Positions 1 through 58,668 of a stretch of DNA of 58,668 bases are shown here, one piece after another. Each line of letters opens with the position of its first letter. The stretch's first letter is position 1. The notes under the pieces are model-generated. The model did not search any database. It worked only from the letters and a program-made list of their open reading frames with translations, and was not told the origin of the DNA. The stretch lies in the NCBI GenBank assembly GCA_017397685.1, contig JAFQID010000048.1:1-58668 (forward strand), read 5' to 3'. The stretch is from Bacilli bacterium (GTDB lineage Bacteria > Bacillota_I > Bacilli_A > RF39 > UBA660). The position numbers were made by a program, and so were the translations under genes.

Positions 1-525
1 GTTTTTATCTTTTATCGTCTGAGGATTTATTTTGGCACCAATACTATTTTCAAACCATGATCCCTCTATTATGCAATCATCAAATAGTCCAATTATTTTT
101 ACTCCGCCAAAGTCTACATTAGAACAATTTTTGTCTTTTACTGTTTGTGGGTTTATTTGTGCACCAATACTTCCTCTAAAATCAGCACCGCATATTTCAC
201 AATTATCAAATGGTCCTATTATTTCTACATCTGCAAAATCAACATTTGAACAGTTTTTTTCTTTTATAGTTTGAGGATTTATTTGTGCACCTAAGCTATT
301 AGTAAAATCTTTATTTACTATATTTAATCCATCAAACGAGAAATTAGTTAAATCTATTCCCCTTAATTCATTTAATTCTCTTGTTCCCGGAGTTTCTTCA
401 AAAAATAATAATTTTATTAAATCATTTGATAATTTAATATATTCTCCTGCTTTTAAATAATCCCATTGTTTTGCACTTATTTCTTTTTTTAGTAATTCTA
501 TATGTTTTACACTTCTTTTTTTCAT
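1..525 (-). CDS. Pentapeptide-like 42-aa repeat protein, 3' end runs off the window (not in ORF track)
   Basis: Manual translation from ATG at 525 (AGGAG RBS upstream) is open to position 1: MKKRSVKHIELLKKEISAKQWDYLKAGEYIKLSNDL...GAQINPQTIKEKNCSNVDFADVEIIGPFDNCEICGADFRGSI-GAQINPQTVKDKNCSNVDFGG...; 126-bp DNA period (gcac at 35, 161, 287). Confidence 0.8.
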   Translation of the reverse strand, partial: MKKRSVKHIELLKKEISAKQWDYLKAGEYIKLSNDLIKLLFFEETPGTRELNELRGIDLTNFSFDGLNIVNKDFTNSLGAQINPQTIKEKNCSNVDFADVEIIGPFDNCEICGADFRGSIGAQINPQTVKDKNCSNVDFGGVKIIGLFDDCIIEGSWFENSIGAKINPQTIKDKN

Positions 526-547
526 TTATAACTCCTATAAAATAATT

Positions 548-985
548 TTATATTTTTAAACTTTGTGTATATTCTTTGAGCAACTCTGGATCTAACGGAC
601 CAAATTTAATTCCTTTAAAACTCGCACCTTCTATATTACAGTTATCAAATGGCCCAATTACTTCAACATCACAAAAATTCACATTAGAACAATTCTTATC
701 TTTTACTGATTGAGGATTAATTCTCGCACCCATACTACCTTTAAAATTTGCACCTGATATTTCAATATCTTTAAAATCTACTTTTGATAAATCCAGGCCT
801 TTTAATGAAAAATTTTCTTTAATTTTAGTTTTTGTTTCATCTTCAAATATAAAAAACTCTATTAAATCTTCAGATATTCTTATATACTCTCCTTCTTTTA
901 ATAATTCTTGTCTTTTTAATAATATATTTAATAAAGCCAGTCTTTGACTTTCATCAAAAAACTCATTTAAATTATTTAAAACCAT
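548..985 (-). CDS. Pentapeptide-like repeat protein, paralog of 1..525 with a single 42-aa unit
   Basis: LKEGEYIRISEDLI and GARINPQSVKDKNCSNVNFCDVEVIGPFDNCNIEGASF align with the neighbouring ORF. Confidence 0.75.
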   Translation of the reverse strand: MVLNNLNEFFDESQRLALLNILLKRQELLKEGEYIRISEDLIEFFIFEDETKTKIKENFSLKGLDLSKVDFKDIEISGANFKGSMGARINPQSVKDKNCSNVNFCDVEVIGPFDNCNIEGASFKGIKFGPLDPELLKEYTQSLKI

Positions 986-1019
986 TATAAGTTTCCTTTC
1001 TAATTAAATATTATTGATT

Positions 1020-1048
1020 ATTATATATTTTAATTTTACATAAGTCAA
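1020..1048 (-). promoter_or_regulatory. Sigma-A-type promoter for the repeat-protein pair
   Basis: Minus strand TTGACT-17 bp-TATAAT. Confidence 0.7.
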
Positions 1049-1088
1049 TTTTTAAATTTAAAAAAATATAATGGTTAGTTATATTTTT

Positions 1089-1805
1089 TTAAAAATCTAC
1101 AACTTCTACTTCTTCTGGTTTATCAAGCTCACTTGTAAACTTTTTTACCTCTTGATTTTGCTCTTCGCTAACTATAGGTTCTAGTGGCTCAGCAATTTCT
1201 ATAGGTTCTAATATATTTTCAAAATCTGTATTTTTTATTTTTTCGTATCCGATTGGTTTTATATTTTCTGCTTTATATGGTTCTACTTTTTCTCTTAACT
1301 CAAGTTCACTTTTAAATATTGAATCTATTTCTTCTTTTTCTTCTTCTGTAAAGTCATTTTGTTTACTAATTTCTTCATCAGTCATAAGCAAACTCATATT
1401 ATCTGGTCTTGCGTTATCAAGCATTTTAAAATATTCATCATCACTAAGTTTATATTGTCTATCACTGTATGCAAGTAGTGGATAGAACATTAATGGAAAA
1501 AATACTAGACCAATGCGATAACCTTTAGATGCATTAAATACTTTTCCAAGTTTTATAGACATCATTGTTAATACTATTAAGTTAGTTCCAGGAAAGAAAA
1601 ATAATATTCCCCAGAATGTAGACATTTCAACAATTTCTAAAAGTGTAAATAGATTTAATACTGGATAGTATACACTTTTTACATCTTTATTAGCTTTTTT
1701 AAAAATATTTTTACCACCAATCATTATTATTAATGATCTAGCAAATGTCATACATAATACTATTATAGCAATTGTTATTATTAAATTAACGGTACTTGGT
1801 AACAT
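1089..1805 (-). CDS. DUF5684-like membrane protein with acidic C-terminal tail
   Basis: N-terminal TM segments with IFKKANK..YYPVLNLF..L and KLGKVF....IGLVFFP..YP.LAY pattern. Confidence 0.65.
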   Translation of the reverse strand: MLPSTVNLIITIAIIVLCMTFARSLIIMIGGKNIFKKANKDVKSVYYPVLNLFTLLEIVEMSTFWGILFFFPGTNLIVLTMMSIKLGKVFNASKGYRIGLVFFPLMFYPLLAYSDRQYKLSDDEYFKMLDNARPDNMSLLMTDEEISKQNDFTEEEKEEIDSIFKSELELREKVEPYKAENIKPIGYEKIKNTDFENILEPIEIAEPLEPIVSEEQNQEVKKFTSELDKPEEVEVVDF

Positions 1806-1898
1806 AGTTATTCTCCTTTATTTTATATATTTATGATACAATAAAGTTAAAAATAAAGCAATATTTTTTAATTATGTTCACTTTTTATAAAAAATGTA

Positions 1899-1927
1899 TT
1901 GCAAAATAATATTTTTTATTATAAAAT
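1899..1927 (+). promoter_or_regulatory. Promoter of the tRNA-Ile/tRNA-Glu pair
   Basis: TTGCAA-17 bp-TAAAAT about 20 bp before tRNA-Ile. Confidence 0.6.
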
Positions 1928-1947
1928 ATAAAAGTCAATGAGAAAAA

Positions 1948-2024
1948 GGGCTTGTAGCTCAGCTGGTTAGAGCGTTCGTCTGATAAGCGAAAGGTCGATG
2001 GTTCAAGTCCATTCAGGCCCACCA
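1948..2024 (+). tRNA. tRNA-Ile(GAT)
   Basis: GGGCTTG acceptor stem, TAGCTCAGCTGGTTAGAGC D arm, TTCGT-CT GAT AA-GCGAA anticodon arm, GGTTCAAGTCC T arm, encoded CCA. Confidence 0.97.
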
Positions 2025-2040
2025 TTTTGATTGATAACCT

Positions 2041-2116
2041 GGCCTGTTGGTGAAATGGTTAACACACACGCCTTTCACGCGTGCATTCACGGGTTCAAAT
2101 CCCGTACAGGTCACCA
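2041..2116 (+). tRNA. tRNA-Glu(TTC)
   Basis: GGCCTGT...ACAGGTC acceptor stem, CACGC-CT TTC AC-GCGTG anticodon arm, GGTTCAAATCC, encoded CCA. Confidence 0.97.
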
Positions 2117-2129
2117 TTTTTGAATAATT

Positions 2130-2151
2130 ATCCTCTTTATGAGGATTTTTT
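2130..2151 (+). terminator. Intrinsic terminator after the tRNAs
   Basis: ATCCTC-TTTAT-GAGGAT followed by a T run. Confidence 0.65.
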
Positions 2152-2191
2152 ATTTTCCCCCGAGAATGCACTATAACAAGTTTCATTTTAA

Positions 2192-2212
2192 AAACTACCG
2201 ATTTGGTAGTTT
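2192..2212 (-). terminator. Intrinsic terminator after hisS
   Basis: AAACTACC-GATTT-GGTAGTTT hairpin at the hisS stop. Confidence 0.65.
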
Positions 2213-3497
2213 ATTTTAATTTTGAATCTAATTCATTTATTTTTATTAATTCTTGCTCACCAGTTTCCATATTTTTAAGCGTTACTGATGCATTTTTTAT
2301 TTCTTCATCTCCGATAAGTATAACATATTTTATTTTTTCTCTATTAGCTATATTCATAGCTTTTTTTAATTTTATTGCATTTAATTCCGTAAGTACTCTA
2401 TATCCTTTTTGTCTTAGTATATTAGATACTTCAAATAAATATTTATTTCTTTCAAATGAATAAACATATATATCGTATTTTGTTTCATTTATAAATGGAC
2501 TTAATTTTAACAATTCATATATTGGTTCTAGTCCAAATGTCATTCCAATAGCAGGATATTCATTACCATTATTAAGGAAGTTTGTTATTATTTTATCATA
2601 TCTACCGCCCGCACCAAGCGCACTACTAAGTCGTTCTTCAGCATCAAATATTTCCCAAACACTTCCAGTATATATATCAAGGCCTCTTGCTAAAAAAGGA
2701 GTAAACTTACACATTTCTTTTAAACCTAAATCATTTATTAAACCACTAAGTATATTTAATTCTTTTAATCCTTCATTTAATAGTTCATTTTTTGAAGAAG
2801 ATAATTCAGTAGTTAAAGTTGTAAGATTCTTTCCTAAATATTCAAATACTTCATCAACTATTTTTTCTTTTGTATGCTCTAGTAGTTCTTTTTTTATTTC
2901 CTTAGCACTTATTTTATCAAGTTTATCTATTGAAATAATAAAACTATTTATATTTTCTTTTTTAACTTTTAAATGTTCTAGTAATCCTGATAAGAATTTT
3001 CTATTGTTGTATTTTATTATTACTTTTATATTTAATTTTTCAAATACATCTTTTATCATTGTAAAATATTCTAATTCAGCATATGGACTATTAAGCCCAC
3101 AAGCATCTACATCACATTGATAAAACTCTCTTCCTCTACCAGTTTTAACAGGTCCATTTCTAAATACTTTACCTATTTCATATCTTTTAAATGGTAAAAT
3201 TAACCCTTTATTCATTCCCATTACTTTCGAAAATGGTACGGTTAGGTCGTATCTTAATCCTATATTCCTTCCGCCTTGATCTGTTAACTTATATACTTCT
3301 TTAAGTATTTCAGCACCACCTGCATATTTACTAGCAAGCAAATCATAATAACAAAGCATAGGTGTTTCTAGTGGTAAATAACCATATTTTTCAAATGTTT
3401 CTCTTAATATATTAGTTATTTTATTTCTTATTAATTGCTCCTCTGGTAAATAATCATTTGTTCCTTTTAAATTCATTAATTTTATTTCATTTTCCAT
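2211..3497 (-). CDS. hisS: Histidine--tRNA ligase
   Basis: KGTNDYLP, LRYDLTVPF, KRYEIGKVFR, REFYQCDVD, RGLDIYTG, GAGGRYD motifs. Confidence 0.96.
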   Translation of the reverse strand: MENEIKLMNLKGTNDYLPEEQLIRNKITNILRETFEKYGYLPLETPMLCYYDLLASKYAGGAEILKEVYKLTDQGGRNIGLRYDLTVPFSKVMGMNKGLILPFKRYEIGKVFRNGPVKTGRGREFYQCDVDACGLNSPYAELEYFTMIKDVFEKLNIKVIIKYNNRKFLSGLLEHLKVKKENINSFIISIDKLDKISAKEIKKELLEHTKEKIVDEVFEYLGKNLTTLTTELSSSKNELLNEGLKELNILSGLINDLGLKEMCKFTPFLARGLDIYTGSVWEIFDAEERLSSALGAGGRYDKIITNFLNNGNEYPAIGMTFGLEPIYELLKLSPFINETKYDIYVYSFERNKYLFEVSNILRQKGYRVLTELNAIKLKKAMNIANREKIKYVILIGDEEIKNASVTLKNMETGEQELIKINELDSKLK

Positions 3498-3955
3498 TAT
3501 CTACTTCTTCCTATCCTTTCTTCTTCATAGTATGTTGGCATTACATTTGATACCATATACATTTTTTGCATTAAGTTCTTTTTAAACTCTTCTTCTAAAA
3601 TAATTATTTTAGTTAATATAGATTTAAATTCTTCTTTAGTAAGGTGCTCTTTATATTTATTCATAATTATTCCTTTTAATCTATTTAATTCATCTAATAC
3701 CATCGTAGTATCATCATCTGTAGTTCCTTCTTCATCGTTTAATATTCTTATCATAAACTCTAAGACTTTATCTATTTTTTTGTTAATTCTTTTCTTTATG
3801 AATGATGATATTAAAGCCTGATCAGTAATAATTATTTTTTTTGCCTTTATAGATAATCCACCCTTATTTTTTGGAAGAATGTCTAAACCAGTTATTTTCA
3901 CTTTATAATAACTAAGTTTAAAATCCGGATTATCTTTAACAATATTATATTTCAT
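3497..3955 (-). CDS. Hypothetical protein coupled to hisS (likely start ATG at 3955 after AGGTGG)
   Basis: Clean ORF between trmD and hisS with TAATG stop/start overlap at 3497. Confidence 0.7.
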   Translation of the reverse strand: MKYNIVKDNPDFKLSYYKVKITGLDILPKNKGGLSIKAKKIIITDQALISSFIKKRINKKIDKVLEFMIRILNDEEGTTDDDTTMVLDELNRLKGIIMNKYKEHLTKEEFKSILTKIIILEEEFKKNLMQKMYMVSNVMPTYYEEERIGRSR

Positions 3956-3967
3956 AAAAACCACCTA

Positions 3968-4618
3968 TTACTTATTTTTTAAATTTGTCATTTTTATTCT
4001 TTCTTGATTTCTATATTCGTCTATTAATTTATGATTACCACTAACTAATACTTCTGGCACTTTCATACCATTAAACTCTCTTGGCTTAGTATAAACAGGA
4101 AAGTCTAATAATTCACTATCAAACGATTCTGTTTCAAGACTTTCTTTATTTATTGTACCATCTAATAATCTTACTACTGAATCAGTTATTGCCATCGCTG
4201 GTACTTCCCCACCAGTTAGAATATAATCTCCTATCGATATTATTTCATCTGCAAAAGAATATATTCTTTCATCAAATCCTTCATAATGCCCACATATTAT
4301 AATTATATGTTTTTTATTAGTTAATTCTATAGCCTTTTGCTGGTTAAAAGTATTTCCTCTAGGAGCTAGAATTATTACATGAGACTCTTTTGTTCTTATA
4401 TCTTCTAAAGCGTTATAGATAGGTTCACACATAAGTACCATACCAGCTCCGCCACCATAAGAATAATCATCTACTTGACCATTTTTATAAGGAGTATATT
4501 TTCTAAAATCAATTATATTTATTTGTGCTATATTTTTATCTATAGCTCTTTTAATTATACTTTCACCTAAAAAACCCGTAAACATATTAGGAAATAAAGT
4601 TAATATATCGATTTTCAT
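3968..4618 (-). CDS. trmD: tRNA (guanine-N1)-methyltransferase
   Basis: MKIDILTLFP, VDDYSYGGGAGMVL, CGHYEGFDER, SIGDYILTGGE, VPEVLVSGNH. Confidence 0.97.
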   Translation of the reverse strand: MKIDILTLFPNMFTGFLGESIIKRAIDKNIAQINIIDFRKYTPYKNGQVDDYSYGGGAGMVLMCEPIYNALEDIRTKESHVIILAPRGNTFNQQKAIELTNKKHIIIICGHYEGFDERIYSFADEIISIGDYILTGGEVPAMAITDSVVRLLDGTINKESLETESFDSELLDFPVYTKPREFNGMKVPEVLVSGNHKLIDEYRNQERIKMTNLKNK

Positions 4619-4639
4619 ACTGCCTCCTTTAATTTTCTA

Positions 4640-5122
4640 TTATATCAAACCTTCTATATTTTTATAATATATTTTTCTTTCTTTTTTATCAATTTTTTCA
4701 ATAAAATTTTTATTATATGGTATATATTTTCCAGAAACTTTTATTATTTTATTTCCTGAGTCATTTCTATACTCTTCTACTTCGCCTAATATTTCATTAT
4801 TAAATACTACTTGCATATCAATTAATTCATCTATTAATATTTCATCTTCGCCAAGATTTAATGTTTCTTTTAAAATATATACTTTTTGTCCTTTATATTT
4901 AATTACTTCATTAATTGTTTCAATACCCTTAAACTTTACCATATCAAAGTTCTTATGTTTACGATATGTTTCAATAGTTTCTTTATTTTTTTCTTTTCCA
5001 ATATAAAGTTCATTATTTATTACAAAAACTTTTTCTTTATATTCAAAATCACTAATTAAACGCACCTCTCCTTTTAAAGCATGTGTGTTCACTATTTTAC
5101 CTATTAAAATATATTCATTCAT
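4640..5122 (-). CDS. rimM: Ribosome maturation factor RimM
   Basis: IGKIVNTHALKGEVR, PRC-barrel C-terminus, directly upstream of trmD. Confidence 0.93.
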   Translation of the reverse strand: MNEYILIGKIVNTHALKGEVRLISDFEYKEKVFVINNELYIGKEKNKETIETYRKHKNFDMVKFKGIETINEVIKYKGQKVYILKETLNLGEDEILIDELIDMQVVFNNEILGEVEEYRNDSGNKIIKVSGKYIPYNKNFIEKIDKKERKIYYKNIEGLI

Positions 5123-5855
5123 GTTTACCTCTAAATATATTATATAGTATTATTCCACTACTTACTCCAACATTTAAACTTTCACACTTTGCGCTCATTT
5201 CTATTTTAACCTTCATATCACTTTTTTCTATTAATTCTTCTCTTATTCCATTTCCTTCATTACCAAAAATTATCGCATATTTATCTTTATTTATTTGATT
5301 TATTTCACTTGTAGCATCAAGTGCTGTAGATATAACTTTAATATTTTTTTCTTTTATCTTAGGTATTATATTTTCAAGATCCTCTATTATTATATTTATA
5401 TTATATATCATTCCTACACATGAGCGAAGTACTTTTTTTGAATAAATATTTGCACAATCCTTAGAAAGTACAAGTGTATCTACACCAAATGCTACACAGT
5501 TTCTTATTATTGTCCCTATATTACCAGGATCTTGCACATTATCTAGTAATACTATTTTTTCCCCAAGCTCATTATTTTCTTTTATTTTTGATATTCCAAT
5601 TATTTTAGGAGTACTTTTTAAATCACTTATTGATTTCATTACTTTTTCAGAAACATAAATCAAATCTAAGTTTAAATAATTATCATAATCTATAAGAGCA
5701 TATGCTTCTAATAACATTTCGTTCTTATAAGCTTCTTCAATAAGATTATCATTTTCAATAATAAACTTTTTTTCTTTAAGAATATTTTTATTTTCTAATA
5801 ATTTTCTTATGTTTTTAATTTTTTGATTTTCTATACTTGTTATTATCTCTTTCAT
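5115..5855 (-). CDS. TrmH/SpoU-family RNA methyltransferase
   Basis: LDNVQDPGNIGTIIR, IFGNEGNG, ESLNVGVS SPOUT motifs. Confidence 0.9.
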   Translation of the reverse strand: MKEIITSIENQKIKNIRKLLENKNILKEKKFIIENDNLIEEAYKNEMLLEAYALIDYDNYLNLDLIYVSEKVMKSISDLKSTPKIIGISKIKENNELGEKIVLLDNVQDPGNIGTIIRNCVAFGVDTLVLSKDCANIYSKKVLRSCVGMIYNINIIIEDLENIIPKIKEKNIKVISTALDATSEINQINKDKYAIIFGNEGNGIREELIEKSDMKVKIEMSAKCESLNVGVSSGIILYNIFRGKHE

Positions 5856-5863
5856 ACGTACTC

Positions 5864-6496
5864 CTAATAATTTAATTTATTTTTTGATTCTTTATAATTT
5901 GGGGCATATTTTTTAACATATTTCCAAAAGTTAGGTGAATGATTAAACTCCAAGAAATGACATAACTCATGTATTATTACATAATCAATTTCTTTTATGT
6001 CATATCTTATAAGATTGCTATTAAGTTTTATTAGTTTTTGACTTTTATTACAGTATCCCCATTTTCTTTTCATTTTTCCAATTAATAATTTTGGAAAAGG
6101 AATACTTTCCTCAAAAACATTATAACATACTTTAAGTCTTTCGTTAAATATTCTTATTTGTTCATTTTTAAGAAATGTATTTAAATATGATAGATTTTTA
6201 ACATATACCTTATCTTCATAAAACTCTATTTTTGATATATTATTAAGTACTATTACATCATATTTTTTACCTAAATAATAAAACTTTTCATCCTTTTCTT
6301 TTTTTGCTTCTGTTTTTAATATCATTTTAGATATAGAGTCAATATTTTTTTCTATAAAATTCTTTATAATAGCATTAGGAGTTAAATAATTACAAGTAAT
6401 ATATATTCCATCTGGTTTAACTCTTAAATACATATTTTTATTGTTTTTTCTTTCAATGTTTATAGAATAATATTTATCATTAATTTTAATTTGCAT
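5864..6496 (-). CDS. YgjP/DUF45 (M48-like) zinc-dependent hydrolase
   Basis: MKRKWGYC, DYVIIHELCHFLEFNHSPNFW. Confidence 0.88.
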   Translation of the reverse strand: MQIKINDKYYSINIERKNNKNMYLRVKPDGIYITCNYLTPNAIIKNFIEKNIDSISKMILKTEAKKEKDEKFYYLGKKYDVIVLNNISKIEFYEDKVYVKNLSYLNTFLKNEQIRIFNERLKVCYNVFEESIPFPKLLIGKMKRKWGYCNKSQKLIKLNSNLIRYDIKEIDYVIIHELCHFLEFNHSPNFWKYVKKYAPNYKESKNKLNY

Positions 6497-6553
6497 AATA
6501 AATCACATATATATTATATAATAAATGGAAAATTATTTAAATAATAATATAAA

Positions 6554-6578
6554 ACTGATAAATGTTTTATTTATCAGT
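6554..6578 (-). terminator. Intrinsic terminator
   Basis: ACTGATAAA-7 nt-TTTATCAGT just after the 6584 stop. Confidence 0.6.
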
Positions 6579-6583
6579 ATATT

Positions 6584-8422
6584 TTATTCTATTCTATAAG
6601 GTGTTGTGTAGTTTCCTGTTCCATCTGATACTGTTGCGGTAGCTTTTAATGAAATTACCGGTATAATAAAATTTTCATTATTAACATCCATTGTACCAAT
6701 ACGATCAGAAACTGAAAACGCTCCAGTTGACAACGTTCCCATAGAATTAAACATATAGTATGGACTCATCGTCCAAAACTCAGTTCCATCCATATTTAAA
6801 TATAAAGTTTCGTTCATTTGCCCATAAACAGCTCCAGCAAAAGAAGCTTCATCAGCAGTCATAGTAGCTATTGGATAAGTTAATTTTCCATTTCCTCCCC
6901 AATTATCTCCACTTACTGTGAACTTATCTGCCGAACGTTCACATTTAAAAGTTGGTCTAGCATTAGCTTTAACCATCCAATTACTTATATCATATAATCT
7001 ATGTGTTGCTCCATAGTAAGTATTATCATCTGAACTTGAAGGATTACTTTTATCATTACAATACGGTACATTTGCTATATTATTTGAATATGATGCAAGT
7101 CCACTTGTACTATACCATTCGTCTATTACAGTTTTTAAATAACTCTCACCTGTACCATCATCCCAAACATATTCATTATAATTTTCGTTTTCACTACTCT
7201 CATTAAAAGGATAATATAAATTTAAAAGTCCTACATTAGTTCCCGTTACCGGACAAGTTCCATTTTTATATACCCCATTATATTTTAATCTTACTGAACC
7301 ATCTTCATTAGTTCTAATTATTCTCCAGCACATTTCATCATCTTTTTCATACACTTTCACAGCCTGACAACCATTATTATAAAAATCATCTTGGGTGCAT
7401 TCAGATTGCGTAGCATAATCAAAATACGATTCACCAGAAGAATGATATCCCCTATAAACTATAAAATCTTTCGCATATTTTCCATAAATTACATTATTAT
7501 TAATAACATTACCTCTAAAATAATATACTCTATCTCCAGTTCCATCGTTATTATAATCTTCTGTATATAACCCATTCGCAGTATAATATAAGCCATTAGT
7601 TATTTGTGTTGTATCAACTAAATCGTTCCATTCTTCATCCGTTGAATTTCCCTCTGATGTATATGCAAAATTAATATTTGCATCACTTTCTTCATTATTA
7701 TCTGCAAGTATCTTTTCATATAATGTAGGATTATTTTTAACTTTAAAATATACTGTACATTCAGTCGATTCAGTTAATGGTGTAACCGTTAGTGCTTTTG
7801 AATCATTATCCCAAGATACTGTTTCATTGTTAGTGCATGTATAATTATCCAGTTCATAATTTTGCTCTGAATCAAGTGAATTTGTTAATACTCCATCTAC
7901 ATATATTGCAATAATACTAATGTCATTTGTTATATAAACTCCAGTTACTTCAGTATATCCATTTGGAATTGTAACATTTTCTATTGTATTTGTTATATAT
8001 CCTGCTGCAACATCAAACTCCACTTCTATATTTGAAGATGATGAATTTGTTATTCTTATCAGTATTTCTCTTTTATTTGTTATCTCCCCTTTGGGTTCAT
8101 CAATGGTTTCATTATTATATTCTACTAATATATTTTGATTTGTCTTATATATTAATTTATAAAAAGATGGTACTGAATTAAGTGAAGTTATTTCAATCGT
8201 ATGTTCGGATTTACCTGGCACAGCAGTAATCTTAGTAGCTGCATTGTTATTTATTTTCATAGAATACATAAGCGAACCTATATACATTTCACTAGTTCTA
8301 TAATTATCCGATGAAAATATAAAAGACGAATAAGAAAACGCAATTAAAGGACAAAGTACCGTAATTAAAAGCGTTGCTAGTAAATATTTTTTAGATTTTG
8401 ATTTGAAATAATATTTAAACAT
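6584..8422 (-). CDS. Secreted or membrane-anchored hypothetical protein (WRIIR...GTG..TPY family)
   Basis: N-terminal hydrophobic segment ending IAFSYSSF; YYFRG..NN, WRIIRTNEDGSVRL, FWTMSP, GTGNYTTPYRIE. Confidence 0.75.
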   Translation of the reverse strand: MFKYYFKSKSKKYLLATLLITVLCPLIAFSYSSFIFSSDNYRTSEMYIGSLMYSMKINNNAATKITAVPGKSEHTIEITSLNSVPSFYKLIYKTNQNILVEYNNETIDEPKGEITNKREILIRITNSSSSNIEVEFDVAAGYITNTIENVTIPNGYTEVTGVYITNDISIIAIYVDGVLTNSLDSEQNYELDNYTCTNNETVSWDNDSKALTVTPLTESTECTVYFKVKNNPTLYEKILADNNEESDANINFAYTSEGNSTDEEWNDLVDTTQITNGLYYTANGLYTEDYNNDGTGDRVYYFRGNVINNNVIYGKYAKDFIVYRGYHSSGESYFDYATQSECTQDDFYNNGCQAVKVYEKDDEMCWRIIRTNEDGSVRLKYNGVYKNGTCPVTGTNVGLLNLYYPFNESSENENYNEYVWDDGTGESYLKTVIDEWYSTSGLASYSNNIANVPYCNDKSNPSSSDDNTYYGATHRLYDISNWMVKANARPTFKCERSADKFTVSGDNWGGNGKLTYPIATMTADEASFAGAVYGQMNETLYLNMDGTEFWTMSPYYMFNSMGTLSTGAFSVSDRIGTMDVNNENFIIPVISLKATATVSDGTGNYTTPYRIE

Positions 8423-8510
8423 GATAACAACTCCTCTATTTTATATTCTATTAATAATTTTATCACTATTTTAATTTAATGTCATTAAAAAAATGCACTT
8501 TCATGCATTT

Positions 8511-10196
8511 TTATATACTTAAGTTATCTAAGTTTTCAGTATTCTCTATTGGTTCCTCACTTGGCTGTTCTACTTCATTTTCCAAATTTTCATTAGTTGT
8601 TTCACTAGTTTCTTCACTAGTATTTTCTAACGTTTCAGAAGTTTCACTATTTGTTTGTTCTGTTTCTTCAGTAGTTTCTTCTTCAATTTCTTCTTGTTCT
8701 TTCCAAGTTGCTGTTAGTGTATCGCCATCTTGCGGTTCATATGTTTCTTCATCCACTTTTTCTTCTTGAGTAGTTGTATCACCATCTTGGATTTCCCAAC
8801 CATCAAATACTTTTTCTTTTTCTTCTACATTATCTCCTACAACCGGTGTATAGTCTTTACCAGCTTTTTGCTCTACTTCATATAAAGGAACTTCATTTTC
8901 AAGTATTATTTCAGTATTTGTATCTTTATCAACTACGACTTTACTAGACTCTGTAGGTGTTTGTACTGGCACATAGTAAGTTGGCGGTGTAAAGCCTAAC
9001 TCTTCTGTAATTTCTTCTTCAGTAGGAAGTTCAAAGTTTTCTTCATCATAACCTTTTTCTACTTCATGTGTATCAGATATTTCATCTCCATCAACATCAC
9101 TATTATATTTTACAACTTTTGTTCCACATACTGCATATAATTCTAGGTCTTCTGTTAAATAAGTTGTCTCACCTTTTTTATAATTAATAGTATTATCATT
9201 ATATAGTGACCAACCTAAAAGTTGACTATTATCACAATAATTATGATTAGAATTTTCTAATATAATAAACTCTGAATCTCTTTGAGTTATAGTATCTAAG
9301 TTTTCACCGGCATTGTTATAATATTTTATACTAACTTCTTTTGAACTAGCGGCATAAAGTGTTATTACACCATCTTTAGCAAAAGATGTTATATTTATAT
9401 TTAGTTCTGGAGCATATACATAATACTCTCCGTTATCATAATATAAATACCAACCTTTAAAAATATCACCATTTGCTAATGTTTGGGGATCTTCTAGAGG
9501 AACATAACCGTCATTTGCATTGTATGTTTTTGGTTGTGTTTCTGATACATCTGCGTCTATAAATGTTCCAGGAATCTTTGGATTTTCTTCTTTATACTCT
9601 ATAGTGTAGTTAATTACTTCACCTTTGATATAAATAACTATGTCTTCATACACTTTTGTATTTAAATCAAATTCATTTGAATAAACGCCTTTATCAAATT
9701 CAGTATAATACACACAATTTGTATATCCTGATGGACACCATGTAGTTGTTGGTATTTTACTTCCTTCATCAACTTTAGCAGAATCCATTTCATAATCTAT
9801 AAGTCCATCGTTTTCATCATAAACAATGTTATAAACATATGTAACTTTATATCTTACTACTTCTTCTTCCTTTTCTTCTTCCTTTTCATCTTTTTTGTTA
9901 TTTGATGATGTTTTTGTACTTGTTTTTTTAACTATAGAAGTTTTTTCTTTTTCTACAGTTTGTTCTTCTTTTTCTTCTTCATCATTTGGTACAACTACAT
10001 CTGTTTGTGGATTATTATTTTCACTTGGTTTATTTGGCACTTGTTCTTCTTTTTCACAACCAGATAATAAAGCAATAACTATACCTATGACAATAAGAAT
10101 GGCTACCGCTACAAAGATTATTATTCTTTTATCGCCATCATCTTCAATAAAATTATCTTTTTTAGTAGTAACCTTTTTAGCATTTTTACTGCTCAT
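8511..10196 (-). CDS. Surface (lipo)protein with InlB B-repeat-like modules and acidic Glu/Thr-rich tail
   Basis: TM segment ending LLSGC (possible lipobox); repeated ..Y..F/L.GW..LYA modules; EETSE-rich C-terminus. Confidence 0.65.
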   Translation of the reverse strand: MSSKNAKKVTTKKDNFIEDDGDKRIIIFVAVAILIVIGIVIALLSGCEKEEQVPNKPSENNNPQTDVVVPNDEEEKEEQTVEKEKTSIVKKTSTKTSSNNKKDEKEEEKEEEVVRYKVTYVYNIVYDENDGLIDYEMDSAKVDEGSKIPTTTWCPSGYTNCVYYTEFDKGVYSNEFDLNTKVYEDIVIYIKGEVINYTIEYKEENPKIPGTFIDADVSETQPKTYNANDGYVPLEDPQTLANGDIFKGWYLYYDNGEYYVYAPELNINITSFAKDGVITLYAASSKEVSIKYYNNAGENLDTITQRDSEFIILENSNHNYCDNSQLLGWSLYNDNTINYKKGETTYLTEDLELYAVCGTKVVKYNSDVDGDEISDTHEVEKGYDEENFELPTEEEITEELGFTPPTYYVPVQTPTESSKVVVDKDTNTEIILENEVPLYEVEQKAGKDYTPVVGDNVEEKEKVFDGWEIQDGDTTTQEEKVDEETYEPQDGDTLTATWKEQEEIEEETTEETEQTNSETSETLENTSEETSETTNENLENEVEQPSEEPIENTENLDNLSI

Positions 10197-10309
10197 CTTA
10201 ACCTCCCTATTATTATTTATTGGTAATATTTTTCTTACCTTGATTTCATTATAATTAATAATTTATTTAAATGCAATAGTTTGTTGTAAAATATATGTAA
10301 AATTAAAAT

Positions 10310-10332
10310 AAGTATCATTTTTATTGATACTT
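10310..10332 (-). terminator. Intrinsic terminator after leuS
   Basis: AAGTATCA-7 nt-TGATACTT. Confidence 0.6.
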
Positions 10333-12733
10333 ATTTTACAACTATGTTAACAATTTTATTAGGAACAACTATTTCTTTTATTATTTCTTTTCCTTCTAAA
10401 TGTCTTTGAATATTTTCAAGTTCTTTTGCTTTGTTTAAAAGCATTCCTTTATCTTCATCTAAATTTGCATCAAAAGTTGCTCTTAATTTTCCGTTTATAC
10501 TTACTGCAATTTTTACAGTTGATTCTACTGTTTTATTTTCATCATATTTAGGAAATTCTGTTTCACAAAGAGGTGTTTTCTCACCTATTAATTCATTTAA
10601 TTCTTCAGTAATATGTGGTGCGATTGGGTTAAGTAAATGAATTAATACTTTATAGTCAGCTTTAGTAATGTTTTCTTTTTCTTCATATTTATTTGAAAGT
10701 ATCATTAATGCTGAAACAGCTGTATTATAGTTCATAGTTTTTATATCATTTTCAACTTTTTTAATAGTTTGATTAATTAATATTTCCAAATCTTCTGAAT
10801 AATTATTTCCATCTACTACTTTTTCTTTTAATCTATATACCTTATCTAAAAATCTTTTACATCCTTTAAGACCATTTTCATTCCATGCAGCATCTTTTTC
10901 ATAGTCCCCAATAAACATTTCATATGTTCTAAGCGCATCAGAACCATATTCTTTTACCATGTCATCAGGATTAACTACATTACCTTTTGATTTACTCATT
11001 TTCTCGCCATTTTCACCTAGTATCATCCCATGAGCAACTCTCTTTTTAAATGGTTCTTTTGTAGGTACTAATCCTTGGTCGTATAGGAATTCATGCCAAA
11101 ATCTTGCGTATAATAAGTGTCTTGTCGCATGCTCCATTCCGCCATTATAATAATCTACCATACCCCAGTATTTAAGAGCATTCATACTTGCAAACTCTTT
11201 ATCATTATTTGGATCGGTATATCTTAACCAGTACCAACTTGAACCAGCCCAGTTTGGCATTGTATCTGTTTCTCTTCTAGCGTGTTCTCCACATTTTGGA
11301 CATGTTGTATTTACCCAATCATGTACATTAGCCAGTGGACTTTCTCCATTTTCAGTTGGTTCATATGATGGTACATCTGGAAGTATAAGTGGAAGTTCTT
11401 CATAAGGAAGTGGTACCCATCCACATTTTTCACAGTACACCATTGGAATTGGTTCTCCCCAGAAACGTTGTCTACTAAATATCCAGTCTTGAAGTCTATA
11501 ATTAGTCTTCTTTTCTCCAAATCCTTTTTCTTCAAGGTAACTTATAATTTTTTCTATACTTGTTTTTTTATCAGTTAACCCATTTAATACACCTGAGTTA
11601 ATCATTTTTCCTTCGCCAATATAAGCTTCTTTTTCGATATCTCCACCTTCGATTACAGGAATTATTTTTATACCAAATTTTTTAGCGAATTCATAATCTC
11701 TTTCATCATGTGCTGGTACGGCCATAATCGCACCTGTTCCATAGTTTGCTAAAACATAGTCACTTATCCATATTTCAATAGATTCGCCATTTAATGGATT
11801 AATACATCTTAAACCATCTATTTTAACACCAGTTTTTTCTTTTGTAAGATCAGTTCTCTCTATTTCTGTTTTACTTTTTGCATATTCTTGATATTTGTTT
11901 ATTTCATCTATGTTTTTGATTCTATCCTTATATTTTTCTAGGTATTTGTGCTCTGGTGACATAACCATGAATGTTACACCATAAAGTGTATCTGGTCTTG
12001 TTGTAAATACTGAAAGTTTATCCTCAGCATCTTCTAATTCAAAATGTACTATTGCTCCTTCGCTTTTACCAATCCAGTTTATTTGAGCTGTTTTGATTTT
12101 ATCCATGAAATCTGTTTCTTTAAGTCCTTCAAGCAATCTTTCTGAATAATCACTCATTCTAAGCATCCATTGTTCTTTAAGTTTCTTTTCTGTTTTTGCT
12201 CCACATCTTTCACATACTCCGCCCTCAGCATCTTCATTTGAAAGACCTGTTAAGCAATTTGGACACCAATTTATTTCTTTTTCATCTTTATATGCAAGTC
12301 CAGCTTCATAAAACTTTAAGAATTGCCACTGAGTCCATTTATAATACTCAGGATCAGTTGTTGCAAATTCTCTAGACCAATCAAATGAAAAACCTAAACC
12401 TTTCATTTGTCCTTTAAAAGTTTGAATACAATCTTTTACCATATTTGCTGGATATACTTTGTTTTTTATAGCATATTGTTCAGCTGGAGAACCAAATGCA
12501 TCCCATCCCATAGGGAATAGTACATTATATCCTTGCATTCTCATCATTCTTGCCATCGCATCAAGCGCGGTATAACTTCTTACATGTCCTACATGCAATC
12601 CACTTCCTGATGGATAAGGAAATTCTACTAATATGTAGTATTTTTCTTTATCACTTTCATTACTTGTTTTGAATGTTTCTTTTTCATCCCAATATTTTTG
12701 CCATTTTTCTTGAATTTCATTAAAATTATACAT
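10331..12733 (-). CDS. leuS: Leucine--tRNA ligase
   Basis: FPYPSGSGLHVGH (HIGH-type), KMSKSKGN, editing domain FTTRPDT and GTGAIMAVPAHDERD. Confidence 0.98.
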   Translation of the reverse strand: MYNFNEIQEKWQKYWDEKETFKTSNESDKEKYYILVEFPYPSGSGLHVGHVRSYTALDAMARMMRMQGYNVLFPMGWDAFGSPAEQYAIKNKVYPANMVKDCIQTFKGQMKGLGFSFDWSREFATTDPEYYKWTQWQFLKFYEAGLAYKDEKEINWCPNCLTGLSNEDAEGGVCERCGAKTEKKLKEQWMLRMSDYSERLLEGLKETDFMDKIKTAQINWIGKSEGAIVHFELEDAEDKLSVFTTRPDTLYGVTFMVMSPEHKYLEKYKDRIKNIDEINKYQEYAKSKTEIERTDLTKEKTGVKIDGLRCINPLNGESIEIWISDYVLANYGTGAIMAVPAHDERDYEFAKKFGIKIIPVIEGGDIEKEAYIGEGKMINSGVLNGLTDKKTSIEKIISYLEEKGFGEKKTNYRLQDWIFSRQRFWGEPIPMVYCEKCGWVPLPYEELPLILPDVPSYEPTENGESPLANVHDWVNTTCPKCGEHARRETDTMPNWAGSSWYWLRYTDPNNDKEFASMNALKYWGMVDYYNGGMEHATRHLLYARFWHEFLYDQGLVPTKEPFKKRVAHGMILGENGEKMSKSKGNVVNPDDMVKEYGSDALRTYEMFIGDYEKDAAWNENGLKGCKRFLDKVYRLKEKVVDGNNYSEDLEILINQTIKKVENDIKTMNYNTAVSALMILSNKYEEKENITKADYKVLIHLLNPIAPHITEELNELIGEKTPLCETEFPKYDENKTVESTVKIAVSINGKLRATFDANLDEDKGMLLNKAKELENIQRHLEGKEIIKEIVVPNKIVNIVVK

Positions 12734-13118
12734 TTTTATCTTTTCCTTCCTTTCTAAAATGTCTACCGACTATTTCATATAACGAGTATATTAATATAAA
12801 ACCTATAGCAAACCCAAATGCTAACGCCCATAATATATTATCTATGTTTGAAAATATAATGTATGTAAACGATAATATAAAACAGTTCATTAATGTTACA
12901 GTTTTTAATACTCTTTTATAACCTATTTTTTTTACATCAATTTGGTATCTTCTTACAAAAAAATCTATATCAGCATGTTTTTTACCTTTTACATAAGTTT
13001 TTCTTTTTTTATTTATAAATACACTATAAATCAAATAAAATAATAGGAATATTATTACAAACTCTACTATGTATGGTACAATCCAGTGTGTTTCATACAG
13101 GGCTACTATATGTTCCAT
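12726..13118 (-). CDS. Small three-TM membrane protein between the T-box leader and leuS
   Basis: Strong AAGGAGG RBS, three hydrophobic segments, 8-nt overlap with the leuS start. Confidence 0.75.
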   Translation of the reverse strand: MEHIVALYETHWIVPYIVEFVIIFLLFYLIYSVFINKKRKTYVKGKKHADIDFFVRRYQIDVKKIGYKRVLKTVTLMNCFILSFTYIIFSNIDNILWALAFGFAIGFILIYSLYEIVGRHFRKEGKDKNV

Positions 13119-13149
13119 TTTTCTCCTCCTTATAAAAAATAAAAACTTT

Positions 13150-13335
13150 ATAATTTAAGGACGAAATATTCCGCGGTACCACCTTAATTCATAAAGTTAT
13201 GCTCTCTACATTTTATCGCATGTTATAGCGAGATTTCTAAAATAACAAGTTCAAAATATTTCTTTTATAGTTTTCACCAACCACTATCTCTCTAAAAAAA
13301 GAAACATATTTTTACTACTTTATTCATCGCTGAAA
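13150..13335 (-). ncRNA. T-box riboswitch, Leu specifier (probably CUU)
   Basis: Minus strand AGAGAGA and GGTTGGTGAAA stem I motifs, GAA-CTT specifier (13247-13252), T-box AAGGTGGTACCGCG (13172-13185), antiterminator 3' side TTCGTCCTT. Confidence 0.9.
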
Positions 13336-13346
13336 TCAATATCAAA

Positions 13347-13375
13347 ATTATACTATATTATTTTACTATGTTCAA
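13347..13375 (-). promoter_or_regulatory. Promoter of the T-box/leuS operon
   Basis: TTGAAC-17 bp-TATAAT. Confidence 0.75.
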
Positions 13376-13414
13376 GTAATATTTTTTATTTTTTTAAAGT
13401 AATATATTTTACTC

Positions 13415-14122
13415 TTATCTTTTATAGATTTTTTTATACGCTTTTAATAATTCGCCTTCAGGTAAATAAACTTGGTCTATTTGTTTTTGATAATAAGCTA
13501 AATTATATATTAGTTCTCTAATTGATTTATTATTTTTATAATCAAATGTAAGTTCTCCATATTCATTATAATATTTACTACAATAATTAATTAATTGACA
13601 ATAATATGTATAATAATAGTACACATCTAACCAATCATTATTCAAACATTTAATAGTTTCATTACTATTTAAATTTCCTATTGCTCTATTGTTAACATCC
13701 ATAGGAATATCTAAAAAAATATCAGTAGAATATACGAATAAATGAGGAGTTTGTTGGTTATACCAATAAAATTGATAATCTTCCACTCCGCGCTCTTTAG
13801 TTGATACTATTTTTATTTCACTTTTTGCTTTAGATGAAAATTCTTTCTCAATATAATCAACCATAATTTCTCCTAAGTCCTCTAAGTTAAATGCAGAATA
13901 TATTGACATTAAATTATCCTCACCATTTAAATAATTAGCACTTGGGATATCTTCTAATCTTTCATATAATGGTCTTTGTGCATTAAAATAATCATTAAAA
14001 TATTTTGGTTTCAAAGTTTCTAATTGCTCTTCATATTTATTAGCTCTTTTGATATAAGCTTCCATCCTTTTAATTTCTTTTTTACTTTTTTCTAAATCAA
14101 TCATTTGATTTTCTTTTTCCAT
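13415..14122 (-). CDS. Hypothetical protein (likely start ATG at 14122 after GGGAGG)
   Basis: Long clean ORF, no recognisable motif. Confidence 0.65.
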   Translation of the reverse strand: MEKENQMIDLEKSKKEIKRMEAYIKRANKYEEQLETLKPKYFNDYFNAQRPLYERLEDIPSANYLNGEDNLMSIYSAFNLEDLGEIMVDYIEKEFSSKAKSEIKIVSTKERGVEDYQFYWYNQQTPHLFVYSTDIFLDIPMDVNNRAIGNLNSNETIKCLNNDWLDVYYYYTYYCQLINYCSKYYNEYGELTFDYKNNKSIRELIYNLAYYQKQIDQVYLPEGELLKAYKKIYKR

Positions 14123-14205
14123 ATTATCCTCCCATATTAAGTACATATTATAAATATATTAAGACAAAAGTCAATAACACTCTACAATTTGTAGAAAATT
14201 TTTGT

Positions 14206-15483
14206 TTATTTTTTTAATTGAAGTTTTATATTTTCATATATTTTTTGTGTTTCGTTTGTTTGATTTAGGCTATTTTCATATAATTCCAAATATTTTTTTG
14301 CATCTGCTAATTCGTTATTTCTTAAATATTTTTCCGCATATATTAAATATACTTTTGATACATAATCTTCTAAGTATCCAAAATCAAGGCATGCTTTTTC
14401 AATAGATTTATTCGTTTGTTTTATATATTCGTCTAATTCTTCGAAATTCCATATTCCATAGTATTTATTATAGTTTTCTATAAAACTTTTGTTCTTTTCT
14501 GATTTTATTTCATTTATACATTTTACTATTTCTTTGAGCAACAAGTATATATCAGTTGTTTCATCAAATTTTTGACAGTGTTCATAACTTAAGAGTAATG
14601 CTTTTTCATAATTGTTGTTGTCTATTTGAGCAAATATATTTTCTTGATCTGAATATTTTTCATGTGGTATAGAATTAGTTTCTTTTATTTTTAATAATTC
14701 TTCCAGTAATTTTAAAGTGTATGTTTGACCTAAAGTTAAACTCATTTTTTTAGAAATATTATTTAACTTAGCAATAGCTTCTTCATAGTTTTTTTCTTCA
14801 ATAAATGTGTGCAATATTTTTTTATCATTTTTTATAACATCTGCCGCTTCAAAAGTTAATAGTTTTATTATTTCTTCTGATATTATCTGTTCATTATTTT
14901 TTGATAATTCTAATAATAAGATTTTAGCATATTCTAAGTGATTTGTTATTATCGCTGTTCTTATACGATTATATGGTGTGATTTTTTTATATCTATTATC
15001 ATTTTTATTTATACATACATCTTCATATGTTAATTGTTTTGCTTTTTCATTAAACTCTTCATCTAAATCAGTTATTATATTAAGTAAATATAAATATAGG
15101 TTTATTTCTGATTTTTGAAAATTACTATTTATTTTAGTCATTTTTTTATATATAGTTTTTGCTTTTTCGTAATCTTTGTTTTGAAGTGATTTTTTAAATA
15201 CTTGATATAATTCACTTCTACTGTTGGATAACATTGTTTTTATATATTCAAAACACATACTTGCTTTTATATAATCTTGTTTTTTTAATAAATAATTACC
15301 ATAATCATATAGCATTTTATGATTATTAAACTTATAATATGTCCTATCATATTTTAATAAAATACCTTCTGATAATAACATCTTTTTTTCTTCTTTAGTA
15401 ATATGACATGCATTAAGTGTTTCTTTAGTTATTTCTTTTTCTATAATTAATTTATCTAATAATTTTTGTAATTTTTCTTTCAT
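14206..15483 (-). CDS. Hypothetical alpha-helical, TPR-like protein
   Basis: Repeated KDYIKA/KDYEKA/KNYEEA/NNYEKA helix-pair motifs; AGGAG RBS. Confidence 0.65.
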   Translation of the reverse strand: MKEKLQKLLDKLIIEKEITKETLNACHITKEEKKMLLSEGILLKYDRTYYKFNNHKMLYDYGNYLLKKQDYIKASMCFEYIKTMLSNSRSELYQVFKKSLQNKDYEKAKTIYKKMTKINSNFQKSEINLYLYLLNIITDLDEEFNEKAKQLTYEDVCINKNDNRYKKITPYNRIRTAIITNHLEYAKILLLELSKNNEQIISEEIIKLLTFEAADVIKNDKKILHTFIEEKNYEEAIAKLNNISKKMSLTLGQTYTLKLLEELLKIKETNSIPHEKYSDQENIFAQIDNNNYEKALLLSYEHCQKFDETTDIYLLLKEIVKCINEIKSEKNKSFIENYNKYYGIWNFEELDEYIKQTNKSIEKACLDFGYLEDYVSKVYLIYAEKYLRNNELADAKKYLELYENSLNQTNETQKIYENIKLQLKK

Positions 15484-15563
15484 TATATACTCCTTTGATG
15501 TGTTTTTTATATTACTATATTTTTTTTAATATTTCAATTAAAAAGAAAAAGTTTTATCTTTTT

Positions 15564-17969
15564 CTATATTTCAGCAACATATTCAAGTAGTTTCATAAAC
15601 ATTTTTATAAATACTGGTTTTAATCCTTTTGTTCTTAGTTTTCTAATAGCTATTCTTTTTGCTTTAATATCGCTATTACTAAATATTATTTTATCTATTT
15701 CTACTTTTAATTTAGTTTCTATTTTTAAGTCTGATATTATTCCCTCAAGATCTTCATTAATTAATCTAAATGCTTCTATTTCAATATCTTTTGCTTTACA
15801 ATATACTAACACTTTACTTGTAGTAGGAATATTTTCAAACTCTACTATAAAATCATTTCCTTCAGAGTATCTAATATATGGAACATTTATTTCATCACAA
15901 AATACTTGTACACCATTATTAAACTTAGTGTTTCTAAATTTAATTTTATAGTTTCTTTTTTCAGGTATTACTCCTTGTTTACCCTCAAGTGGTTCTATTG
16001 ATACTGAAAAGTCATTTTCTTTGTAATAGTAATTTATCTCACTTGTGAAACTATATCCTTCTTTATACATTGAAGATACTCCATCATCTTCATATAGTTT
16101 ATATGTATTACTTCTTCCTGGGAATATTTGTATTTCTAGTTTTTTTGGTGCAGATGTATTGTTTATATCATTTTTATCAAGTACCGCTAAAGGAATAATA
16201 GCCCCTGTTTTAGCAAATACCGGATAATCTTCATCTTTATAAAATGTTACATATCTTTTACCACCAATAAACTTTTTACCAGTTTTAAAGTCATACCACA
16301 CTCCATTTGGAAGGAATATTCTATGCACTACTCTATTCATTATCTCATCTTTTGATTCCGTTATAGGTGCAATAAATAATTCACTACCAAAATAATATTC
16401 ATTTTTATAAAGTGGTTCATCATATGTTTCAGGATATCTATAATATAGTGGTTGTATAAGAGGTGAACCAATAGTACTATATTTTTTTGCTTCTGAGTAT
16501 ATATATGGGATTAATTTGTGTCTCATATTTATATAATCATGAACTATTTTTAATGTTTTAGTATCCCATTTCCATGGCTCACGTTTATAATATTTTCCTG
16601 AATCTGATGATAGTCTGAATATAGGACTATAAACACCAAGTTGTACATATCTCATATAAAGTTCTGAATCTTCTGTTCCACCTTTGTATCCACCAATGTC
16701 ATGGCTCCACCAAGAAACCCCAATATTAGCAGCGGATGAATTAAAGAATGGAAGCATTTTTAATGTTTTCCAGTTAACTAATGTATTTCCTGAATATAAA
16801 GCACTATATTTATGTGGACATATTCCATAATTTCTTGAAAGTAAGAAATTTCTTTTAGCTTTATTAGTACTAAAATTATTATATAAAAAATAATTCATTG
16901 TAAACTCTCTCAAAGTATTTTCTTTATTATTATCATCTACCCATAGAAAGTCTACTCCTTTATTTAATAATGGATTTATTATTCCTTTTAAAAATGAATC
17001 AGTTTGCTTATTTTCATATACATTTAAAAGTACACATTTCCCTTCATCACTACCATATAATTTTCTAAACTCTTCAAAATTAGGTTCTTCTGTACTTATT
17101 AAACCTTCTGTCTTTATATTAAGTCCTAGTCTAATATTATTTTTATGTAAATAATCACATAATCCTTCTGGATTTGGAAACTTTTCTTTATTAAAATTAA
17201 AACTTATATTACTTTTTTTATTTTGAGTTCTAGCATAAGAACCAAGCATTAAAACTGAAAGCGGTATATCATGTTCTTTAAAATCTTCAACTAGTTTTTG
17301 TATATCTTTTTCTCCATATTGTTCATTTTTACTCCACCATATACCTAAGGCATATCTTGGAATTAACGGAGGAAGAGATGTTAATCTAAAGTAATCTCTT
17401 AAACCAAGCCCAAAATCATTATTATATATAAACAAATATGTATCAATATTCATATAGTTTGGTGCGATAATATTACCATATTTATTTAAAATAGGTGTTC
17501 TAGAATCATCAAATGAAGTAAAACCATCTAATGAAAATAATCCTTTTTCATAATTGACACTTCCTTTTGAATTATCAAGACTGTAAGACGTACCCATATA
17601 ATTTCTTACTTCTGGGTGATTAAAATACCAAGTTTTTTCAGTTCCAGTTATAGAAACCTTTAAATTTTGATCAGGCAAGAATTTTGGTCCTACAAAATGT
17701 TTTTCCTTTGAATATTCTAGTATAAAATGATCATTTTTTATTACTAATGTATCTTTATCTTCCTGAACAGTAAACTTTGGTTTAGCAAAAGAACGATTAG
17801 TCGCAAAAAAAGTTGGATAATCGTTAAATGATCCTGAAGAGCTATATTCAAATCTAATAAGTACATCAGATATTATACTAATTCTATAATTCTTTCCTTT
17901 AAAAACATAAGTGCTTGGTGTTTTACATAAGCTTAAATCCACATTAAAATGTGTTCCAAAATCATACAC
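15564..17969 (-). CDS. Glycoside hydrolase family 31 (alpha-glucosidase/xylosidase-like, DUF5110-type C-terminus), cytoplasmic
   Basis: PPLIPRYALGIWWS, FNKEKFPNP, GVDFLWVD (nucleophile), WWSHDIGG (acid/base), LYEDDG; GTG start with AAGGAGG; no signal peptide. Confidence 0.9.
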   Translation of the reverse strand: MYDFGTHFNVDLSLCKTPSTYVFKGKNYRISIISDVLIRFEYSSSGSFNDYPTFFATNRSFAKPKFTVQEDKDTLVIKNDHFILEYSKEKHFVGPKFLPDQNLKVSITGTEKTWYFNHPEVRNYMGTSYSLDNSKGSVNYEKGLFSLDGFTSFDDSRTPILNKYGNIIAPNYMNIDTYLFIYNNDFGLGLRDYFRLTSLPPLIPRYALGIWWSKNEQYGEKDIQKLVEDFKEHDIPLSVLMLGSYARTQNKKSNISFNFNKEKFPNPEGLCDYLHKNNIRLGLNIKTEGLISTEEPNFEEFRKLYGSDEGKCVLLNVYENKQTDSFLKGIINPLLNKGVDFLWVDDNNKENTLREFTMNYFLYNNFSTNKAKRNFLLSRNYGICPHKYSALYSGNTLVNWKTLKMLPFFNSSAANIGVSWWSHDIGGYKGGTEDSELYMRYVQLGVYSPIFRLSSDSGKYYKREPWKWDTKTLKIVHDYINMRHKLIPYIYSEAKKYSTIGSPLIQPLYYRYPETYDEPLYKNEYYFGSELFIAPITESKDEIMNRVVHRIFLPNGVWYDFKTGKKFIGGKRYVTFYKDEDYPVFAKTGAIIPLAVLDKNDINNTSAPKKLEIQIFPGRSNTYKLYEDDGVSSMYKEGYSFTSEINYYYKENDFSVSIEPLEGKQGVIPEKRNYKIKFRNTKFNNGVQVFCDEINVPYIRYSEGNDFIVEFENIPTTSKVLVYCKAKDIEIEAFRLINEDLEGIISDLKIETKLKVEIDKIIFSNSDIKAKRIAIRKLRTKGLKPVFIKMFMKLLEYVAEI

Positions 17970-17985
17970 GATTTATTCCTCCTTA

Positions 17986-19743
17986 CTACTGTTTAAGTTG
18001 AACCATCCAACTATTAAATATTTCACAGTTTGAACTTGTTGGTGGTGGTGATGCTTTTTCCATTTTTACAATCATTGGTATTTTAAATATTCTACCAAAT
18101 GCAACGCAAGTTCCTGACTGAAGTGTTTTTTGTTTATCAGTTATATCTTCACTCATATTTGGTATTGTTTTGCTTATATATTCCAGGTCAGCTGGATGAT
18201 TTATTTTAAATATTAGAAAATTTGCACATTGACTTATTACGTTTTCATTTAAATCAGTTGGTCTTTGTGTTATTAAATCTAACAAAAGTCCATATTTTCT
18301 TCCTTCTTTTGCGATACGTTCAAAGATATTATAACCAAATAGTTTTTTATCATCTCCTTCAAGAACATATCTATGTGCTTCTTCTAGAATCATGTGCATT
18401 GGAAAAGATGCCCTACTATCTAGTCCCTTAGTGTATTTCATAAACATTCTTGCAAATATTTTTGTTATTGTTCTTGCAAATCTATCATCAAGGTCTTCTA
18501 AGTTAAAGTTAACTATTTGTGCTTTTTTATTTCCATTTATTTGTAATTTTTTTATGTATTCATCTACTGTTATATAGCCTTCGTTTGTAAAGAATTTAGC
18601 GTTTGTTCTTGTCGCTAAATCATGAAGTCTAACCTTTAGGCTCATTGCTGAATCATACATATCTTCATTAAGTAAATAACGCTCACTATATAAAGTAAAA
18701 TTAAGAGCAACCTCTAAATCTTTAAGTGAATAACTTACATTTTGAGCATCATAGTTCCATTTCCTGTTTTCATCCACAAATGATGCAATATAATCACTTA
18801 TTATTTTTCTTTCTGCAAATCTTCCTTCACTATCTATATCAAAACAATTTCTAAACTCTCTAGTAAAACCAATTCCTGGTACTTCTGTTTTAAGTGAAAG
18901 TTCTGAAGTATTTGTTTCATTAAGTATTTCAAATATTTGATCTCTTATTCTAGCTGCTGTTTGATTTGTATACATTATAGAAAGTATTGCTTTTGAAAGA
19001 ATATGATTTTTAAAATCATGTGCCTCATCATCTTCTCTTGCAAACATTTTAGCATATATAAGAGCAGTTTCTATCATAGCAATCTGACTAAACTCAGTCG
19101 CATCAAGTAAGTTTAAAACATCCTCAAGTTCTAAAAGACATACTGGTATATTTAATTTCTCATAATTTTTCTTTTCACTTGTTGTTATTACTTTAAAAGA
19201 ATAATATGGATTATTTTCAGGTAAATCTTTAAATGCATTTATATATTCTCCATAACTATCAAATATAAATAAATTTGCCTTATATGGAATAACATTTCCT
19301 TTAGGAAATACATTTTGAATTATTCTACATATTCCATATGTTTTACCACTACCAGTATTTCCAAAAATAGCGGTATGATTTGAAAATAATTCATCTATAT
19401 CAACATATAATGGAAAATCATTATATAAAGGCGATACCCCTAATTTTATTGAGCGATTAGAATTTCCCGTTAAAATAGCTAATTCACTTTCATTAATTAT
19501 ACGAAGTGAAGCACTCATGCTTGGTTTTTTTATTAATCCACCAATAAAATTGTTTTCAGTAAGTTCTCCTAAAAAATTAATTCTTACGGTATTAGACTCT
19601 ATTGAGTCTACTTCTCCTAGTATTTTTTTATTAGTATCTTCAAATACAACATGTAAATTTATTAAATCGCCTACTTCAACTTTATCTTTGTTTATCTCAA
19701 CTATTGCACTATTTTTATTGATTGTTAGTATTTTACCAAACAT
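17986..19743 (-). CDS. HerA/DUF87-family ATPase (likely start ATG at 19743)
   Basis: HAS-barrel-like N-terminus, HTAIFGNTGSGKT Walker A, ILEEAH Walker B, ERIAKEGRKYG, TQRP. Confidence 0.88.
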   Translation of the reverse strand: MFGKILTINKNSAIVEINKDKVEVGDLINLHVVFEDTNKKILGEVDSIESNTVRINFLGELTENNFIGGLIKKPSMSASLRIINESELAILTGNSNRSIKLGVSPLYNDFPLYVDIDELFSNHTAIFGNTGSGKTYGICRIIQNVFPKGNVIPYKANLFIFDSYGEYINAFKDLPENNPYYSFKVITTSEKKNYEKLNIPVCLLELEDVLNLLDATEFSQIAMIETALIYAKMFAREDDEAHDFKNHILSKAILSIMYTNQTAARIRDQIFEILNETNTSELSLKTEVPGIGFTREFRNCFDIDSEGRFAERKIISDYIASFVDENRKWNYDAQNVSYSLKDLEVALNFTLYSERYLLNEDMYDSAMSLKVRLHDLATRTNAKFFTNEGYITVDEYIKKLQINGNKKAQIVNFNLEDLDDRFARTITKIFARMFMKYTKGLDSRASFPMHMILEEAHRYVLEGDDKKLFGYNIFERIAKEGRKYGLLLDLITQRPTDLNENVISQCANFLIFKINHPADLEYISKTIPNMSEDITDKQKTLQSGTCVAFGRIFKIPMIVKMEKASPPPTSSNCEIFNSWMVQLKQ

Positions 19744-19820
19744 AAAATCATCCCCATATTCTTTTTTATTTTCATAATTAATTTTATCATACTTTTTATC
19801 TGTAAACAACATATTTTAAA

Positions 19821-19845
19821 AACCTTAGAATTAGTTTCTAAGGTT
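19821..19845 (-). terminator. Intrinsic terminator after the glycine-rich gene pair
   Basis: AACCTTAGAA-TTAGT-TTCTAAGGTT perfect 10-bp stem. Confidence 0.75.
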
Positions 19846-21616
19846 AATTATCATAGTAAATAGCAAACGCACCATTTCCACTATTAGTTCCACTAAGATT
19901 AGATACTAAAGTAACGTTATCTCCAAATAAGTTTGTTCCGCCTTTTCCAGAATTATATGGTTTAGTTAAAGTATCACATCCATATCGACAAGTATTAGAA
20001 CCAGTCTTACAACTATCATAATAACTATCACAACCATATGAGCAAGTATTTGATCCAGTTTTACACGAATCCCATTTTTGTTTATAACTAGAACAATGGC
20101 ATCTTGTGCAACCTTTAATTCCACCACAACCAGACATATTAGGATTAGTACTACTATATTGATCACATGAATATTTATTACAAGTACTTGTGTTTACATA
20201 TCCACCCTTACATGTATTACTACCGTAATAGCAAGAACTACAGTTATAATCTACATATCCACCTTTACAAGTATTTCTTCCATAATAGCAAGAACTACAG
20301 TTGGCTTGATATGAATAATTATATCCGCTTCCTCCACCTGAACCATTAATCCCATCATTTCCAGAACCACCATTAGTTCCTGTTCCACCGGAAGATGCTC
20401 CTCCTGCTCCAGTATCACTTCCTCCCGAAGTGCCCGCTTGACCTCCGCCACCACCGGCACCAATTAAAATAATTGTACTATTACGTTTTACTGTTGTTGA
20501 ACCTCCACCATTATAAAGTCCTGTTCCTCCTCCATTATAGCCATTAGTTCCACCAGTATTAATATATAAAATATCTCCTTTTTCTAAATATACTCTTCCT
20601 TTAGCGTACCCACCATTTCCACCAATTGTTCCACCTTTTGCACCACTTGCTTCTAGTATATAATTACCAGAAACAAGCACATTATAACTTTGGGTTGTAT
20701 TGCTATAACTAAAAGATTTATCTAAATAATTTATATAACATGTTGTATTACTAGATATATTATTAATAGTATAATTATTTCCAGAAGCTGTTATATTTTG
20801 ACCATTATCACAATAAGAATTAGAATAAGCATAACTAGTAGACGGAACAACACTAAAAGTCTTACTAGTTAGACCATTAATAACTAATTTATTATTTTCA
20901 GTTGTACCATTATTAACAATTATATTAGCGGTATATGTATCAGGCTTATATTTTAAACTACAAGTAATATCACTTTTAATATTATAAAAACTTAATTTAT
21001 TTGTAGTAAAATTATAATCCATATCTCCTTCACAATTATAATTAGTACTATCAAAAATATAATTACTATTAGGTATAACTTCTAAATCCAATTTTGTATT
21101 TGCAATATATTCATTATAAATATTTTTTCCATTAATAGACGCATTTTCAAGATTAATATTAACTTTATATTTAACAAAAGTCCACGGATCAGAATATGTT
21201 CCTCTACCATTAACACTTACATATTTATTTATAAAATGAGTACTTCTTATACCACTTTTATCAATTTTATTTATTAAATTATATTTATTTTTAGAATTAT
21301 TTATTTCGTAAACTTTTTCTCCTTCTTCAGTCATAGTAAAATAATTAGATCCATCATAAAGATAAGTATCACCTTTATTATTTTTAGTAGCGTTAAACTC
21401 ACTTAAATTTACAAAACCACTTTTTTTAAACTTTTCTGATATAAATAATTTATCACTATAGCCAAAAGGAACATCTCCATCCATTAAATATAAATTATTA
21501 TCTTCTAATTGTTCTTTATAATTATTTACATAATTAATAGAATTCTCATAATTAATTTCTGCACATGTTTTTATTGGCAAAGCTATTAATAATAAAAATA
21601 TAAATATTTTTTTCAT
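19844..21616 (-). CDS. Secreted glycine-rich-domain protein with an 18-Cys insert (paralog A)
   Basis: Signal peptide MKKIFIFLLLIALPIKTCA; LEASGAKGG..GGNGGYAKG..YL..G.ILYINTGG glycine-rich (ALK/LTK-like) domain; Cys-rich repeats. Confidence 0.8.
   Translation of the reverse strand: MKKIFIFLLLIALPIKTCAEINYENSINYVNNYKEQLEDNNLYLMDGDVPFGYSDKLFISEKFKKSGFVNLSEFNATKNNKGDTYLYDGSNYFTMTEEGEKVYEINNSKNKYNLINKIDKSGIRSTHFINKYVSVNGRGTYSDPWTFVKYKVNINLENASINGKNIYNEYIANTKLDLEVIPNSNYIFDSTNYNCEGDMDYNFTTNKLSFYNIKSDITCSLKYKPDTYTANIIVNNGTTENNKLVINGLTSKTFSVVPSTSYAYSNSYCDNGQNITASGNNYTINNISSNTTCYINYLDKSFSYSNTTQSYNVLVSGNYILEASGAKGGTIGGNGGYAKGRVYLEKGDILYINTGGTNGYNGGGTGLYNGGGSTTVKRNSTIILIGAGGGGGQAGTSGGSDTGAGGASSGGTGTNGGSGNDGINGSGGGSGYNYSYQANCSSCYYGRNTCKGGYVDYNCSSCYYGSNTCKGGYVNTSTCNKYSCDQYSSTNPNMSGCGGIKGCTRCHCSSYKQKWDSCKTGSNTCSYGCDSYYDSCKTGSNTCRYGCDTLTKPYNSGKGGTNLFGDNVTLVSNLSGTNSGNGAFAIYYDN
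19976..20299 (-). repeat. Cys-rich insert of paralog A: 19-aa x2, core, 18-aa x2
   Basis: NCSSCYYGRNTCKGGYVDY / NCSSCYYGSNTCKGGYVNT and DSCKTGSNTCSYGCDSYY / DSCKTGSNTCRYGC. Confidence 0.9.
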
Positions 21617-21655
21617 ATTTAACCTCGATATTTAATCGTATTTAATATTTATTAA

Positions 21656-23584
21656 TTAACTAATAAAAGTTATTTTAACCGTACCATTACCAGAACGAAC
21701 ACCACTTGAATTGGTTACACTTATAACTTCACTTCCAAATGAGTTTTTGCCTCCAGTACCTGGTTTTCCTAGAACTGAACAATCATAAGTATTATATTCA
21801 GAACATCCACATTCATTACAATTTGCAGCGGTTGTACTTTTAGTACAAGAATAACTTTCTGTAGTATATGATGAACAATATGATCCACATTTAGAACAAT
21901 TTGTCCCTGTTTTCGTACACGAATAACTCTCTGTAGTATATGATGAACAAGTAGATCCACAGTTAGAACAACTTTTACCACTTTTAGTACAAGAATATGT
22001 TTCAGTTTGGCAATCACATTCATAATACTCACATACTTTTTTTCCATTAACATAACTACAACTATTGCATCTTCTACATGTAGTAGTTCTTGTACAAGTT
22101 CCAGTATACGAACATGAATTACAACTACTAGAAGCACATACTTGTCTTGAACATGTACCTGAATAAGAACATCTATTACAACTAGTAGATGCACAAACCT
22201 GTCTTGAGCATGTACCTGTGTAATTATATTTGCAAGTTGAACAAGTTTTACAAGTTCCATTACATGTTTTTGCATATGTTGGAGAAGAACTTCCTCCACC
22301 ACCATTTGTACCAGCTAATCCAGCACCAGCTCCTACTGAAGCACCACCTGCTCCACTACCATCACCGCCTGCACCACCAGCAGTTCCATCAGTACCAGTT
22401 GCTCCTCCACCAGCACCAATTATTAAATATGAACTTCCTTTTTTTATGGTACTGGCTCCACCTCCAACATATGAAGTTGATCCATTTTTATTTCCTCCAC
22501 CATTTGTTCCATCAGTACCACCAGTATTTATATATAAAATATTGCCTTTTTCTAAATAAACTTTTCCTTTAGCATAACCACCTTTTCCGCCACTATTACC
22601 ACCTTGTGCACCATACACTTCAAGATAATAATCACCACTAACCGCAACTTCATATTCAATAGTATTTGGAGAATATGGAACATCTATGTTTAAATAATTA
22701 ATATAACAAGTGGTATTACTGGATATATCGTTAATAGTATAATTATTTCCAGAAGCTGTTATTGTTTGATTATTATCACAATATGAGTTGGTATAAGAAT
22801 AATTAGTAGTAGGAACAACAGTAAAAGTCTTACTAGTTAGACCATTAATAACTAATTTATTATTTTCAGTTGTACCATTATTAACAATTATATTAGCGGT
22901 ATATGTATCTGGCTTATATTTTAAAGTGCAACTCACATCACCCTTTATATTATAAAAGTATAATTTGTTTGTACTAAAATTATAATCTGCTTCACCCTCA
23001 CAACTATAATTAGCTGGATCAAAAATATAATTATCATTTGGTGTTATATCTAATTCTAATTTTGTACTAGCAGTATATCCATCATAAACACTTTTACCAT
23101 TAATTAATGCATTTTCAAGTTTAAGACTTATTCGATATTTAATAAAACTCCAAGGATCAGAATATGTTCCGCTACCATTAACACAAACATCACTTCTTAT
23201 AAAATGTGTACTTCTTATATCACTTTTATCAGTTTTATTTATTAAATTATATTTATTTTTAGAAATATTTATTTCATAAACTTTCTCTCCATCTTCAGTC
23301 ATGGTAAAATAATTACCACCATCATAAAGATAAGTATCACCTTTATTATTTTTAGTAGTATTAAACTCACTTAAATTTACAAAACCACTTTTTTTAAACT
23401 TTTCTGATATAAATAATTTATCACTATATCCAAATGGAACATCTCCATCCATTAAATATAAATCATTATCTTCTAATTGTTCTTTATAATTATTTACAAA
23501 ATTAATAGAATCTTCATAATTAATTTTTGCCCATGTTTTTACTGGCAAAGCTATTAATAATAAAAATATAAATATTTTTTTCAT
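21656..23584 (-). CDS. Secreted glycine-rich-domain protein with a 32-Cys insert (paralog B; likely start ATG at 23584)
   Basis: Same signal peptide and N-terminal ~300 aa as paralog A; LEVYGAQGGNSGGKGGYAKG glycine-rich domain. Confidence 0.8.
   Translation of the reverse strand: MKKIFIFLLLIALPVKTWAKINYEDSINFVNNYKEQLEDNDLYLMDGDVPFGYSDKLFISEKFKKSGFVNLSEFNTTKNNKGDTYLYDGGNYFTMTEDGEKVYEINISKNKYNLINKTDKSDIRSTHFIRSDVCVNGSGTYSDPWSFIKYRISLKLENALINGKSVYDGYTASTKLELDITPNDNYIFDPANYSCEGEADYNFSTNKLYFYNIKGDVSCTLKYKPDTYTANIIVNNGTTENNKLVINGLTSKTFTVVPTTNYSYTNSYCDNNQTITASGNNYTINDISSNTTCYINYLNIDVPYSPNTIEYEVAVSGDYYLEVYGAQGGNSGGKGGYAKGKVYLEKGNILYINTGGTDGTNGGGNKNGSTSYVGGGASTIKKGSSYLIIGAGGGATGTDGTAGGAGGDGSGAGGASVGAGAGLAGTNGGGGSSSPTYAKTCNGTCKTCSTCKYNYTGTCSRQVCASTSCNRCSYSGTCSRQVCASSSCNSCSYTGTCTRTTTCRRCNSCSYVNGKKVCEYYECDCQTETYSCTKSGKSCSNCGSTCSSYTTESYSCTKTGTNCSKCGSYCSSYTTESYSCTKSTTAANCNECGCSEYNTYDCSVLGKPGTGGKNSFGSEVISVTNSSGVRSGNGTVKITFIS
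21779..22264 (-). repeat. Cys-rich insert of paralog B: 57-bp and 72-bp tandem repeats
   Basis: tgtcttga at 22143 and 22200 (57 bp, GTCSRQVCAS.SC..CSY); gaataact at 21849 and 21921 (72 bp, TESYSCTK....C..CGS.CSSYT). Confidence 0.9.
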
Positions 23585-23597
23585 CTCATACCTCTCT

Positions 23598-24014
23598 TTA
23601 TTCAAATTCACAAAATACATGTATAAGTATTGGATATTCTTTATAATCTAGTTTTTCTTTATTTAATGGATCTATCGTAATTCCTGTTGTATCATTTTCA
23701 CAATTTTCAAGTATTTCTACATTATAACCTAGGTCTTTTATATTATTAATATTTAAATAATATGTTTCATTGTTTGTTTTATATGATTCATACTTTTTAT
23801 TATTAAATAAGTCTATTCCAATATCATATAATGTTTTACTAACCTTATCTCGAATAGATAAATTCTCTAAATAATTATCTTGATTATTATTTTCATTTGT
23901 ATTATTTTGTTGTCCACTTCCATTATTATTGTTATTATTTTGTACATTATCACAAGACGTTAAAATCATAAATACAAAAGCAAATATTATTGTCATTCTT
24001 ATTATTTTTTTCAT
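23598..24014 (-). CDS. Putative lipoprotein
   Basis: MKKIIR..hydrophobic..ILTSC lipobox followed by an Asn-rich linker. Confidence 0.75.
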   Translation of the reverse strand: MKKIIRMTIIFAFVFMILTSCDNVQNNNNNNGSGQQNNTNENNNQDNYLENLSIRDKVSKTLYDIGIDLFNNKKYESYKTNNETYYLNINNIKDLGYNVEILENCENDTTGITIDPLNKEKLDYKEYPILIHVFCEFE

Positions 24015-24090
24015 ACTAGACTCCTATAATAAGATGATAACAAAATTTTCATTAGAAGTAAACTATCTATCAAAGATTTATGAAAAGTGT

Positions 24091-24909
24091 TTAATTTAAA
24101 ACTTTTAATTTAGTCCCATTTGTTGAAAAATGAATTGTACCTTCCTCAGTATTATAATATTTTATAGAGTTAACGTTTAAAAAGTTTGTTATTTCACTAT
24201 CAGTATCACCCGTTGAAACCGCATATTCAGGAGTAACTTCTTTTATTAAATCTAATGATAAATTATTATATCTTCCATGATGAGGTATTTTATATACATC
24301 TATATCTATATTTTCTTTTTCTAGTTGTTCATTTATTCTAGTTTGTTCAATATCACCAGTAAACATGAAGTTTATTTTTCCAATATTAAGATAAGTAACT
24401 AAAGAATAATCATTATCTTCTTTATATGACTTTTCATTAGGAGTAATTATTTTAAACCTCATATTATCTATTTCAAAATCATAATCTTTTTCTAAAACTA
24501 TATGGTTTATATTTGGCTGTTTTGCTAAATTTTGTTTAAAATCTTTTTGTAAATCACTCCCCTTTTCAAAAGATGTTTCTATTACGTTAGATACATTATA
24601 ATTATTTATTATAAAAGAAGCATTTCCAATATGATCTTTATCTGGATGAGTTATTATTAAATAATCAATTTTTGTTATACCAAGATTAGCTAACTTAAAA
24701 TTTAAATTATTATTATCCTTTTCTTCCGCCGTATCTATTAATATATTCGCATTTTTACTTTGTATAATTATCGAATCAGACTCAATTGACTCTAGAAAAT
24801 AAATATTATAATCATACGTACTATAGATTACTTTATAAATACCAAATAACACTAATCCAATTATTATAAATACTATAAAAGTATTTAAAGCTTCTTTTTT
24901 ATTTTCCAT
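24091..24909 (-). CDS. ComEC/Rec2-like metallo-beta-lactamase-fold hydrolase, N-terminally anchored
   Basis: LIDTA, ITHPDKDHIG, NDYSLV, FTGDI, KIPHHG. Confidence 0.85.
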   Translation of the reverse strand: MENKKEALNTFIVFIIIGLVLFGIYKVIYSTYDYNIYFLESIESDSIIIQSKNANILIDTAEEKDNNNLNFKLANLGITKIDYLIITHPDKDHIGNASFIINNYNVSNVIETSFEKGSDLQKDFKQNLAKQPNINHIVLEKDYDFEIDNMRFKIITPNEKSYKEDNDYSLVTYLNIGKINFMFTGDIEQTRINEQLEKENIDIDVYKIPHHGRYNNLSLDLIKEVTPEYAVSTGDTDSEITNFLNVNSIKYYNTEEGTIHFSTNGTKLKVLN

Positions 24910-25627
24910 AATTTACCTTTATTAAATATAGACCACAACCTGATGCACACCTACCACATTTTTCTCTATCTTTACTTTCGAATATTTTATCAATATCTTC
25001 TAAACTTTTTTTATTTTCATTTATATCCAAAAGCAATCCAACTATATTTCTTATCATATATCTTAAAAAACCAGATGATTCAAATTTAAGTGTAATTATA
25101 TTTTTTGATACTTTATATGTTATTAAAACTTCTCTTTCATAATTAGAATTATATTTATCTGATGTAAAACTTCGATAATTATGTTTACCACTTATTTTTT
25201 CTGTAAACTCTTTTAATAATTCTTTTGATATCTTTTTGTTATATTGCAAAGCATAATCTTTTTCAATCGGACTATATTCCCCAGTATTAATTTTATAAAT
25301 ATATGTTTTTTTCTCTACATTATATCTCGCATGAAAATCATTATTTACTACTTTTACATCTTTTATATATAATGATTGTGATGAAAGTTTATTTAATGAA
25401 TTTTTAAGTTTTTTTGTATTTATTTTCTTATCACTATCAAAATGACAATATTGGTCAAGTGCATGTACTAATCTATCTGTTCTAGACGATCCATTTGTTT
25501 TTATAGGTTCATTAAATATTTTCGATAATATTTCTTCTAACTCTCCTTGAACAGTTTTTTTATTTATTTGTTTTTGATATCCATAATATTTTGAACCATC
25601 GTACGACATATTAATTAAATATCTCAT
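24899..25627 (-). CDS. truA: tRNA pseudouridine(38-40) synthase
   Basis: YDGSKYYGYQ, SSRTDRLVHA, FHARY, FLRYMIRNIVG, GLYL; follows ecfT. Confidence 0.95.
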   Translation of the reverse strand: MRYLINMSYDGSKYYGYQKQINKKTVQGELEEILSKIFNEPIKTNGSSRTDRLVHALDQYCHFDSDKKINTKKLKNSLNKLSSQSLYIKDVKVVNNDFHARYNVEKKTYIYKINTGEYSPIEKDYALQYNKKISKELLKEFTEKISGKHNYRSFTSDKYNSNYEREVLITYKVSKNIITLKFESSGFLRYMIRNIVGLLLDINENKKSLEDIDKIFESKDREKCGRCASGCGLYLIKVNYGK

Positions 25628-26379
25628 AATATACCTCTTATCTTTATATATGATATTATTATTAGTAAATGAAATGTTATAAACACAATATCATAAAATC
25701 CTATTTTATTTGTCCTATAATTTGTTCTATATTTTTTAGCGTTATAAAGTCTATATTTACTACATAAATATATTTCTTTATTCTTATCTTTATTTACTAA
25801 AAATAGATTTTTTCTTATTTTTAATGTTATATATATTTTTTTTATTATATTTGTATGATAATAATCAAGACCTCTACTTGAAAGTGATTTTAATATTTTT
25901 TGTTTACTAGTTTCTAAGTTTGGTATATATCTTAATATATTATTTATTTTAATCGCTATTTTATTAAGTGGTAAATATAAAAAGTTAAATGGTGAAAGAG
26001 TTTTTTCTATCGCGTATATTGTTTCACTTGGAGAAGTTGTATATGAAAATATTTTTAAGTATTCTATTATTGTTATTAATTTTAATATATATACAAGTGT
26101 GTCAGTTAAATTTATATTTAAATAGTAGCATACAAAAACTATTATTAAATATATATATCTAAGAAAGTAAAATGTTTTAAAATAAAATCTTATTGGTACA
26201 TAACTTAAAAACATCATTATTATTGTCAAAATAAACATAAATATATTTATATAAAGATTATTTGTTAGTATAAGTGTTATAATACATATTAAAAAGTTAA
26301 TTAATTTTATTATAGGATTTAACTTATGTACTATACTAACTACAGGATAATACGATCCAAATAATGTTCTACTTTGCAT
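25624..26379 (-). CDS. ecfT: ECF transporter transmembrane component T
   Basis: S.VHKLNP, YTTSPSE...IEKTLSPF, LRYIP, SRG; position in ecfA-ecfA-ecfT-truA cluster. Confidence 0.85.
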   Translation of the reverse strand: MQSRTLFGSYYPVVSIVHKLNPIIKLINFLICIITLILTNNLYINIFMFILTIIMMFLSYVPIRFYFKTFYFLRYIYLIIVFVCYYLNINLTDTLVYILKLITIIEYLKIFSYTTSPSETIYAIEKTLSPFNFLYLPLNKIAIKINNILRYIPNLETSKQKILKSLSSRGLDYYHTNIIKKIYITLKIRKNLFLVNKDKNKEIYLCSKYRLYNAKKYRTNYRTNKIGFYDIVFITFHLLIIISYIKIRGIL

Positions 26380-27211
26380 CTCTATATACCCCCTTTATCA
26401 AATCAAGTATATTAATATAATCATGTAATTTATGTCCTTGTCTTCTTACTTCATTTGAAAACTTAACAATATGTGGTACTTCTAAACCTATTGCTTTTAA
26501 TATCTCTTCATCTTTTAACAATGTTTTATCACCATGAGTAATTATCCTAGTTTTTTCCATTAAATAAAAATAGTCTGATGTTTTAAAACAAAAATTTGTA
26601 TCTTTAGAAAGTATTATAATTGTTTTTCCATATCTGTTTTTTAATAATTTCAAAAGTCTTTCAAGGTCAGTTTTGTCTTTATTATTTAAACCAATTGTTG
26701 GCTCATCTAATATAATAATTTCAGGATTAAATATTAAAATACATGCAATAGCTACTTTTTTAGCATCTCTTAGATTTAATTTTCTCGGGTTCATATTTAA
26801 AAAAGTTTCATCAAGTCCTACTAATTTAAGTGCATCTTTAGCTCTAAAGTTTTTATCTTTTAACTTATATTTAAAATATTTCATTCCACATTCAATTTCT
26901 TTTCTTACAGTACTTTCTATAAACATATCATATGGATTTTTAAATACATAACCAGCTGATAATCTGAGCCTATTTATTTTTCTTATTTTTCTACCATCAT
27001 TTATAAACTTGCCAATATAAACTTTTCCATTAGTTGGTGATATTAATGCATTTATTAATTCCCCTATCGCAGTTTTTCCACTATTACTTTTACCTAAAAA
27101 ACTGTATATTCCTGTCTCTTTTATTTCAAAAGATACACTATTCAATATAGTTTTTTCAAGTGGTGTATATGGATTTATAACAAGCGATACTCTATCAAAC
27201 TTTATTTCCAT
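26369..27211 (-). CDS. ecfA2: ECF transporter ATPase A2, partly degenerate
   Basis: TPLEKTIL..VSF, GKSNSGKT, ILDEPTIGL; signature and H-loop altered. Confidence 0.85.
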   Translation of the reverse strand: MEIKFDRVSLVINPYTPLEKTILNSVSFEIKETGIYSFLGKSNSGKTAIGELINALISPTNGKVYIGKFINDGRKIRKINRLRLSAGYVFKNPYDMFIESTVRKEIECGMKYFKYKLKDKNFRAKDALKLVGLDETFLNMNPRKLNLRDAKKVAIACILIFNPEIIILDEPTIGLNNKDKTDLERLLKLLKNRYGKTIIILSKDTNFCFKTSDYFYLMEKTRIITHGDKTLLKDEEILKAIGLEVPHIVKFSNEVRRQGHKLHDYINILDLIKGVYRDAK

Positions 27212-27969
27212 ATTTCCTTCACCATCTTTCCATAATCCATGTAATACTTATCAATAAGAGCATAGTCAATTAAGTATTTGTTCAATTCTATTATAAAAGG
27301 AAGACCAATTCCAAGTCTTTTTAAAAGTTTCTCTTCAGTCATTACTTTAGCAGTTTTATCATCACATACTACCTTCATATCACAAACAACTATTGTTCTA
27401 CTTCCAATTAGTGCTTCCTCAACATTATTTGTAATATTAATTATAGTTCCACCTTTTTTAATATATTCATTAAATATCTTCTTTATTTTCTCATAATCTT
27501 CATAGTCTAGTTCACTTAATATATTTTCAAGTACTATAATTTTTGGATTTATAATCATCGCACTTAAAATTTTGACCAAAGCTTTATCATTAGATCCTAA
27601 AGAGTTTGGATCTTTCTCAAGTTTATCTGTTAAATTAAATATTCTTGCTTCTCTTGTAATTATTTCATGAATATCATTTCTACTTATTCCAAGACTTTCA
27701 AGTCCAAAAGCTATTTCATCACTTACTGTTTCTCCGATAAAAATATTTAATTGTTTATATAGTATAAATGATACATCTTGATGATATTTATAGAAATTAG
27801 CATCATTTACTTCTATTTCATCAACAAATATATTTCCTTTTTTGTTATTCCAAAGTAAATTATTTAATATTCGATTGTTTGAATTGCCAAGAATAGTAAT
27901 TATCTGAGGTTTTTCAACATTAAACTCTAAATCTTCATTATATCTATATTTAAGTATACTTTTCTTCAT
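27202..27969 (-). CDS. ecfA1: ECF transporter ATPase A1, strongly degenerate
   Basis: FIGETVSDEIAFGLES and GIGLPF conserved, but Walker A absent (LGNSNNR) and Walker B reads VLEN. Confidence 0.75.
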   Translation of the reverse strand: MKKSILKYRYNEDLEFNVEKPQIITILGNSNNRILNNLLWNNKKGNIFVDEIEVNDANFYKYHQDVSFILYKQLNIFIGETVSDEIAFGLESLGISRNDIHEIITREARIFNLTDKLEKDPNSLGSNDKALVKILSAMIINPKIIVLENILSELDYEDYEKIKKIFNEYIKKGGTIINITNNVEEALIGSRTIVVCDMKVVCDDKTAKVMTEEKLLKRLGIGLPFIIELNKYLIDYALIDKYYMDYGKMVKEIWK

Positions 27970-28027
27970 AAATTATCTCCGATTTTTAAAAAATATATAT
28001 ATTTATAATAACATAAAAAGAAAAAAA

Positions 28028-28059
28028 AGTTTATAGAATATTTTTATTTTCTATAAACT
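28028..28059 (-). terminator. Intrinsic terminator after the pilin-like gene
   Basis: AGTTTATAGAA-10 nt-TTCTATAAACT. Confidence 0.65.
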
Positions 28060-28771
28060 AATTAATTACAATTTCAACATTATCGTCATTAATCATTTTT
28101 GCTGATAAATCAGTTATTTGAGGATTTTCAAGTTGCTGTACATTATATATTCCCATTACTCTCCACATAACATCATCATATTTTAAGTAATTGTTAACAT
28201 CACTACCACCTGAAATTAAGCAAGCATCAATTAATCCTGATGTTATATTACTACAATTACACGAATTACCATTAATATCTTTTCCAACAAATGTTCCATT
28301 TTCTAGTTTTTCACATACTATTGCTGTTAAAATTCCATCATCTTCTGGTGAAGTGTCCGCACCAAACTCGCCAACTACACCAACCGCAGCTTGTTTAAGT
28401 AATACCCAACTATCATTCATCGATACCTTATCTACCGGATTTACTACACAACCTTCTTCAATTTTATAACTTTCATCTTCTATTTTATTACATTCATCAT
28501 CACTTGATGTTGCTTCAGAATCTAAATAATTATTTTGTATTAATTCTGAAACATATACTTTAACTTCAGTTTTACCGTTAAAGATATCTGGATTATCCGC
28601 CCCATATAATTCAGCTGCGGTTATAATATGCTCCTTCTTAGATGAAAGCATTCTTTTGTTTATATTTTTGTTTACTACAATTATGCTTGGTACAGCAATT
28701 ACGGCTATTATAGCTATAATAGCTATTACTACTAACATTTCAGATAATGTAAATCCTTTTTTATTCTTCAT
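28058..28771 (-). CDS. Type IV pilin-like protein with class III signal peptide
   Basis: MKNKKG|FTLSEMLVVIAIIAIIAVIAVP. Confidence 0.88.
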   Translation of the reverse strand: MKNKKGFTLSEMLVVIAIIAIIAVIAVPSIIVVNKNINKRMLSSKKEHIITAAELYGADNPDIFNGKTEVKVYVSELIQNNYLDSEATSSDDECNKIEDESYKIEEGCVVNPVDKVSMNDSWVLLKQAAVGVVGEFGADTSPEDDGILTAIVCEKLENGTFVGKDINGNSCNCSNITSGLIDACLISGGSDVNNYLKYDDVMWRVMGIYNVQQLENPQITDLSAKMINDDNVEIVIN

Positions 28772-28822
28772 ATAACACCTCTTTATCTATCATCTTTATT
28801 ATAAAATCTTTTTCATATTAAT

Positions 28823-29416
28823 TCAACTATTTTTTTGCAAATAATTGTTAATTATTTCATAAACTCTTTCTCTTCCCACTTTTGTTATTGAAGAAAAGTT
28901 TATTATTTCATCTCCAATTATAGGTTCTAATGTCTTTTTTATAAGTTCATCTTGTTTAACTCTTAAAGATTTTCCTACTTTATCATATTTTGTTGCAATG
29001 ATTGTTACAGGTAAGTTATAGTATTTTAAAAACTTATACATAAGTACATCATCTTCCGTAGGTTTATGTCTATAATCAACTAAAAGGAAAGTATGCTTTA
29101 AGTTAGGTCTGTTTTTTAAATATTCCTCAATCATAAGACCAAACTTTTCTATTTGTTTTTTACTTACATTTGCATACCCGTATCCAGGAACATCTACTAA
29201 ATAAAACATTTTATTTATTTCATAAAAGTTTAATGTTTGTGTTTTTCCTGGTTTAGATGATGTTCTAGCAATATTTTTTCTTCCTGTAATAGCATTTATA
29301 AAACTACTTTTCCCAACATTACTTCTACCTAATATTAAAAACTCTAACTTTTTATCTTCAGGGTACTGTGAAACCCTCACTGCAATAATAGGTTCTTCTA
29401 CTTGTGTTATTTCCAT
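28823..29416 (-). CDS. engB: Ribosome biogenesis GTPase YsxC/EngB
   Basis: GRSNVGKSSFIN, SSKPGKT, DVPGYGY, TKYDK. Confidence 0.95.
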   Translation of the reverse strand: MEITQVEEPIIAVRVSQYPEDKKLEFLILGRSNVGKSSFINAITGRKNIARTSSKPGKTQTLNFYEINKMFYLVDVPGYGYANVSKKQIEKFGLMIEEYLKNRPNLKHTFLLVDYRHKPTEDDVLMYKFLKYYNLPVTIIATKYDKVGKSLRVKQDELIKKTLEPIIGDEIINFSSITKVGRERVYEIINNYLQKNS

Positions 29417-29417
29417 T

Positions 29418-30371
29418 TTACTTCTCCTTACTATATAGTTTTGTAACTTCAGATAATTCTTCTAATAATTTATCTAACACTAATTTTTCACCTGTTCTAA
29501 CCCCACTTGCAAACTTGTGTCCACCACCGCCATATTTCGCTGCAATTTCATTAATTTCTGGACCTCTACTTCTAATGTTTACTCTATACTGATTATTTTT
29601 AATATCATATGTAATAAATGCCCATACCAAAATTTCATTAATATTATTAAAATCATTTATCATATTTGCTGGTGCAGCAATATCAGTTCCAATAGATGAT
29701 AATATTTCTTCATCAAGATGTATGTAAGCAAAACCATTTTTATCTACCTTAAGTGTAGAAGCGATATGCCCCATTAATCTTATTTCACTTATAGGCCTAC
29801 TATAAAGATCTCTATTAATTTTTTCTAAATCAAGTTTATATTTTTTTATTAAATCACTTGCTAAAAATAATGTTTCATTAGATGTGTTGTATAAAAATCT
29901 ATTTGTGTCACTTATTATACCAATATATAATTTTCTAGCTATACTTTCATTTATTTTTAGTCTAGTATTTTGTAAAAGCTTAGCAACCACTTCACAAGTA
30001 GAAGACGCTTTTTCATTAATAAGTTCTACTTTTCCAAACGTATCTACTTTTGGATGATGATCTATCTTAATAACATTTTTAAACTTTGAAAAATCTTCCA
30101 CATCAACTCTTTTGTTATCTGGCACATCTAAAGCTATGACTAAAGCATTATCATAGTCATAAGTATTTAATTTATCTATTTTACCAAGATAATTAAATCT
30201 AGAAACAGAAGTACCTAAGGCATATATTTCTTTATTAGGAAATGTAAGCTTAATACTTTCTTTAAGAGCTAACTGACTTCCAAGTGCATCAGGATCAGGT
30301 CCAATATGTCTTACTAGATATATTTTTTTATATTTTTTAATTTCATTATATATTAGTTTATATATATTCAT
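29418..30371 (-). CDS. nrnA: DHH-family oligoribonuclease/PAP phosphatase
   Basis: RHIGPDPDALGSQ, IDHHP, SDTNRF, GGGHKFASG. Confidence 0.9.
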   Translation of the reverse strand: MNIYKLIYNEIKKYKKIYLVRHIGPDPDALGSQLALKESIKLTFPNKEIYALGTSVSRFNYLGKIDKLNTYDYDNALVIALDVPDNKRVDVEDFSKFKNVIKIDHHPKVDTFGKVELINEKASSTCEVVAKLLQNTRLKINESIARKLYIGIISDTNRFLYNTSNETLFLASDLIKKYKLDLEKINRDLYSRPISEIRLMGHIASTLKVDKNGFAYIHLDEEILSSIGTDIAAPANMINDFNNINEILVWAFITYDIKNNQYRVNIRSRGPEINEIAAKYGGGGHKFASGVRTGEKLVLDKLLEELSEVTKLYSKEK

Positions 30372-30388
30372 AATTTTATTTCTTTCTA

Positions 30389-31570
30389 TTAATTATTTAT
30401 TAAATTATAAGTATCTTTAGCTATCATAAGTTCTTCATCTGTTGGAACTACCATAACTTTTATACTTGAATCTCCAGCACTTATCTGTGCAAACTTTCCT
30501 CTTAATCCTGTGTTTGCTTCTTCATTTAATTTAACATTCATAAAAGCTAATCTCTTGATTACAAGTTCTCTAATTATATCACTGTTTTCACCAACTCCCG
30601 CGGTAAATGTTATATAATCAGTTCCTTCCAATAATGCATTATACATAACAATATAATCAACAATTTTTTTAACATACATATTTATTGCAGTAATACATCT
30701 TGGATCTTTTTGCATGTAAGCATCTTCCACATCTCTCATATCACTAGATAATCCAGATAACGCAGCCATACCACTGTTTTTATTTAAATCAGTCATAACT
30801 TCTTCAAAAGTTTTATTTTCACATGACATAACATATGGAATTAAACCTAAATCAATATCTCCACATCTTGTACCCATTATAACACCAGCAATCGGAGTAA
30901 AGCCCATTGATGTTGCAATACTTTTCCCATCTTTAATCGCACAAATACTCGCACCGTTACCTATATGACAATTAATTATTTTTTTATGTTCTCCTAAATA
31001 TTCAAACATCTTTTCACTTATATATCTATGACTTGTTCCATGAAAACCATATCTTCTTACTCCATATTTTTCATACCAACTATATGGAACAGCATATAAA
31101 TATTCTTCTTTATCCATTGTTTGATGGAATGCAGTATCAAAAACCGCTACCATTGGTGTATTAGGAAGTATTTCTTTAAAACTTCTTATTCCTACAAGAT
31201 TCGCTGGATTATGAAGTGGAGCAAGTGGAATAAGTTTTTCAACTTCCTTAATTACATCATCATCAATAACAACACTTTCAGTATATTTATCCCCACCATG
31301 AACTAGTCTATGACCAACTCCTGATATTTCGTCATAAGATGAAATTATTTTCAATTCAATTAGCGAATCTAATAATATTTTAACCGCATCTTTATGATCT
31401 TTTAATTCGCTTTCCTTTTTTATTTTTTCTCCATTATATTTTATAGTATAAAAACTTCCTGAAATTCCTATTTTTTCAAACGTTCCTGAAACTATAACTT
31501 CTTGTTCTGGCAATTCTATTAAAGTAAATTTTAATGATGAACTTCCAGCATTTACACTTAGTATTTTCAT
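30389..31570 (-). CDS. ackA: Acetate kinase (likely start ATG at 31570)
   Basis: NAGSSSLKF, GHRLVHGG, APLHNPA, FDTAFH, YGFHGTSH, FTAGVGEN, TDEEL. Confidence 0.97.
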   Translation of the reverse strand: MKILSVNAGSSSLKFTLIELPEQEVIVSGTFEKIGISGSFYTIKYNGEKIKKESELKDHKDAVKILLDSLIELKIISSYDEISGVGHRLVHGGDKYTESVVIDDDVIKEVEKLIPLAPLHNPANLVGIRSFKEILPNTPMVAVFDTAFHQTMDKEEYLYAVPYSWYEKYGVRRYGFHGTSHRYISEKMFEYLGEHKKIINCHIGNGASICAIKDGKSIATSMGFTPIAGVIMGTRCGDIDLGLIPYVMSCENKTFEEVMTDLNKNSGMAALSGLSSDMRDVEDAYMQKDPRCITAINMYVKKIVDYIVMYNALLEGTDYITFTAGVGENSDIIRELVIKRLAFMNVKLNEEANTGLRGKFAQISAGDSSIKVMVVPTDEELMIAKDTYNLINN

Positions 31571-31688
31571 ATTATATTCCTTCTTTCTATACATGTATTA
31601 TAACAACATTATGCTTAAAGGTCAAAAGTTTTAAATAATTACTTTTTAAAATTTAAAAAGAAGAAAATATTTTCTTCATATAATTAAA

Positions 31689-32735
31689 TTATTCTAAATT
31701 AAGTATCTTATATTTTTTAGGATCAACGAGTATCTTAACCGCACTATCATTTCCACTAGTTAATCTTTCAAAAGCTTCTTGTACTTCCTCAAGTGAAACT
31801 ACATCATCAACAAACTTTTCAAGATTAATTTCGTTTGTACTTGCAAGTCTAATAACTTCATCAAACTCATGAGCACTATATCCAATAGTCCCTTTAATAT
31901 TAATTTCTTTCATTATTCCAGCAACTAAAGGAATATTAACAAGTCCCATAGAAATACCAACTAATATCAAATTACCATCAGGTTTAGTAAACATAATCGC
32001 ACTACTTAAAGCAGGACTATTGCCACAGCAATCAAACACAACATCAAAACCATTTCCCGTTTTAGACATAACTTTTTCATTTAAATTTTCATCTAAAGCA
32101 TTAAACCATTCATCACACACTCCAAGCTTAAATGCTTTTTCTCCTCTTGATTCATTAGTTTCAGTAAGTGCAACATAACCAGCACCTCTACTTTTAGCAA
32201 ACATCGCGCATAAAAGACCAATTATTCCTCCGCCAACTACTAAAACCTTATCTCCTTCATTTACATCAGATAAATTAACAGCTCTATAAGATACTGCAGC
32301 TGGTTCTATCATCGCACCTACCTTATCATTAATACTATCTGGAAGAAGTCTAACCATATCTTCTCTAACTAAAACTCTTTCACTAAATGCTCCAGGATTA
32401 TCAAGACTAAGACCAACCGCATAAGTCCAAGTCTCAGCACATATTTGAATATCACTTTTTTTGCACTCATCACATTTCATACATGGTGATATAGGCAAAG
32501 CAGTTACTCTATCTCCAACATTAAATCTTTCGCATCCTCCATTATCTAAAACGATACCACAAAACTCATGTCCCATAACAAGACCCTTAGGATCACCCAA
32601 ATCCCAGTAATGTATATCAGACCCACAAATACCAGCCTTCAAAACCTCTATTAAAACATAACCTTCTTTAGGTAATAATTTTTCTCTTGTTTCTACTTCA
32701 AGTGCTTTTACACCTTTAATAACCACACTTCTCAT
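31689..32735 (-). CDS. Zinc-dependent medium-chain alcohol/polyol dehydrogenase
   Basis: CGSD, GHEFCG, CxxCxxC-7-C, GGGIIG, FDCCG; substrate cannot be assigned. Confidence 0.9.
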   Translation of the reverse strand: MRSVVIKGVKALEVETREKLLPKEGYVLIEVLKAGICGSDIHYWDLGDPKGLVMGHEFCGIVLDNGGCERFNVGDRVTALPISPCMKCDECKKSDIQICAETWTYAVGLSLDNPGAFSERVLVREDMVRLLPDSINDKVGAMIEPAAVSYRAVNLSDVNEGDKVLVVGGGIIGLLCAMFAKSRGAGYVALTETNESRGEKAFKLGVCDEWFNALDENLNEKVMSKTGNGFDVVFDCCGNSPALSSAIMFTKPDGNLILVGISMGLVNIPLVAGIMKEINIKGTIGYSAHEFDEVIRLASTNEINLEKFVDDVVSLEEVQEAFERLTSGNDSAVKILVDPKKYKILNLE

Positions 32736-32816
32736 CTTTTTGCCTCCTATTATTAATAATATTTTAACACATTCAAATTAAAAATGCACTATTAATTTTT
32801 AAAATAATACAAGCAA

Positions 32817-32840
32817 AAACCTCAGCTTTACCTGAGGTTT
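32817..32840 (-). terminator. Intrinsic terminator after rubrerythrin
   Basis: AAACCTCAG-6 nt-CTGAGGTTT. Confidence 0.75.
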
Positions 32841-32850
32841 AAATAACTAA

Positions 32851-33390
32851 TTAATAATTAACACTTCTAAGTTCCATATAACTTCTAGAATGTTTACATA
32901 CTGGGCACATTTCTAAAGCATCTTTTCCCTTATAAATATGACCACAATTTCTACATATCCAAATTACTTCTTCATCTCTATGGAAAACTAAATTATTTTC
33001 AATATTACCTACTAAAGTCATATATCTTTCTTCATGATGTTTTTCAATTTCACCAACTTTTTCAAAAAGAAATGCTATTTCATCAAATCCTTCTTCTTTC
33101 GCAGTCTTAGCAAACTCAGCGTACATTAGAGTCCACTCATAATTTTCACCAGCCGCAGCATCCTTTAAATTTTCTAAAGTACTAGGTACTTCACCACCAT
33201 GTAATGCTTTAAACCATAACTTAGCATGCTCCTTTTCATTATTAGCAGTTTCATCAAAAATCGCAGCAATTTGTTCATACCCATCTTTTTTAGCTTTACT
33301 AGCATAATAACTATACTTATTTCTAGCTTGGCTCTCTCCTGCAAACGCAGCCATTAAATTTGCTTCAGTTTTACTTCCTTTTAATTCCAT
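32851..33390 (-). CDS. rbr: Rubrerythrin (likely start ATG at 33390)
   Basis: [26 protein letters not shown] and C-terminal CRNCG...CPVC. Confidence 0.95.
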
Positions 33391-33392
33391 TA

Positions 33393-33767
33393 TTATTTTT
33401 CCTCCTCCTTTAAACATTTATTACAAATGCCTCTAAATAATGAATTATATGAGATAACTTTAAAACTATATTCTTTATTTATAATATCCTTAAAAGATAA
33501 TTCAACATCACTCATCTTATTACATTTAACACATAACAAATGCGTGTGTTCCATCAATGTTTTATCAAATCTATCATAACCATCAGAAACTTCTATTCTT
33601 TTAATCAAACCCTTAGAAACTAAAGCATTCAAATTTCGATAAACAGTTCCCAAACTAAGTTTTGGATAATCACCCTTTAAACTAGAATATATATCAAGTG
33701 CACTAGGATGATCATAGCTAGATAAAACAAAATTATAAATAATATCTCGTTGCTCAGAATACCTCAT
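33393..33767 (-). CDS. Fur-family regulator, PerR-like (likely start ATG at 33767)
   Basis: [31 protein letters not shown]; adjacent to rubrerythrin. Confidence 0.88.
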
Positions 33768-33782
33768 AACAAGCCTTTCTTT

Positions 33783-33801
33783 AGTAGTAATCATTACTAC
33801 T
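33783..33801. promoter_or_regulatory. Fur/Per-box-like operator
   Basis: Perfect 9-1-9 inverted repeat AGTAGTAAT-C-ATTACTACT just downstream of a TTGACT-17-TAAAAT promoter (33811-33839, minus strand). Confidence 0.7.
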
Positions 33802-33857
33802 TACAAAAATATTTTATATTATAAAAAAAAGAAAGTCAATATAAAAATTTAACTTTC

Positions 33858-34397
33858 TTAAACTCTTGCCACTTGAATTAAATCAACCTCTACTGGAGTT
33901 TCTTGTCCAAATAAATCAATAAGTACAGTAAGTTTTTCATTTTCCTTATCTTCACTTTCAACTTTACCATACATTCCTTTAAACGGACCATCTATAATAG
34001 ATACACTGTCACCTACTTCAATATCAGTATTTAAAGTAGTATTCTTAACATCACTATCACCTATAAATCTTTTAACTTCTTCTGGCGAAAGTGGAATTGG
34101 TTTAGCTCCTTTACCTGAAGAACCAATAAATCCAGTAACTCCAGGTGTATTACGAACAACGTACCAAGCCTCATCACTCATAATCATTTCAATCAAAACA
34201 TATCCAGGAAACATCTTTCTAACTTTTTCTTTTTTTACACCATCTTTTACTTCAACTTCAACTTTTTCAGGAACTACAACTCTAAAAATATTATTTTCCA
34301 TTCCCATAGTCTCAGTTCTAGACTCTAGATTCTCTTTAACTTTTTGTTCATGCCCAGAATAAGCATTAACAACATACCATAACTTCTCGCCTTCCAT
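33858..34397 (-). CDS. nusG: Transcription termination/antitermination factor NusG
   Basis: WYVVNAYSGHEQKV, FPGYVL, VRNTPGVTGF, KOW motif IIDGPF. Confidence 0.97.
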   Translation of the reverse strand: MEGEKLWYVVNAYSGHEQKVKENLESRTETMGMENNIFRVVVPEKVEVEVKDGVKKEKVRKMFPGYVLIEMIMSDEAWYVVRNTPGVTGFIGSSGKGAKPIPLSPEEVKRFIGDSDVKNTTLNTDIEVGDSVSIIDGPFKGMYGKVESEDKENEKLTVLIDLFGQETPVEVDLIQVARV

Positions 34398-34576
34398 TAT
34401 TTTAAAAGCCCCCTAACAAGTGCAAACAAAGCATCGAAACCATAAAAATATACTCCAAAAAATACAAGCATAACTATAGTAATAACAGAATACTTAAATA
34501 ACTTTTTTCCATCTGGCCATCTAACCATTTTAGTTTCTTTCTTAATTCCCTTAAAAAATGATTTAATCTTCTTCAT
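34397..34576 (-). CDS. secE: Preprotein translocase subunit SecE (59 aa, not in ORF track)
   Basis: Manual translation MKKIKSFFKGIKKETKMVRWPDGKKLFKYSVITIVMLVFFGVYFYGFDALFALVRGLLK; TAATG overlap with nusG. Confidence 0.93.
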   Translation of the reverse strand: MKKIKSFFKGIKKETKMVRWPDGKKLFKYSVITIVMLVFFGVYFYGFDALFALVRGLLK

Positions 34577-34661
34577 TTTTCCTCCCTAAAAAAAAACACT
34601 TCTTTGTGTCATTAAAATAATACCATTATTTCAAACATAATTCAAGTGTTTTTTTAAAATT

Positions 34662-34973
34662 TTAAACGCTTCTAATATCTTTAATATCACTTATATATAT
34701 TTTTTTATTATCTATAGTAAGTAAATAATCAAAAGTTTTATAAACAATATTAACTTCATCACAAAAATCATCAGTTCTTACATAAACTCTTTTTTTATAT
34801 ATAAAATCCCTAGAAGAAAATATATCACTTATTTTTTTTCTTACAGTTTCTTCATCTAAATCATTATTTTCTTTAATATCAATATATTCATCTTTATAAC
34901 TATAAAATATTTCTTTATTATTATTTATCTTCTTGTTTTGTTTTACATAAACCCTAGGAATTTTCTTATCCAT
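34662..34973 (-). CDS. Hypothetical protein
   Basis: Clean ORF with AGGTG RBS downstream of smpB. Confidence 0.6.
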   Translation of the reverse strand: MDKKIPRVYVKQNKKINNNKEIFYSYKDEYIDIKENNDLDEETVRKKISDIFSSRDFIYKKRVYVRTDDFCDEVNIVYKTFDYLLTIDNKKIYISDIKDIRSV

Positions 34974-35000
34974 ATTATTTCACCTAAAAAATTATATGAA

Positions 35001-35429
35001 TCAAAATCTATTATATTCTCTTCTCTTTAAATCTTTTTCCTTTAAAGCTTCTCTCTTATCAAATTTCTTCTTACCAGCGCATACTCCAAGAAGAACTTTA
35101 GCTTTACCACGAGTAATATATATTTTCAAAGGAACTAAAGTATATTTATTTTTACTTATAGACCCACCAAGTCTAATAATTTCTCTTTTATGAAGTAATA
35201 GTTTTCTTTCCCTACGCTCATCATGATTAAATCTATTACCCTCTTCATATCTACTAATAAACATATTAATAAGAAAAACTTCATTATTTTTAATTCTTCC
35301 ATAACAATCATTAATATTAGCATTACCAAGTCTAATACTCTTAATTTCAGTACCAACAAGTTCAATTCCTGCTTCTATTTCACTAATAACAGTATAATCA
35401 TGCCTAGCTTTTCTATTAACAATCTCCAT
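35001..35429 (-). CDS. smpB: SsrA-binding protein
   Basis: [42 protein letters not shown]. Confidence 0.97.
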
Positions 35430-37669
35430 TATAATTTCCTCACAAGTTTAAAATCAATCTCTCTTGACTCTGGATAAGCACCTATGCATTCTACTTTTAC
35501 CTTATCTCCAATCATATAAAGAATCTTATTACCTCTTCCTCTATAACCTTCAATATCTTCATCATAATACACTCTATCTTCAAGAGTAGAAACATCAACT
35601 CTTCCACTTATATATTTATCAGTAATTACAAAGAACCCATCCTTAAGACAACTATCAATAACCGCATCATACTCCTCACCCACATGGTTAGTCATATATT
35701 TAGCCGCAAACATATCATCAATAGCTCTCTCACACTTTTCACTATTTCTTTCAGTTCCACTAACATGATCACTCATATAAGCAATATAACCATTCCACTT
35801 ATCTAGAAATTCCTTAGTATACTTATTTTGAATTAAACAATACTTAATAATTCTATGACCCATCGTATCACTAAATCTTCTAATAGGTGATGTAAAATGC
35901 GAATAACATGGACTTGCTATACCAAAATGTCCTCTATTTTCAGGACTATAAACAGCTTTTTGCATACTTCTAAGAAGTTTTTTATTAAAAATACTATACT
36001 TTTCAGTATCCTTAAGAAAATCATTAAGTTTTTGAACATCCATACTAGAAATATTATCAAAATCAATCTTACCTTTATACTGCACACCAAGTAAAGAAAT
36101 ATAATTAATAAAGTTTTGTATTTTTAAAGGAGATGGCATATCATGAACACGGTATACATAAGGAAACCCAGCATCGAACATTTCACTAGCAACACTTTCA
36201 TTCGCCGCAATCATAAAATCTTCAATTAGCTTCTCAGCTTCTCTTTGAACCCTAAGTTTAACATCAATCGGAAACTTATTTTCATCAAACTCAAACTTAA
36301 TCTCATTGCTTTCAAAATCAATCTCACCACGTCTTTTTTTCATAGAACGTATAATCTTAGATAAAGTATGCATATTATTAAGAATCTTATCACATGGTAC
36401 TTTAATAACATCTCCAGAAACATATTCCTTTCTTTCATTATATTGATACGCCTCATCCAAAGTCATATTATTAAGCATAATAACTTCTTCAAAACTTTCT
36501 CCATCTTTCAAAATATAATCAAGAGTTTCATATCCTTCCGCTTTTTCTCCATCTAAAATCTTTTGAACACTATCATAATTCATCTGTTTCCTAGAATTAA
36601 TAATGCCTTCTACCACTCTAGAAGAAACAACTTTACCACTAGGATTAATTTCCATAATACATGACATAGTAAATCTATCAACATTAGGATTAAGTGAACA
36701 TATTCCATTAGAAAGTTCAGGTGGATACATAGGTTCAACACTATAAGCAAGATAATTAGAATTACCACGCACTCCAGCTTCTTTCCATAGCTCACTATCC
36801 TCATGAACAAAATGAGTAACATCCGCAATATGAACACCTAGTTCATAATTACCATTAGGTAAAAACTTCACACTAATCGCATCATCTATATCTTTAGTAT
36901 CACATCCATCAATCGTAAAAATTATCTCATTTCTAAAATCTTCTCTTCCCTTAGAAATCTCACTTTCAATATCCTCTAAGCTAAGTATTTGTGGTAAACT
37001 TCTAGCTTCCTTAAGAACCTCATCACTAAAACCAAATCTAATACCAAACTCCCCAGAAGCAACAATTTTAATATCACTATCAGGAGCATTCTTATGGGTA
37101 ATTACTTCTCCAGCCTTCGCAAGAACATTATTTCTATCAATATCCTTAACATACTTAAGAGAAATAATTTGACCATCAACATAAGGCGCATTTTTATCAT
37201 AATCAACTACTACATTAAAAGGAAGCTCCTCATCAGATAAAATAGAAAAACTTACCTTTCCATTATTAACTACAACCTCAGCAAGATTCTTACCTAAATT
37301 TCTATTTATAACTTTAATAATCTTTCCTTCATTTTCCTCTTCATTAATAATCTTAACTAATACAGTATCATTATGAGATGCATTAAGCATGTAAGGCCTA
37401 GCAATAAAAATATCTTCTTCCCTTCCAGGAACAACAACATGAGCATTTCCTTTCATATGCATATCAACAACGCCTTTAATCAAATCACTCTTACGATATC
37501 TATTAGCTTTTCCTATAACAATAAGTCCTTCACTTTCTAGCTCATACAAACACTCTTGAACACTTTTAAGATCATCTACTGTATCATTGTCAAATAACTT
37601 CCTTGTTATCTCAAGCGCATCAAGTCCACCCTTTTCTCCTTCAATTAAACCTAATATTTTCTCTTTCAT
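35429..37669 (-). CDS. rnr: Ribonuclease R, with an internal insertion
   Basis: [48 protein letters not shown]-terminal S1 domain; upstream of smpB. Confidence 0.95.
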
Positions 37670-37894
37670 ACCAAAAATCTCCTATATACATATAGTTTAC
37701 CACATATTTCAATAAATTTAAAAAAGTTTATCAAAAATATTAATATAATACTTAATTTCTCTTACATTTATAATTGCTAATAGTGTAGCAAGCAACACCT
37801 TTTTTATATAAAATAAAAATTATAACCATATAATAATTATAATTTAACATGCAAACTTAACAAATTAATAAAATATATTAGAATATAAAAAAGA

Positions 37895-38233
37895 CTATTC
37901 AGCCTCTTTTAAAACCTCATCACAGTCTCTAACAACTTCATATACATAAATAAATAACTTATTATTAACTTTAATACTATCAATACAATATTTTTCTATT
38001 TTCTCACTTTCTTTAATGTATTCTTCCTTTATTAAGTTATCTATAAACACAATAGAAGTTTCATTAAGACTCGGTAGCATATCCCTATCCTTAAAATATT
38101 TTTTAGAAGCAACTTTAACTTCTTTTTCTATTTTTAGTAAATCTTTATCCAAAGTATTATAATGAATAACTAACAAAGAAAAACACATAACAAAAATTAC
38201 TAAAAACCATAAAACCATTAATTTCTTACTCAT
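37895..38233 (-). CDS. Membrane-anchored pilin-like hypothetical protein (likely start ATG at 38233)
   Basis: N-terminal TM; ASKKY...FIDNLIKEEYI...C motif shared with pilin-like neighbours. Confidence 0.55.
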   Translation of the reverse strand: MSKKLMVLWFLVIFVMCFSLLVIHYNTLDKDLLKIEKEVKVASKKYFKDRDMLPSLNETSIVFIDNLIKEEYIKESEKIEKYCIDSIKVNNKLFIYVYEVVRDCDEVLKEAE

Positions 38234-38649
38234 TACCAATCCTTACTATCATCATAACCATTAGTTTCGTACTTTTTACACTTTACATATGGAAAATAAA
38301 TTAAAGAATTTGAATTCTTATAAACTTCAACATAACCTGAACAAGAATTACCATTCTTATCAAGTAATTTAGATAAATAACCATTATAATATAAAGTATT
38401 ATATCTTATAACAACCATATCTTTAGAAGTATCTCCATTATAAAACTCTCTAACATAATCTTTCGCAGATTCTTCTAACTTATTTTCAAGAGTTTCATAA
38501 GAAAATGAACTAGAACCTATATTATCAATATATCCATCACTACCAAGAAGACCTAATCTATTAAGCATAATAGTCGCAAAAACAAGACAAACTAAAAACA
38601 TAAGTATAAAAGCAAGTTCAACCCTAAGTCCCCAACCATTTCTTTTCAT
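38233..38649 (-). CDS. Pilin-like protein with an atypical prepilin leader (likely start ATG at 38649)
   Basis: MKRNG|WGLRVE..hydrophobic; SAKDY...YNTLYYNGYL..CSGYV..Y.PYVKC. Confidence 0.6.
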   Translation of the reverse strand: MKRNGWGLRVELAFILMFLVCLVFATIMLNRLGLLGSDGYIDNIGSSSFSYETLENKLEESAKDYVREFYNGDTSKDMVVIRYNTLYYNGYLSKLLDKNGNSCSGYVEVYKNSNSLIYFPYVKCKKYETNGYDDSKDW

Positions 38650-38693
38650 ATCAATCAACCTCTTCTATTAACATAATTATATTATAAATTAAA

Positions 38694-38993
38694 TTACATT
38701 TCTATAATTTCTTCTATTTTTTTTGCTATTTTTTTATCTTTAATATCTTTAAGCAAATCATATAAAATCATACTTTTCTTTTTATTAAATAATATAGACT
38801 CATATTTAATCAATTTATCACTAACAATCTTTAAAGTCTTAGAAATATAAGCTCTACTAGTACCAATTACCTCAGCTATTTCATTAAGAGAATAATCTTC
38901 AAAATAATAATACTCAAAACACTTTCTTTCATTATCAGTAAGTAAACCATTATATATATCATAAAGTTTAATTAAATCATCTCTCTCTTCCAT
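38694..38993 (-). CDS. ylxM: YlxM-like HTH protein (SRP-associated)
   Basis: LYDIYNGLLT..E..YYFEDYSLNEIAE...SR; directly after ftsY. Confidence 0.88.
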   Translation of the reverse strand: MEERDDLIKLYDIYNGLLTDNERKCFEYYYFEDYSLNEIAEVIGTSRAYISKTLKIVSDKLIKYESILFNKKKSMILYDLLKDIKDKKIAKKIEEIIEM

Positions 38994-39973
38994 TAAAACT
39001 CCTTAAATAAACCATATATATATTTTTCAATATCAAACTCAAGTAAATCTTCTTCTCTTTCTCCAAGACCTACAAACTTAACTGGAATACCTACACTTTC
39101 TTTAATCGCAAGAACTATTCCCCCTTTAGCAGTCCCATCAAGTTTAGTTAAAACAATTCCTGTTATATTAGTTATTTCTTTAAAGTTTTTAGCTTGACTT
39201 ATTCCATTTTGACCAGTAGTCGCATCAATAACAAGCATAGTTTCAACCGGATTACCAGGAACTAAATCTCCGATAACCTTATTCATTTTTTCAAGTTCTT
39301 TCATTAAATTAACTTTATTTTCAAGTCTACCTGCCGTATCAATAAGCGCAACATTAACTCCTTCTTCTCTAGCTTTAATTAACCCATCATAAATAACCGC
39401 AGAAGGATCTTTTCTATCATCACCAAAAAATAAAGCACCTACTTTATCTGACCACTCTTTAAGTTGATTAACAGCTCCCGCTCTAAAAGTATCTCCTCCA
39501 ATAAACATTACCTTTTTTCCCTCTTTAATAAGTTTACTACCAATCTTAGCTATACTAGTTGTCTTACCAACACCATTAACACCAACAAATAAAATAACAT
39601 TTAATATATCATCATGAATATTAAGTTTAGTAGTTAATATCTCTTCATTAACATATATCATAAAAAGTTCATCAACTATTACTTCTTTCAAATACTCAAA
39701 ATCAGTAATATTTTCACTTTTAACACGCTTCTTAAGTTTATCAACAAAATCCATAACAGTATTAACACCAATATCAGCTGTAATCAAAATCTCCTCAAGT
39801 TCATCATAAAACTCATCACTAATCTTTGTATATTTGATACCTAAAATAGATAACTTATTAACAAACTCATCTCTTGTTTTTGAAAGGCCATCTACATACT
39901 TATTAGTTTCTACCTTTATCTCTTCATCTTTATTTTTTACAAAAAAACTTTTAACTTTACTAAATATTCCCAT
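38993..39973 (-). CDS. ftsY: SRP receptor FtsY
   Basis: GVNGVGKTT, DTFRAGA, DTAGRL, TKLDGTAKGG. Confidence 0.97.
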   Translation of the reverse strand: MGIFSKVKSFFVKNKDEEIKVETNKYVDGLSKTRDEFVNKLSILGIKYTKISDEFYDELEEILITADIGVNTVMDFVDKLKKRVKSENITDFEYLKEVIVDELFMIYVNEEILTTKLNIHDDILNVILFVGVNGVGKTTSIAKIGSKLIKEGKKVMFIGGDTFRAGAVNQLKEWSDKVGALFFGDDRKDPSAVIYDGLIKAREEGVNVALIDTAGRLENKVNLMKELEKMNKVIGDLVPGNPVETMLVIDATTGQNGISQAKNFKEITNITGIVLTKLDGTAKGGIVLAIKESVGIPVKFVGLGEREEDLLEFDIEKYIYGLFKEF

Positions 39974-40010
39974 ATTACTTCTCCTTTATTAATCATATTA
40001 TATCATTTTT

Positions 40011-40865
40011 TTATTTAATATTTAACACTAATTTTTTATGATTAATATCCTCATAACTTTCCTTAATATATGCCTCAAACCCAGTAGCTTCATTTTCAAA
40101 ATCCTTCTTCATATTATTTCTTTTTCTTTTATTAATTAAAAACTTACTATCTAGAATATATAAAAAATCTAAAAGTCTTAAATAATATAAAAACATATTT
40201 TCAGGAATATATTTATCCATATCATCAATAACCGCCCTAGTATTCGCAGTAAAAAAATATTTAGCCAAATTTTCTCTTCCAATTATATTTTCAATTAATA
40301 AAATACGTCTATATCTTTCACTATAAAAATCATCATCATTAATCCTTCTTTTTTCCATTAACGAAACATAAGCCTCATCCAAAGCTATAAAATTTTCATT
40401 TTTAAACTTACTATCTGATTGTGAAAAACCACAATAATTTATTCCATTATCATAAATATACGAAAAAGCATGACATAATTCATGAAACAAAGTATCAGTA
40501 TCTTCACAATTATAAAGACATATTCTATTCTTATCCATATCATAATGAGCATAATCTCTTAAATCATTAATATTAAATACTTCTATTTTTAAATTTTTCA
40601 AATTATTTAAAGCAATAGTATTATCAACATATGGATATCTACTCATTACAATATCAAGTAAAGCCTTCTTTTCACTATCTAACTGATCAATACTAACATT
40701 TCTATTAATAACTGGCTTATCATAAACAACTGGAATATGATGAACTCTATTTTCAATATTTTCTAAACTTGCAAAATCTTCACATAAATCATAAATAACA
40801 CTATCAAAATACATAAAAAAACTTTTTAGTACATCTTTATCTTTATCAAAAATCATACAACTCAC
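40011..40865 (-). CDS. Hypothetical HExxH zinc-metalloprotease-like protein
   Basis: TLFHELCHAF plus downstream ALDEAYVS; start codon uncertain. Confidence 0.6.
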   Translation of the reverse strand: MSCMIFDKDKDVLKSFFMYFDSVIYDLCEDFASLENIENRVHHIPVVYDKPVINRNVSIDQLDSEKKALLDIVMSRYPYVDNTIALNNLKNLKIEVFNINDLRDYAHYDMDKNRICLYNCEDTDTLFHELCHAFSYIYDNGINYCGFSQSDSKFKNENFIALDEAYVSLMEKRRINDDDFYSERYRRILLIENIIGRENLAKYFFTANTRAVIDDMDKYIPENMFLYYLRLLDFLYILDSKFLINKRKRNNMKKDFENEATGFEAYIKESYEDINHKKLVLNIK

Positions 40866-40978
40866 CTATAAGTGAAAATATACTAACACATAAATATATT
40901 AAAAGCAAGTAGACAAAAAATCAAATATTTGATATAATCATACCTACGAAGAAAAACTTTTTAATTAGGAGTGAAATA

Positions 40979-42652
40979 ATGAAAAATGAAAACAATGAAA
41001 CTTTACTATGTGCTTTAGGAGGCCTAGGAGAAGTTGGAAAAAACATGTATATGTTTAAACATAACGAAGAAATATTTATAATAGATGCTGGCGTAATGTT
41101 TCCAGAAGATGATCTTTTAGGAATTGATTATGTACTAGCTGATTATACAATATTAAAAAAGGAACAAGATAAAATTAAAGGTCTTATCATAACCCATGGT
41201 CATGAAGATCATATTGGTGGAATTCCTTTCTTACTTCAAAATGTTAGTATTCCTGTAATATACGCATCTAAAATAGCAAGCAAATTAATAAAAAACAAAC
41301 TTGAAGAACGAAACATCCCATTTAATAAAATAGTAGAAATAAATGAAGAACTAATTATAAAAACAAAACATTTTAATATAGAGTTCTTTACAACAACCCA
41401 TTCAATCCCAGATTCATTTGGCCTTATAATAAAAACAGAAAATGGAACTATTATAGAAACAGGAGACTTCAAATTTGACCTAACGCCTATCGGAAAAGTA
41501 GCAAACTTTGGAAAAATCGCAGATGCTGGTAATAAAGGAGTTACTTTACTTATGAGTGATTCAACAAATGCACTAGTTCCAGGTTTTTCAAATAGTGAAA
41601 GCATAGTCGATGAAGCTCTAGGAGAAATATTCGCATACTCAAAATCTTCTAGAATAATTCTCGCAACATTCGCAAGTAATATTTATAGATTAACTCATAT
41701 AATAGAAACTTGTAAACAAAACGGTAGAAAAGTTGCAGTATTTGGAAGAAGTATGAATACAAGCATAGACATAGCAATAGAATGCGGTTACATAAAAGAT
41801 AAAGACATATTTATAACAAGTGATGAAGCAAATAAACTTCCTCCAAGCAAAGTATGTTTATTATGTACTGGTTCACAAGGAGAACCACTAGCCGCTCTTT
41901 CTAGAATAGCAAACGGAACAGATAGAAATATAACTCTTATGCCAGAAGATGTTGTTATTTTCTCATCTTCTCCTATTCCAGGAAACGCAATGAGCATTAA
42001 TAGAATAATAAATAAACTATACTTAAAAGGTGCAAAAGTATACACAAATGAAAACGACTTAGATGTACACACAAGTGGACACGCAAAACAAGAAGAATTA
42101 AAATTATTATTTAGATTAGTAAAACCAAAATACTTTATGCCTATGCATGGAGAATATAGAATGCTAAAAACACACGCAGACATCGCACAAACATGTGGTG
42201 TTGCAAAAGAAAACACTTTTGTACTTCAAAATGGTGAAATACTTTCTATATTAAATGGTGAAGTAAAAAGAAAAGGTTCAATTCCAATAAATGATATTTA
42301 TGTAGATGGTTCAAGAATTGGTGATGTAGGCGCAGCCGTAATTAAAGATAGAAAAATAATGTCAACAGATGGAGTATTAATAGTAATATTAAACATAGAT
42401 TACCAAAATAAAAAACTTATATTAGAACCAAATATTACAACAAGAGGTTTTGTAATAGTAAATGATAATCTAGAATTAATAAAAAAACTACAAAATAAAA
42501 CATCGATAATAACATTAAACGAATTAGAAAAAGATAACTTCAGCATTACCGATTTAAAAAATAGAATAATATTAGAACTTAATTCATATATTATAGAACT
42601 AACAGGTAGAAGACCAATAATAATCCCAATGCTGTTAATAAATAAAAAATAA
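40979..42652 (+). CDS. rnj: Ribonuclease J
   Basis: LGGLGEVGKN, THGHEDHIGG, HSIPD, GDFKFD, CTGSQGEP, HTSGH, PMHGEYRML. Confidence 0.97.
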   Translation: MKNENNETLLCALGGLGEVGKNMYMFKHNEEIFIIDAGVMFPEDDLLGIDYVLADYTILKKEQDKIKGLIITHGHEDHIGGIPFLLQNVSIPVIYASKIASKLIKNKLEERNIPFNKIVEINEELIIKTKHFNIEFFTTTHSIPDSFGLIIKTENGTIIETGDFKFDLTPIGKVANFGKIADAGNKGVTLLMSDSTNALVPGFSNSESIVDEALGEIFAYSKSSRIILATFASNIYRLTHIIETCKQNGRKVAVFGRSMNTSIDIAIECGYIKDKDIFITSDEANKLPPSKVCLLCTGSQGEPLAALSRIANGTDRNITLMPEDVVIFSSSPIPGNAMSINRIINKLYLKGAKVYTNENDLDVHTSGHAKQEELKLLFRLVKPKYFMPMHGEYRMLKTHADIAQTCGVAKENTFVLQNGEILSILNGEVKRKGSIPINDIYVDGSRIGDVGAAVIKDRKIMSTDGVLIVILNIDYQNKKLILEPNITTRGFVIVNDNLELIKKLQNKTSIITLNELEKDNFSITDLKNRIILELNSYIIELTGRRPIIIPMLLINKK

Positions 42653-42740
42653 TTTTAAAAATATAAAAAAACAATTGACTTATTAATACATTTTATGATA
42701 ATATTAAAGCACTTGATTAATTATCAAGTGCCTACCAAAT

Positions 42741-42817
42741 GGGGAATTGGCTCAGTTGGCTAGAGCATCTGCCTTGCACGCAGAGGGTCACCGGTTCGAA
42801 TCCGGTATTCTCCACCA
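42741..42817 (+). tRNA. tRNA-Ala(TGC)
   Basis: GGGGAAT...ATTCTCC acceptor stem, TCTGC-CT TGC AC-GCAGA anticodon arm, GGTTCGAATCC, encoded CCA; TTGACT promoter at 42675. Confidence 0.97.
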
Positions 42818-42828
42818 AATTAAAAAAC

Positions 42829-42851
42829 AAACGACATTAAGTCGTTTTTTT
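42829..42851. terminator. Bidirectional terminator between tRNA-Ala and yvcK
   Basis: AAACGAC-ATTAA-GTCGTTT with A and T runs on both sides. Confidence 0.7.
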
Positions 42852-42861
42852 TATTATATAA

Positions 42862-43812
42862 TTATTTCAAAACATCAATCAAATACCCATAAATATCATA
42901 AGCAACTTTTACACTATTATGTCTAATATAATTATTACAAATACTTACATAATCATTTTCAATTAAATCACACTCAATATTATCCTTATCTATCACAACA
43001 GGATCTTTTTGTTCTTCAGTTGCATATTTAACAATTAATTCTTCATCAATATCTCCATTATTACAAATAACTAAATCAATTTTTCTTCTTCCCAAATAAC
43101 TATTAATTAAATTAACATGATCACTTACACTATAATCATCAGTTTCTCCAGGTTGACTCATCATATTACATACATAAATAATCTTACATTTACTCTCATC
43201 AATAGCATTAATAACCTCATCACATATCAAATTACAAACAAGACTAGTAAACAAACTACCCATACTAAGAACTATCGCATCACACTTCTTAATCGCACTA
43301 ATAACATCATTATTTACTCTTGGTTTATTCTTATAACTAATACTCTTTATTTTCTTATCACACTTTGTAATATAACTTTCTCCCTCGACAACACTTCCAT
43401 CTTCCATAACAGCAGTTAAAACAGCATAATCATCAGTAAAAGGAAGAACACTACCCTTTATCTTTAACAAACTACTTATAGATTTAACACCTTTAGATAA
43501 ACTTCCATCATTTATATTACATAAAGCCGCAAGAATAATATTCCCCATCGCATGACCACTAAAACTATTATTCCCATCAAACCTATAATTAACAAGTCTC
43601 TCAACAACGCTATCAGTATCGCTAAGTGCAACTATTACCCTTCTAACATCACCAACACCTGGAATATTAAAATCATGTCTAAGCATACCTGTACTTTTAC
43701 CATCATCCGCAACACTAACAACCGCACTAATATCAAAAGGAAACTTTTTAAGTCCACTAAGCAAACAAGATTGCCCAGTTCCACCACCAAAAACAACTAT
43801 TTTTTTATTCAT
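42862..43812 (-). CDS. yvcK: YvcK/CofD-like UDP-GlcNAc-binding protein (likely start ATG at 43812)
   Basis: IVVFGGGTGQS, SVADDGKSTG, GDVRRV, GHAMGN, MGSLFTS, NMMSQPGET, IRHN. Confidence 0.9.
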   Translation of the reverse strand: MNKKIVVFGGGTGQSCLLSGLKKFPFDISAVVSVADDGKSTGMLRHDFNIPGVGDVRRVIVALSDTDSVVERLVNYRFDGNNSFSGHAMGNIILAALCNINDGSLSKGVKSISSLLKIKGSVLPFTDDYAVLTAVMEDGSVVEGESYITKCDKKIKSISYKNKPRVNNDVISAIKKCDAIVLSMGSLFTSLVCNLICDEVINAIDESKCKIIYVCNMMSQPGETDDYSVSDHVNLINSYLGRRKIDLVICNNGDIDEELIVKYATEEQKDPVVIDKDNIECDLIENDYVSICNNYIRHNSVKVAYDIYGYLIDVLK

Positions 43813-43813
43813 A

Positions 43814-44758
43814 TCATCTCTCCACAAAGTAAAAATAATACTCCTCAAAACTAATATTTTCATTATGTATCAAACTAGCTGCCTCATATCCCACATATCT
43901 AAGTCTCCAAGCTGAAGAAGAAAACTTAGTAATATCTTCTTTTTCCTTAGGTAATCTAAATATAAATCCATACTTATAAGCATTATCCTTAAGCCATAAA
44001 TATTCCTCACTCTCATAAGGATTTTCTATTACCTTATTATATGGTACTAACTCAAAAGATAGCCCTGTTTGATACTCAGAATGACCAGGTCTAGCAACTA
44101 ACTTATCAGCCTCACTAATACCATAACTATCCTTAAAACTATTATAAATAGACTCCTGTTCCTTATATGACCTATAACCACTATCAACTACAAAAGTATA
44201 ACCAGCTTCTTTACCAGCCCCAATTAAAGAAATAATATTTTCTAAAATACTTTTACTTATCTTCTTTCCAACATAAGCATATTGCTGCGGAATATCAACA
44301 ATATCTTCAGGTTCATAATCAGATGATAAACCATAAAGTCTATTTACAAGCATTAGTTCATTCTTTTCTGTATCAGTATCTCTTTTCTCATCAATCCACT
44401 CAACATAACTAAAAGTATTAACCAAAGATACAACTTTACTAAAGTCATCAACTTTATTTTCTTTAAGATAGTCTAGATAATCATCAAGCCTATCATATAT
44501 AAAATACTTTTCACTAATCAAATGAACAATATTTGAATTATACTTACGCTTCAAAAGATTATCAATCTCACTATCTTTAAACTCACTTTCAATAACTTCT
44601 ATTTCATCAGCACTATATCCAATATCTAGTAGTTTATACTCATAAGTTTGTTTATATTTATAATTAGATACAAGTTTTACAGCAATAAACACTAAAGCAA
44701 CAACAAATACAATAAAAGCCCCCAACCTAAAATAATTAAGTTTTTGTTTCATATTCAT
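43814..44758 (-). CDS. M15B (VanY/LdcB-like) D-Ala-D-Ala or L,D-carboxypeptidase, N-terminally anchored
   Basis: DSGYRSY..Q, ARPGHSEYQTGLSFEL, WLKDNAYKYGFI.R, WRLRYVG; some zinc-ligand positions deviate (SEY for SEH, AWR for EPWH). Confidence 0.8.
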   Translation of the reverse strand: MNMKQKLNYFRLGAFIVFVVALVFIAVKLVSNYKYKQTYEYKLLDIGYSADEIEVIESEFKDSEIDNLLKRKYNSNIVHLISEKYFIYDRLDDYLDYLKENKVDDFSKVVSLVNTFSYVEWIDEKRDTDTEKNELMLVNRLYGLSSDYEPEDIVDIPQQYAYVGKKISKSILENIISLIGAGKEAGYTFVVDSGYRSYKEQESIYNSFKDSYGISEADKLVARPGHSEYQTGLSFELVPYNKVIENPYESEEYLWLKDNAYKYGFIFRLPKEKEDITKFSSSAWRLRYVGYEAASLIHNENISFEEYYFYFVER

Positions 44759-44843
44759 TTTCTCCTATTAATATTATACAACTAAATAACATAAATGAAA
44801 ACACATACTGTTATTTTAAAAAGTAATATTTACATTAAGAAAA

Positions 44844-44866
44844 AGAAAGCATATTTATCGCTTTCT
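44844..44866 (-). terminator. Intrinsic terminator after the large adhesin gene
   Basis: AGAAAGC-9 nt-GCTTTCT. Confidence 0.6.
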
Positions 44867-44878
44867 AATTTAATATAT

Positions 44879-47800
44879 TTACTTATAATATGTCCTTCCG
44901 CCACCATTATTTCTAATTGTAGCACCTGAAGCTGAAAATGTTCCAGCAGCATTATAAATAGTTGGGTGACCAGAACTATTATTTTGAAATGTTCCACCAT
45001 AAACTCTAACAACATCAGAAGCACCAGTAACAGCTACTAAATAGTTATAACCGGTAGTAAATGTTCCTGCATATATATCCGCACTTCCACCAGCAAATAA
45101 TAAAGCAGGAGAATCAACAGAACTTGAAAAAGTTCCAGAATTAATAGTTATTTTCCCACCCTGAGAAGTTACAAGAGCATAAATAGTTCCAGTACCAGAA
45201 TTATGTAAAAATTGAGGACTACCTTCAAAAGTTACAGTATTAGCTCTTTGACCTAATAGAGTTCTATAATTAGATGTAACCTTTGTACTACCTTTTATAG
45301 ACATATTACCCCAATTAGTTAAACATGTATAAGAAAGCTCTGATTCAGTAGTTTCACACTTCAAAGTCAAATTACTAATAGTAGCAGTTCCATAATTTCT
45401 AATACAGCTAGCACCATTGTTACAATTAAATGTTCCTCCTGTATAATTAAGAGTTCCTCCAGAAACAACATAAATAGACCATATACCACCATCTTCAACA
45501 TAAGTTCCTGAAGAAGTAAGTGTTCCTCCAGAAATATTTAATTGACCTCCAGACTGAACAGTAAACTCACCCTCATGAATATTAGTAGTATCATTTCCTG
45601 TTTTTGCAATAATAGAAAGCGATCCACTGCTAAAAGTTTGAGTACCAGATATAGATGAAATAGCATTCATATTATTATCAGTAAATGAAGCTGTTGCATG
45701 TGTAGCAGTACTTCCAGCAGAAGAAGTAATATAACAAGGACCTGTAATACTACCACCAGTTACAGTAAGTGTACCAGCAGTATTATTAAACACACAAATA
45801 CTACCAGTATGTGTTAAAGTTCCACTACTCATATTTAAAGTTTTAGAATTGTTTATCAAAGCAGCAGATGTACTATTTGTTGAATAAGTACCACCTGAAA
45901 TAGTTAAACTATTAGTATTATTTATAACAGGACTAGTAGAAGCAGCTGTTGTATTTCTTACAGTACCACTACCAGATATAGTAAGTGTTCCATTATTAGT
46001 AATATTACCAGTAATAGTCTTTGAGTTTAAAGCTAACTCTACATTTTTATTAGCAGGAATTGTAGCACCTGAACTACTATTAGCAGCCATAGTAACAATA
46101 ACCTTACTATTATCAGCAGGAACAGCATTAATAGCATCAGCTAAAGAAGCATATGTATTAGTTCCAATTTGAGCAATAGGATTCGTTGCTTGCCAGTGTG
46201 CATATAAAGTTACATTTGACAATCCTATCCATTTACTACTTGCATTAGTATACCCACTTACACTAGCAACTAATGTTCCATCAGCATTAATAACTTTTGT
46301 ACCACCACTAGCTGCAGTATACCATCCATCTAAAGTATAACTAGTTTTTGTAGGTACTGTAATAGTTGTCACACCACCATCATACGTTGCAGTTACACTT
46401 GAACTACCATTAGTTGTTGCTCCGTTTCCATTTAATGTAACAGTAGAGGTTATCGCATTCCAAGAAGCGGTTAAAGTCGTTGCTGAAGTTCCACCTGTGA
46501 AAGTTGTTCCAGACAAGCTTCCACCACCACTTTTTGTCCATCCACCAAAGTTATATCCGGTTCTAGTTGGATTAGCAATAGTTACTGTTTGTTCATAATA
46601 TAACTCACCAGGATTATTTCCACTATACGTTCCACCATTTGCATCTATTGTTAATCCATATTTATTTCTTGTATAATCATAAGTTATTACGTTCTTGTTA
46701 TATTCATCAGTATCAACATCAATTATTATTTTTTGAGTTGTTGTTGGTGATGTAAATCCAGTATATGTTTTTATAGTACCAGTTATTTCACTTCCATAAT
46801 CCGCATTACCACTTACTGTATCAGCAGCAACAACAGTATAACCATTACCATCAACATTCATTTGTCTATGGTATACAACATATGGATATTGATTAACACT
46901 CCAACCAGCTGTTACAGTAGATGCCTTTGCTTCACTCATCGTAAATGTATTTCCATTAAGTGTACCAGCATTTTCTGACCAACCAGTAAAAGTATAACCA
47001 GTTCTATCAGGTGTTGATAATGTAGTTTGAGCCTCATAATACATATTAACAGTAGAATTAGAAGTTGAACTATTATATGTCCCACCATTTGGATTTATTG
47101 TTAAATTATATTTGTTTCTTGAATAATTATAATTTACTACGTTCTTAGTTGGTGGATTACTATCAGCAACAATTGTTATTTCCTTAGAACTTGGTGATGT
47201 AAATCCAGTATATGTTTTTAATTCTGGAGTTACTTTACTACCAAAACCAGCACTTCCACTAGCTGTATCAGCATCTACTAAAGTATATCCACTTCCACTT
47301 ACATTCATTTTATTATGATATGCTATCCATGGATAATTATTTACTTGCCATGTAGCTGTTAAAGAACTATGTTGAGCATCACTCATTTTAAACGTTGTAC
47401 TATTAGTAAGTTCTCCACCACTTACGCTCCAACCTGTAAACGTATATCCTTCTCTTTCAGGCGTAGAAATAGTAGTTGTTGCTTCATAATACATTTGAAC
47501 ACTAGTATTCCCACTATAAGTTCCACCATTAGCATCAATAGTCAACGTATATTGATTTCTAGTATAATTATATTCAACTATATTATCACCAGTTCCAATA
47601 GTGATTGATTTTTTACTTGGTGAAGTAAACCCAGCATAAGTTTTAACATCAGGACTTATTACATCACCATAATTAGCATTTGCTGTAGAACTTTCTGCCG
47701 TAGTATATCCACTTCCACTTATATTCATTTTATTATGTTTAACAGTATACTCATAACTATTAACATTCCAGTTAGCTGTTAAAGTACAATTCTCACTTCC

Positions 47801-49015
47801 TATTGTTAATACATTTGTACTTAGTTGTGCTTTATTACTACTTATGCTCCAGCCTGTAAATGTATATCCTTCTCTTTCAGGTATAGATATATTTTGACTT
47901 TCTTTATAATCTAATGTATATGTCGTATTAGATGTACTATTATTATACTTTCCACCATTTGGATTTACCGTAAGAGTATATTCATTAATTGTCCAGTTTG
48001 CTGTTAACGTTGTGTTCTCTATTCCAGCAGTAAATGTTGTTCCAGTTAATTTACTTTCACTGCCAACTAAACTCCAATCATTAAATGTATAACCTTCTCT
48101 AGTCGGATTCGGTATATTTAATGTTTGACTATAAGCAAAATTATATGTTTGATCTCCAGTACTTCCATTCCAAGTTCCACCATTTGGTTTTACAACCAAA
48201 CTAATTTGAGGAGTTAAATCTTCGCACATTATATTACCAGCATTATTTTTAGCCCATATTTTTATATCATAATCTTCAATTTTTTGATTTATATCAAGTA
48301 TACTTGTTCTTTCAATAGTAGTCCAAGTAACATCATCAGCAGACGTAACACTTGCATCTGTTATAGCATATTCAACTATATACCCAGTATCACTTACCTT
48401 AGCAACCAAATCTTTATTTGTCATATCATATGATTCAAGAACAGGAATATTAGTTTCATTATGAAAATATTCTTTAATATTTATAGTACCACCAAAACTT
48501 TTATTCATATTATAATTTTGAATAATACCCATCTCTTTAAATAAAATTATTAATTTATATTCATGTATAATTCCACTTTCAATTTGTATATTTGACTTTA
48601 TTGGAAAACTAGAATCGGTTCCTATAACTGTCTCATTAAGTCCAGAACAAGTCCCATTAACTACTTTTTCTCCATCTATTTCTTTATAACTAGTACATTC
48701 AAGACTCATAACAAGTTCATCATTAATAAAAGTATTAGTTAAATCTTTCCACCACATAGTATACGAAGTAGGAAGAGTACCAGTATTAGTAACAGTAAAT
48801 ATTTTTTCAATCTTATCTCCGGGATATGCATCATCAATGGTCATTTCAGAACCGTCTTCAAAATGAAGTGACAAAGATCCACCTACAACCACTATATCTT
48901 TTCCATCTCCTATAACATTAGCATTGAAAAAAGCATATGTTAAACCAAATAAAGATAATAACATAATAAACAATGCCCCAATAATTAAAGTTCTTTTCTT
49001 TTTAAATATATCCAT
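44879..49015 (-). CDS. Large modular surface protein: TasA/CalY-like N-terminus, InlB B-repeats alternating with MucBP-like repeats, C-terminal beta-helix
   Basis: GLTYAFF leader, PGDKIEKIFTVTNTGT; six or more NGG...P.R.GYTF.GW...TLTA.W modules; three Y.V.H..MN..GSGY...GFTSP...Y.Y.RN modules; GGT-rich beta-solenoid tail. Confidence 0.85.
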   Translation of the reverse strand: MDIFKKKRTLIIGALFIMLLSLFGLTYAFFNANVIGDGKDIVVVGGSLSLHFEDGSEMTIDDAYPGDKIEKIFTVTNTGTLPTSYTMWWKDLTNTFINDELVMSLECTSYKEIDGEKVVNGTCSGLNETVIGTDSSFPIKSNIQIESGIIHEYKLIILFKEMGIIQNYNMNKSFGGTINIKEYFHNETNIPVLESYDMTNKDLVAKVSDTGYIVEYAITDASVTSADDVTWTTIERTSILDINQKIEDYDIKIWAKNNAGNIMCEDLTPQISLVVKPNGGTWNGSTGDQTYNFAYSQTLNIPNPTREGYTFNDWSLVGSESKLTGTTFTAGIENTTLTANWTINEYTLTVNPNGGKYNNSTSNTTYTLDYKESQNISIPEREGYTFTGWSISSNKAQLSTNVLTIGSENCTLTANWNVNSYEYTVKHNKMNISGSGYTTAESSTANANYGDVISPDVKTYAGFTSPSKKSITIGTGDNIVEYNYTRNQYTLTIDANGGTYSGNTSVQMYYEATTTISTPEREGYTFTGWSVSGGELTNSTTFKMSDAQHSSLTATWQVNNYPWIAYHNKMNVSGSGYTLVDADTASGSAGFGSKVTPELKTYTGFTSPSSKEITIVADSNPPTKNVVNYNYSRNKYNLTINPNGGTYNSSTSNSTVNMYYEAQTTLSTPDRTGYTFTGWSENAGTLNGNTFTMSEAKASTVTAGWSVNQYPYVVYHRQMNVDGNGYTVVAADTVSGNADYGSEITGTIKTYTGFTSPTTTQKIIIDVDTDEYNKNVITYDYTRNKYGLTIDANGGTYSGNNPGELYYEQTVTIANPTRTGYNFGGWTKSGGGSLSGTTFTGGTSATTLTASWNAITSTVTLNGNGATTNGSSSVTATYDGGVTTITVPTKTSYTLDGWYTAASGGTKVINADGTLVASVSGYTNASSKWIGLSNVTLYAHWQATNPIAQIGTNTYASLADAINAVPADNSKVIVTMAANSSSGATIPANKNVELALNSKTITGNITNNGTLTISGSGTVRNTTAASTSPVINNTNSLTISGGTYSTNSTSAALINNSKTLNMSSGTLTHTGSICVFNNTAGTLTVTGGSITGPCYITSSAGSTATHATASFTDNNMNAISSISGTQTFSSGSLSIIAKTGNDTTNIHEGEFTVQSGGQLNISGGTLTSSGTYVEDGGIWSIYVVSGGTLNYTGGTFNCNNGASCIRNYGTATISNLTLKCETTESELSYTCLTNWGNMSIKGSTKVTSNYRTLLGQRANTVTFEGSPQFLHNSGTGTIYALVTSQGGKITINSGTFSSSVDSPALLFAGGSADIYAGTFTTGYNYLVAVTGASDVVRVYGGTFQNNSSGHPTIYNAAGTFSASGATIRNNGGGRTYYK

Positions 49016-49164
49016 AGCAAAAACCTTCCTATATTCTTTATATAAAAATTATATCCTAAAAATAAATATTTTTCAACTTCAAAATTAACTTTTTTAATAT
49101 TTATAAAATAACATTCAAAATGTAAAAAATGCTAACCATACAAAAAAAGAACATAACATAAAAG

Positions 49165-50583
49165 TTATATTCTCTTAAAACTACTTCCTTCCCTAGTATC
49201 CTTAATTTCAATTCCAAGCTCTAATAATCTATCTCTAATTTCATCAGATATATCAAATCTTTTTTCATCTCTCATTTTCTTTCTTAACTCTATAATATAT
49301 TCAATAAATCTATCATCATCATTAGCTTTATCACTATTAGATACAAAATCAAGACCTAAAATATTAAACACTTCATTTTCAAAGAAACTCTTAATACCAA
49401 AAAGCTTATTTTCATCATCGCTTTTATTAGCAATTTTAACAATTTCATATATATAACTAATCGCAAGTGCAGTATTAAAATCATCATACATAGCATCTAA
49501 AAATTTGCTTTTTATTTCTTCAATTTCATCATCTAAAGAATATTCACCTTCAATATTTCTTACTTTATTAACTACATCACATATTCCTTTATAACTTTTT
49601 AAAGCTTCTTCTATTTTTGTATCATCAAAATCAGTAGGTTTTCTATAATGAGATAAAAGTGTATAAAATCTAATAACCATTGGATCATATTTTTCAAATA
49701 AATCTGGTAACGTAATAAAATTACCAAGAGATTTACCCATCTTTTGGCCATTAACAGTTACTAAGTTATTATGAATAAAATATCTAGCAAACTCGCAACC
49801 ATTTGCGCATTCACTTTGTGCTACCTCACAGTCATGATGTGGAAAAATATTATCCATCCCACCACCATGAATATCAAAAGTATCACCAAGATATTTTTTA
49901 CTCATAACAGAGCATTCAATATGCCATCCAGGATAACCTTCACCCCAGGGACTTGGCCACTTCATCAAATGATTATCATCAGCTTTTTTCCATAGAGCAA
50001 AATCTTCATTTCTTTTTTTATCATCAGCGACAGTTATTCTCTCTCCGCTAACAGTATTATCTATACTTCTATTAGATAATTTTCCATATTCACTATACTT
50101 AGTAATATCAAAATATACATTTCCAAGTTCAGTAACATATGCAAAACCTTTATCAATTAATGTTTTAACCATATCAATAATTTCTAGAATATGACCAGTC
50201 GCACGACAAGAAATATCTGGTCTTAAAACATTAAGTTTATTCATCATATCAAAATATATAAGTTCATACTTATAAGCAACTTGATATGGATCTATTTGTT
50301 CAAGTTTAGCTTGTTTTTCTATTTTAGATTCACCACTATCACTATCCCCAACCAAATGACCAACATCCGTAATATTTTGAACATATTTAACATCATATCC
50401 AATATATTTTAAAAACCTATATATAACATCAAAACTAATGTAACTCTTCGCATGTCCTAAATGTGGAAAACCATATACAGTAGGCCCACATACATACATA
50501 CCTACTTTTCCTTTAATAAGAGGTATAAACTCTTCTTTTTCTCTAGTTTTAGTATTATATACTTTTAAAACTTTATTATCCAC
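49165..50583 (-). CDS. cysS: Cysteine--tRNA ligase (likely GTG start at 50583 after AAGGAG)
   Basis: MYVCGPTVY, HLGHA, DFALWK, PGWHIECS, DIHGGG, FPHH, KMGKSLGN. Confidence 0.97.
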   Translation of the reverse strand: MDNKVLKVYNTKTREKEEFIPLIKGKVGMYVCGPTVYGFPHLGHAKSYISFDVIYRFLKYIGYDVKYVQNITDVGHLVGDSDSGESKIEKQAKLEQIDPYQVAYKYELIYFDMMNKLNVLRPDISCRATGHILEIIDMVKTLIDKGFAYVTELGNVYFDITKYSEYGKLSNRSIDNTVSGERITVADDKKRNEDFALWKKADDNHLMKWPSPWGEGYPGWHIECSVMSKKYLGDTFDIHGGGMDNIFPHHDCEVAQSECANGCEFARYFIHNNLVTVNGQKMGKSLGNFITLPDLFEKYDPMVIRFYTLLSHYRKPTDFDDTKIEEALKSYKGICDVVNKVRNIEGEYSLDDEIEEIKSKFLDAMYDDFNTALAISYIYEIVKIANKSDDENKLFGIKSFFENEVFNILGLDFVSNSDKANDDDRFIEYIIELRKKMRDEKRFDISDEIRDRLLELGIEIKDTREGSSFKRI

Positions 50584-50667
50584 ACAAATCTCTCCTTCAT
50601 TACAAACGATTTTAACATACATTCTAATTTTTTTCAATTTAAAATAAGAATGATAAACATTCCTATT

Positions 50668-51708
50668 TTATTTTACTTCATTTTCTTCTTTACTAGAACC
50701 TATTCTTTTAACATCATCATCCTTTTTAAAAAGATCATTTCTTACCTTAGATTCTATTTCTCTAAATATATCCTTATTTTGTTTTAAAAATAACTTAACA
50801 TTTTCTTTACCTTGGCCAATCTTTTCACCTTTATAACTAAACCAAGCACCACTCTTATCAACTATTCCAATATTAGAAGCAACATCAATAACTTCTCCCT
50901 CTCGGCTAATACCCTCACCATACATAATATCAACCTCAGCACTCTTAAAAGGTGGTGCAACTTTATTTTTAACAACCTTAACAGTTGTTTTATTACCAAT
51001 AAGTTCACTACCAACTTTAATAGCTTCACTTCTTCTTACATCCATTCTAATCGTCGAATAAAACTTTAGTGCTCTTCCTCCAGGAGTAGTTTCAGGATTG
51101 CCAAACATAACTCCAACTTTTTCACGAAGTTGATTTATAAAAATACATATAGTGTTAGTCTTATTAATAACACCACTAAGTTTTCTAAGAGCTTGACTCA
51201 TAAGTCTTGCTTGAAGCCCAACATGAGAATCTCCCATCTCACCCTCAATCTCCGCTCTAGGTACAAGTGCGGCAACAGAATCTATAACTATAATACTCAT
51301 AGCTTCACTTCTAACAAGAGCCTCACATATCTCAAGAGCCTGCTCACCAGTATCAGGTTGAGACAACAATAACTCATCAATATCAACACCAAGCTTTTTA
51401 GCGTAAACAGGATCAAGAGCATGTTCAGCATCTATAAACGCAGCTCTTCCACCAATTTTTTGAACCTCCGCAATCGCATGAAGTGCAATAGTAGTCTTAC
51501 CACTTGACTCAGGTCCAAATATTTCCACAATTCTTCCCTTCGGATAACCACCTACACCTAAAGCTTGATCTATCATAATAGAACCACTAGAAACAACATC
51601 TATATTTCTAGCCCCTCTTTCTCCTAATTTCATAATAGCACCCTTACCAAACTGCTTTTCAATATCAGCTAAAACTTGTTCAAGAGCTTTATCTTTTTCT
51701 TTTTTCAT
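50668..51708 (-). CDS. recA: Recombinase RecA
   Basis: [43 protein letters not shown]. Confidence 0.99.
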
Positions 51709-51734
51709 ACACTTCTCCTTTTACTTACACATTA

Positions 51735-51763
51735 AATATACAACACAAACTTATGTTTGTCAA
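51735..51763 (-). promoter_or_regulatory. recA promoter with a LexA-box-like palindrome in the spacer
   Basis: TTGACA-17 bp-TATATT; ACAAAC-TTAT-GTTTGT palindrome at 51745-51760. Confidence 0.65.
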
Positions 51764-51776
51764 TAGTGTTTTTGAT

Positions 51777-52628
51777 TTATTTTAAACTTTCAATTTCTTT
51801 AATAGTTAAACCAGTAACTTCAGATACAAGAGAAATATCTAAATCTTTTTTAATCATATTCTTAGCTATTTCTATTTGTTTAGAATATTCACCTTTCTCA
51901 ATACCTTCATCTTTCGCATATAGTAAAGCTGATTCCATAATTAATCTTTGATCTTCTTCCCATGTTAAGATATCTTTAAACTCATCATCATTATTCATAT
52001 CTATAGTATCTTTAGCATACTTTTCCATAATCTTATCTCCCTTCGTATACTTAAGTAATTCCTCTTTGTCTTCTATTGTTAACATCTTTAAATACTTATA
52101 CTTAAGTCCCTCTTCTTTAGTATAACATGAGTTTTTAAACTTTTCCATATCGATTTTATACACTACTAACTTATCAGAATATATATCCTTTTTACCATTT
52201 TCTTCCCTTAATTCATATTTACTAACAAGTTTATCATAATCTCTATTCCAATCCATATCAATAAGTACCCCTTTTCTAGAAGTATAATAACTATCACCTT
52301 CTTTATATTGATTTAAATATTTCGAAAGTAAATATCTTAAATTTCTATCTCTTATCGCTTTAGACATTCCAGTATTTATTTCTATATCTATAAACATATC
52401 ATCTATTTTAGCAATACAATCAACTCTCTTTCCCTGTTCCCATATACTATTTTTTTCAAGTTCATTATTCTTAATCTCAAGAAACTTTATCTTCTTTTCC
52501 AATATTTCCTCAAGCACATTTTTAAGTATACTCTTTCCCTTTTCACACCCAACTACACTTTTAAATAACGCATCAGACTTACAAGACGCTATCTTATTAG
52601 AATCATTATTTTCTTTTAAATTATCCAT
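51777..52628 (-). CDS. Rpn-family PD-(D/E)XK nuclease / putative transposase (likely start ATG at 52628 after AAGGAGG)
   Basis: SDALFK, RVDCIA, IDIEIN, RNLRY, DEGIEKG, IAKNMIK..DISLVSEVTGLTIKEI. Confidence 0.88.
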   Translation of the reverse strand: MDNLKENNDSNKIASCKSDALFKSVVGCEKGKSILKNVLEEILEKKIKFLEIKNNELEKNSIWEQGKRVDCIAKIDDMFIDIEINTGMSKAIRDRNLRYLLSKYLNQYKEGDSYYTSRKGVLIDMDWNRDYDKLVSKYELREENGKKDIYSDKLVVYKIDMEKFKNSCYTKEEGLKYKYLKMLTIEDKEELLKYTKGDKIMEKYAKDTIDMNNDDEFKDILTWEEDQRLIMESALLYAKDEGIEKGEYSKQIEIAKNMIKKDLDISLVSEVTGLTIKEIESLK

Positions 52629-52866
52629 ATACTTTTCCTCCTTAGACCAAAAGTATAACAAAAGAAAAAAACACTTTCAAACAGGCATTATAAAACTTTT
52701 AAACACATAAAAAAATAATAAATAAAGTTTCTCCTTAAAGAAAAAAACTATTTATATTATAAAAATACACCCAAAATCATTTTTTATATAATTTTTATTT
52801 TTTTCACTAATATTTTGCAATTAAAAAAAGTAATGTCTGAATATCTCTAACATTACTTAATATTTT

Positions 52867-53463
52867 TTATTTTTCTACAATAAACTTTTTATTCTTAATA
52901 TAATACTCAACGCCACTTACAACAGAAAGTACAGTAGCAACTAATATTAATATATTTGACACTCTAAATCCCATTAAAATAAAAGGTATATCATTAAAGA
53001 ATAACAACGTAATACCAACTAGCATAACAGCAGTTTTTACCTTACCACTCATAGATGCTCCAACCGCACCACTTTTACTTCCAGCTACCATTTTAATAGA
53101 ATCTACCGCAATATCTCTACATACAATAACAACAGGTACAACTGGACTAATAAATCCATCAATAGCTAAGATTATTAAAACTCCATTTACTAAAATCTTA
53201 TCCGCAATCGCATCCATAACTTTACCCATATCAGTTACCATATTATATTTTCTAGCAAGATATCCATCAAGAAAATCAGTAAGTGCTGCTACTAAAAATA
53301 TAATACCACATACAATATACTTAGTATCAATTATTATATTTCCATTATTAACCGCAAGTTGAGGAAATACAATACCAAATTTATTTAAAGGAAGCAACAT
53401 AAGTATTAACAAAAATACTGATAAAATTATTCTACATACCGTAATCCTATTCGGAACATTCAT
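52867..53463 (-). CDS. pgsA: CDP-diacylglycerol--glycerol-3-phosphate 3-phosphatidyltransferase
   Basis: MNVPNRIT..R, TDFLDGYLARKYN.VT.MGK.MD.IADK, GKVKT. Confidence 0.95.
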   Translation of the reverse strand: MNVPNRITVCRIILSVFLLILMLLPLNKFGIVFPQLAVNNGNIIIDTKYIVCGIIFLVAALTDFLDGYLARKYNMVTDMGKVMDAIADKILVNGVLIILAIDGFISPVVPVVIVCRDIAVDSIKMVAGSKSGAVGASMSGKVKTAVMLVGITLLFFNDIPFILMGFRVSNILILVATVLSVVSGVEYYIKNKKFIVEK

Positions 53464-53951
53464 AATAACTCTCCTTTTACTATAACACTATATTCTAAAT
53501 TTCTTTCTTCACTTATTTTTTTTAAATATTTAACTGTAAAAAATATACTAAAAACAAAAATAAATCCAACTATTAAAAATATATAGGCCTTATTAAACTC
53601 TTTTTTAACTCTATTAATCGTATAAGGAGATTTTATTTTATCATCTTCCTGTTTTTCTTTAAGATTTATCTCTTTGGTTTTCTCAAGAATATCACTAATA
53701 GGAATTCTACTAGTATAACTGAATATAAAACTATTAAACTCATCCATTATCTTATCCTCATCAAGATTAAGATAAACAGTATATTTCTTAATTAAATCTT
53801 TTAAAAAAAATATATCCTTAAAAGCATTTACATTTCCATCTTCCAAATTATCAAGTTGACTCTCATTAATTTCCAAATCTTTCATAACTTCAGATTTAGA
53901 TAAACCAATAGATTCTCTAGCTAATTTAAAACTTTCTCCTATATCTTTCAC
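53460..53951 (-). CDS. RodZ/YmfM-like HTH membrane protein (short form)
   Basis: IGESFKLARE..GLS, LEDGN, Y..YLNLD, single C-terminal TM; upstream of pgsA as in Bacilli. Confidence 0.8.
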   Translation of the reverse strand: MKDIGESFKLARESIGLSKSEVMKDLEINESQLDNLEDGNVNAFKDIFFLKDLIKKYTVYLNLDEDKIMDEFNSFIFSYTSRIPISDILEKTKEINLKEKQEDDKIKSPYTINRVKKEFNKAYIFLIVGFIFVFSIFFTVKYLKKISEERNLEYSVIVKGELL

Positions 53952-53970
53952 ACTTTTCTCCTTTAAAAAT

Positions 53971-54317
53971 AATAATTCTTAATAAGCCATGTTCTGTACC
54001 TATAAAAGGTGGTAAACATTTATCTAAGACATATATCTTTCTCTACTCTTTTCATTTCATTCGTAGAAATTCCCCTACCAAATTTGGGTTTCTCACTCGT
54101 GGGGTTTACCGCGTTCCACTCTTTTTATTCCTAAAAAGCATCGTCTCTATGGCACTTTACAACTACTTTAATCAGGTCTTGATTATTTCATCGCCGTTAG
54201 TTAAAAACTACCTAAGGTTATTTCTTCCCTTAGCACGATCATTAAAGGCATCTCAGCCCTTGTGAGCATGGACTTTCCTCTACATAATTATATGCAGCGT
54301 TTACCTAAAGAATTATT
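53971..54317 (-). ncRNA. rnpB: RNase P RNA, class B
   Basis: Minus strand GAGGAAAGTCCATGCTC, AGTGCCATAGAGACG, GTGGAACGCGGTAAACCCC, ACAGAACATGGCTTA; terminal AATAATTCTT/AAGAATTATT P1 pairing; follows gpsB. Confidence 0.95.
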
Positions 54318-54627
54318 CTCCATAAACAACTTTCTCTAAATCACTTATTCTCTTAAGTAAATCTATATTAGTTACTCCTTTATTAGAGCCAGCTATTTCA
54401 AGTGCATTTCTAAGATTTCTTACCTCAGATTTTAATTTACTATTTTCTTCCTCCAAAGCCCTACTTTCAGATATAAGTTTTTTAATAGTATCTTCAAAAT
54501 CTAAATAGTCTTTTATAACCAAATCTAAAAATTGATCAACTTCTTGTGGTCTATAACCTCTCGCATCATACTTAAACTCTTTATCATAAATAGCTTTAGC
54601 ACTCAGAAATCTTTTTTCCCCATACAT
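54313..54627 (-). CDS. gpsB: Cell division regulator GpsB (DivIVA domain)
   Basis: KEFK..RGY..QEVDQFLD.VIKDY, TNIDLLKRISDLEKVVYG; upstream of rnpB. Confidence 0.92.
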   Translation of the reverse strand: MYGEKRFLSAKAIYDKEFKYDARGYRPQEVDQFLDLVIKDYLDFEDTIKKLISESRALEEENSKLKSEVRNLRNALEIAGSNKGVTNIDLLKRISDLEKVVYGE

Positions 54628-54718
54628 ATTTTATAGCCTCTCTTCCAACATAATTTTACAAAATTAATCACATTTTGTCAATTACATACTAAAAACACAA
54701 ATAAAAAAGAAATTAAAA

Positions 54719-54747
54719 AAATGTAAACCCTTTAATAGTTTACATTT
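54719..54747 (-). terminator. Intrinsic terminator
   Basis: AAATGTAAAC-9 nt-GTTTACATTT. Confidence 0.7.
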
Positions 54748-54753
54748 AATATA

Positions 54754-56382
54754 TTAAGCCTTACTTTTAACAAGATATACACTAGCACTTGCTAATATCA
54801 TAACTGAAATTATTGCCATAATTATACTATTTAGTCCTCCATCATAAGTTTGAGGATTATCAACAATATTAGAAACAGTACTATCACTATAAGCAAGAGC
54901 ATAAGTAGAGAACTTAGATGTTTTAAAAGTTAAATGAGTTCCATCTTCTGATAAATCCGCAGGAATCTTATCATATACCTCAGCCCCGTCTTTATCAATA
55001 TGTCTCCTAATTACATAAAACTTTCTTACAACATCTTTTTTAGTATTTTTTAAAACCTCTGGTAAAACCATAACAAACTCAACTTCTTCAGTTAATTCAC
55101 TTAAATTACCAAGTAATCTTTGACTTTCATATTCCTTAACAGCAACTGAAATATCAAAATATGAAACTACTTTAAGATTTTCAGCTTTCTTTTCAATGTT
55201 TTTCTTTACTTCCTCAGAAATATTATCCTCTTCAAGTTCTTCAACTTCAACAGAAACAATTACATCAGTATCCTGAGAAATACCAACAAAATTATCACTA
55301 GATTTATATGAATCAATTAAAATATCATTAATTTTATCACTATCAGTAATACCAACAGTTGGTTTTTCAACTTTTTCATCTGGGTTTACAACAGGAACAT
55401 CACTATCAGTAATAACCTTTTCAAATACTACTTTTAAAGTAACATCGCCTTTAGGCATAACGAAACTATCTTCTCCATATGACACAGCATCATCATTAGT
55501 ATCAACAATTAAAACTTGTTCAATTCTATATCCTTCATTAGCCTTTATACTAAATCCAACAGTATCACCTTTTGATGCAACAACCTTATCAGCAGTAACT
55601 ACACCACCTTCACTCGCAACAATATTTACTTTATAAGTATTTTTACTAACAAGAAACTCTCCATCATTTTCAGAAATATTACTTTCCTCATCTACATACT
55701 CTTCAACATTAGTATTAAATGTACCAGCAATAATAACAGGATCCACACTAGAACTAGTCATAAGTTTGCCATTATTTGTAATGTATTTACCACCTTTAAT
55801 CACTATAGATGAATCATAACCACCAAGAAGACCATAATTTCCATCAGTAGTATAATTACCATCCTCAATTATCGCATTAGCATATAAATCAGTCCATACA
55901 GCATAATATGTATGACCAACAACATTACCCATATTTCTTAAAATACAATCCGTAGTATTAAAAATATTTATTCCACCAACAGTAGAAACATTTTCAATCA
56001 CAATACCACTTGTTTTAGTTCCAGCACCAATCCATAAAGAATAACTAGCAACCGATTCAAAAGTACCATTTTTAATGACTAAATTATTACCTTCAAATCT
56101 AAATCCAAGTTTACTTGTAATAATCGTATGTCCATCCATATCGAAAACTACACCATCAGCAAATTGAGCAATATAACTATTACTTTCAGTATATTTACTA
56201 CTTAAATCAACATCATCAAGCAATACAATAGTCTCTCCTTCTTTAGCAGCCTCTACAGCCTCTTCAACAGTTGCAAACTCAGTATCTCCAATTTTCGCAA
56301 CCTTTCCCCCCTCAGCATTTACATTAACTAAAAATACTAAAGAAAACATTAACGCAAATACCAATAAACTAATTTTTTTCAT
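54754..56382 (-). CDS. Cell-surface protein with signal peptide, beta-helix-like region, divergent InlB B-repeat and C-terminal anchor
   Basis: Signal peptide ...VNVNA; VAKIGDTEFATVEEAV; GGVVTAD..A.KG.TV..IKANEGY; NPQTYD + TM + K-rich tail. Confidence 0.8.
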   Translation of the reverse strand: MKKISLLVFALMFSLVFLVNVNAEGGKVAKIGDTEFATVEEAVEAAKEGETIVLLDDVDLSSKYTESNSYIAQFADGVVFDMDGHTIITSKLGFRFEGNNLVIKNGTFESVASYSLWIGAGTKTSGIVIENVSTVGGINIFNTTDCILRNMGNVVGHTYYAVWTDLYANAIIEDGNYTTDGNYGLLGGYDSSIVIKGGKYITNNGKLMTSSSVDPVIIAGTFNTNVEEYVDEESNISENDGEFLVSKNTYKVNIVASEGGVVTADKVVASKGDTVGFSIKANEGYRIEQVLIVDTNDDAVSYGEDSFVMPKGDVTLKVVFEKVITDSDVPVVNPDEKVEKPTVGITDSDKINDILIDSYKSSDNFVGISQDTDVIVSVEVEELEEDNISEEVKKNIEKKAENLKVVSYFDISVAVKEYESQRLLGNLSELTEEVEFVMVLPEVLKNTKKDVVRKFYVIRRHIDKDGAEVYDKIPADLSEDGTHLTFKTSKFSTYALAYSDSTVSNIVDNPQTYDGGLNSIIMAIISVMILASASVYLVKSKA

Positions 56383-56471
56383 GTTTTTCCTCCTCCTATC
56401 TTAAAAATATCACAAAATAAAACTATTTTACATACCTAAAAAAAACGGTTTACACTAAAATTTACATATAT

Positions 56472-56552
56472 TTACACTTTACTTTCAAAACTCAAAATAC
56501 AATCATTAATCTCATCAAACAACATCTTAAAATACTCATTAACCTTAATCAT
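56472..56552 (-). CDS. Possible 26-aa small ORF (not in ORF track)
   Basis: AGGTGA RBS then ATG: MIKVNEYFKMLFDEINDCILSFESKV*. Confidence 0.3.
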   Translation of the reverse strand: MIKVNEYFKMLFDEINDCILSFESKV

Positions 56553-56571
56553 ATTAGTCACCTAAAAAAAG

Positions 56572-56594
56572 AATACTACATTTAACGTAGTATT
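56572..56594 (-). terminator. Intrinsic terminator
   Basis: AATACTAC-7 nt-GTAGTATT. Confidence 0.65.
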
Positions 56595-56612
56595 TCATCA
56601 AAATCGACAAAA

Positions 56613-57278
56613 CTAGTCATTATTAATTAACTTAACAATATCATCATAATTATTAGCATTAATATTACTTACACTAACCTCATAAATCACATTCAAATCC
56701 TTACCATAAATAATATTATATATCTTACTATAATCAATTATAAACTTACATTTTCTCCTGTCACATAAAACTTCCATGACTTCTTCTTCATCACTATTAA
56801 AATTACCATTATACTTAGAATTATATTCACTAAAATAATCACTAAGTTTATAACTATATTTATTTAAAGAAACCTCATTACTTTTCTTATATACATTACT
56901 AATAAGCTTAATATCATAAAAAACACTATCAAAATACTTATCAAACTCATACTCATCACATAAACTAACATCTTCTTCAGAAATACAATATAAATTACCA
57001 CCATATTTCATATAAGATAAACTTCCATCACTACTAATAACAACATTCTTATCCCTAGAATAACTCATAGAATAACTTTTATCATCTATCTTACTAACAA
57101 TTTCTAAATTATAATTATCATTAAGAGTACTAAGATCGAGAACTTTAATTTCTTCATTTACATCATTAGAATTATTATAAGTACTCCCTCTACCTAATAT
57201 AACAACAATGATAACAATTACAAGAAAAATACCAATAGCCTTAGTCTCATTAAAATCCTCAAAAAACTTCTTTAACAT
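56613..57278 (-). CDS. Hypothetical single-pass membrane protein
   Basis: N-terminal TM; overlaps the fmt stop. Confidence 0.65.
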   Translation of the reverse strand: MLKKFFEDFNETKAIGIFLVIVIIVVILGRGSTYNNSNDVNEEIKVLDLSTLNDNYNLEIVSKIDDKSYSMSYSRDKNVVISSDGSLSYMKYGGNLYCISEEDVSLCDEYEFDKYFDSVFYDIKLISNVYKKSNEVSLNKYSYKLSDYFSEYNSKYNGNFNSDEEEVMEVLCDRRKCKFIIDYSKIYNIIYGKDLNVIYEVSVSNINANNYDDIVKLINND

Positions 57279-58207
57279 AACTTTTTCCCCAAAAGATTCT
57301 CTTTTCTCTTCCCGTTAATATAATCACGGCAGCTCATCTCTTTCTTACCAGCAGGTTTTAAACGAGTAATAACAATAACTCCATCAGCACATCTAACACC
57401 AAAACCATCATCAAAAAATGAAACTATCTTACCAATCTCACCATCATATAACTCTTCACTAATCCTTGCATCACTTACCTTAATAACTTCACCATCAATC
57501 ATAAAATAAGCTCCAGGAAAAGGATACAACCCACGAATCTTATTATATACATTAATCACACTATCATTAAAATCAAGTCTTTCTTCCTCACGTTTAATAT
57601 TATATGCAAAGCTCACAAGAGATTCATCTTGCTTAACTCTACTAGCATTCCCAGAAAAAATATCAGGCAAAATCTCATACAAAAACTCACTTCCAAGAAC
57701 ACTTAACTTATCATGAACAATACCTACATTATCACAAAAATCAATAGAAATCTCACTTTGAGCAATAATATCCCCATCGTCCATACCCGGAGCCATATAC
57801 ATAATAGTAATTCCAGTCTTATCATCACCATTCATAATACATCTATGAATAGGACTACCACCACGATACTTAGGAAGTAAAGATGCATGAACATTAACCG
57901 CACCATATTTAGGATAATCAAGAAGAATCTTCGGAATAATTTGTCCATACGCACAAGTAATAATAATATCAGGATTAGCATCTATAACAGCATTATAATC
58001 CTCACATATCTTATTTGGCTGAAAAACAGGAATACCATTCTTAACCGCAACTTCCTTAACCGCAGAAAACTTAAGTTCCTTCTTTCTACCAACAAAGCTA
58101 TCAGGCTGACTAACAACCAAAACAACATTACACTTTTCGATTAACATCTCAAGTACTGGCACACTAAACTCAGGAGTACCCATAAAAACAACACGTTTAT
58201 CTTTCAT
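57272..58207 (-). CDS. fmt: Methionyl-tRNA formyltransferase
   Basis: VVFMGTPEFS, SQPD, CAYGQI, NVHASLLPKYRGGSPI, MDDGD. Confidence 0.97.
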   Translation of the reverse strand: MKDKRVVFMGTPEFSVPVLEMLIEKCNVVLVVSQPDSFVGRKKELKFSAVKEVAVKNGIPVFQPNKICEDYNAVIDANPDIIITCAYGQIIPKILLDYPKYGAVNVHASLLPKYRGGSPIHRCIMNGDDKTGITIMYMAPGMDDGDIIAQSEISIDFCDNVGIVHDKLSVLGSEFLYEILPDIFSGNASRVKQDESLVSFAYNIKREEERLDFNDSVINVYNKIRGLYPFPGAYFMIDGEVIKVSDARISEELYDGEIGKIVSFFDDGFGVRCADGVIVITRLKPAGKKEMSCRDYINGKRKENLLGKKLC

Positions 58208-58275
58208 CAAATACCTCCAAAACTAACTATAATTATAAATTAAACACAAAAAAAAGTATACTAATTTAAGGAAAA

Positions 58276-58363
58276 ATCGAGATTTTTCAAACGAATAACA
58301 CACCATCAATCGAGATTTTTCAAACGAATATATATATACTCATCGAGATTTTTCAAACGAATA
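58276..58363. repeat. Three perfect 22-bp direct repeats at a 33-bp period
   Basis: ATCGAGATTTTTCAAACGAATA at 58276, 58309 and 58342, separated by 11-bp spacers. Confidence 0.95.
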
Positions 58364-58451
58364 TATATAAACACAAATAAAATTACACTTAAAAAGTTTT
58401 GCAAATGTATTGGCAAATCCTATTTTACATTTTGTATTATAAAAAATAAAA

Positions 58452-58668
58452 TTACATTAAATCCTTAATTTCCTCTATAGATAAACCTGTAATTCTACTT
58501 ATAAAAAAAACATCAACATTTTCATTCAACATATTCCTTGCTATTTCTACTTTACTTTGTTCTATACCTTCTTCAATTCCCTCATCACGTGCAAATAACT
58601 TCTCAGACTCTCTTATAAGTCTATCATCCTCTTCCTTAGTAAGAATATCATTATAAATATTAAGATCA
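58452..58668 (-). CDS. Second Rpn-family protein, C-terminal part only (5' end outside the window)
   Basis: Manual translation DLNIYNDILTKEEDDRLIRESEKLFARDEGIEEGIEQSKVEIARNMLNENVDVFFISRITGLSIEEIKDLM*, clearly homologous to the end of 51777..52628. Confidence 0.85.
   Translation of the reverse strand, partial: DLNIYNDILTKEEDDRLIRESEKLFARDEGIEEGIEQSKVEIARNMLNENVDVFFISRITGLSIEEIKDLM

Follow-up and report, generated by a model that had tools for sequence, protein, structure and literature searches.

In this work, we focused on two adjacent genes, A and B, whose products each carry a Cys-rich insert (18 Cys in A, 32 Cys in B) in a single loop of an ALK/LTK-like glycine-rich domain. We propose that this insert is an antiparallel two-armed stalk of adjustable length whose arms are joined by disulfides, a reading that we consider likely (probability of roughly 0.68) and for which no Cys-Cys distances are at hand. 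About fifty relatives obey the same mirror rule, which points to a length-adjustable stalk with disulfide rungs that is seemingly undescribed. The initial annotation knew of no bacterial family with such an architecture, and no precedent for a mirror-repeat Cys stalk was found in the literature searched, in Pfam or in the PDB.

Organization of genes A and B

A and B are tandem paralogs on the minus strand (Table 1) of the window, i.e. the whole stretch of 58,668 nt that was analysed. Residues 1-385 of the two proteins share 76-78% identity, and their Cys regions are unrelated to each other. Both proteins carry a Sec-type signal peptide. In A, an N-terminal domain comes next, then two Ig-like beta domains, whose conserved Cys pairs are 195/219 and 269/293, and finally the ALK/LTK-like glycine-rich (TG) domain with its Cys stalk. 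A and B are likely Sec-secreted surface proteins, and their host is likely a gut bacterium of the Bacilli/Mollicutes type, uncultured, anaerobic and low in GC.

Table 1. Coordinates of genes A and B, of the parts of their stalks and of the neighbouring lipoprotein gene
Feature	Residues	Positions (nt)	Strand	Description
Gene A	590 aa	19844..21616	-	
TG-like (TNF-like plus polyglycine) domain of A	302-590	19847..20713	-	
A outbound arm	439-476	20189..20302	-	two 19-aa 'O' units, N-C-S-S-C-Y-Y-G-x-N-T-C-K-G-G-Y-V
A tip/core	477-515	20072..20188	-	39 aa, 6 Cys (479, 484, 497, 503, 506, 508)
A inbound arm	516-551	19964..20071	-	two 18-aa 'I' units, D-S-C-K-T-G-S-N-T-C-x-Y-G-C-D
Gene B	642 aa	21656..23584	-	counted from MKKIFIF; ORF reaches 23620
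TG-like domain of B	302-642	21659..22681	-	carries the B stalk at the same loop as A
B outbound arm, C1-C16	441-509	22058..22264	-	four 4-Cys units
B tip loop SYVNGKKV	510-517	22034..22057	-	bare 8-residue loop
B inbound arm, C17-C32	518-602	21779..22033	-	four 4-Cys units including a 24-aa repeat present twice
Small lipoprotein	138 aa	23598..24014	-	lipobox LTSC; two conserved C-terminal Cys

The domain that bears the stalk

That the stalk stands on a glycine-rich domain had already been proposed; this held, and fold match together with profile-level homology placed this bacterial domain among the relatives of the TNF-like plus polyglycine ('TG') domain of ALK/LTK. In a Foldseek search of the PDB with A, the top 21 matches were ALK/LTK TG or glycine-rich-domain structures (7nwz, 7ls0, 7nx1 and others; probability 1.0, E = 5e-4 to 6e-3), with low TM-scores (0.2-0.37 on target) that are explained by the four-domain query. 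An hhalign comparison of A2 with A4 (PF12810-annotated proteins) gave a probability of 100% and E = 2e-42 across the 152 columns that precede the stalk, with the caveat that A4 includes three stalk-bearing members also carrying PF12810. The Pfam search of A and B themselves returned nothing at E <= 0.1, and neither protein reached the gathering score of the PF12810 (ALK_LTK_GRD) model. Among family members, PF12810 was matched in only 3 of 17 C-terminal domains (best E = 0.007), and a precomputed match exists for the close relatives P0205, P0212 and P0038. PF12810 also has bacterial and phage 'glycine-rich protein' relatives. In stalk-less relatives, as in ordinary PF12810 relatives, the loop at the site of insertion is short; in A, the stalk takes the place of the short loop between GGGSGYNYSY and KPYNSGKGGTNLF.

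Architecture of the two stalks

The 18 Cys of A (aa 440-547, nt 19976-20299) follow the order NCSSCYYG(R/S)NTCKGGYV.. twice, a 6-Cys core and DSCKTGSNTC(S/R)YGCD... twice, so that the layout first described (two outbound repeats, core, two inbound repeats) held. Outbound Cys are located at 440, 443 and 450 in the first O unit and at 459, 462 and 469 in the second, inbound Cys at 518, 525 and 529 in the first I unit and at 536, 543 and 547 in the second, i.e. with Cys-to-Cys offsets of 3, 7, 9 outbound and 7, 4, 7 inbound. A repeat is also visible at the DNA level (57 nt twice, 20195-20302).

Two further claims of the initial annotation on A fared less well. The outbound and inbound repeats were said to be unrelated in sequence, which failed: they are variants of one unit (core C-x-x-G-x-N-T-C; C-x-[TY]-G-x-N-T-C in A), the third Cys lying at -3 in outbound and at +4 in inbound units. 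The midpoint had been placed at C-GGIKG-C, which is probably wrong. The core holds one C-x5-C-x2-C-x-C unit and, on the basis of homology with P0003 and P0016, C-GGIKG-C-TR-C-H-C is likely to be one copy of this second unit type, on the inbound side; the true tip of A is therefore more likely the loop DQYSSTNPNMSG.

In B, the 32 Cys (aa 441-602, nt 21779-22264) are split 16 and 16 around C-SYVNGKKV-C, and the described layout, with a 19-aa repeat twice outbound and a 24-aa repeat twice inbound, held as well. The 19-aa repeat, TCSRQVCAS(T/S)SCN(R/S)CSY(S/T)G, corresponds to the middle two outbound units, and both repeats are visible at the DNA level (57 nt twice at 22088-22201; 72 nt twice at 21838-21981). 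Cys spacing in B is irregular; outbound spacings correlated with the reversed inbound spacings (r = 0.76, permutation p = 0.0015), versus r = 0.0 with the forward ones. No homolog of the B stalk was detected beyond short motifs in common with P0053, and the evidence for an antiparallel stalk in B is internal only, i.e. spacing symmetry and an even Cys count.

Unit numbers and mirror order in homologs

Homologs with an A-type unit were clustered at 80% identity to give a non-redundant set of 51, and their units were coded as O (outbound-type), I (inbound-type), 4 (both extra Cys) or 2 (neither). Equality of outbound and inbound repeat numbers had been set beforehand as a refuting test, and it was passed: under strict automatic scoring, 46 of the 51 had equal unit numbers with mirror-complementary types, ranging from 1+1 to 5+5, and mirror symmetry was found in 94 of the 100 homologs parsed before clustering. 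Three of the five automatic failures were scoring misses (a unit with a one-residue insertion) and proved mirror-symmetric when inspected. The one clear mismatch is seen in the pilin P0065 (6 versus 8 units), where the stalk hangs free at the C-terminus; this mismatch is probably genuine, the DNA repeats matching at 88-89%. All inspected stalks within the glycine-rich domain had matched arms.

The architectures found were O|I, OO|II, OOO|III, OOOOO|IIIII, O4|4I, OO4|4II, 4242|2424, 24|42, 242|242 and 2|2, to which reading by hand added 2O|I2, 2OO|II2 and O42|24I. Arms of mixed type support the nested antiparallel pairing suggested at the outset, which fits 7 of 8 cases, against 1 of 8 for parallel pairing, that case being itself palindromic. 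The nested correspondence of the arms is thus shown. Across 72 inserts, reversed spacings agreed better than forward ones (median mirror r 0.43, forward r -0.19; Wilcoxon p = 2.5e-9). Since an inverted duplication of DNA would not give the same protein units in reverse, we read the mirror order as selection on the folded protein.

Changes in unit number are paired: where two relatives have nearly the same tip domain, each arm differs by exactly one unit. The knob is 88% identical between P0038 (1+1) and P0205 (2+2), and 86% identical between P0231 (1+1) and P0015 (2+2). A knob 52% identical is found on 3+3 units in P0019 and on 5+5 in P0010. Unit families other than the A-type follow the same matched-arm rule at the same insertion site. 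A 12-aa unit, TYKSCxxSSCGCA, is arranged 9|9 in P0043, where the outermost pair shows a joint loss, and 3|3 in P0037 and P0104, and a CNCxTCGGGC unit about 5|5 in P0042.

These data bear on a first alternative, in which the Cys-rich repeats are self-contained and form two independent tandem arrays, one on each side of a central domain, without any pairing of arms; equal numbers would then arise by chance or from the way in which the repeats were duplicated. Cys-rich repeats of extracellular proteins are commonly sequential, and the unequal P0065 would fit. However, 3-Cys units leave any arm of odd unit number unable to satisfy itself, numbers are equal and types mirrored in 46 of 51 homologs, partner units share joint Cys losses and matched loop lengths, and stalks with a conserved knob differ by paired +1/+1 changes. 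Self-contained sequential repeats, named from the start as a possible refutation, are thereby argued against, and we regard this alternative as very unlikely.

Cys bookkeeping and the nature of the bonds

For the antiparallel stalk, Cys are hereafter named Ca-x2-Cb-x6-Cc in the outbound A-type unit and Cd-x6-Ce-x3-Cf in its inbound partner. Cys number is even in 73 of 74 non-redundant inserts (binomial p = 4e-21), the sole odd insert being that of P0039 (15 Cys). Many proteins lack both Ca and Cf ('2' units); Cb and Ce are jointly missing in P0013, P0020 and the P0034 clade, and Cc and Cd in P0051. The Cb/Ce losses count as three independent events because the nearest relatives, P0014 (70% identity) and P0216 (86%), retain both Cys. 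In the P0223 clade, an extra outermost Cys was gained on each of the two arms. In P0023, P0207 and P0213, the second outbound unit has a shortened C-x4-C loop, and its nested partner likewise has C-x4-C. Nested partner Cys thus co-vary, independently, at all three rung positions, and this pairwise bookkeeping is shown.

The stalk had been proposed to be 'disulfide- or metal-stapled'. In the metal version, Cys would bind zinc or another metal in zinc-ribbon-like or cluster sites, without disulfides. This would suit an anaerobe devoid of an oxidising pathway: rubrerythrin and acetate kinase suggest that the host is strictly anaerobic, and no thiol oxidase or Dsb-like gene is present within the window, two points that also count against the retained disulfide reading. 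C-x2-C motifs are frequent in stalks, and the A core resembles a [2Fe-2S] ferredoxin loop (E = 0.11). Against it, the 6 Cys of a unit pair (3 per unit) are not divisible by 4; A-type Cys are not organised in zinc-ribbon/Cys4 sets of four (two C-x2-C knuckles); Cys are lost or gained in pairs rather than in fours; and even counts are often not divisible by 4 (e.g. 18, 22, 26, 30). No conserved His or Asp ligands were found, the proteins are Sec-exported, and conserved Cys pairs are kept by other exported domains of the same genes and loci (Ig-like domains, partner lipoprotein). Even parity and pairwise joint loss therefore favour disulfides over metal sites; the disulfide half of the proposal is supported and the zinc half argued against, metal stapling appearing very unlikely. 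The disulfide nature of the bonds nevertheless remains an inference.

Structure predictions

The AlphaFold2 model of A contains strand segments of matching length in the two arms (434-445, 451-464 and 470-477 versus 544-552, 526-538 and 511-520). Confidence is only moderate in these segments (pLDDT 50-75) and drops symmetrically along the stalk, from about 72-75 at the base to about 31-38 at the tip, with values below 40 in the core. The B stalk could not be modelled (pLDDT 24-37 for the A core and the B stalk), and the only strands given there, E509-512/E515-518, surround N-G at the tip loop.

In the model of A, strands break at G-x-N-T, which is as compatible with a local hairpin in each unit, closed by Cb-Cc, as with the two-armed stalk. 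In this second alternative, stacked local hairpins, each unit would be its own beta hairpin, closed by Cb-Cc (or Cd-Ce) around the G-x-N-T turn, and only Ca-Cf would join the arms, giving a two-layer hairpin stack instead of a three-rung ribbon. Besides the strand breaks, exactly at G-x-N-T-C, it is supported by P0080 (O-4-I, no knob), where a single 4-Cys unit is the tip and must self-fold. Cys spacings of 3 and 7 misfit a regular two-stranded beta ladder, which would need bulges, and by our own reasoning suit a hairpin loop better. Mirror order, O/I complementarity and even parity are explained as well. On the other hand, Cb and Ce, which belong to different arms, were co-lost in three independent events, against one for Cc and Cd, and each of these losses would orphan two Cys; no unit was seen in which Cb and Cc are lost while the partner retains Cd and Ce; and a '4' unit is invariably opposite another '4' unit (7 architectures), which local hairpins do not require. 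We consider this alternative unlikely and retain the antiparallel stalk with inter-arm rungs.

Proposed organization, function and genomic context

According to the retained model, the stalk would substitute one surface loop of the TG-like domain: the chain would run out via short Cys-rich units, turn at the tip and come back via an equal number of complementary units in reversed order, so that outbound unit n from the base packs on inbound unit n from the base. The A-type bonds would be Ca-Cf, Cb-Ce and Cc-Cd, i.e. three disulfide rungs per unit pair, which predicts six arm rungs plus three disulfides in the core for A, and up to 16 disulfides for B. In evolution, the stalk would lengthen or shorten by one unit on both arms at once. 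The tip would be a bare loop (B), a small 6-Cys core (A) or a Cys-rich knob of 60-200 aa, such as is found in many relatives. Rigidity of the stalk and its projection from the domain are inferred.

The stalk may fix how far a binding tip, with an adhesin or receptor-binding function, stands from the cell or pilus; this tip-holding role is likewise inferred, and a role as adhesin spacer, although probable, is deduced from context only. This context includes relatives in which the same domain and stalk are fused to prepilin signals (P0027-32, P0223-230), and tail, tail-fibre and glycine-rich-domain proteins as viral structural neighbours of A among predicted structures. A-like genes form arrays of 2-3 paralogs in about half of related loci. 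The small lipoprotein is a possible partner or anchor, because its homologs adjoin A-like genes in most related loci.

Comparison with known systems

The Gly-rich motif pattern of the host domain is that of the ALK/LTK TG domain (PF12810). In ALK, the Cys-rich EGF-like module comes after the TG domain and is not inserted in it, in line with PDB entry titles.

The short repeats of Tenebrio antifreeze beta-helix 12-mers, granulin hairpin stacks and EGF/TNFR/furin-like modules are, like the stalk units of this family, Cys-rich, abundant in Ser, Thr and Gly, and of period 12-19 aa. Such sequential folds have disulfides within a repeat or between neighbours, in simple tandem order. In contrast to the even-Cys self-contained repeats of EGF/TNFR/furin-like modules, the stalks have 3-Cys units in mirror order on two arms.

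SMC/Rad50 arms and the dynein stalk are antiparallel coiled coils with length-matched segments and a functional module at the tip. Unlike the stalk described here, which is predicted from the model of A to be beta-rich and is inferred to be disulfide-linked and extracellular, these coiled coils are alpha-helical and intracellular, rely on non-covalent contacts and have no unit types. Phage tail-fibre polyglycine-II adhesins (T4-like gp38, Salmonella phage S16; Pam3 tail-fibre glycine-rich domain, PMC9608196) combine a Gly-rich scaffold with variable receptor-binding segments; in the phage proteins, variability resides in short loops instead of a long Cys-laddered stalk.

Bovine ultralong CDR H3 has ascending and descending arms of matched length that carry different sequence motifs, a small disulfide-rich knob and a beta-sandwich scaffold. 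Its stalk arises by V(D)J recombination and is a simple beta ribbon that lacks disulfide rungs and repeat units. The A/B stalk is built instead from repeat units encoded in the germline, for which up to three Cys rungs are proposed per unit pair, in bacterial genes with a TG-like host domain and no immunoglobulin V-domain context; the likeness fails for the disulfide-rich knob, A having only its minimal 39-aa 6-Cys core and B none.

Theta-defensins and protegrin/tachyplesin-type peptides have parallel disulfide rungs between antiparallel segments, nested as C(i)-C(n+1-i). The same connectivity is backed here only indirectly (joint Cys losses, mirrored unit types, parity), without chemical or structural proof. 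These cystine-ladder peptides have 2-3 rungs at a regular i, i+2 spacing, whereas the stalks described here show odd spacings (3, 7, 9), 6 to more than 20 predicted rungs, unit modularity and insertion into a 600-aa protein.

Methods

Homologs of A and B (designated by P handles; related loci bear L handles) were gathered with two word-indexed searches and one exhaustive profile search, yielding about 250 proteins; none of the family members listed by the word-indexed searches carried a functional annotation. The exhaustive search, run with the whole-protein alignment A1, retrieved 3,420 cluster representatives at E <= 1e-3, many of them matching through their N-terminal or Ig-like domains alone.

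Repeat units were parsed by applying a small HMM of the A-type unit to every homolog. Proteins with two or more confident units were scored, the arms being split at the largest gap. Units were typed as O (outbound), I (inbound), 4 (both extra Cys) or 2 (neither), and a vertical bar separates the two arms. The Cys of an outbound unit were noted Ca-x2-Cb-x6-Cc and those of its nested inbound partner Cd-x6-Ce-x3-Cf. The arms of the A model were read from pLDDT and DSSP only, without Cys-Cys distances.

Genes A and B and their neighbourhood

The interval 19976-22264 extends from the last Cys of the insert of A to the first Cys of that of B. The two proteins are 76-78 % identical over aa 1-385; beyond this point their Gly-rich region is divergent, and their Cys-rich regions show no relationship. 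An upstream in-frame ATG (MYFVNLNKERYE-) is present in the ORF of B, 12 codons before MKKIFIF (23585-23620); alignment with A and the homologs suggests 23584 as the likely true start.

Features at and around the A/B locus
Feature	Position	Strand	Characteristics
A	19844-21616	minus	590 aa, Sec-type signal peptide
B	21656-23584	minus	642 aa from MKKIFIF; ORF extends to 23620; Sec-type signal peptide
HerA/FtsK-like ATPase	17986-19812	minus	DUF87, E = 5e-21; directly downstream of A, 32 nt gap, same strand
Small lipoprotein	23598-24014	minus	Lipobox L-x-G/S-C, no Pfam match
Two proteins, 560-610 aa	6584-8422 and 8511-10196	minus	N-terminal hydrophobic segments, no Pfam match
Prepilin-type protein	28058-28771	minus	N_methyl motif MKNKKGFTLSEML...
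Putative large surface protein	44879-49015	minus	1378 aa; Listeria-Bacteroides repeats (Flg_new, E = 5e-39), camelysin-like N-terminus
Putative large surface protein	54754-56382	minus	Divergent InlB B-repeat
PD-(D/E)XK family transposase-like gene	51777-52661	minus	PF12784, E = 9e-18
Overlapping long ORFs	21769-22305 (-), 22189-22572 (+), 22230-22559 (+), 19966-20463 (several)		Other frames/strand over A and B

The surroundings are chromosomal and of housekeeping type (LeuRS, GH31 glycosidase, HerA-like ATPase, A, B, small lipoprotein, MBL-fold protein, TruA, ECF transporter genes, the prepilin-like gene, acetate kinase, rubrerythrin, Fur, NusG, RNase R, RecA and CysRS), with a GC content of 21-33 %. 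Related loci were found in uncultured human-gut assemblies named 'Bacilli bacterium', 'Mollicutes bacterium', 'Mycoplasmatota bacterium' and 'Clostridium sp. CAG:524 / CAG:1000'. The HerA-like ATPase was considered as a functional partner of A and rejected, as it does not neighbour A-like genes in 16 related loci; it is probably unrelated to them. The small lipoprotein adjoins A-like genes in 11 of these 16 loci, often with one or two copies per A-like gene. Members of its family (113-138 aa, two conserved C-terminal Cys ~30 residues apart) occur among the related loci L001-L015 (e.g. L002: 7869-8279, 8287-8628, 9984-10376 and 10452-10802), and the protein could be an anchor, partner or chaperone of the stalk proteins.

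Homologs of the first of the two 560-610-aa proteins recur near A-like genes in loci L007 and L016. The N-terminus of the prepilin-type protein is similar to that of P0065, a pilin ending in an array of A-type Cys units. The transposase-like gene is located between RecA and a CDP-alcohol phosphatidyltransferase gene. The long ORFs overlapping A and B, one of which would encode 109 Pro/Ala-rich aa opposite the Gly-rich region, were rejected as separate genes and regarded as by-products of biased Gly/Cys coding sequence.

Host glycine-rich domain

Neither A nor B was matched in Pfam or NCBIfam scans. PF12810 (ALK_LTK_GRD) is nevertheless present in more distant homologs, some also bearing a prepilin signal, and a profile of the C-terminal half of the family matched PF12810-annotated proteins with a probability of 100 % (E = 2e-42). 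The AlphaFold2 model of A (mean pLDDT 73.7; 85-94 in the Ig-like and Gly-rich parts) had ALK and LTK 'TG' structures, i.e. TNF-like plus glycine-rich domains, as its 21 best PDB matches. The host domain thus groups with PF12810 at the profile and fold level, albeit not by Pfam's own threshold. Relatives without a stalk display a short loop at the insertion site (GGGGSGFYGG-ASGDSGACY-GGGGGGSSYI), so the Cys region has been inserted into a single loop of this domain. Viral predicted-structure neighbours include tail proteins, tail-fibre proteins and 'glycine-rich domain' proteins.

Cysteine-rich inserts of A and B

The Cys counts made by hand in the initial annotation held for both genes. The insert of A (aa 440-547) contains 18 Cys: 6 in a core, flanked by a pair of 19-aa repeats on the outbound side and a pair of 18-aa repeats on the inbound side, every repeat carrying 3. 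That of B (aa 441-602) contains 32 Cys, 16 on either side of C-SYVNGKKV-C; a 19-aa repeat is well preserved in two copies on the outbound arm and a 24-aa repeat in two copies on the inbound arm, and each arm can be read as four 4-Cys units, the outer ones being degenerate. Cys spacings in B (outbound 3,2,2,7,4,4,2,5,4,4,2,5,5,2,2; inbound, reversed, 7,1,2,8,9,3,2,6,9,3,2,6,6,1,4) are correlated when the inbound arm is reversed (r = 0.76, permutation p = 0.0015) and not in the forward comparison (r = 0.0). The repeats are also visible at the DNA level. Third-codon-position identity between copies (A: 0.63 outbound, 0.61 inbound; B: 0.63 and 0.71) is compatible with duplications of about equal age on both arms, a tentative inference from short segments.

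Two other claims of the initial annotation fared less well. The outbound and inbound repeats of A had been described as sequence-unrelated, but C-x-[TY]-G-x-N-T-C is common to both; they differ by one extra Cys, at -3 in the O type (N-C-S-S-C...) and at +4 in the I type (...C-x-Y-G-C-D), and units with both or neither also occur among relatives. The midpoint of A had been set at C-GGIKG-C and is probably misplaced. This segment, C-GGIKG-C-TR-C-H-C, fits a second unit type, C-x5-C-x2-C-x-C, which in homologs P0003 and P0016 is located inbound of a large knob (i.e. a Cys-rich domain at the stalk tip), so the real tip of A is more likely the loop DQYSSTNPNMSG.

The segment SGCGGIKGCTRCHC (20093-20134 of the window, A aa 495-508) aligns, at E = 0.11, with the loop that binds the cluster in a [2Fe-2S] ferredoxin (3ah7, SACGGVKACTTCHC). 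A PDB sequence search with A gave only this chance-level match and pannexin noise. A ferredoxin-type cluster in the core was set aside as a probable chance match, since Sec export makes a cluster unlikely; one C-x5-C-x2-C-x-C stalk unit is a simpler reading.

Mirror order of units across homologs

Equal unit numbers with complementary types in mirror order were found in 94 of the 100 scored proteins, and in 46 of 51 after clustering at 80 % identity. Architectures comprised O|I, OO|II, OOO|III, OOOOO|IIIII, O4|4I, OO4|4II, 4242|2424, 24|42, 242|242 and 2|2. Where arms were of mixed type, pairing was nested in 7 of 8 cases, and parallel only in 242|242, itself palindromic.

The proteins failing automatic scoring were inspected by hand. 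P0026, P0038 and P0205 proved mirror-symmetric once an O unit with a 7-residue loop was counted, and P0117 remained unresolved. P0065 has 6 versus 8 units; assembly collapse was an unconvincing explanation, the DNA repeats matching at only 88-89 %, and the mismatch is likely genuine. It occurs in a type IV pilin in which the stalk is not inserted but hangs free at the C-terminus, i.e. where the chain need not return to its base, which is the better explanation. A further protein failing the scoring, the 167-aa fragment P0080, is a minimal stalk: O-4-I, knobless, with 10 Cys and a central 4-Cys unit that is apparently the tip.

The proposal that the arms pair had been accompanied by the prediction that repeat numbers should match across homologs; this comparative test was passed, and we consider the paired-arm interpretation likely. 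An inverted DNA duplication would not give the same protein units in reverse order. By our own reasoning, mirror order is therefore a constraint of the folded protein.

Probable pairing of the cysteines

Cys numbers were even in 73 of 74 non-redundant inserts (p = 4e-21), the exception being P0039 with 15. Changes also came in pairs. Ca and Cf are jointly absent in many proteins, Cc and Cd in P0051, and Cb and Ce in P0013, the P0034 clade and P0020; these last are three independent events, since both Cys are retained in the nearest relatives, P0014 (70 % identity outside the stalk) and P0216 (86 %). The P0223 clade gained an extra outermost Cys on both arms. P0023, P0207 and P0213 combine a shortened C-x4-C in the second outbound unit with C-x4-C in its nested partner, and '4' units face '4' units in every case. 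The pattern is consistent with each unit pair being joined across the arms by three rungs (Ca-Cf, Cb-Ce and Cc-Cd), which we regard as the likely arrangement.

A rival model takes each unit as a self-closed hairpin (Cb-Cc bond), leaving Ca-Cf as the sole link between arms; it fits the joint losses and paired changes less well and seems unlikely. Metal binding by Cys4 sites instead of disulfide bonding is very unlikely: each unit holds 3 Cys, Cys are gained and lost two at a time, and some totals (e.g. 18, 22 and 26) cannot be divided by 4. Thioether cross-links (lanthionine or sactionine-type), considered as the stalks are Ser/Thr-rich, were rejected because they impose no even parity and the proteins are 600-aa Sec substrates. 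Of the arms first proposed as 'disulfide- or metal-stapled', parity and paired changes thus favour the disulfide part. Nested disulfide connectivity is favoured, without chemical or structural proof.

Conserved Cys pairs also occur in other exported parts, i.e. the Ig-like domains (195/219, 269/293) and the neighbouring lipoprotein, from which we infer that the host likely makes extracytoplasmic disulfides. No thiol oxidase gene was found within the window.

Structure predictions

In the AlphaFold2 model of A, outbound strand segments (434-445, 451-464 and 470-477) and inbound ones (544-552, 526-538 and 511-520) have matching lengths, the arms being broken at each G-x-N-T, and pLDDT drops alike on both arms, from about 72-75 (base) to 31-38 (core). 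The predicted model agrees with paired arms and cannot separate a ribbon from a hairpin stack. The stalk of B was left unmodelled (pLDDT 24-37), save a small hairpin around N-G at the proposed tip, and a homolog search with this stalk alone found no homolog and did not recover B itself. The case for B therefore rests on its even count, mirrored spacing and family analogy.

Stalk length and other unit families

Similar tip domains are carried on stalks whose unit number differs by one or two on each arm: the knobs of P0038 (1+1) and P0205 (2+2) are 88 % identical, those of P0231 (1+1) and P0015 (2+2) 86 %, and those of P0019 (3+3) and P0010 (5+5) 52 %. Adjustable stalk length is a likely interpretation.

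Other units fill the same loop and obey the same matching of the arms. A 12-aa TYKSCxxSSCGCA unit reaches 9+9 copies and 58 Cys; it is arranged 9|9 in P0043, with a joint loss in the outermost pair, and 3|3 in P0037 and P0104. A CNCxTCGGGC unit is arranged about 5|5 in P0042. At least two further Cys-repeat families thus occupy the TG loop (relatives P0043, P0037, P0104, P0057, P0042, P0097, P0110 and P0239), that of P0042 corresponding to a 17-18-aa Y-x-C-N-C-x-T-C-G-G-G-C unit, and both use one unit type on both arms. The tip motif YD-x-(T/S)QGC-x-x-AGDCKCI is common to P0037 and P0239. The unit motifs of B, ESYSCTK and TCSRxVC, recur only in P0053, in swapped order.

The order is reversed in the pilin-fused relatives P0027-32, whose first unit is of I type and whose last is of O type; the unit pair thus works in either orientation. 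P0098 and P0117, whose N-terminal domain is shared with A, carry long C-x-x-C-P-x-G-Y (furin-like/GCC-like) repeat arrays in place of the TG domain and C-x-x-G-x-N-T-C units at their extreme C-terminus; use of the stalk module is therefore not confined to a single context.

Discussion

Function can only be inferred from context. The signal peptide, the Ig-like domains and a domain type also found in phage tail fibres are compatible with an adhesin, and A and B may be surface adhesins or receptor-binding proteins whose stalk serves as spacer for a binding tip. Prepilin signals are fused to the TG domain plus stalk in other species (P0027-32, P0223-230); given these fusions and P0065, the stalk might be displayed on type IV pili or pseudopili in some species. 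At about half of the related loci, A-like genes stand in arrays of 2-3 whose stalks and knobs are hypervariable; these arrays, the prepilin fusions and the small lipoprotein gene conserved beside A-like genes also fit an adhesin role. A and B differ from the usual pattern in that a knob is almost lacking, and their stalk or tip loop could itself be the functional surface. Their shared front and unrelated stalks would be expected of a variable surface-recognition or antigenic-variation locus, which we raise only as a possibility.

If the paired-arm interpretation is true, it would add a new rule of protein architecture, in which selection keeps mirror-order units on two arms in step, and a stalk with covalent rungs that is longer or shorter according to how many unit pairs it contains. 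Such a stalk would be a natural rigid spacer and a possible engineering scaffold, a use that bovine ultralong CDR3 stalks already serve. It would also mean that proteins with 18 to >50 paired Cys are exported by anaerobic, uncultured Bacilli/Mollicutes-like gut bacteria with reduced genomes. Anaerobic Firmicutes reportedly avoid disulfides (Dutton et al. 2008), so the finding would point to an oxidation route that is still unknown, or to proteins that fold only once exposed outside the cell. The finding further offers a testable role, as adhesin or receptor-binding scaffold, for bacterial relatives of the ALK/LTK glycine-rich domain.

A bolder reading, which the balance of evidence favours by a narrow margin, is that of an undescribed modular, length-tunable cystine-ladder stalk, the protein counterpart of an RNA hairpin stem. 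Complementary ascending and descending units would pair via up to three inter-arm disulfides, the stem would lengthen or shorten by concerted gain or loss of unit pairs, and at least three or four unit families would fill one loop of a bacterial ALK-like glycine-rich domain. It would entail that strictly anaerobic gut Bacilli with reduced genomes form large numbers of disulfides outside the cytoplasm, using machinery not yet identified.

No description of this architecture was found in the literature searched (PF12810, unit motif, polyglycine/ALK and cystine-ladder/stalk topics), no Pfam family or PDB sequence covers it, and neither a knob nor an array of five O units gave a meaningful match in PDB sequence searches. 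The stalk may belong with Cys-rich stalks and ladders, with a substantial chance that a structure would show a new architecture. It resembles in principle the bovine ultralong CDR H3 in having a stalk and knob, cystine-ladder hairpins (such as theta-defensins) in its proposed nested rungs, and antiparallel coiled-coil stalks in its matched arms. Unlike all three, it consists of mirror-order repeat units, with up to three proposed Cys rungs per pair, and sits within a bacterial TG domain.
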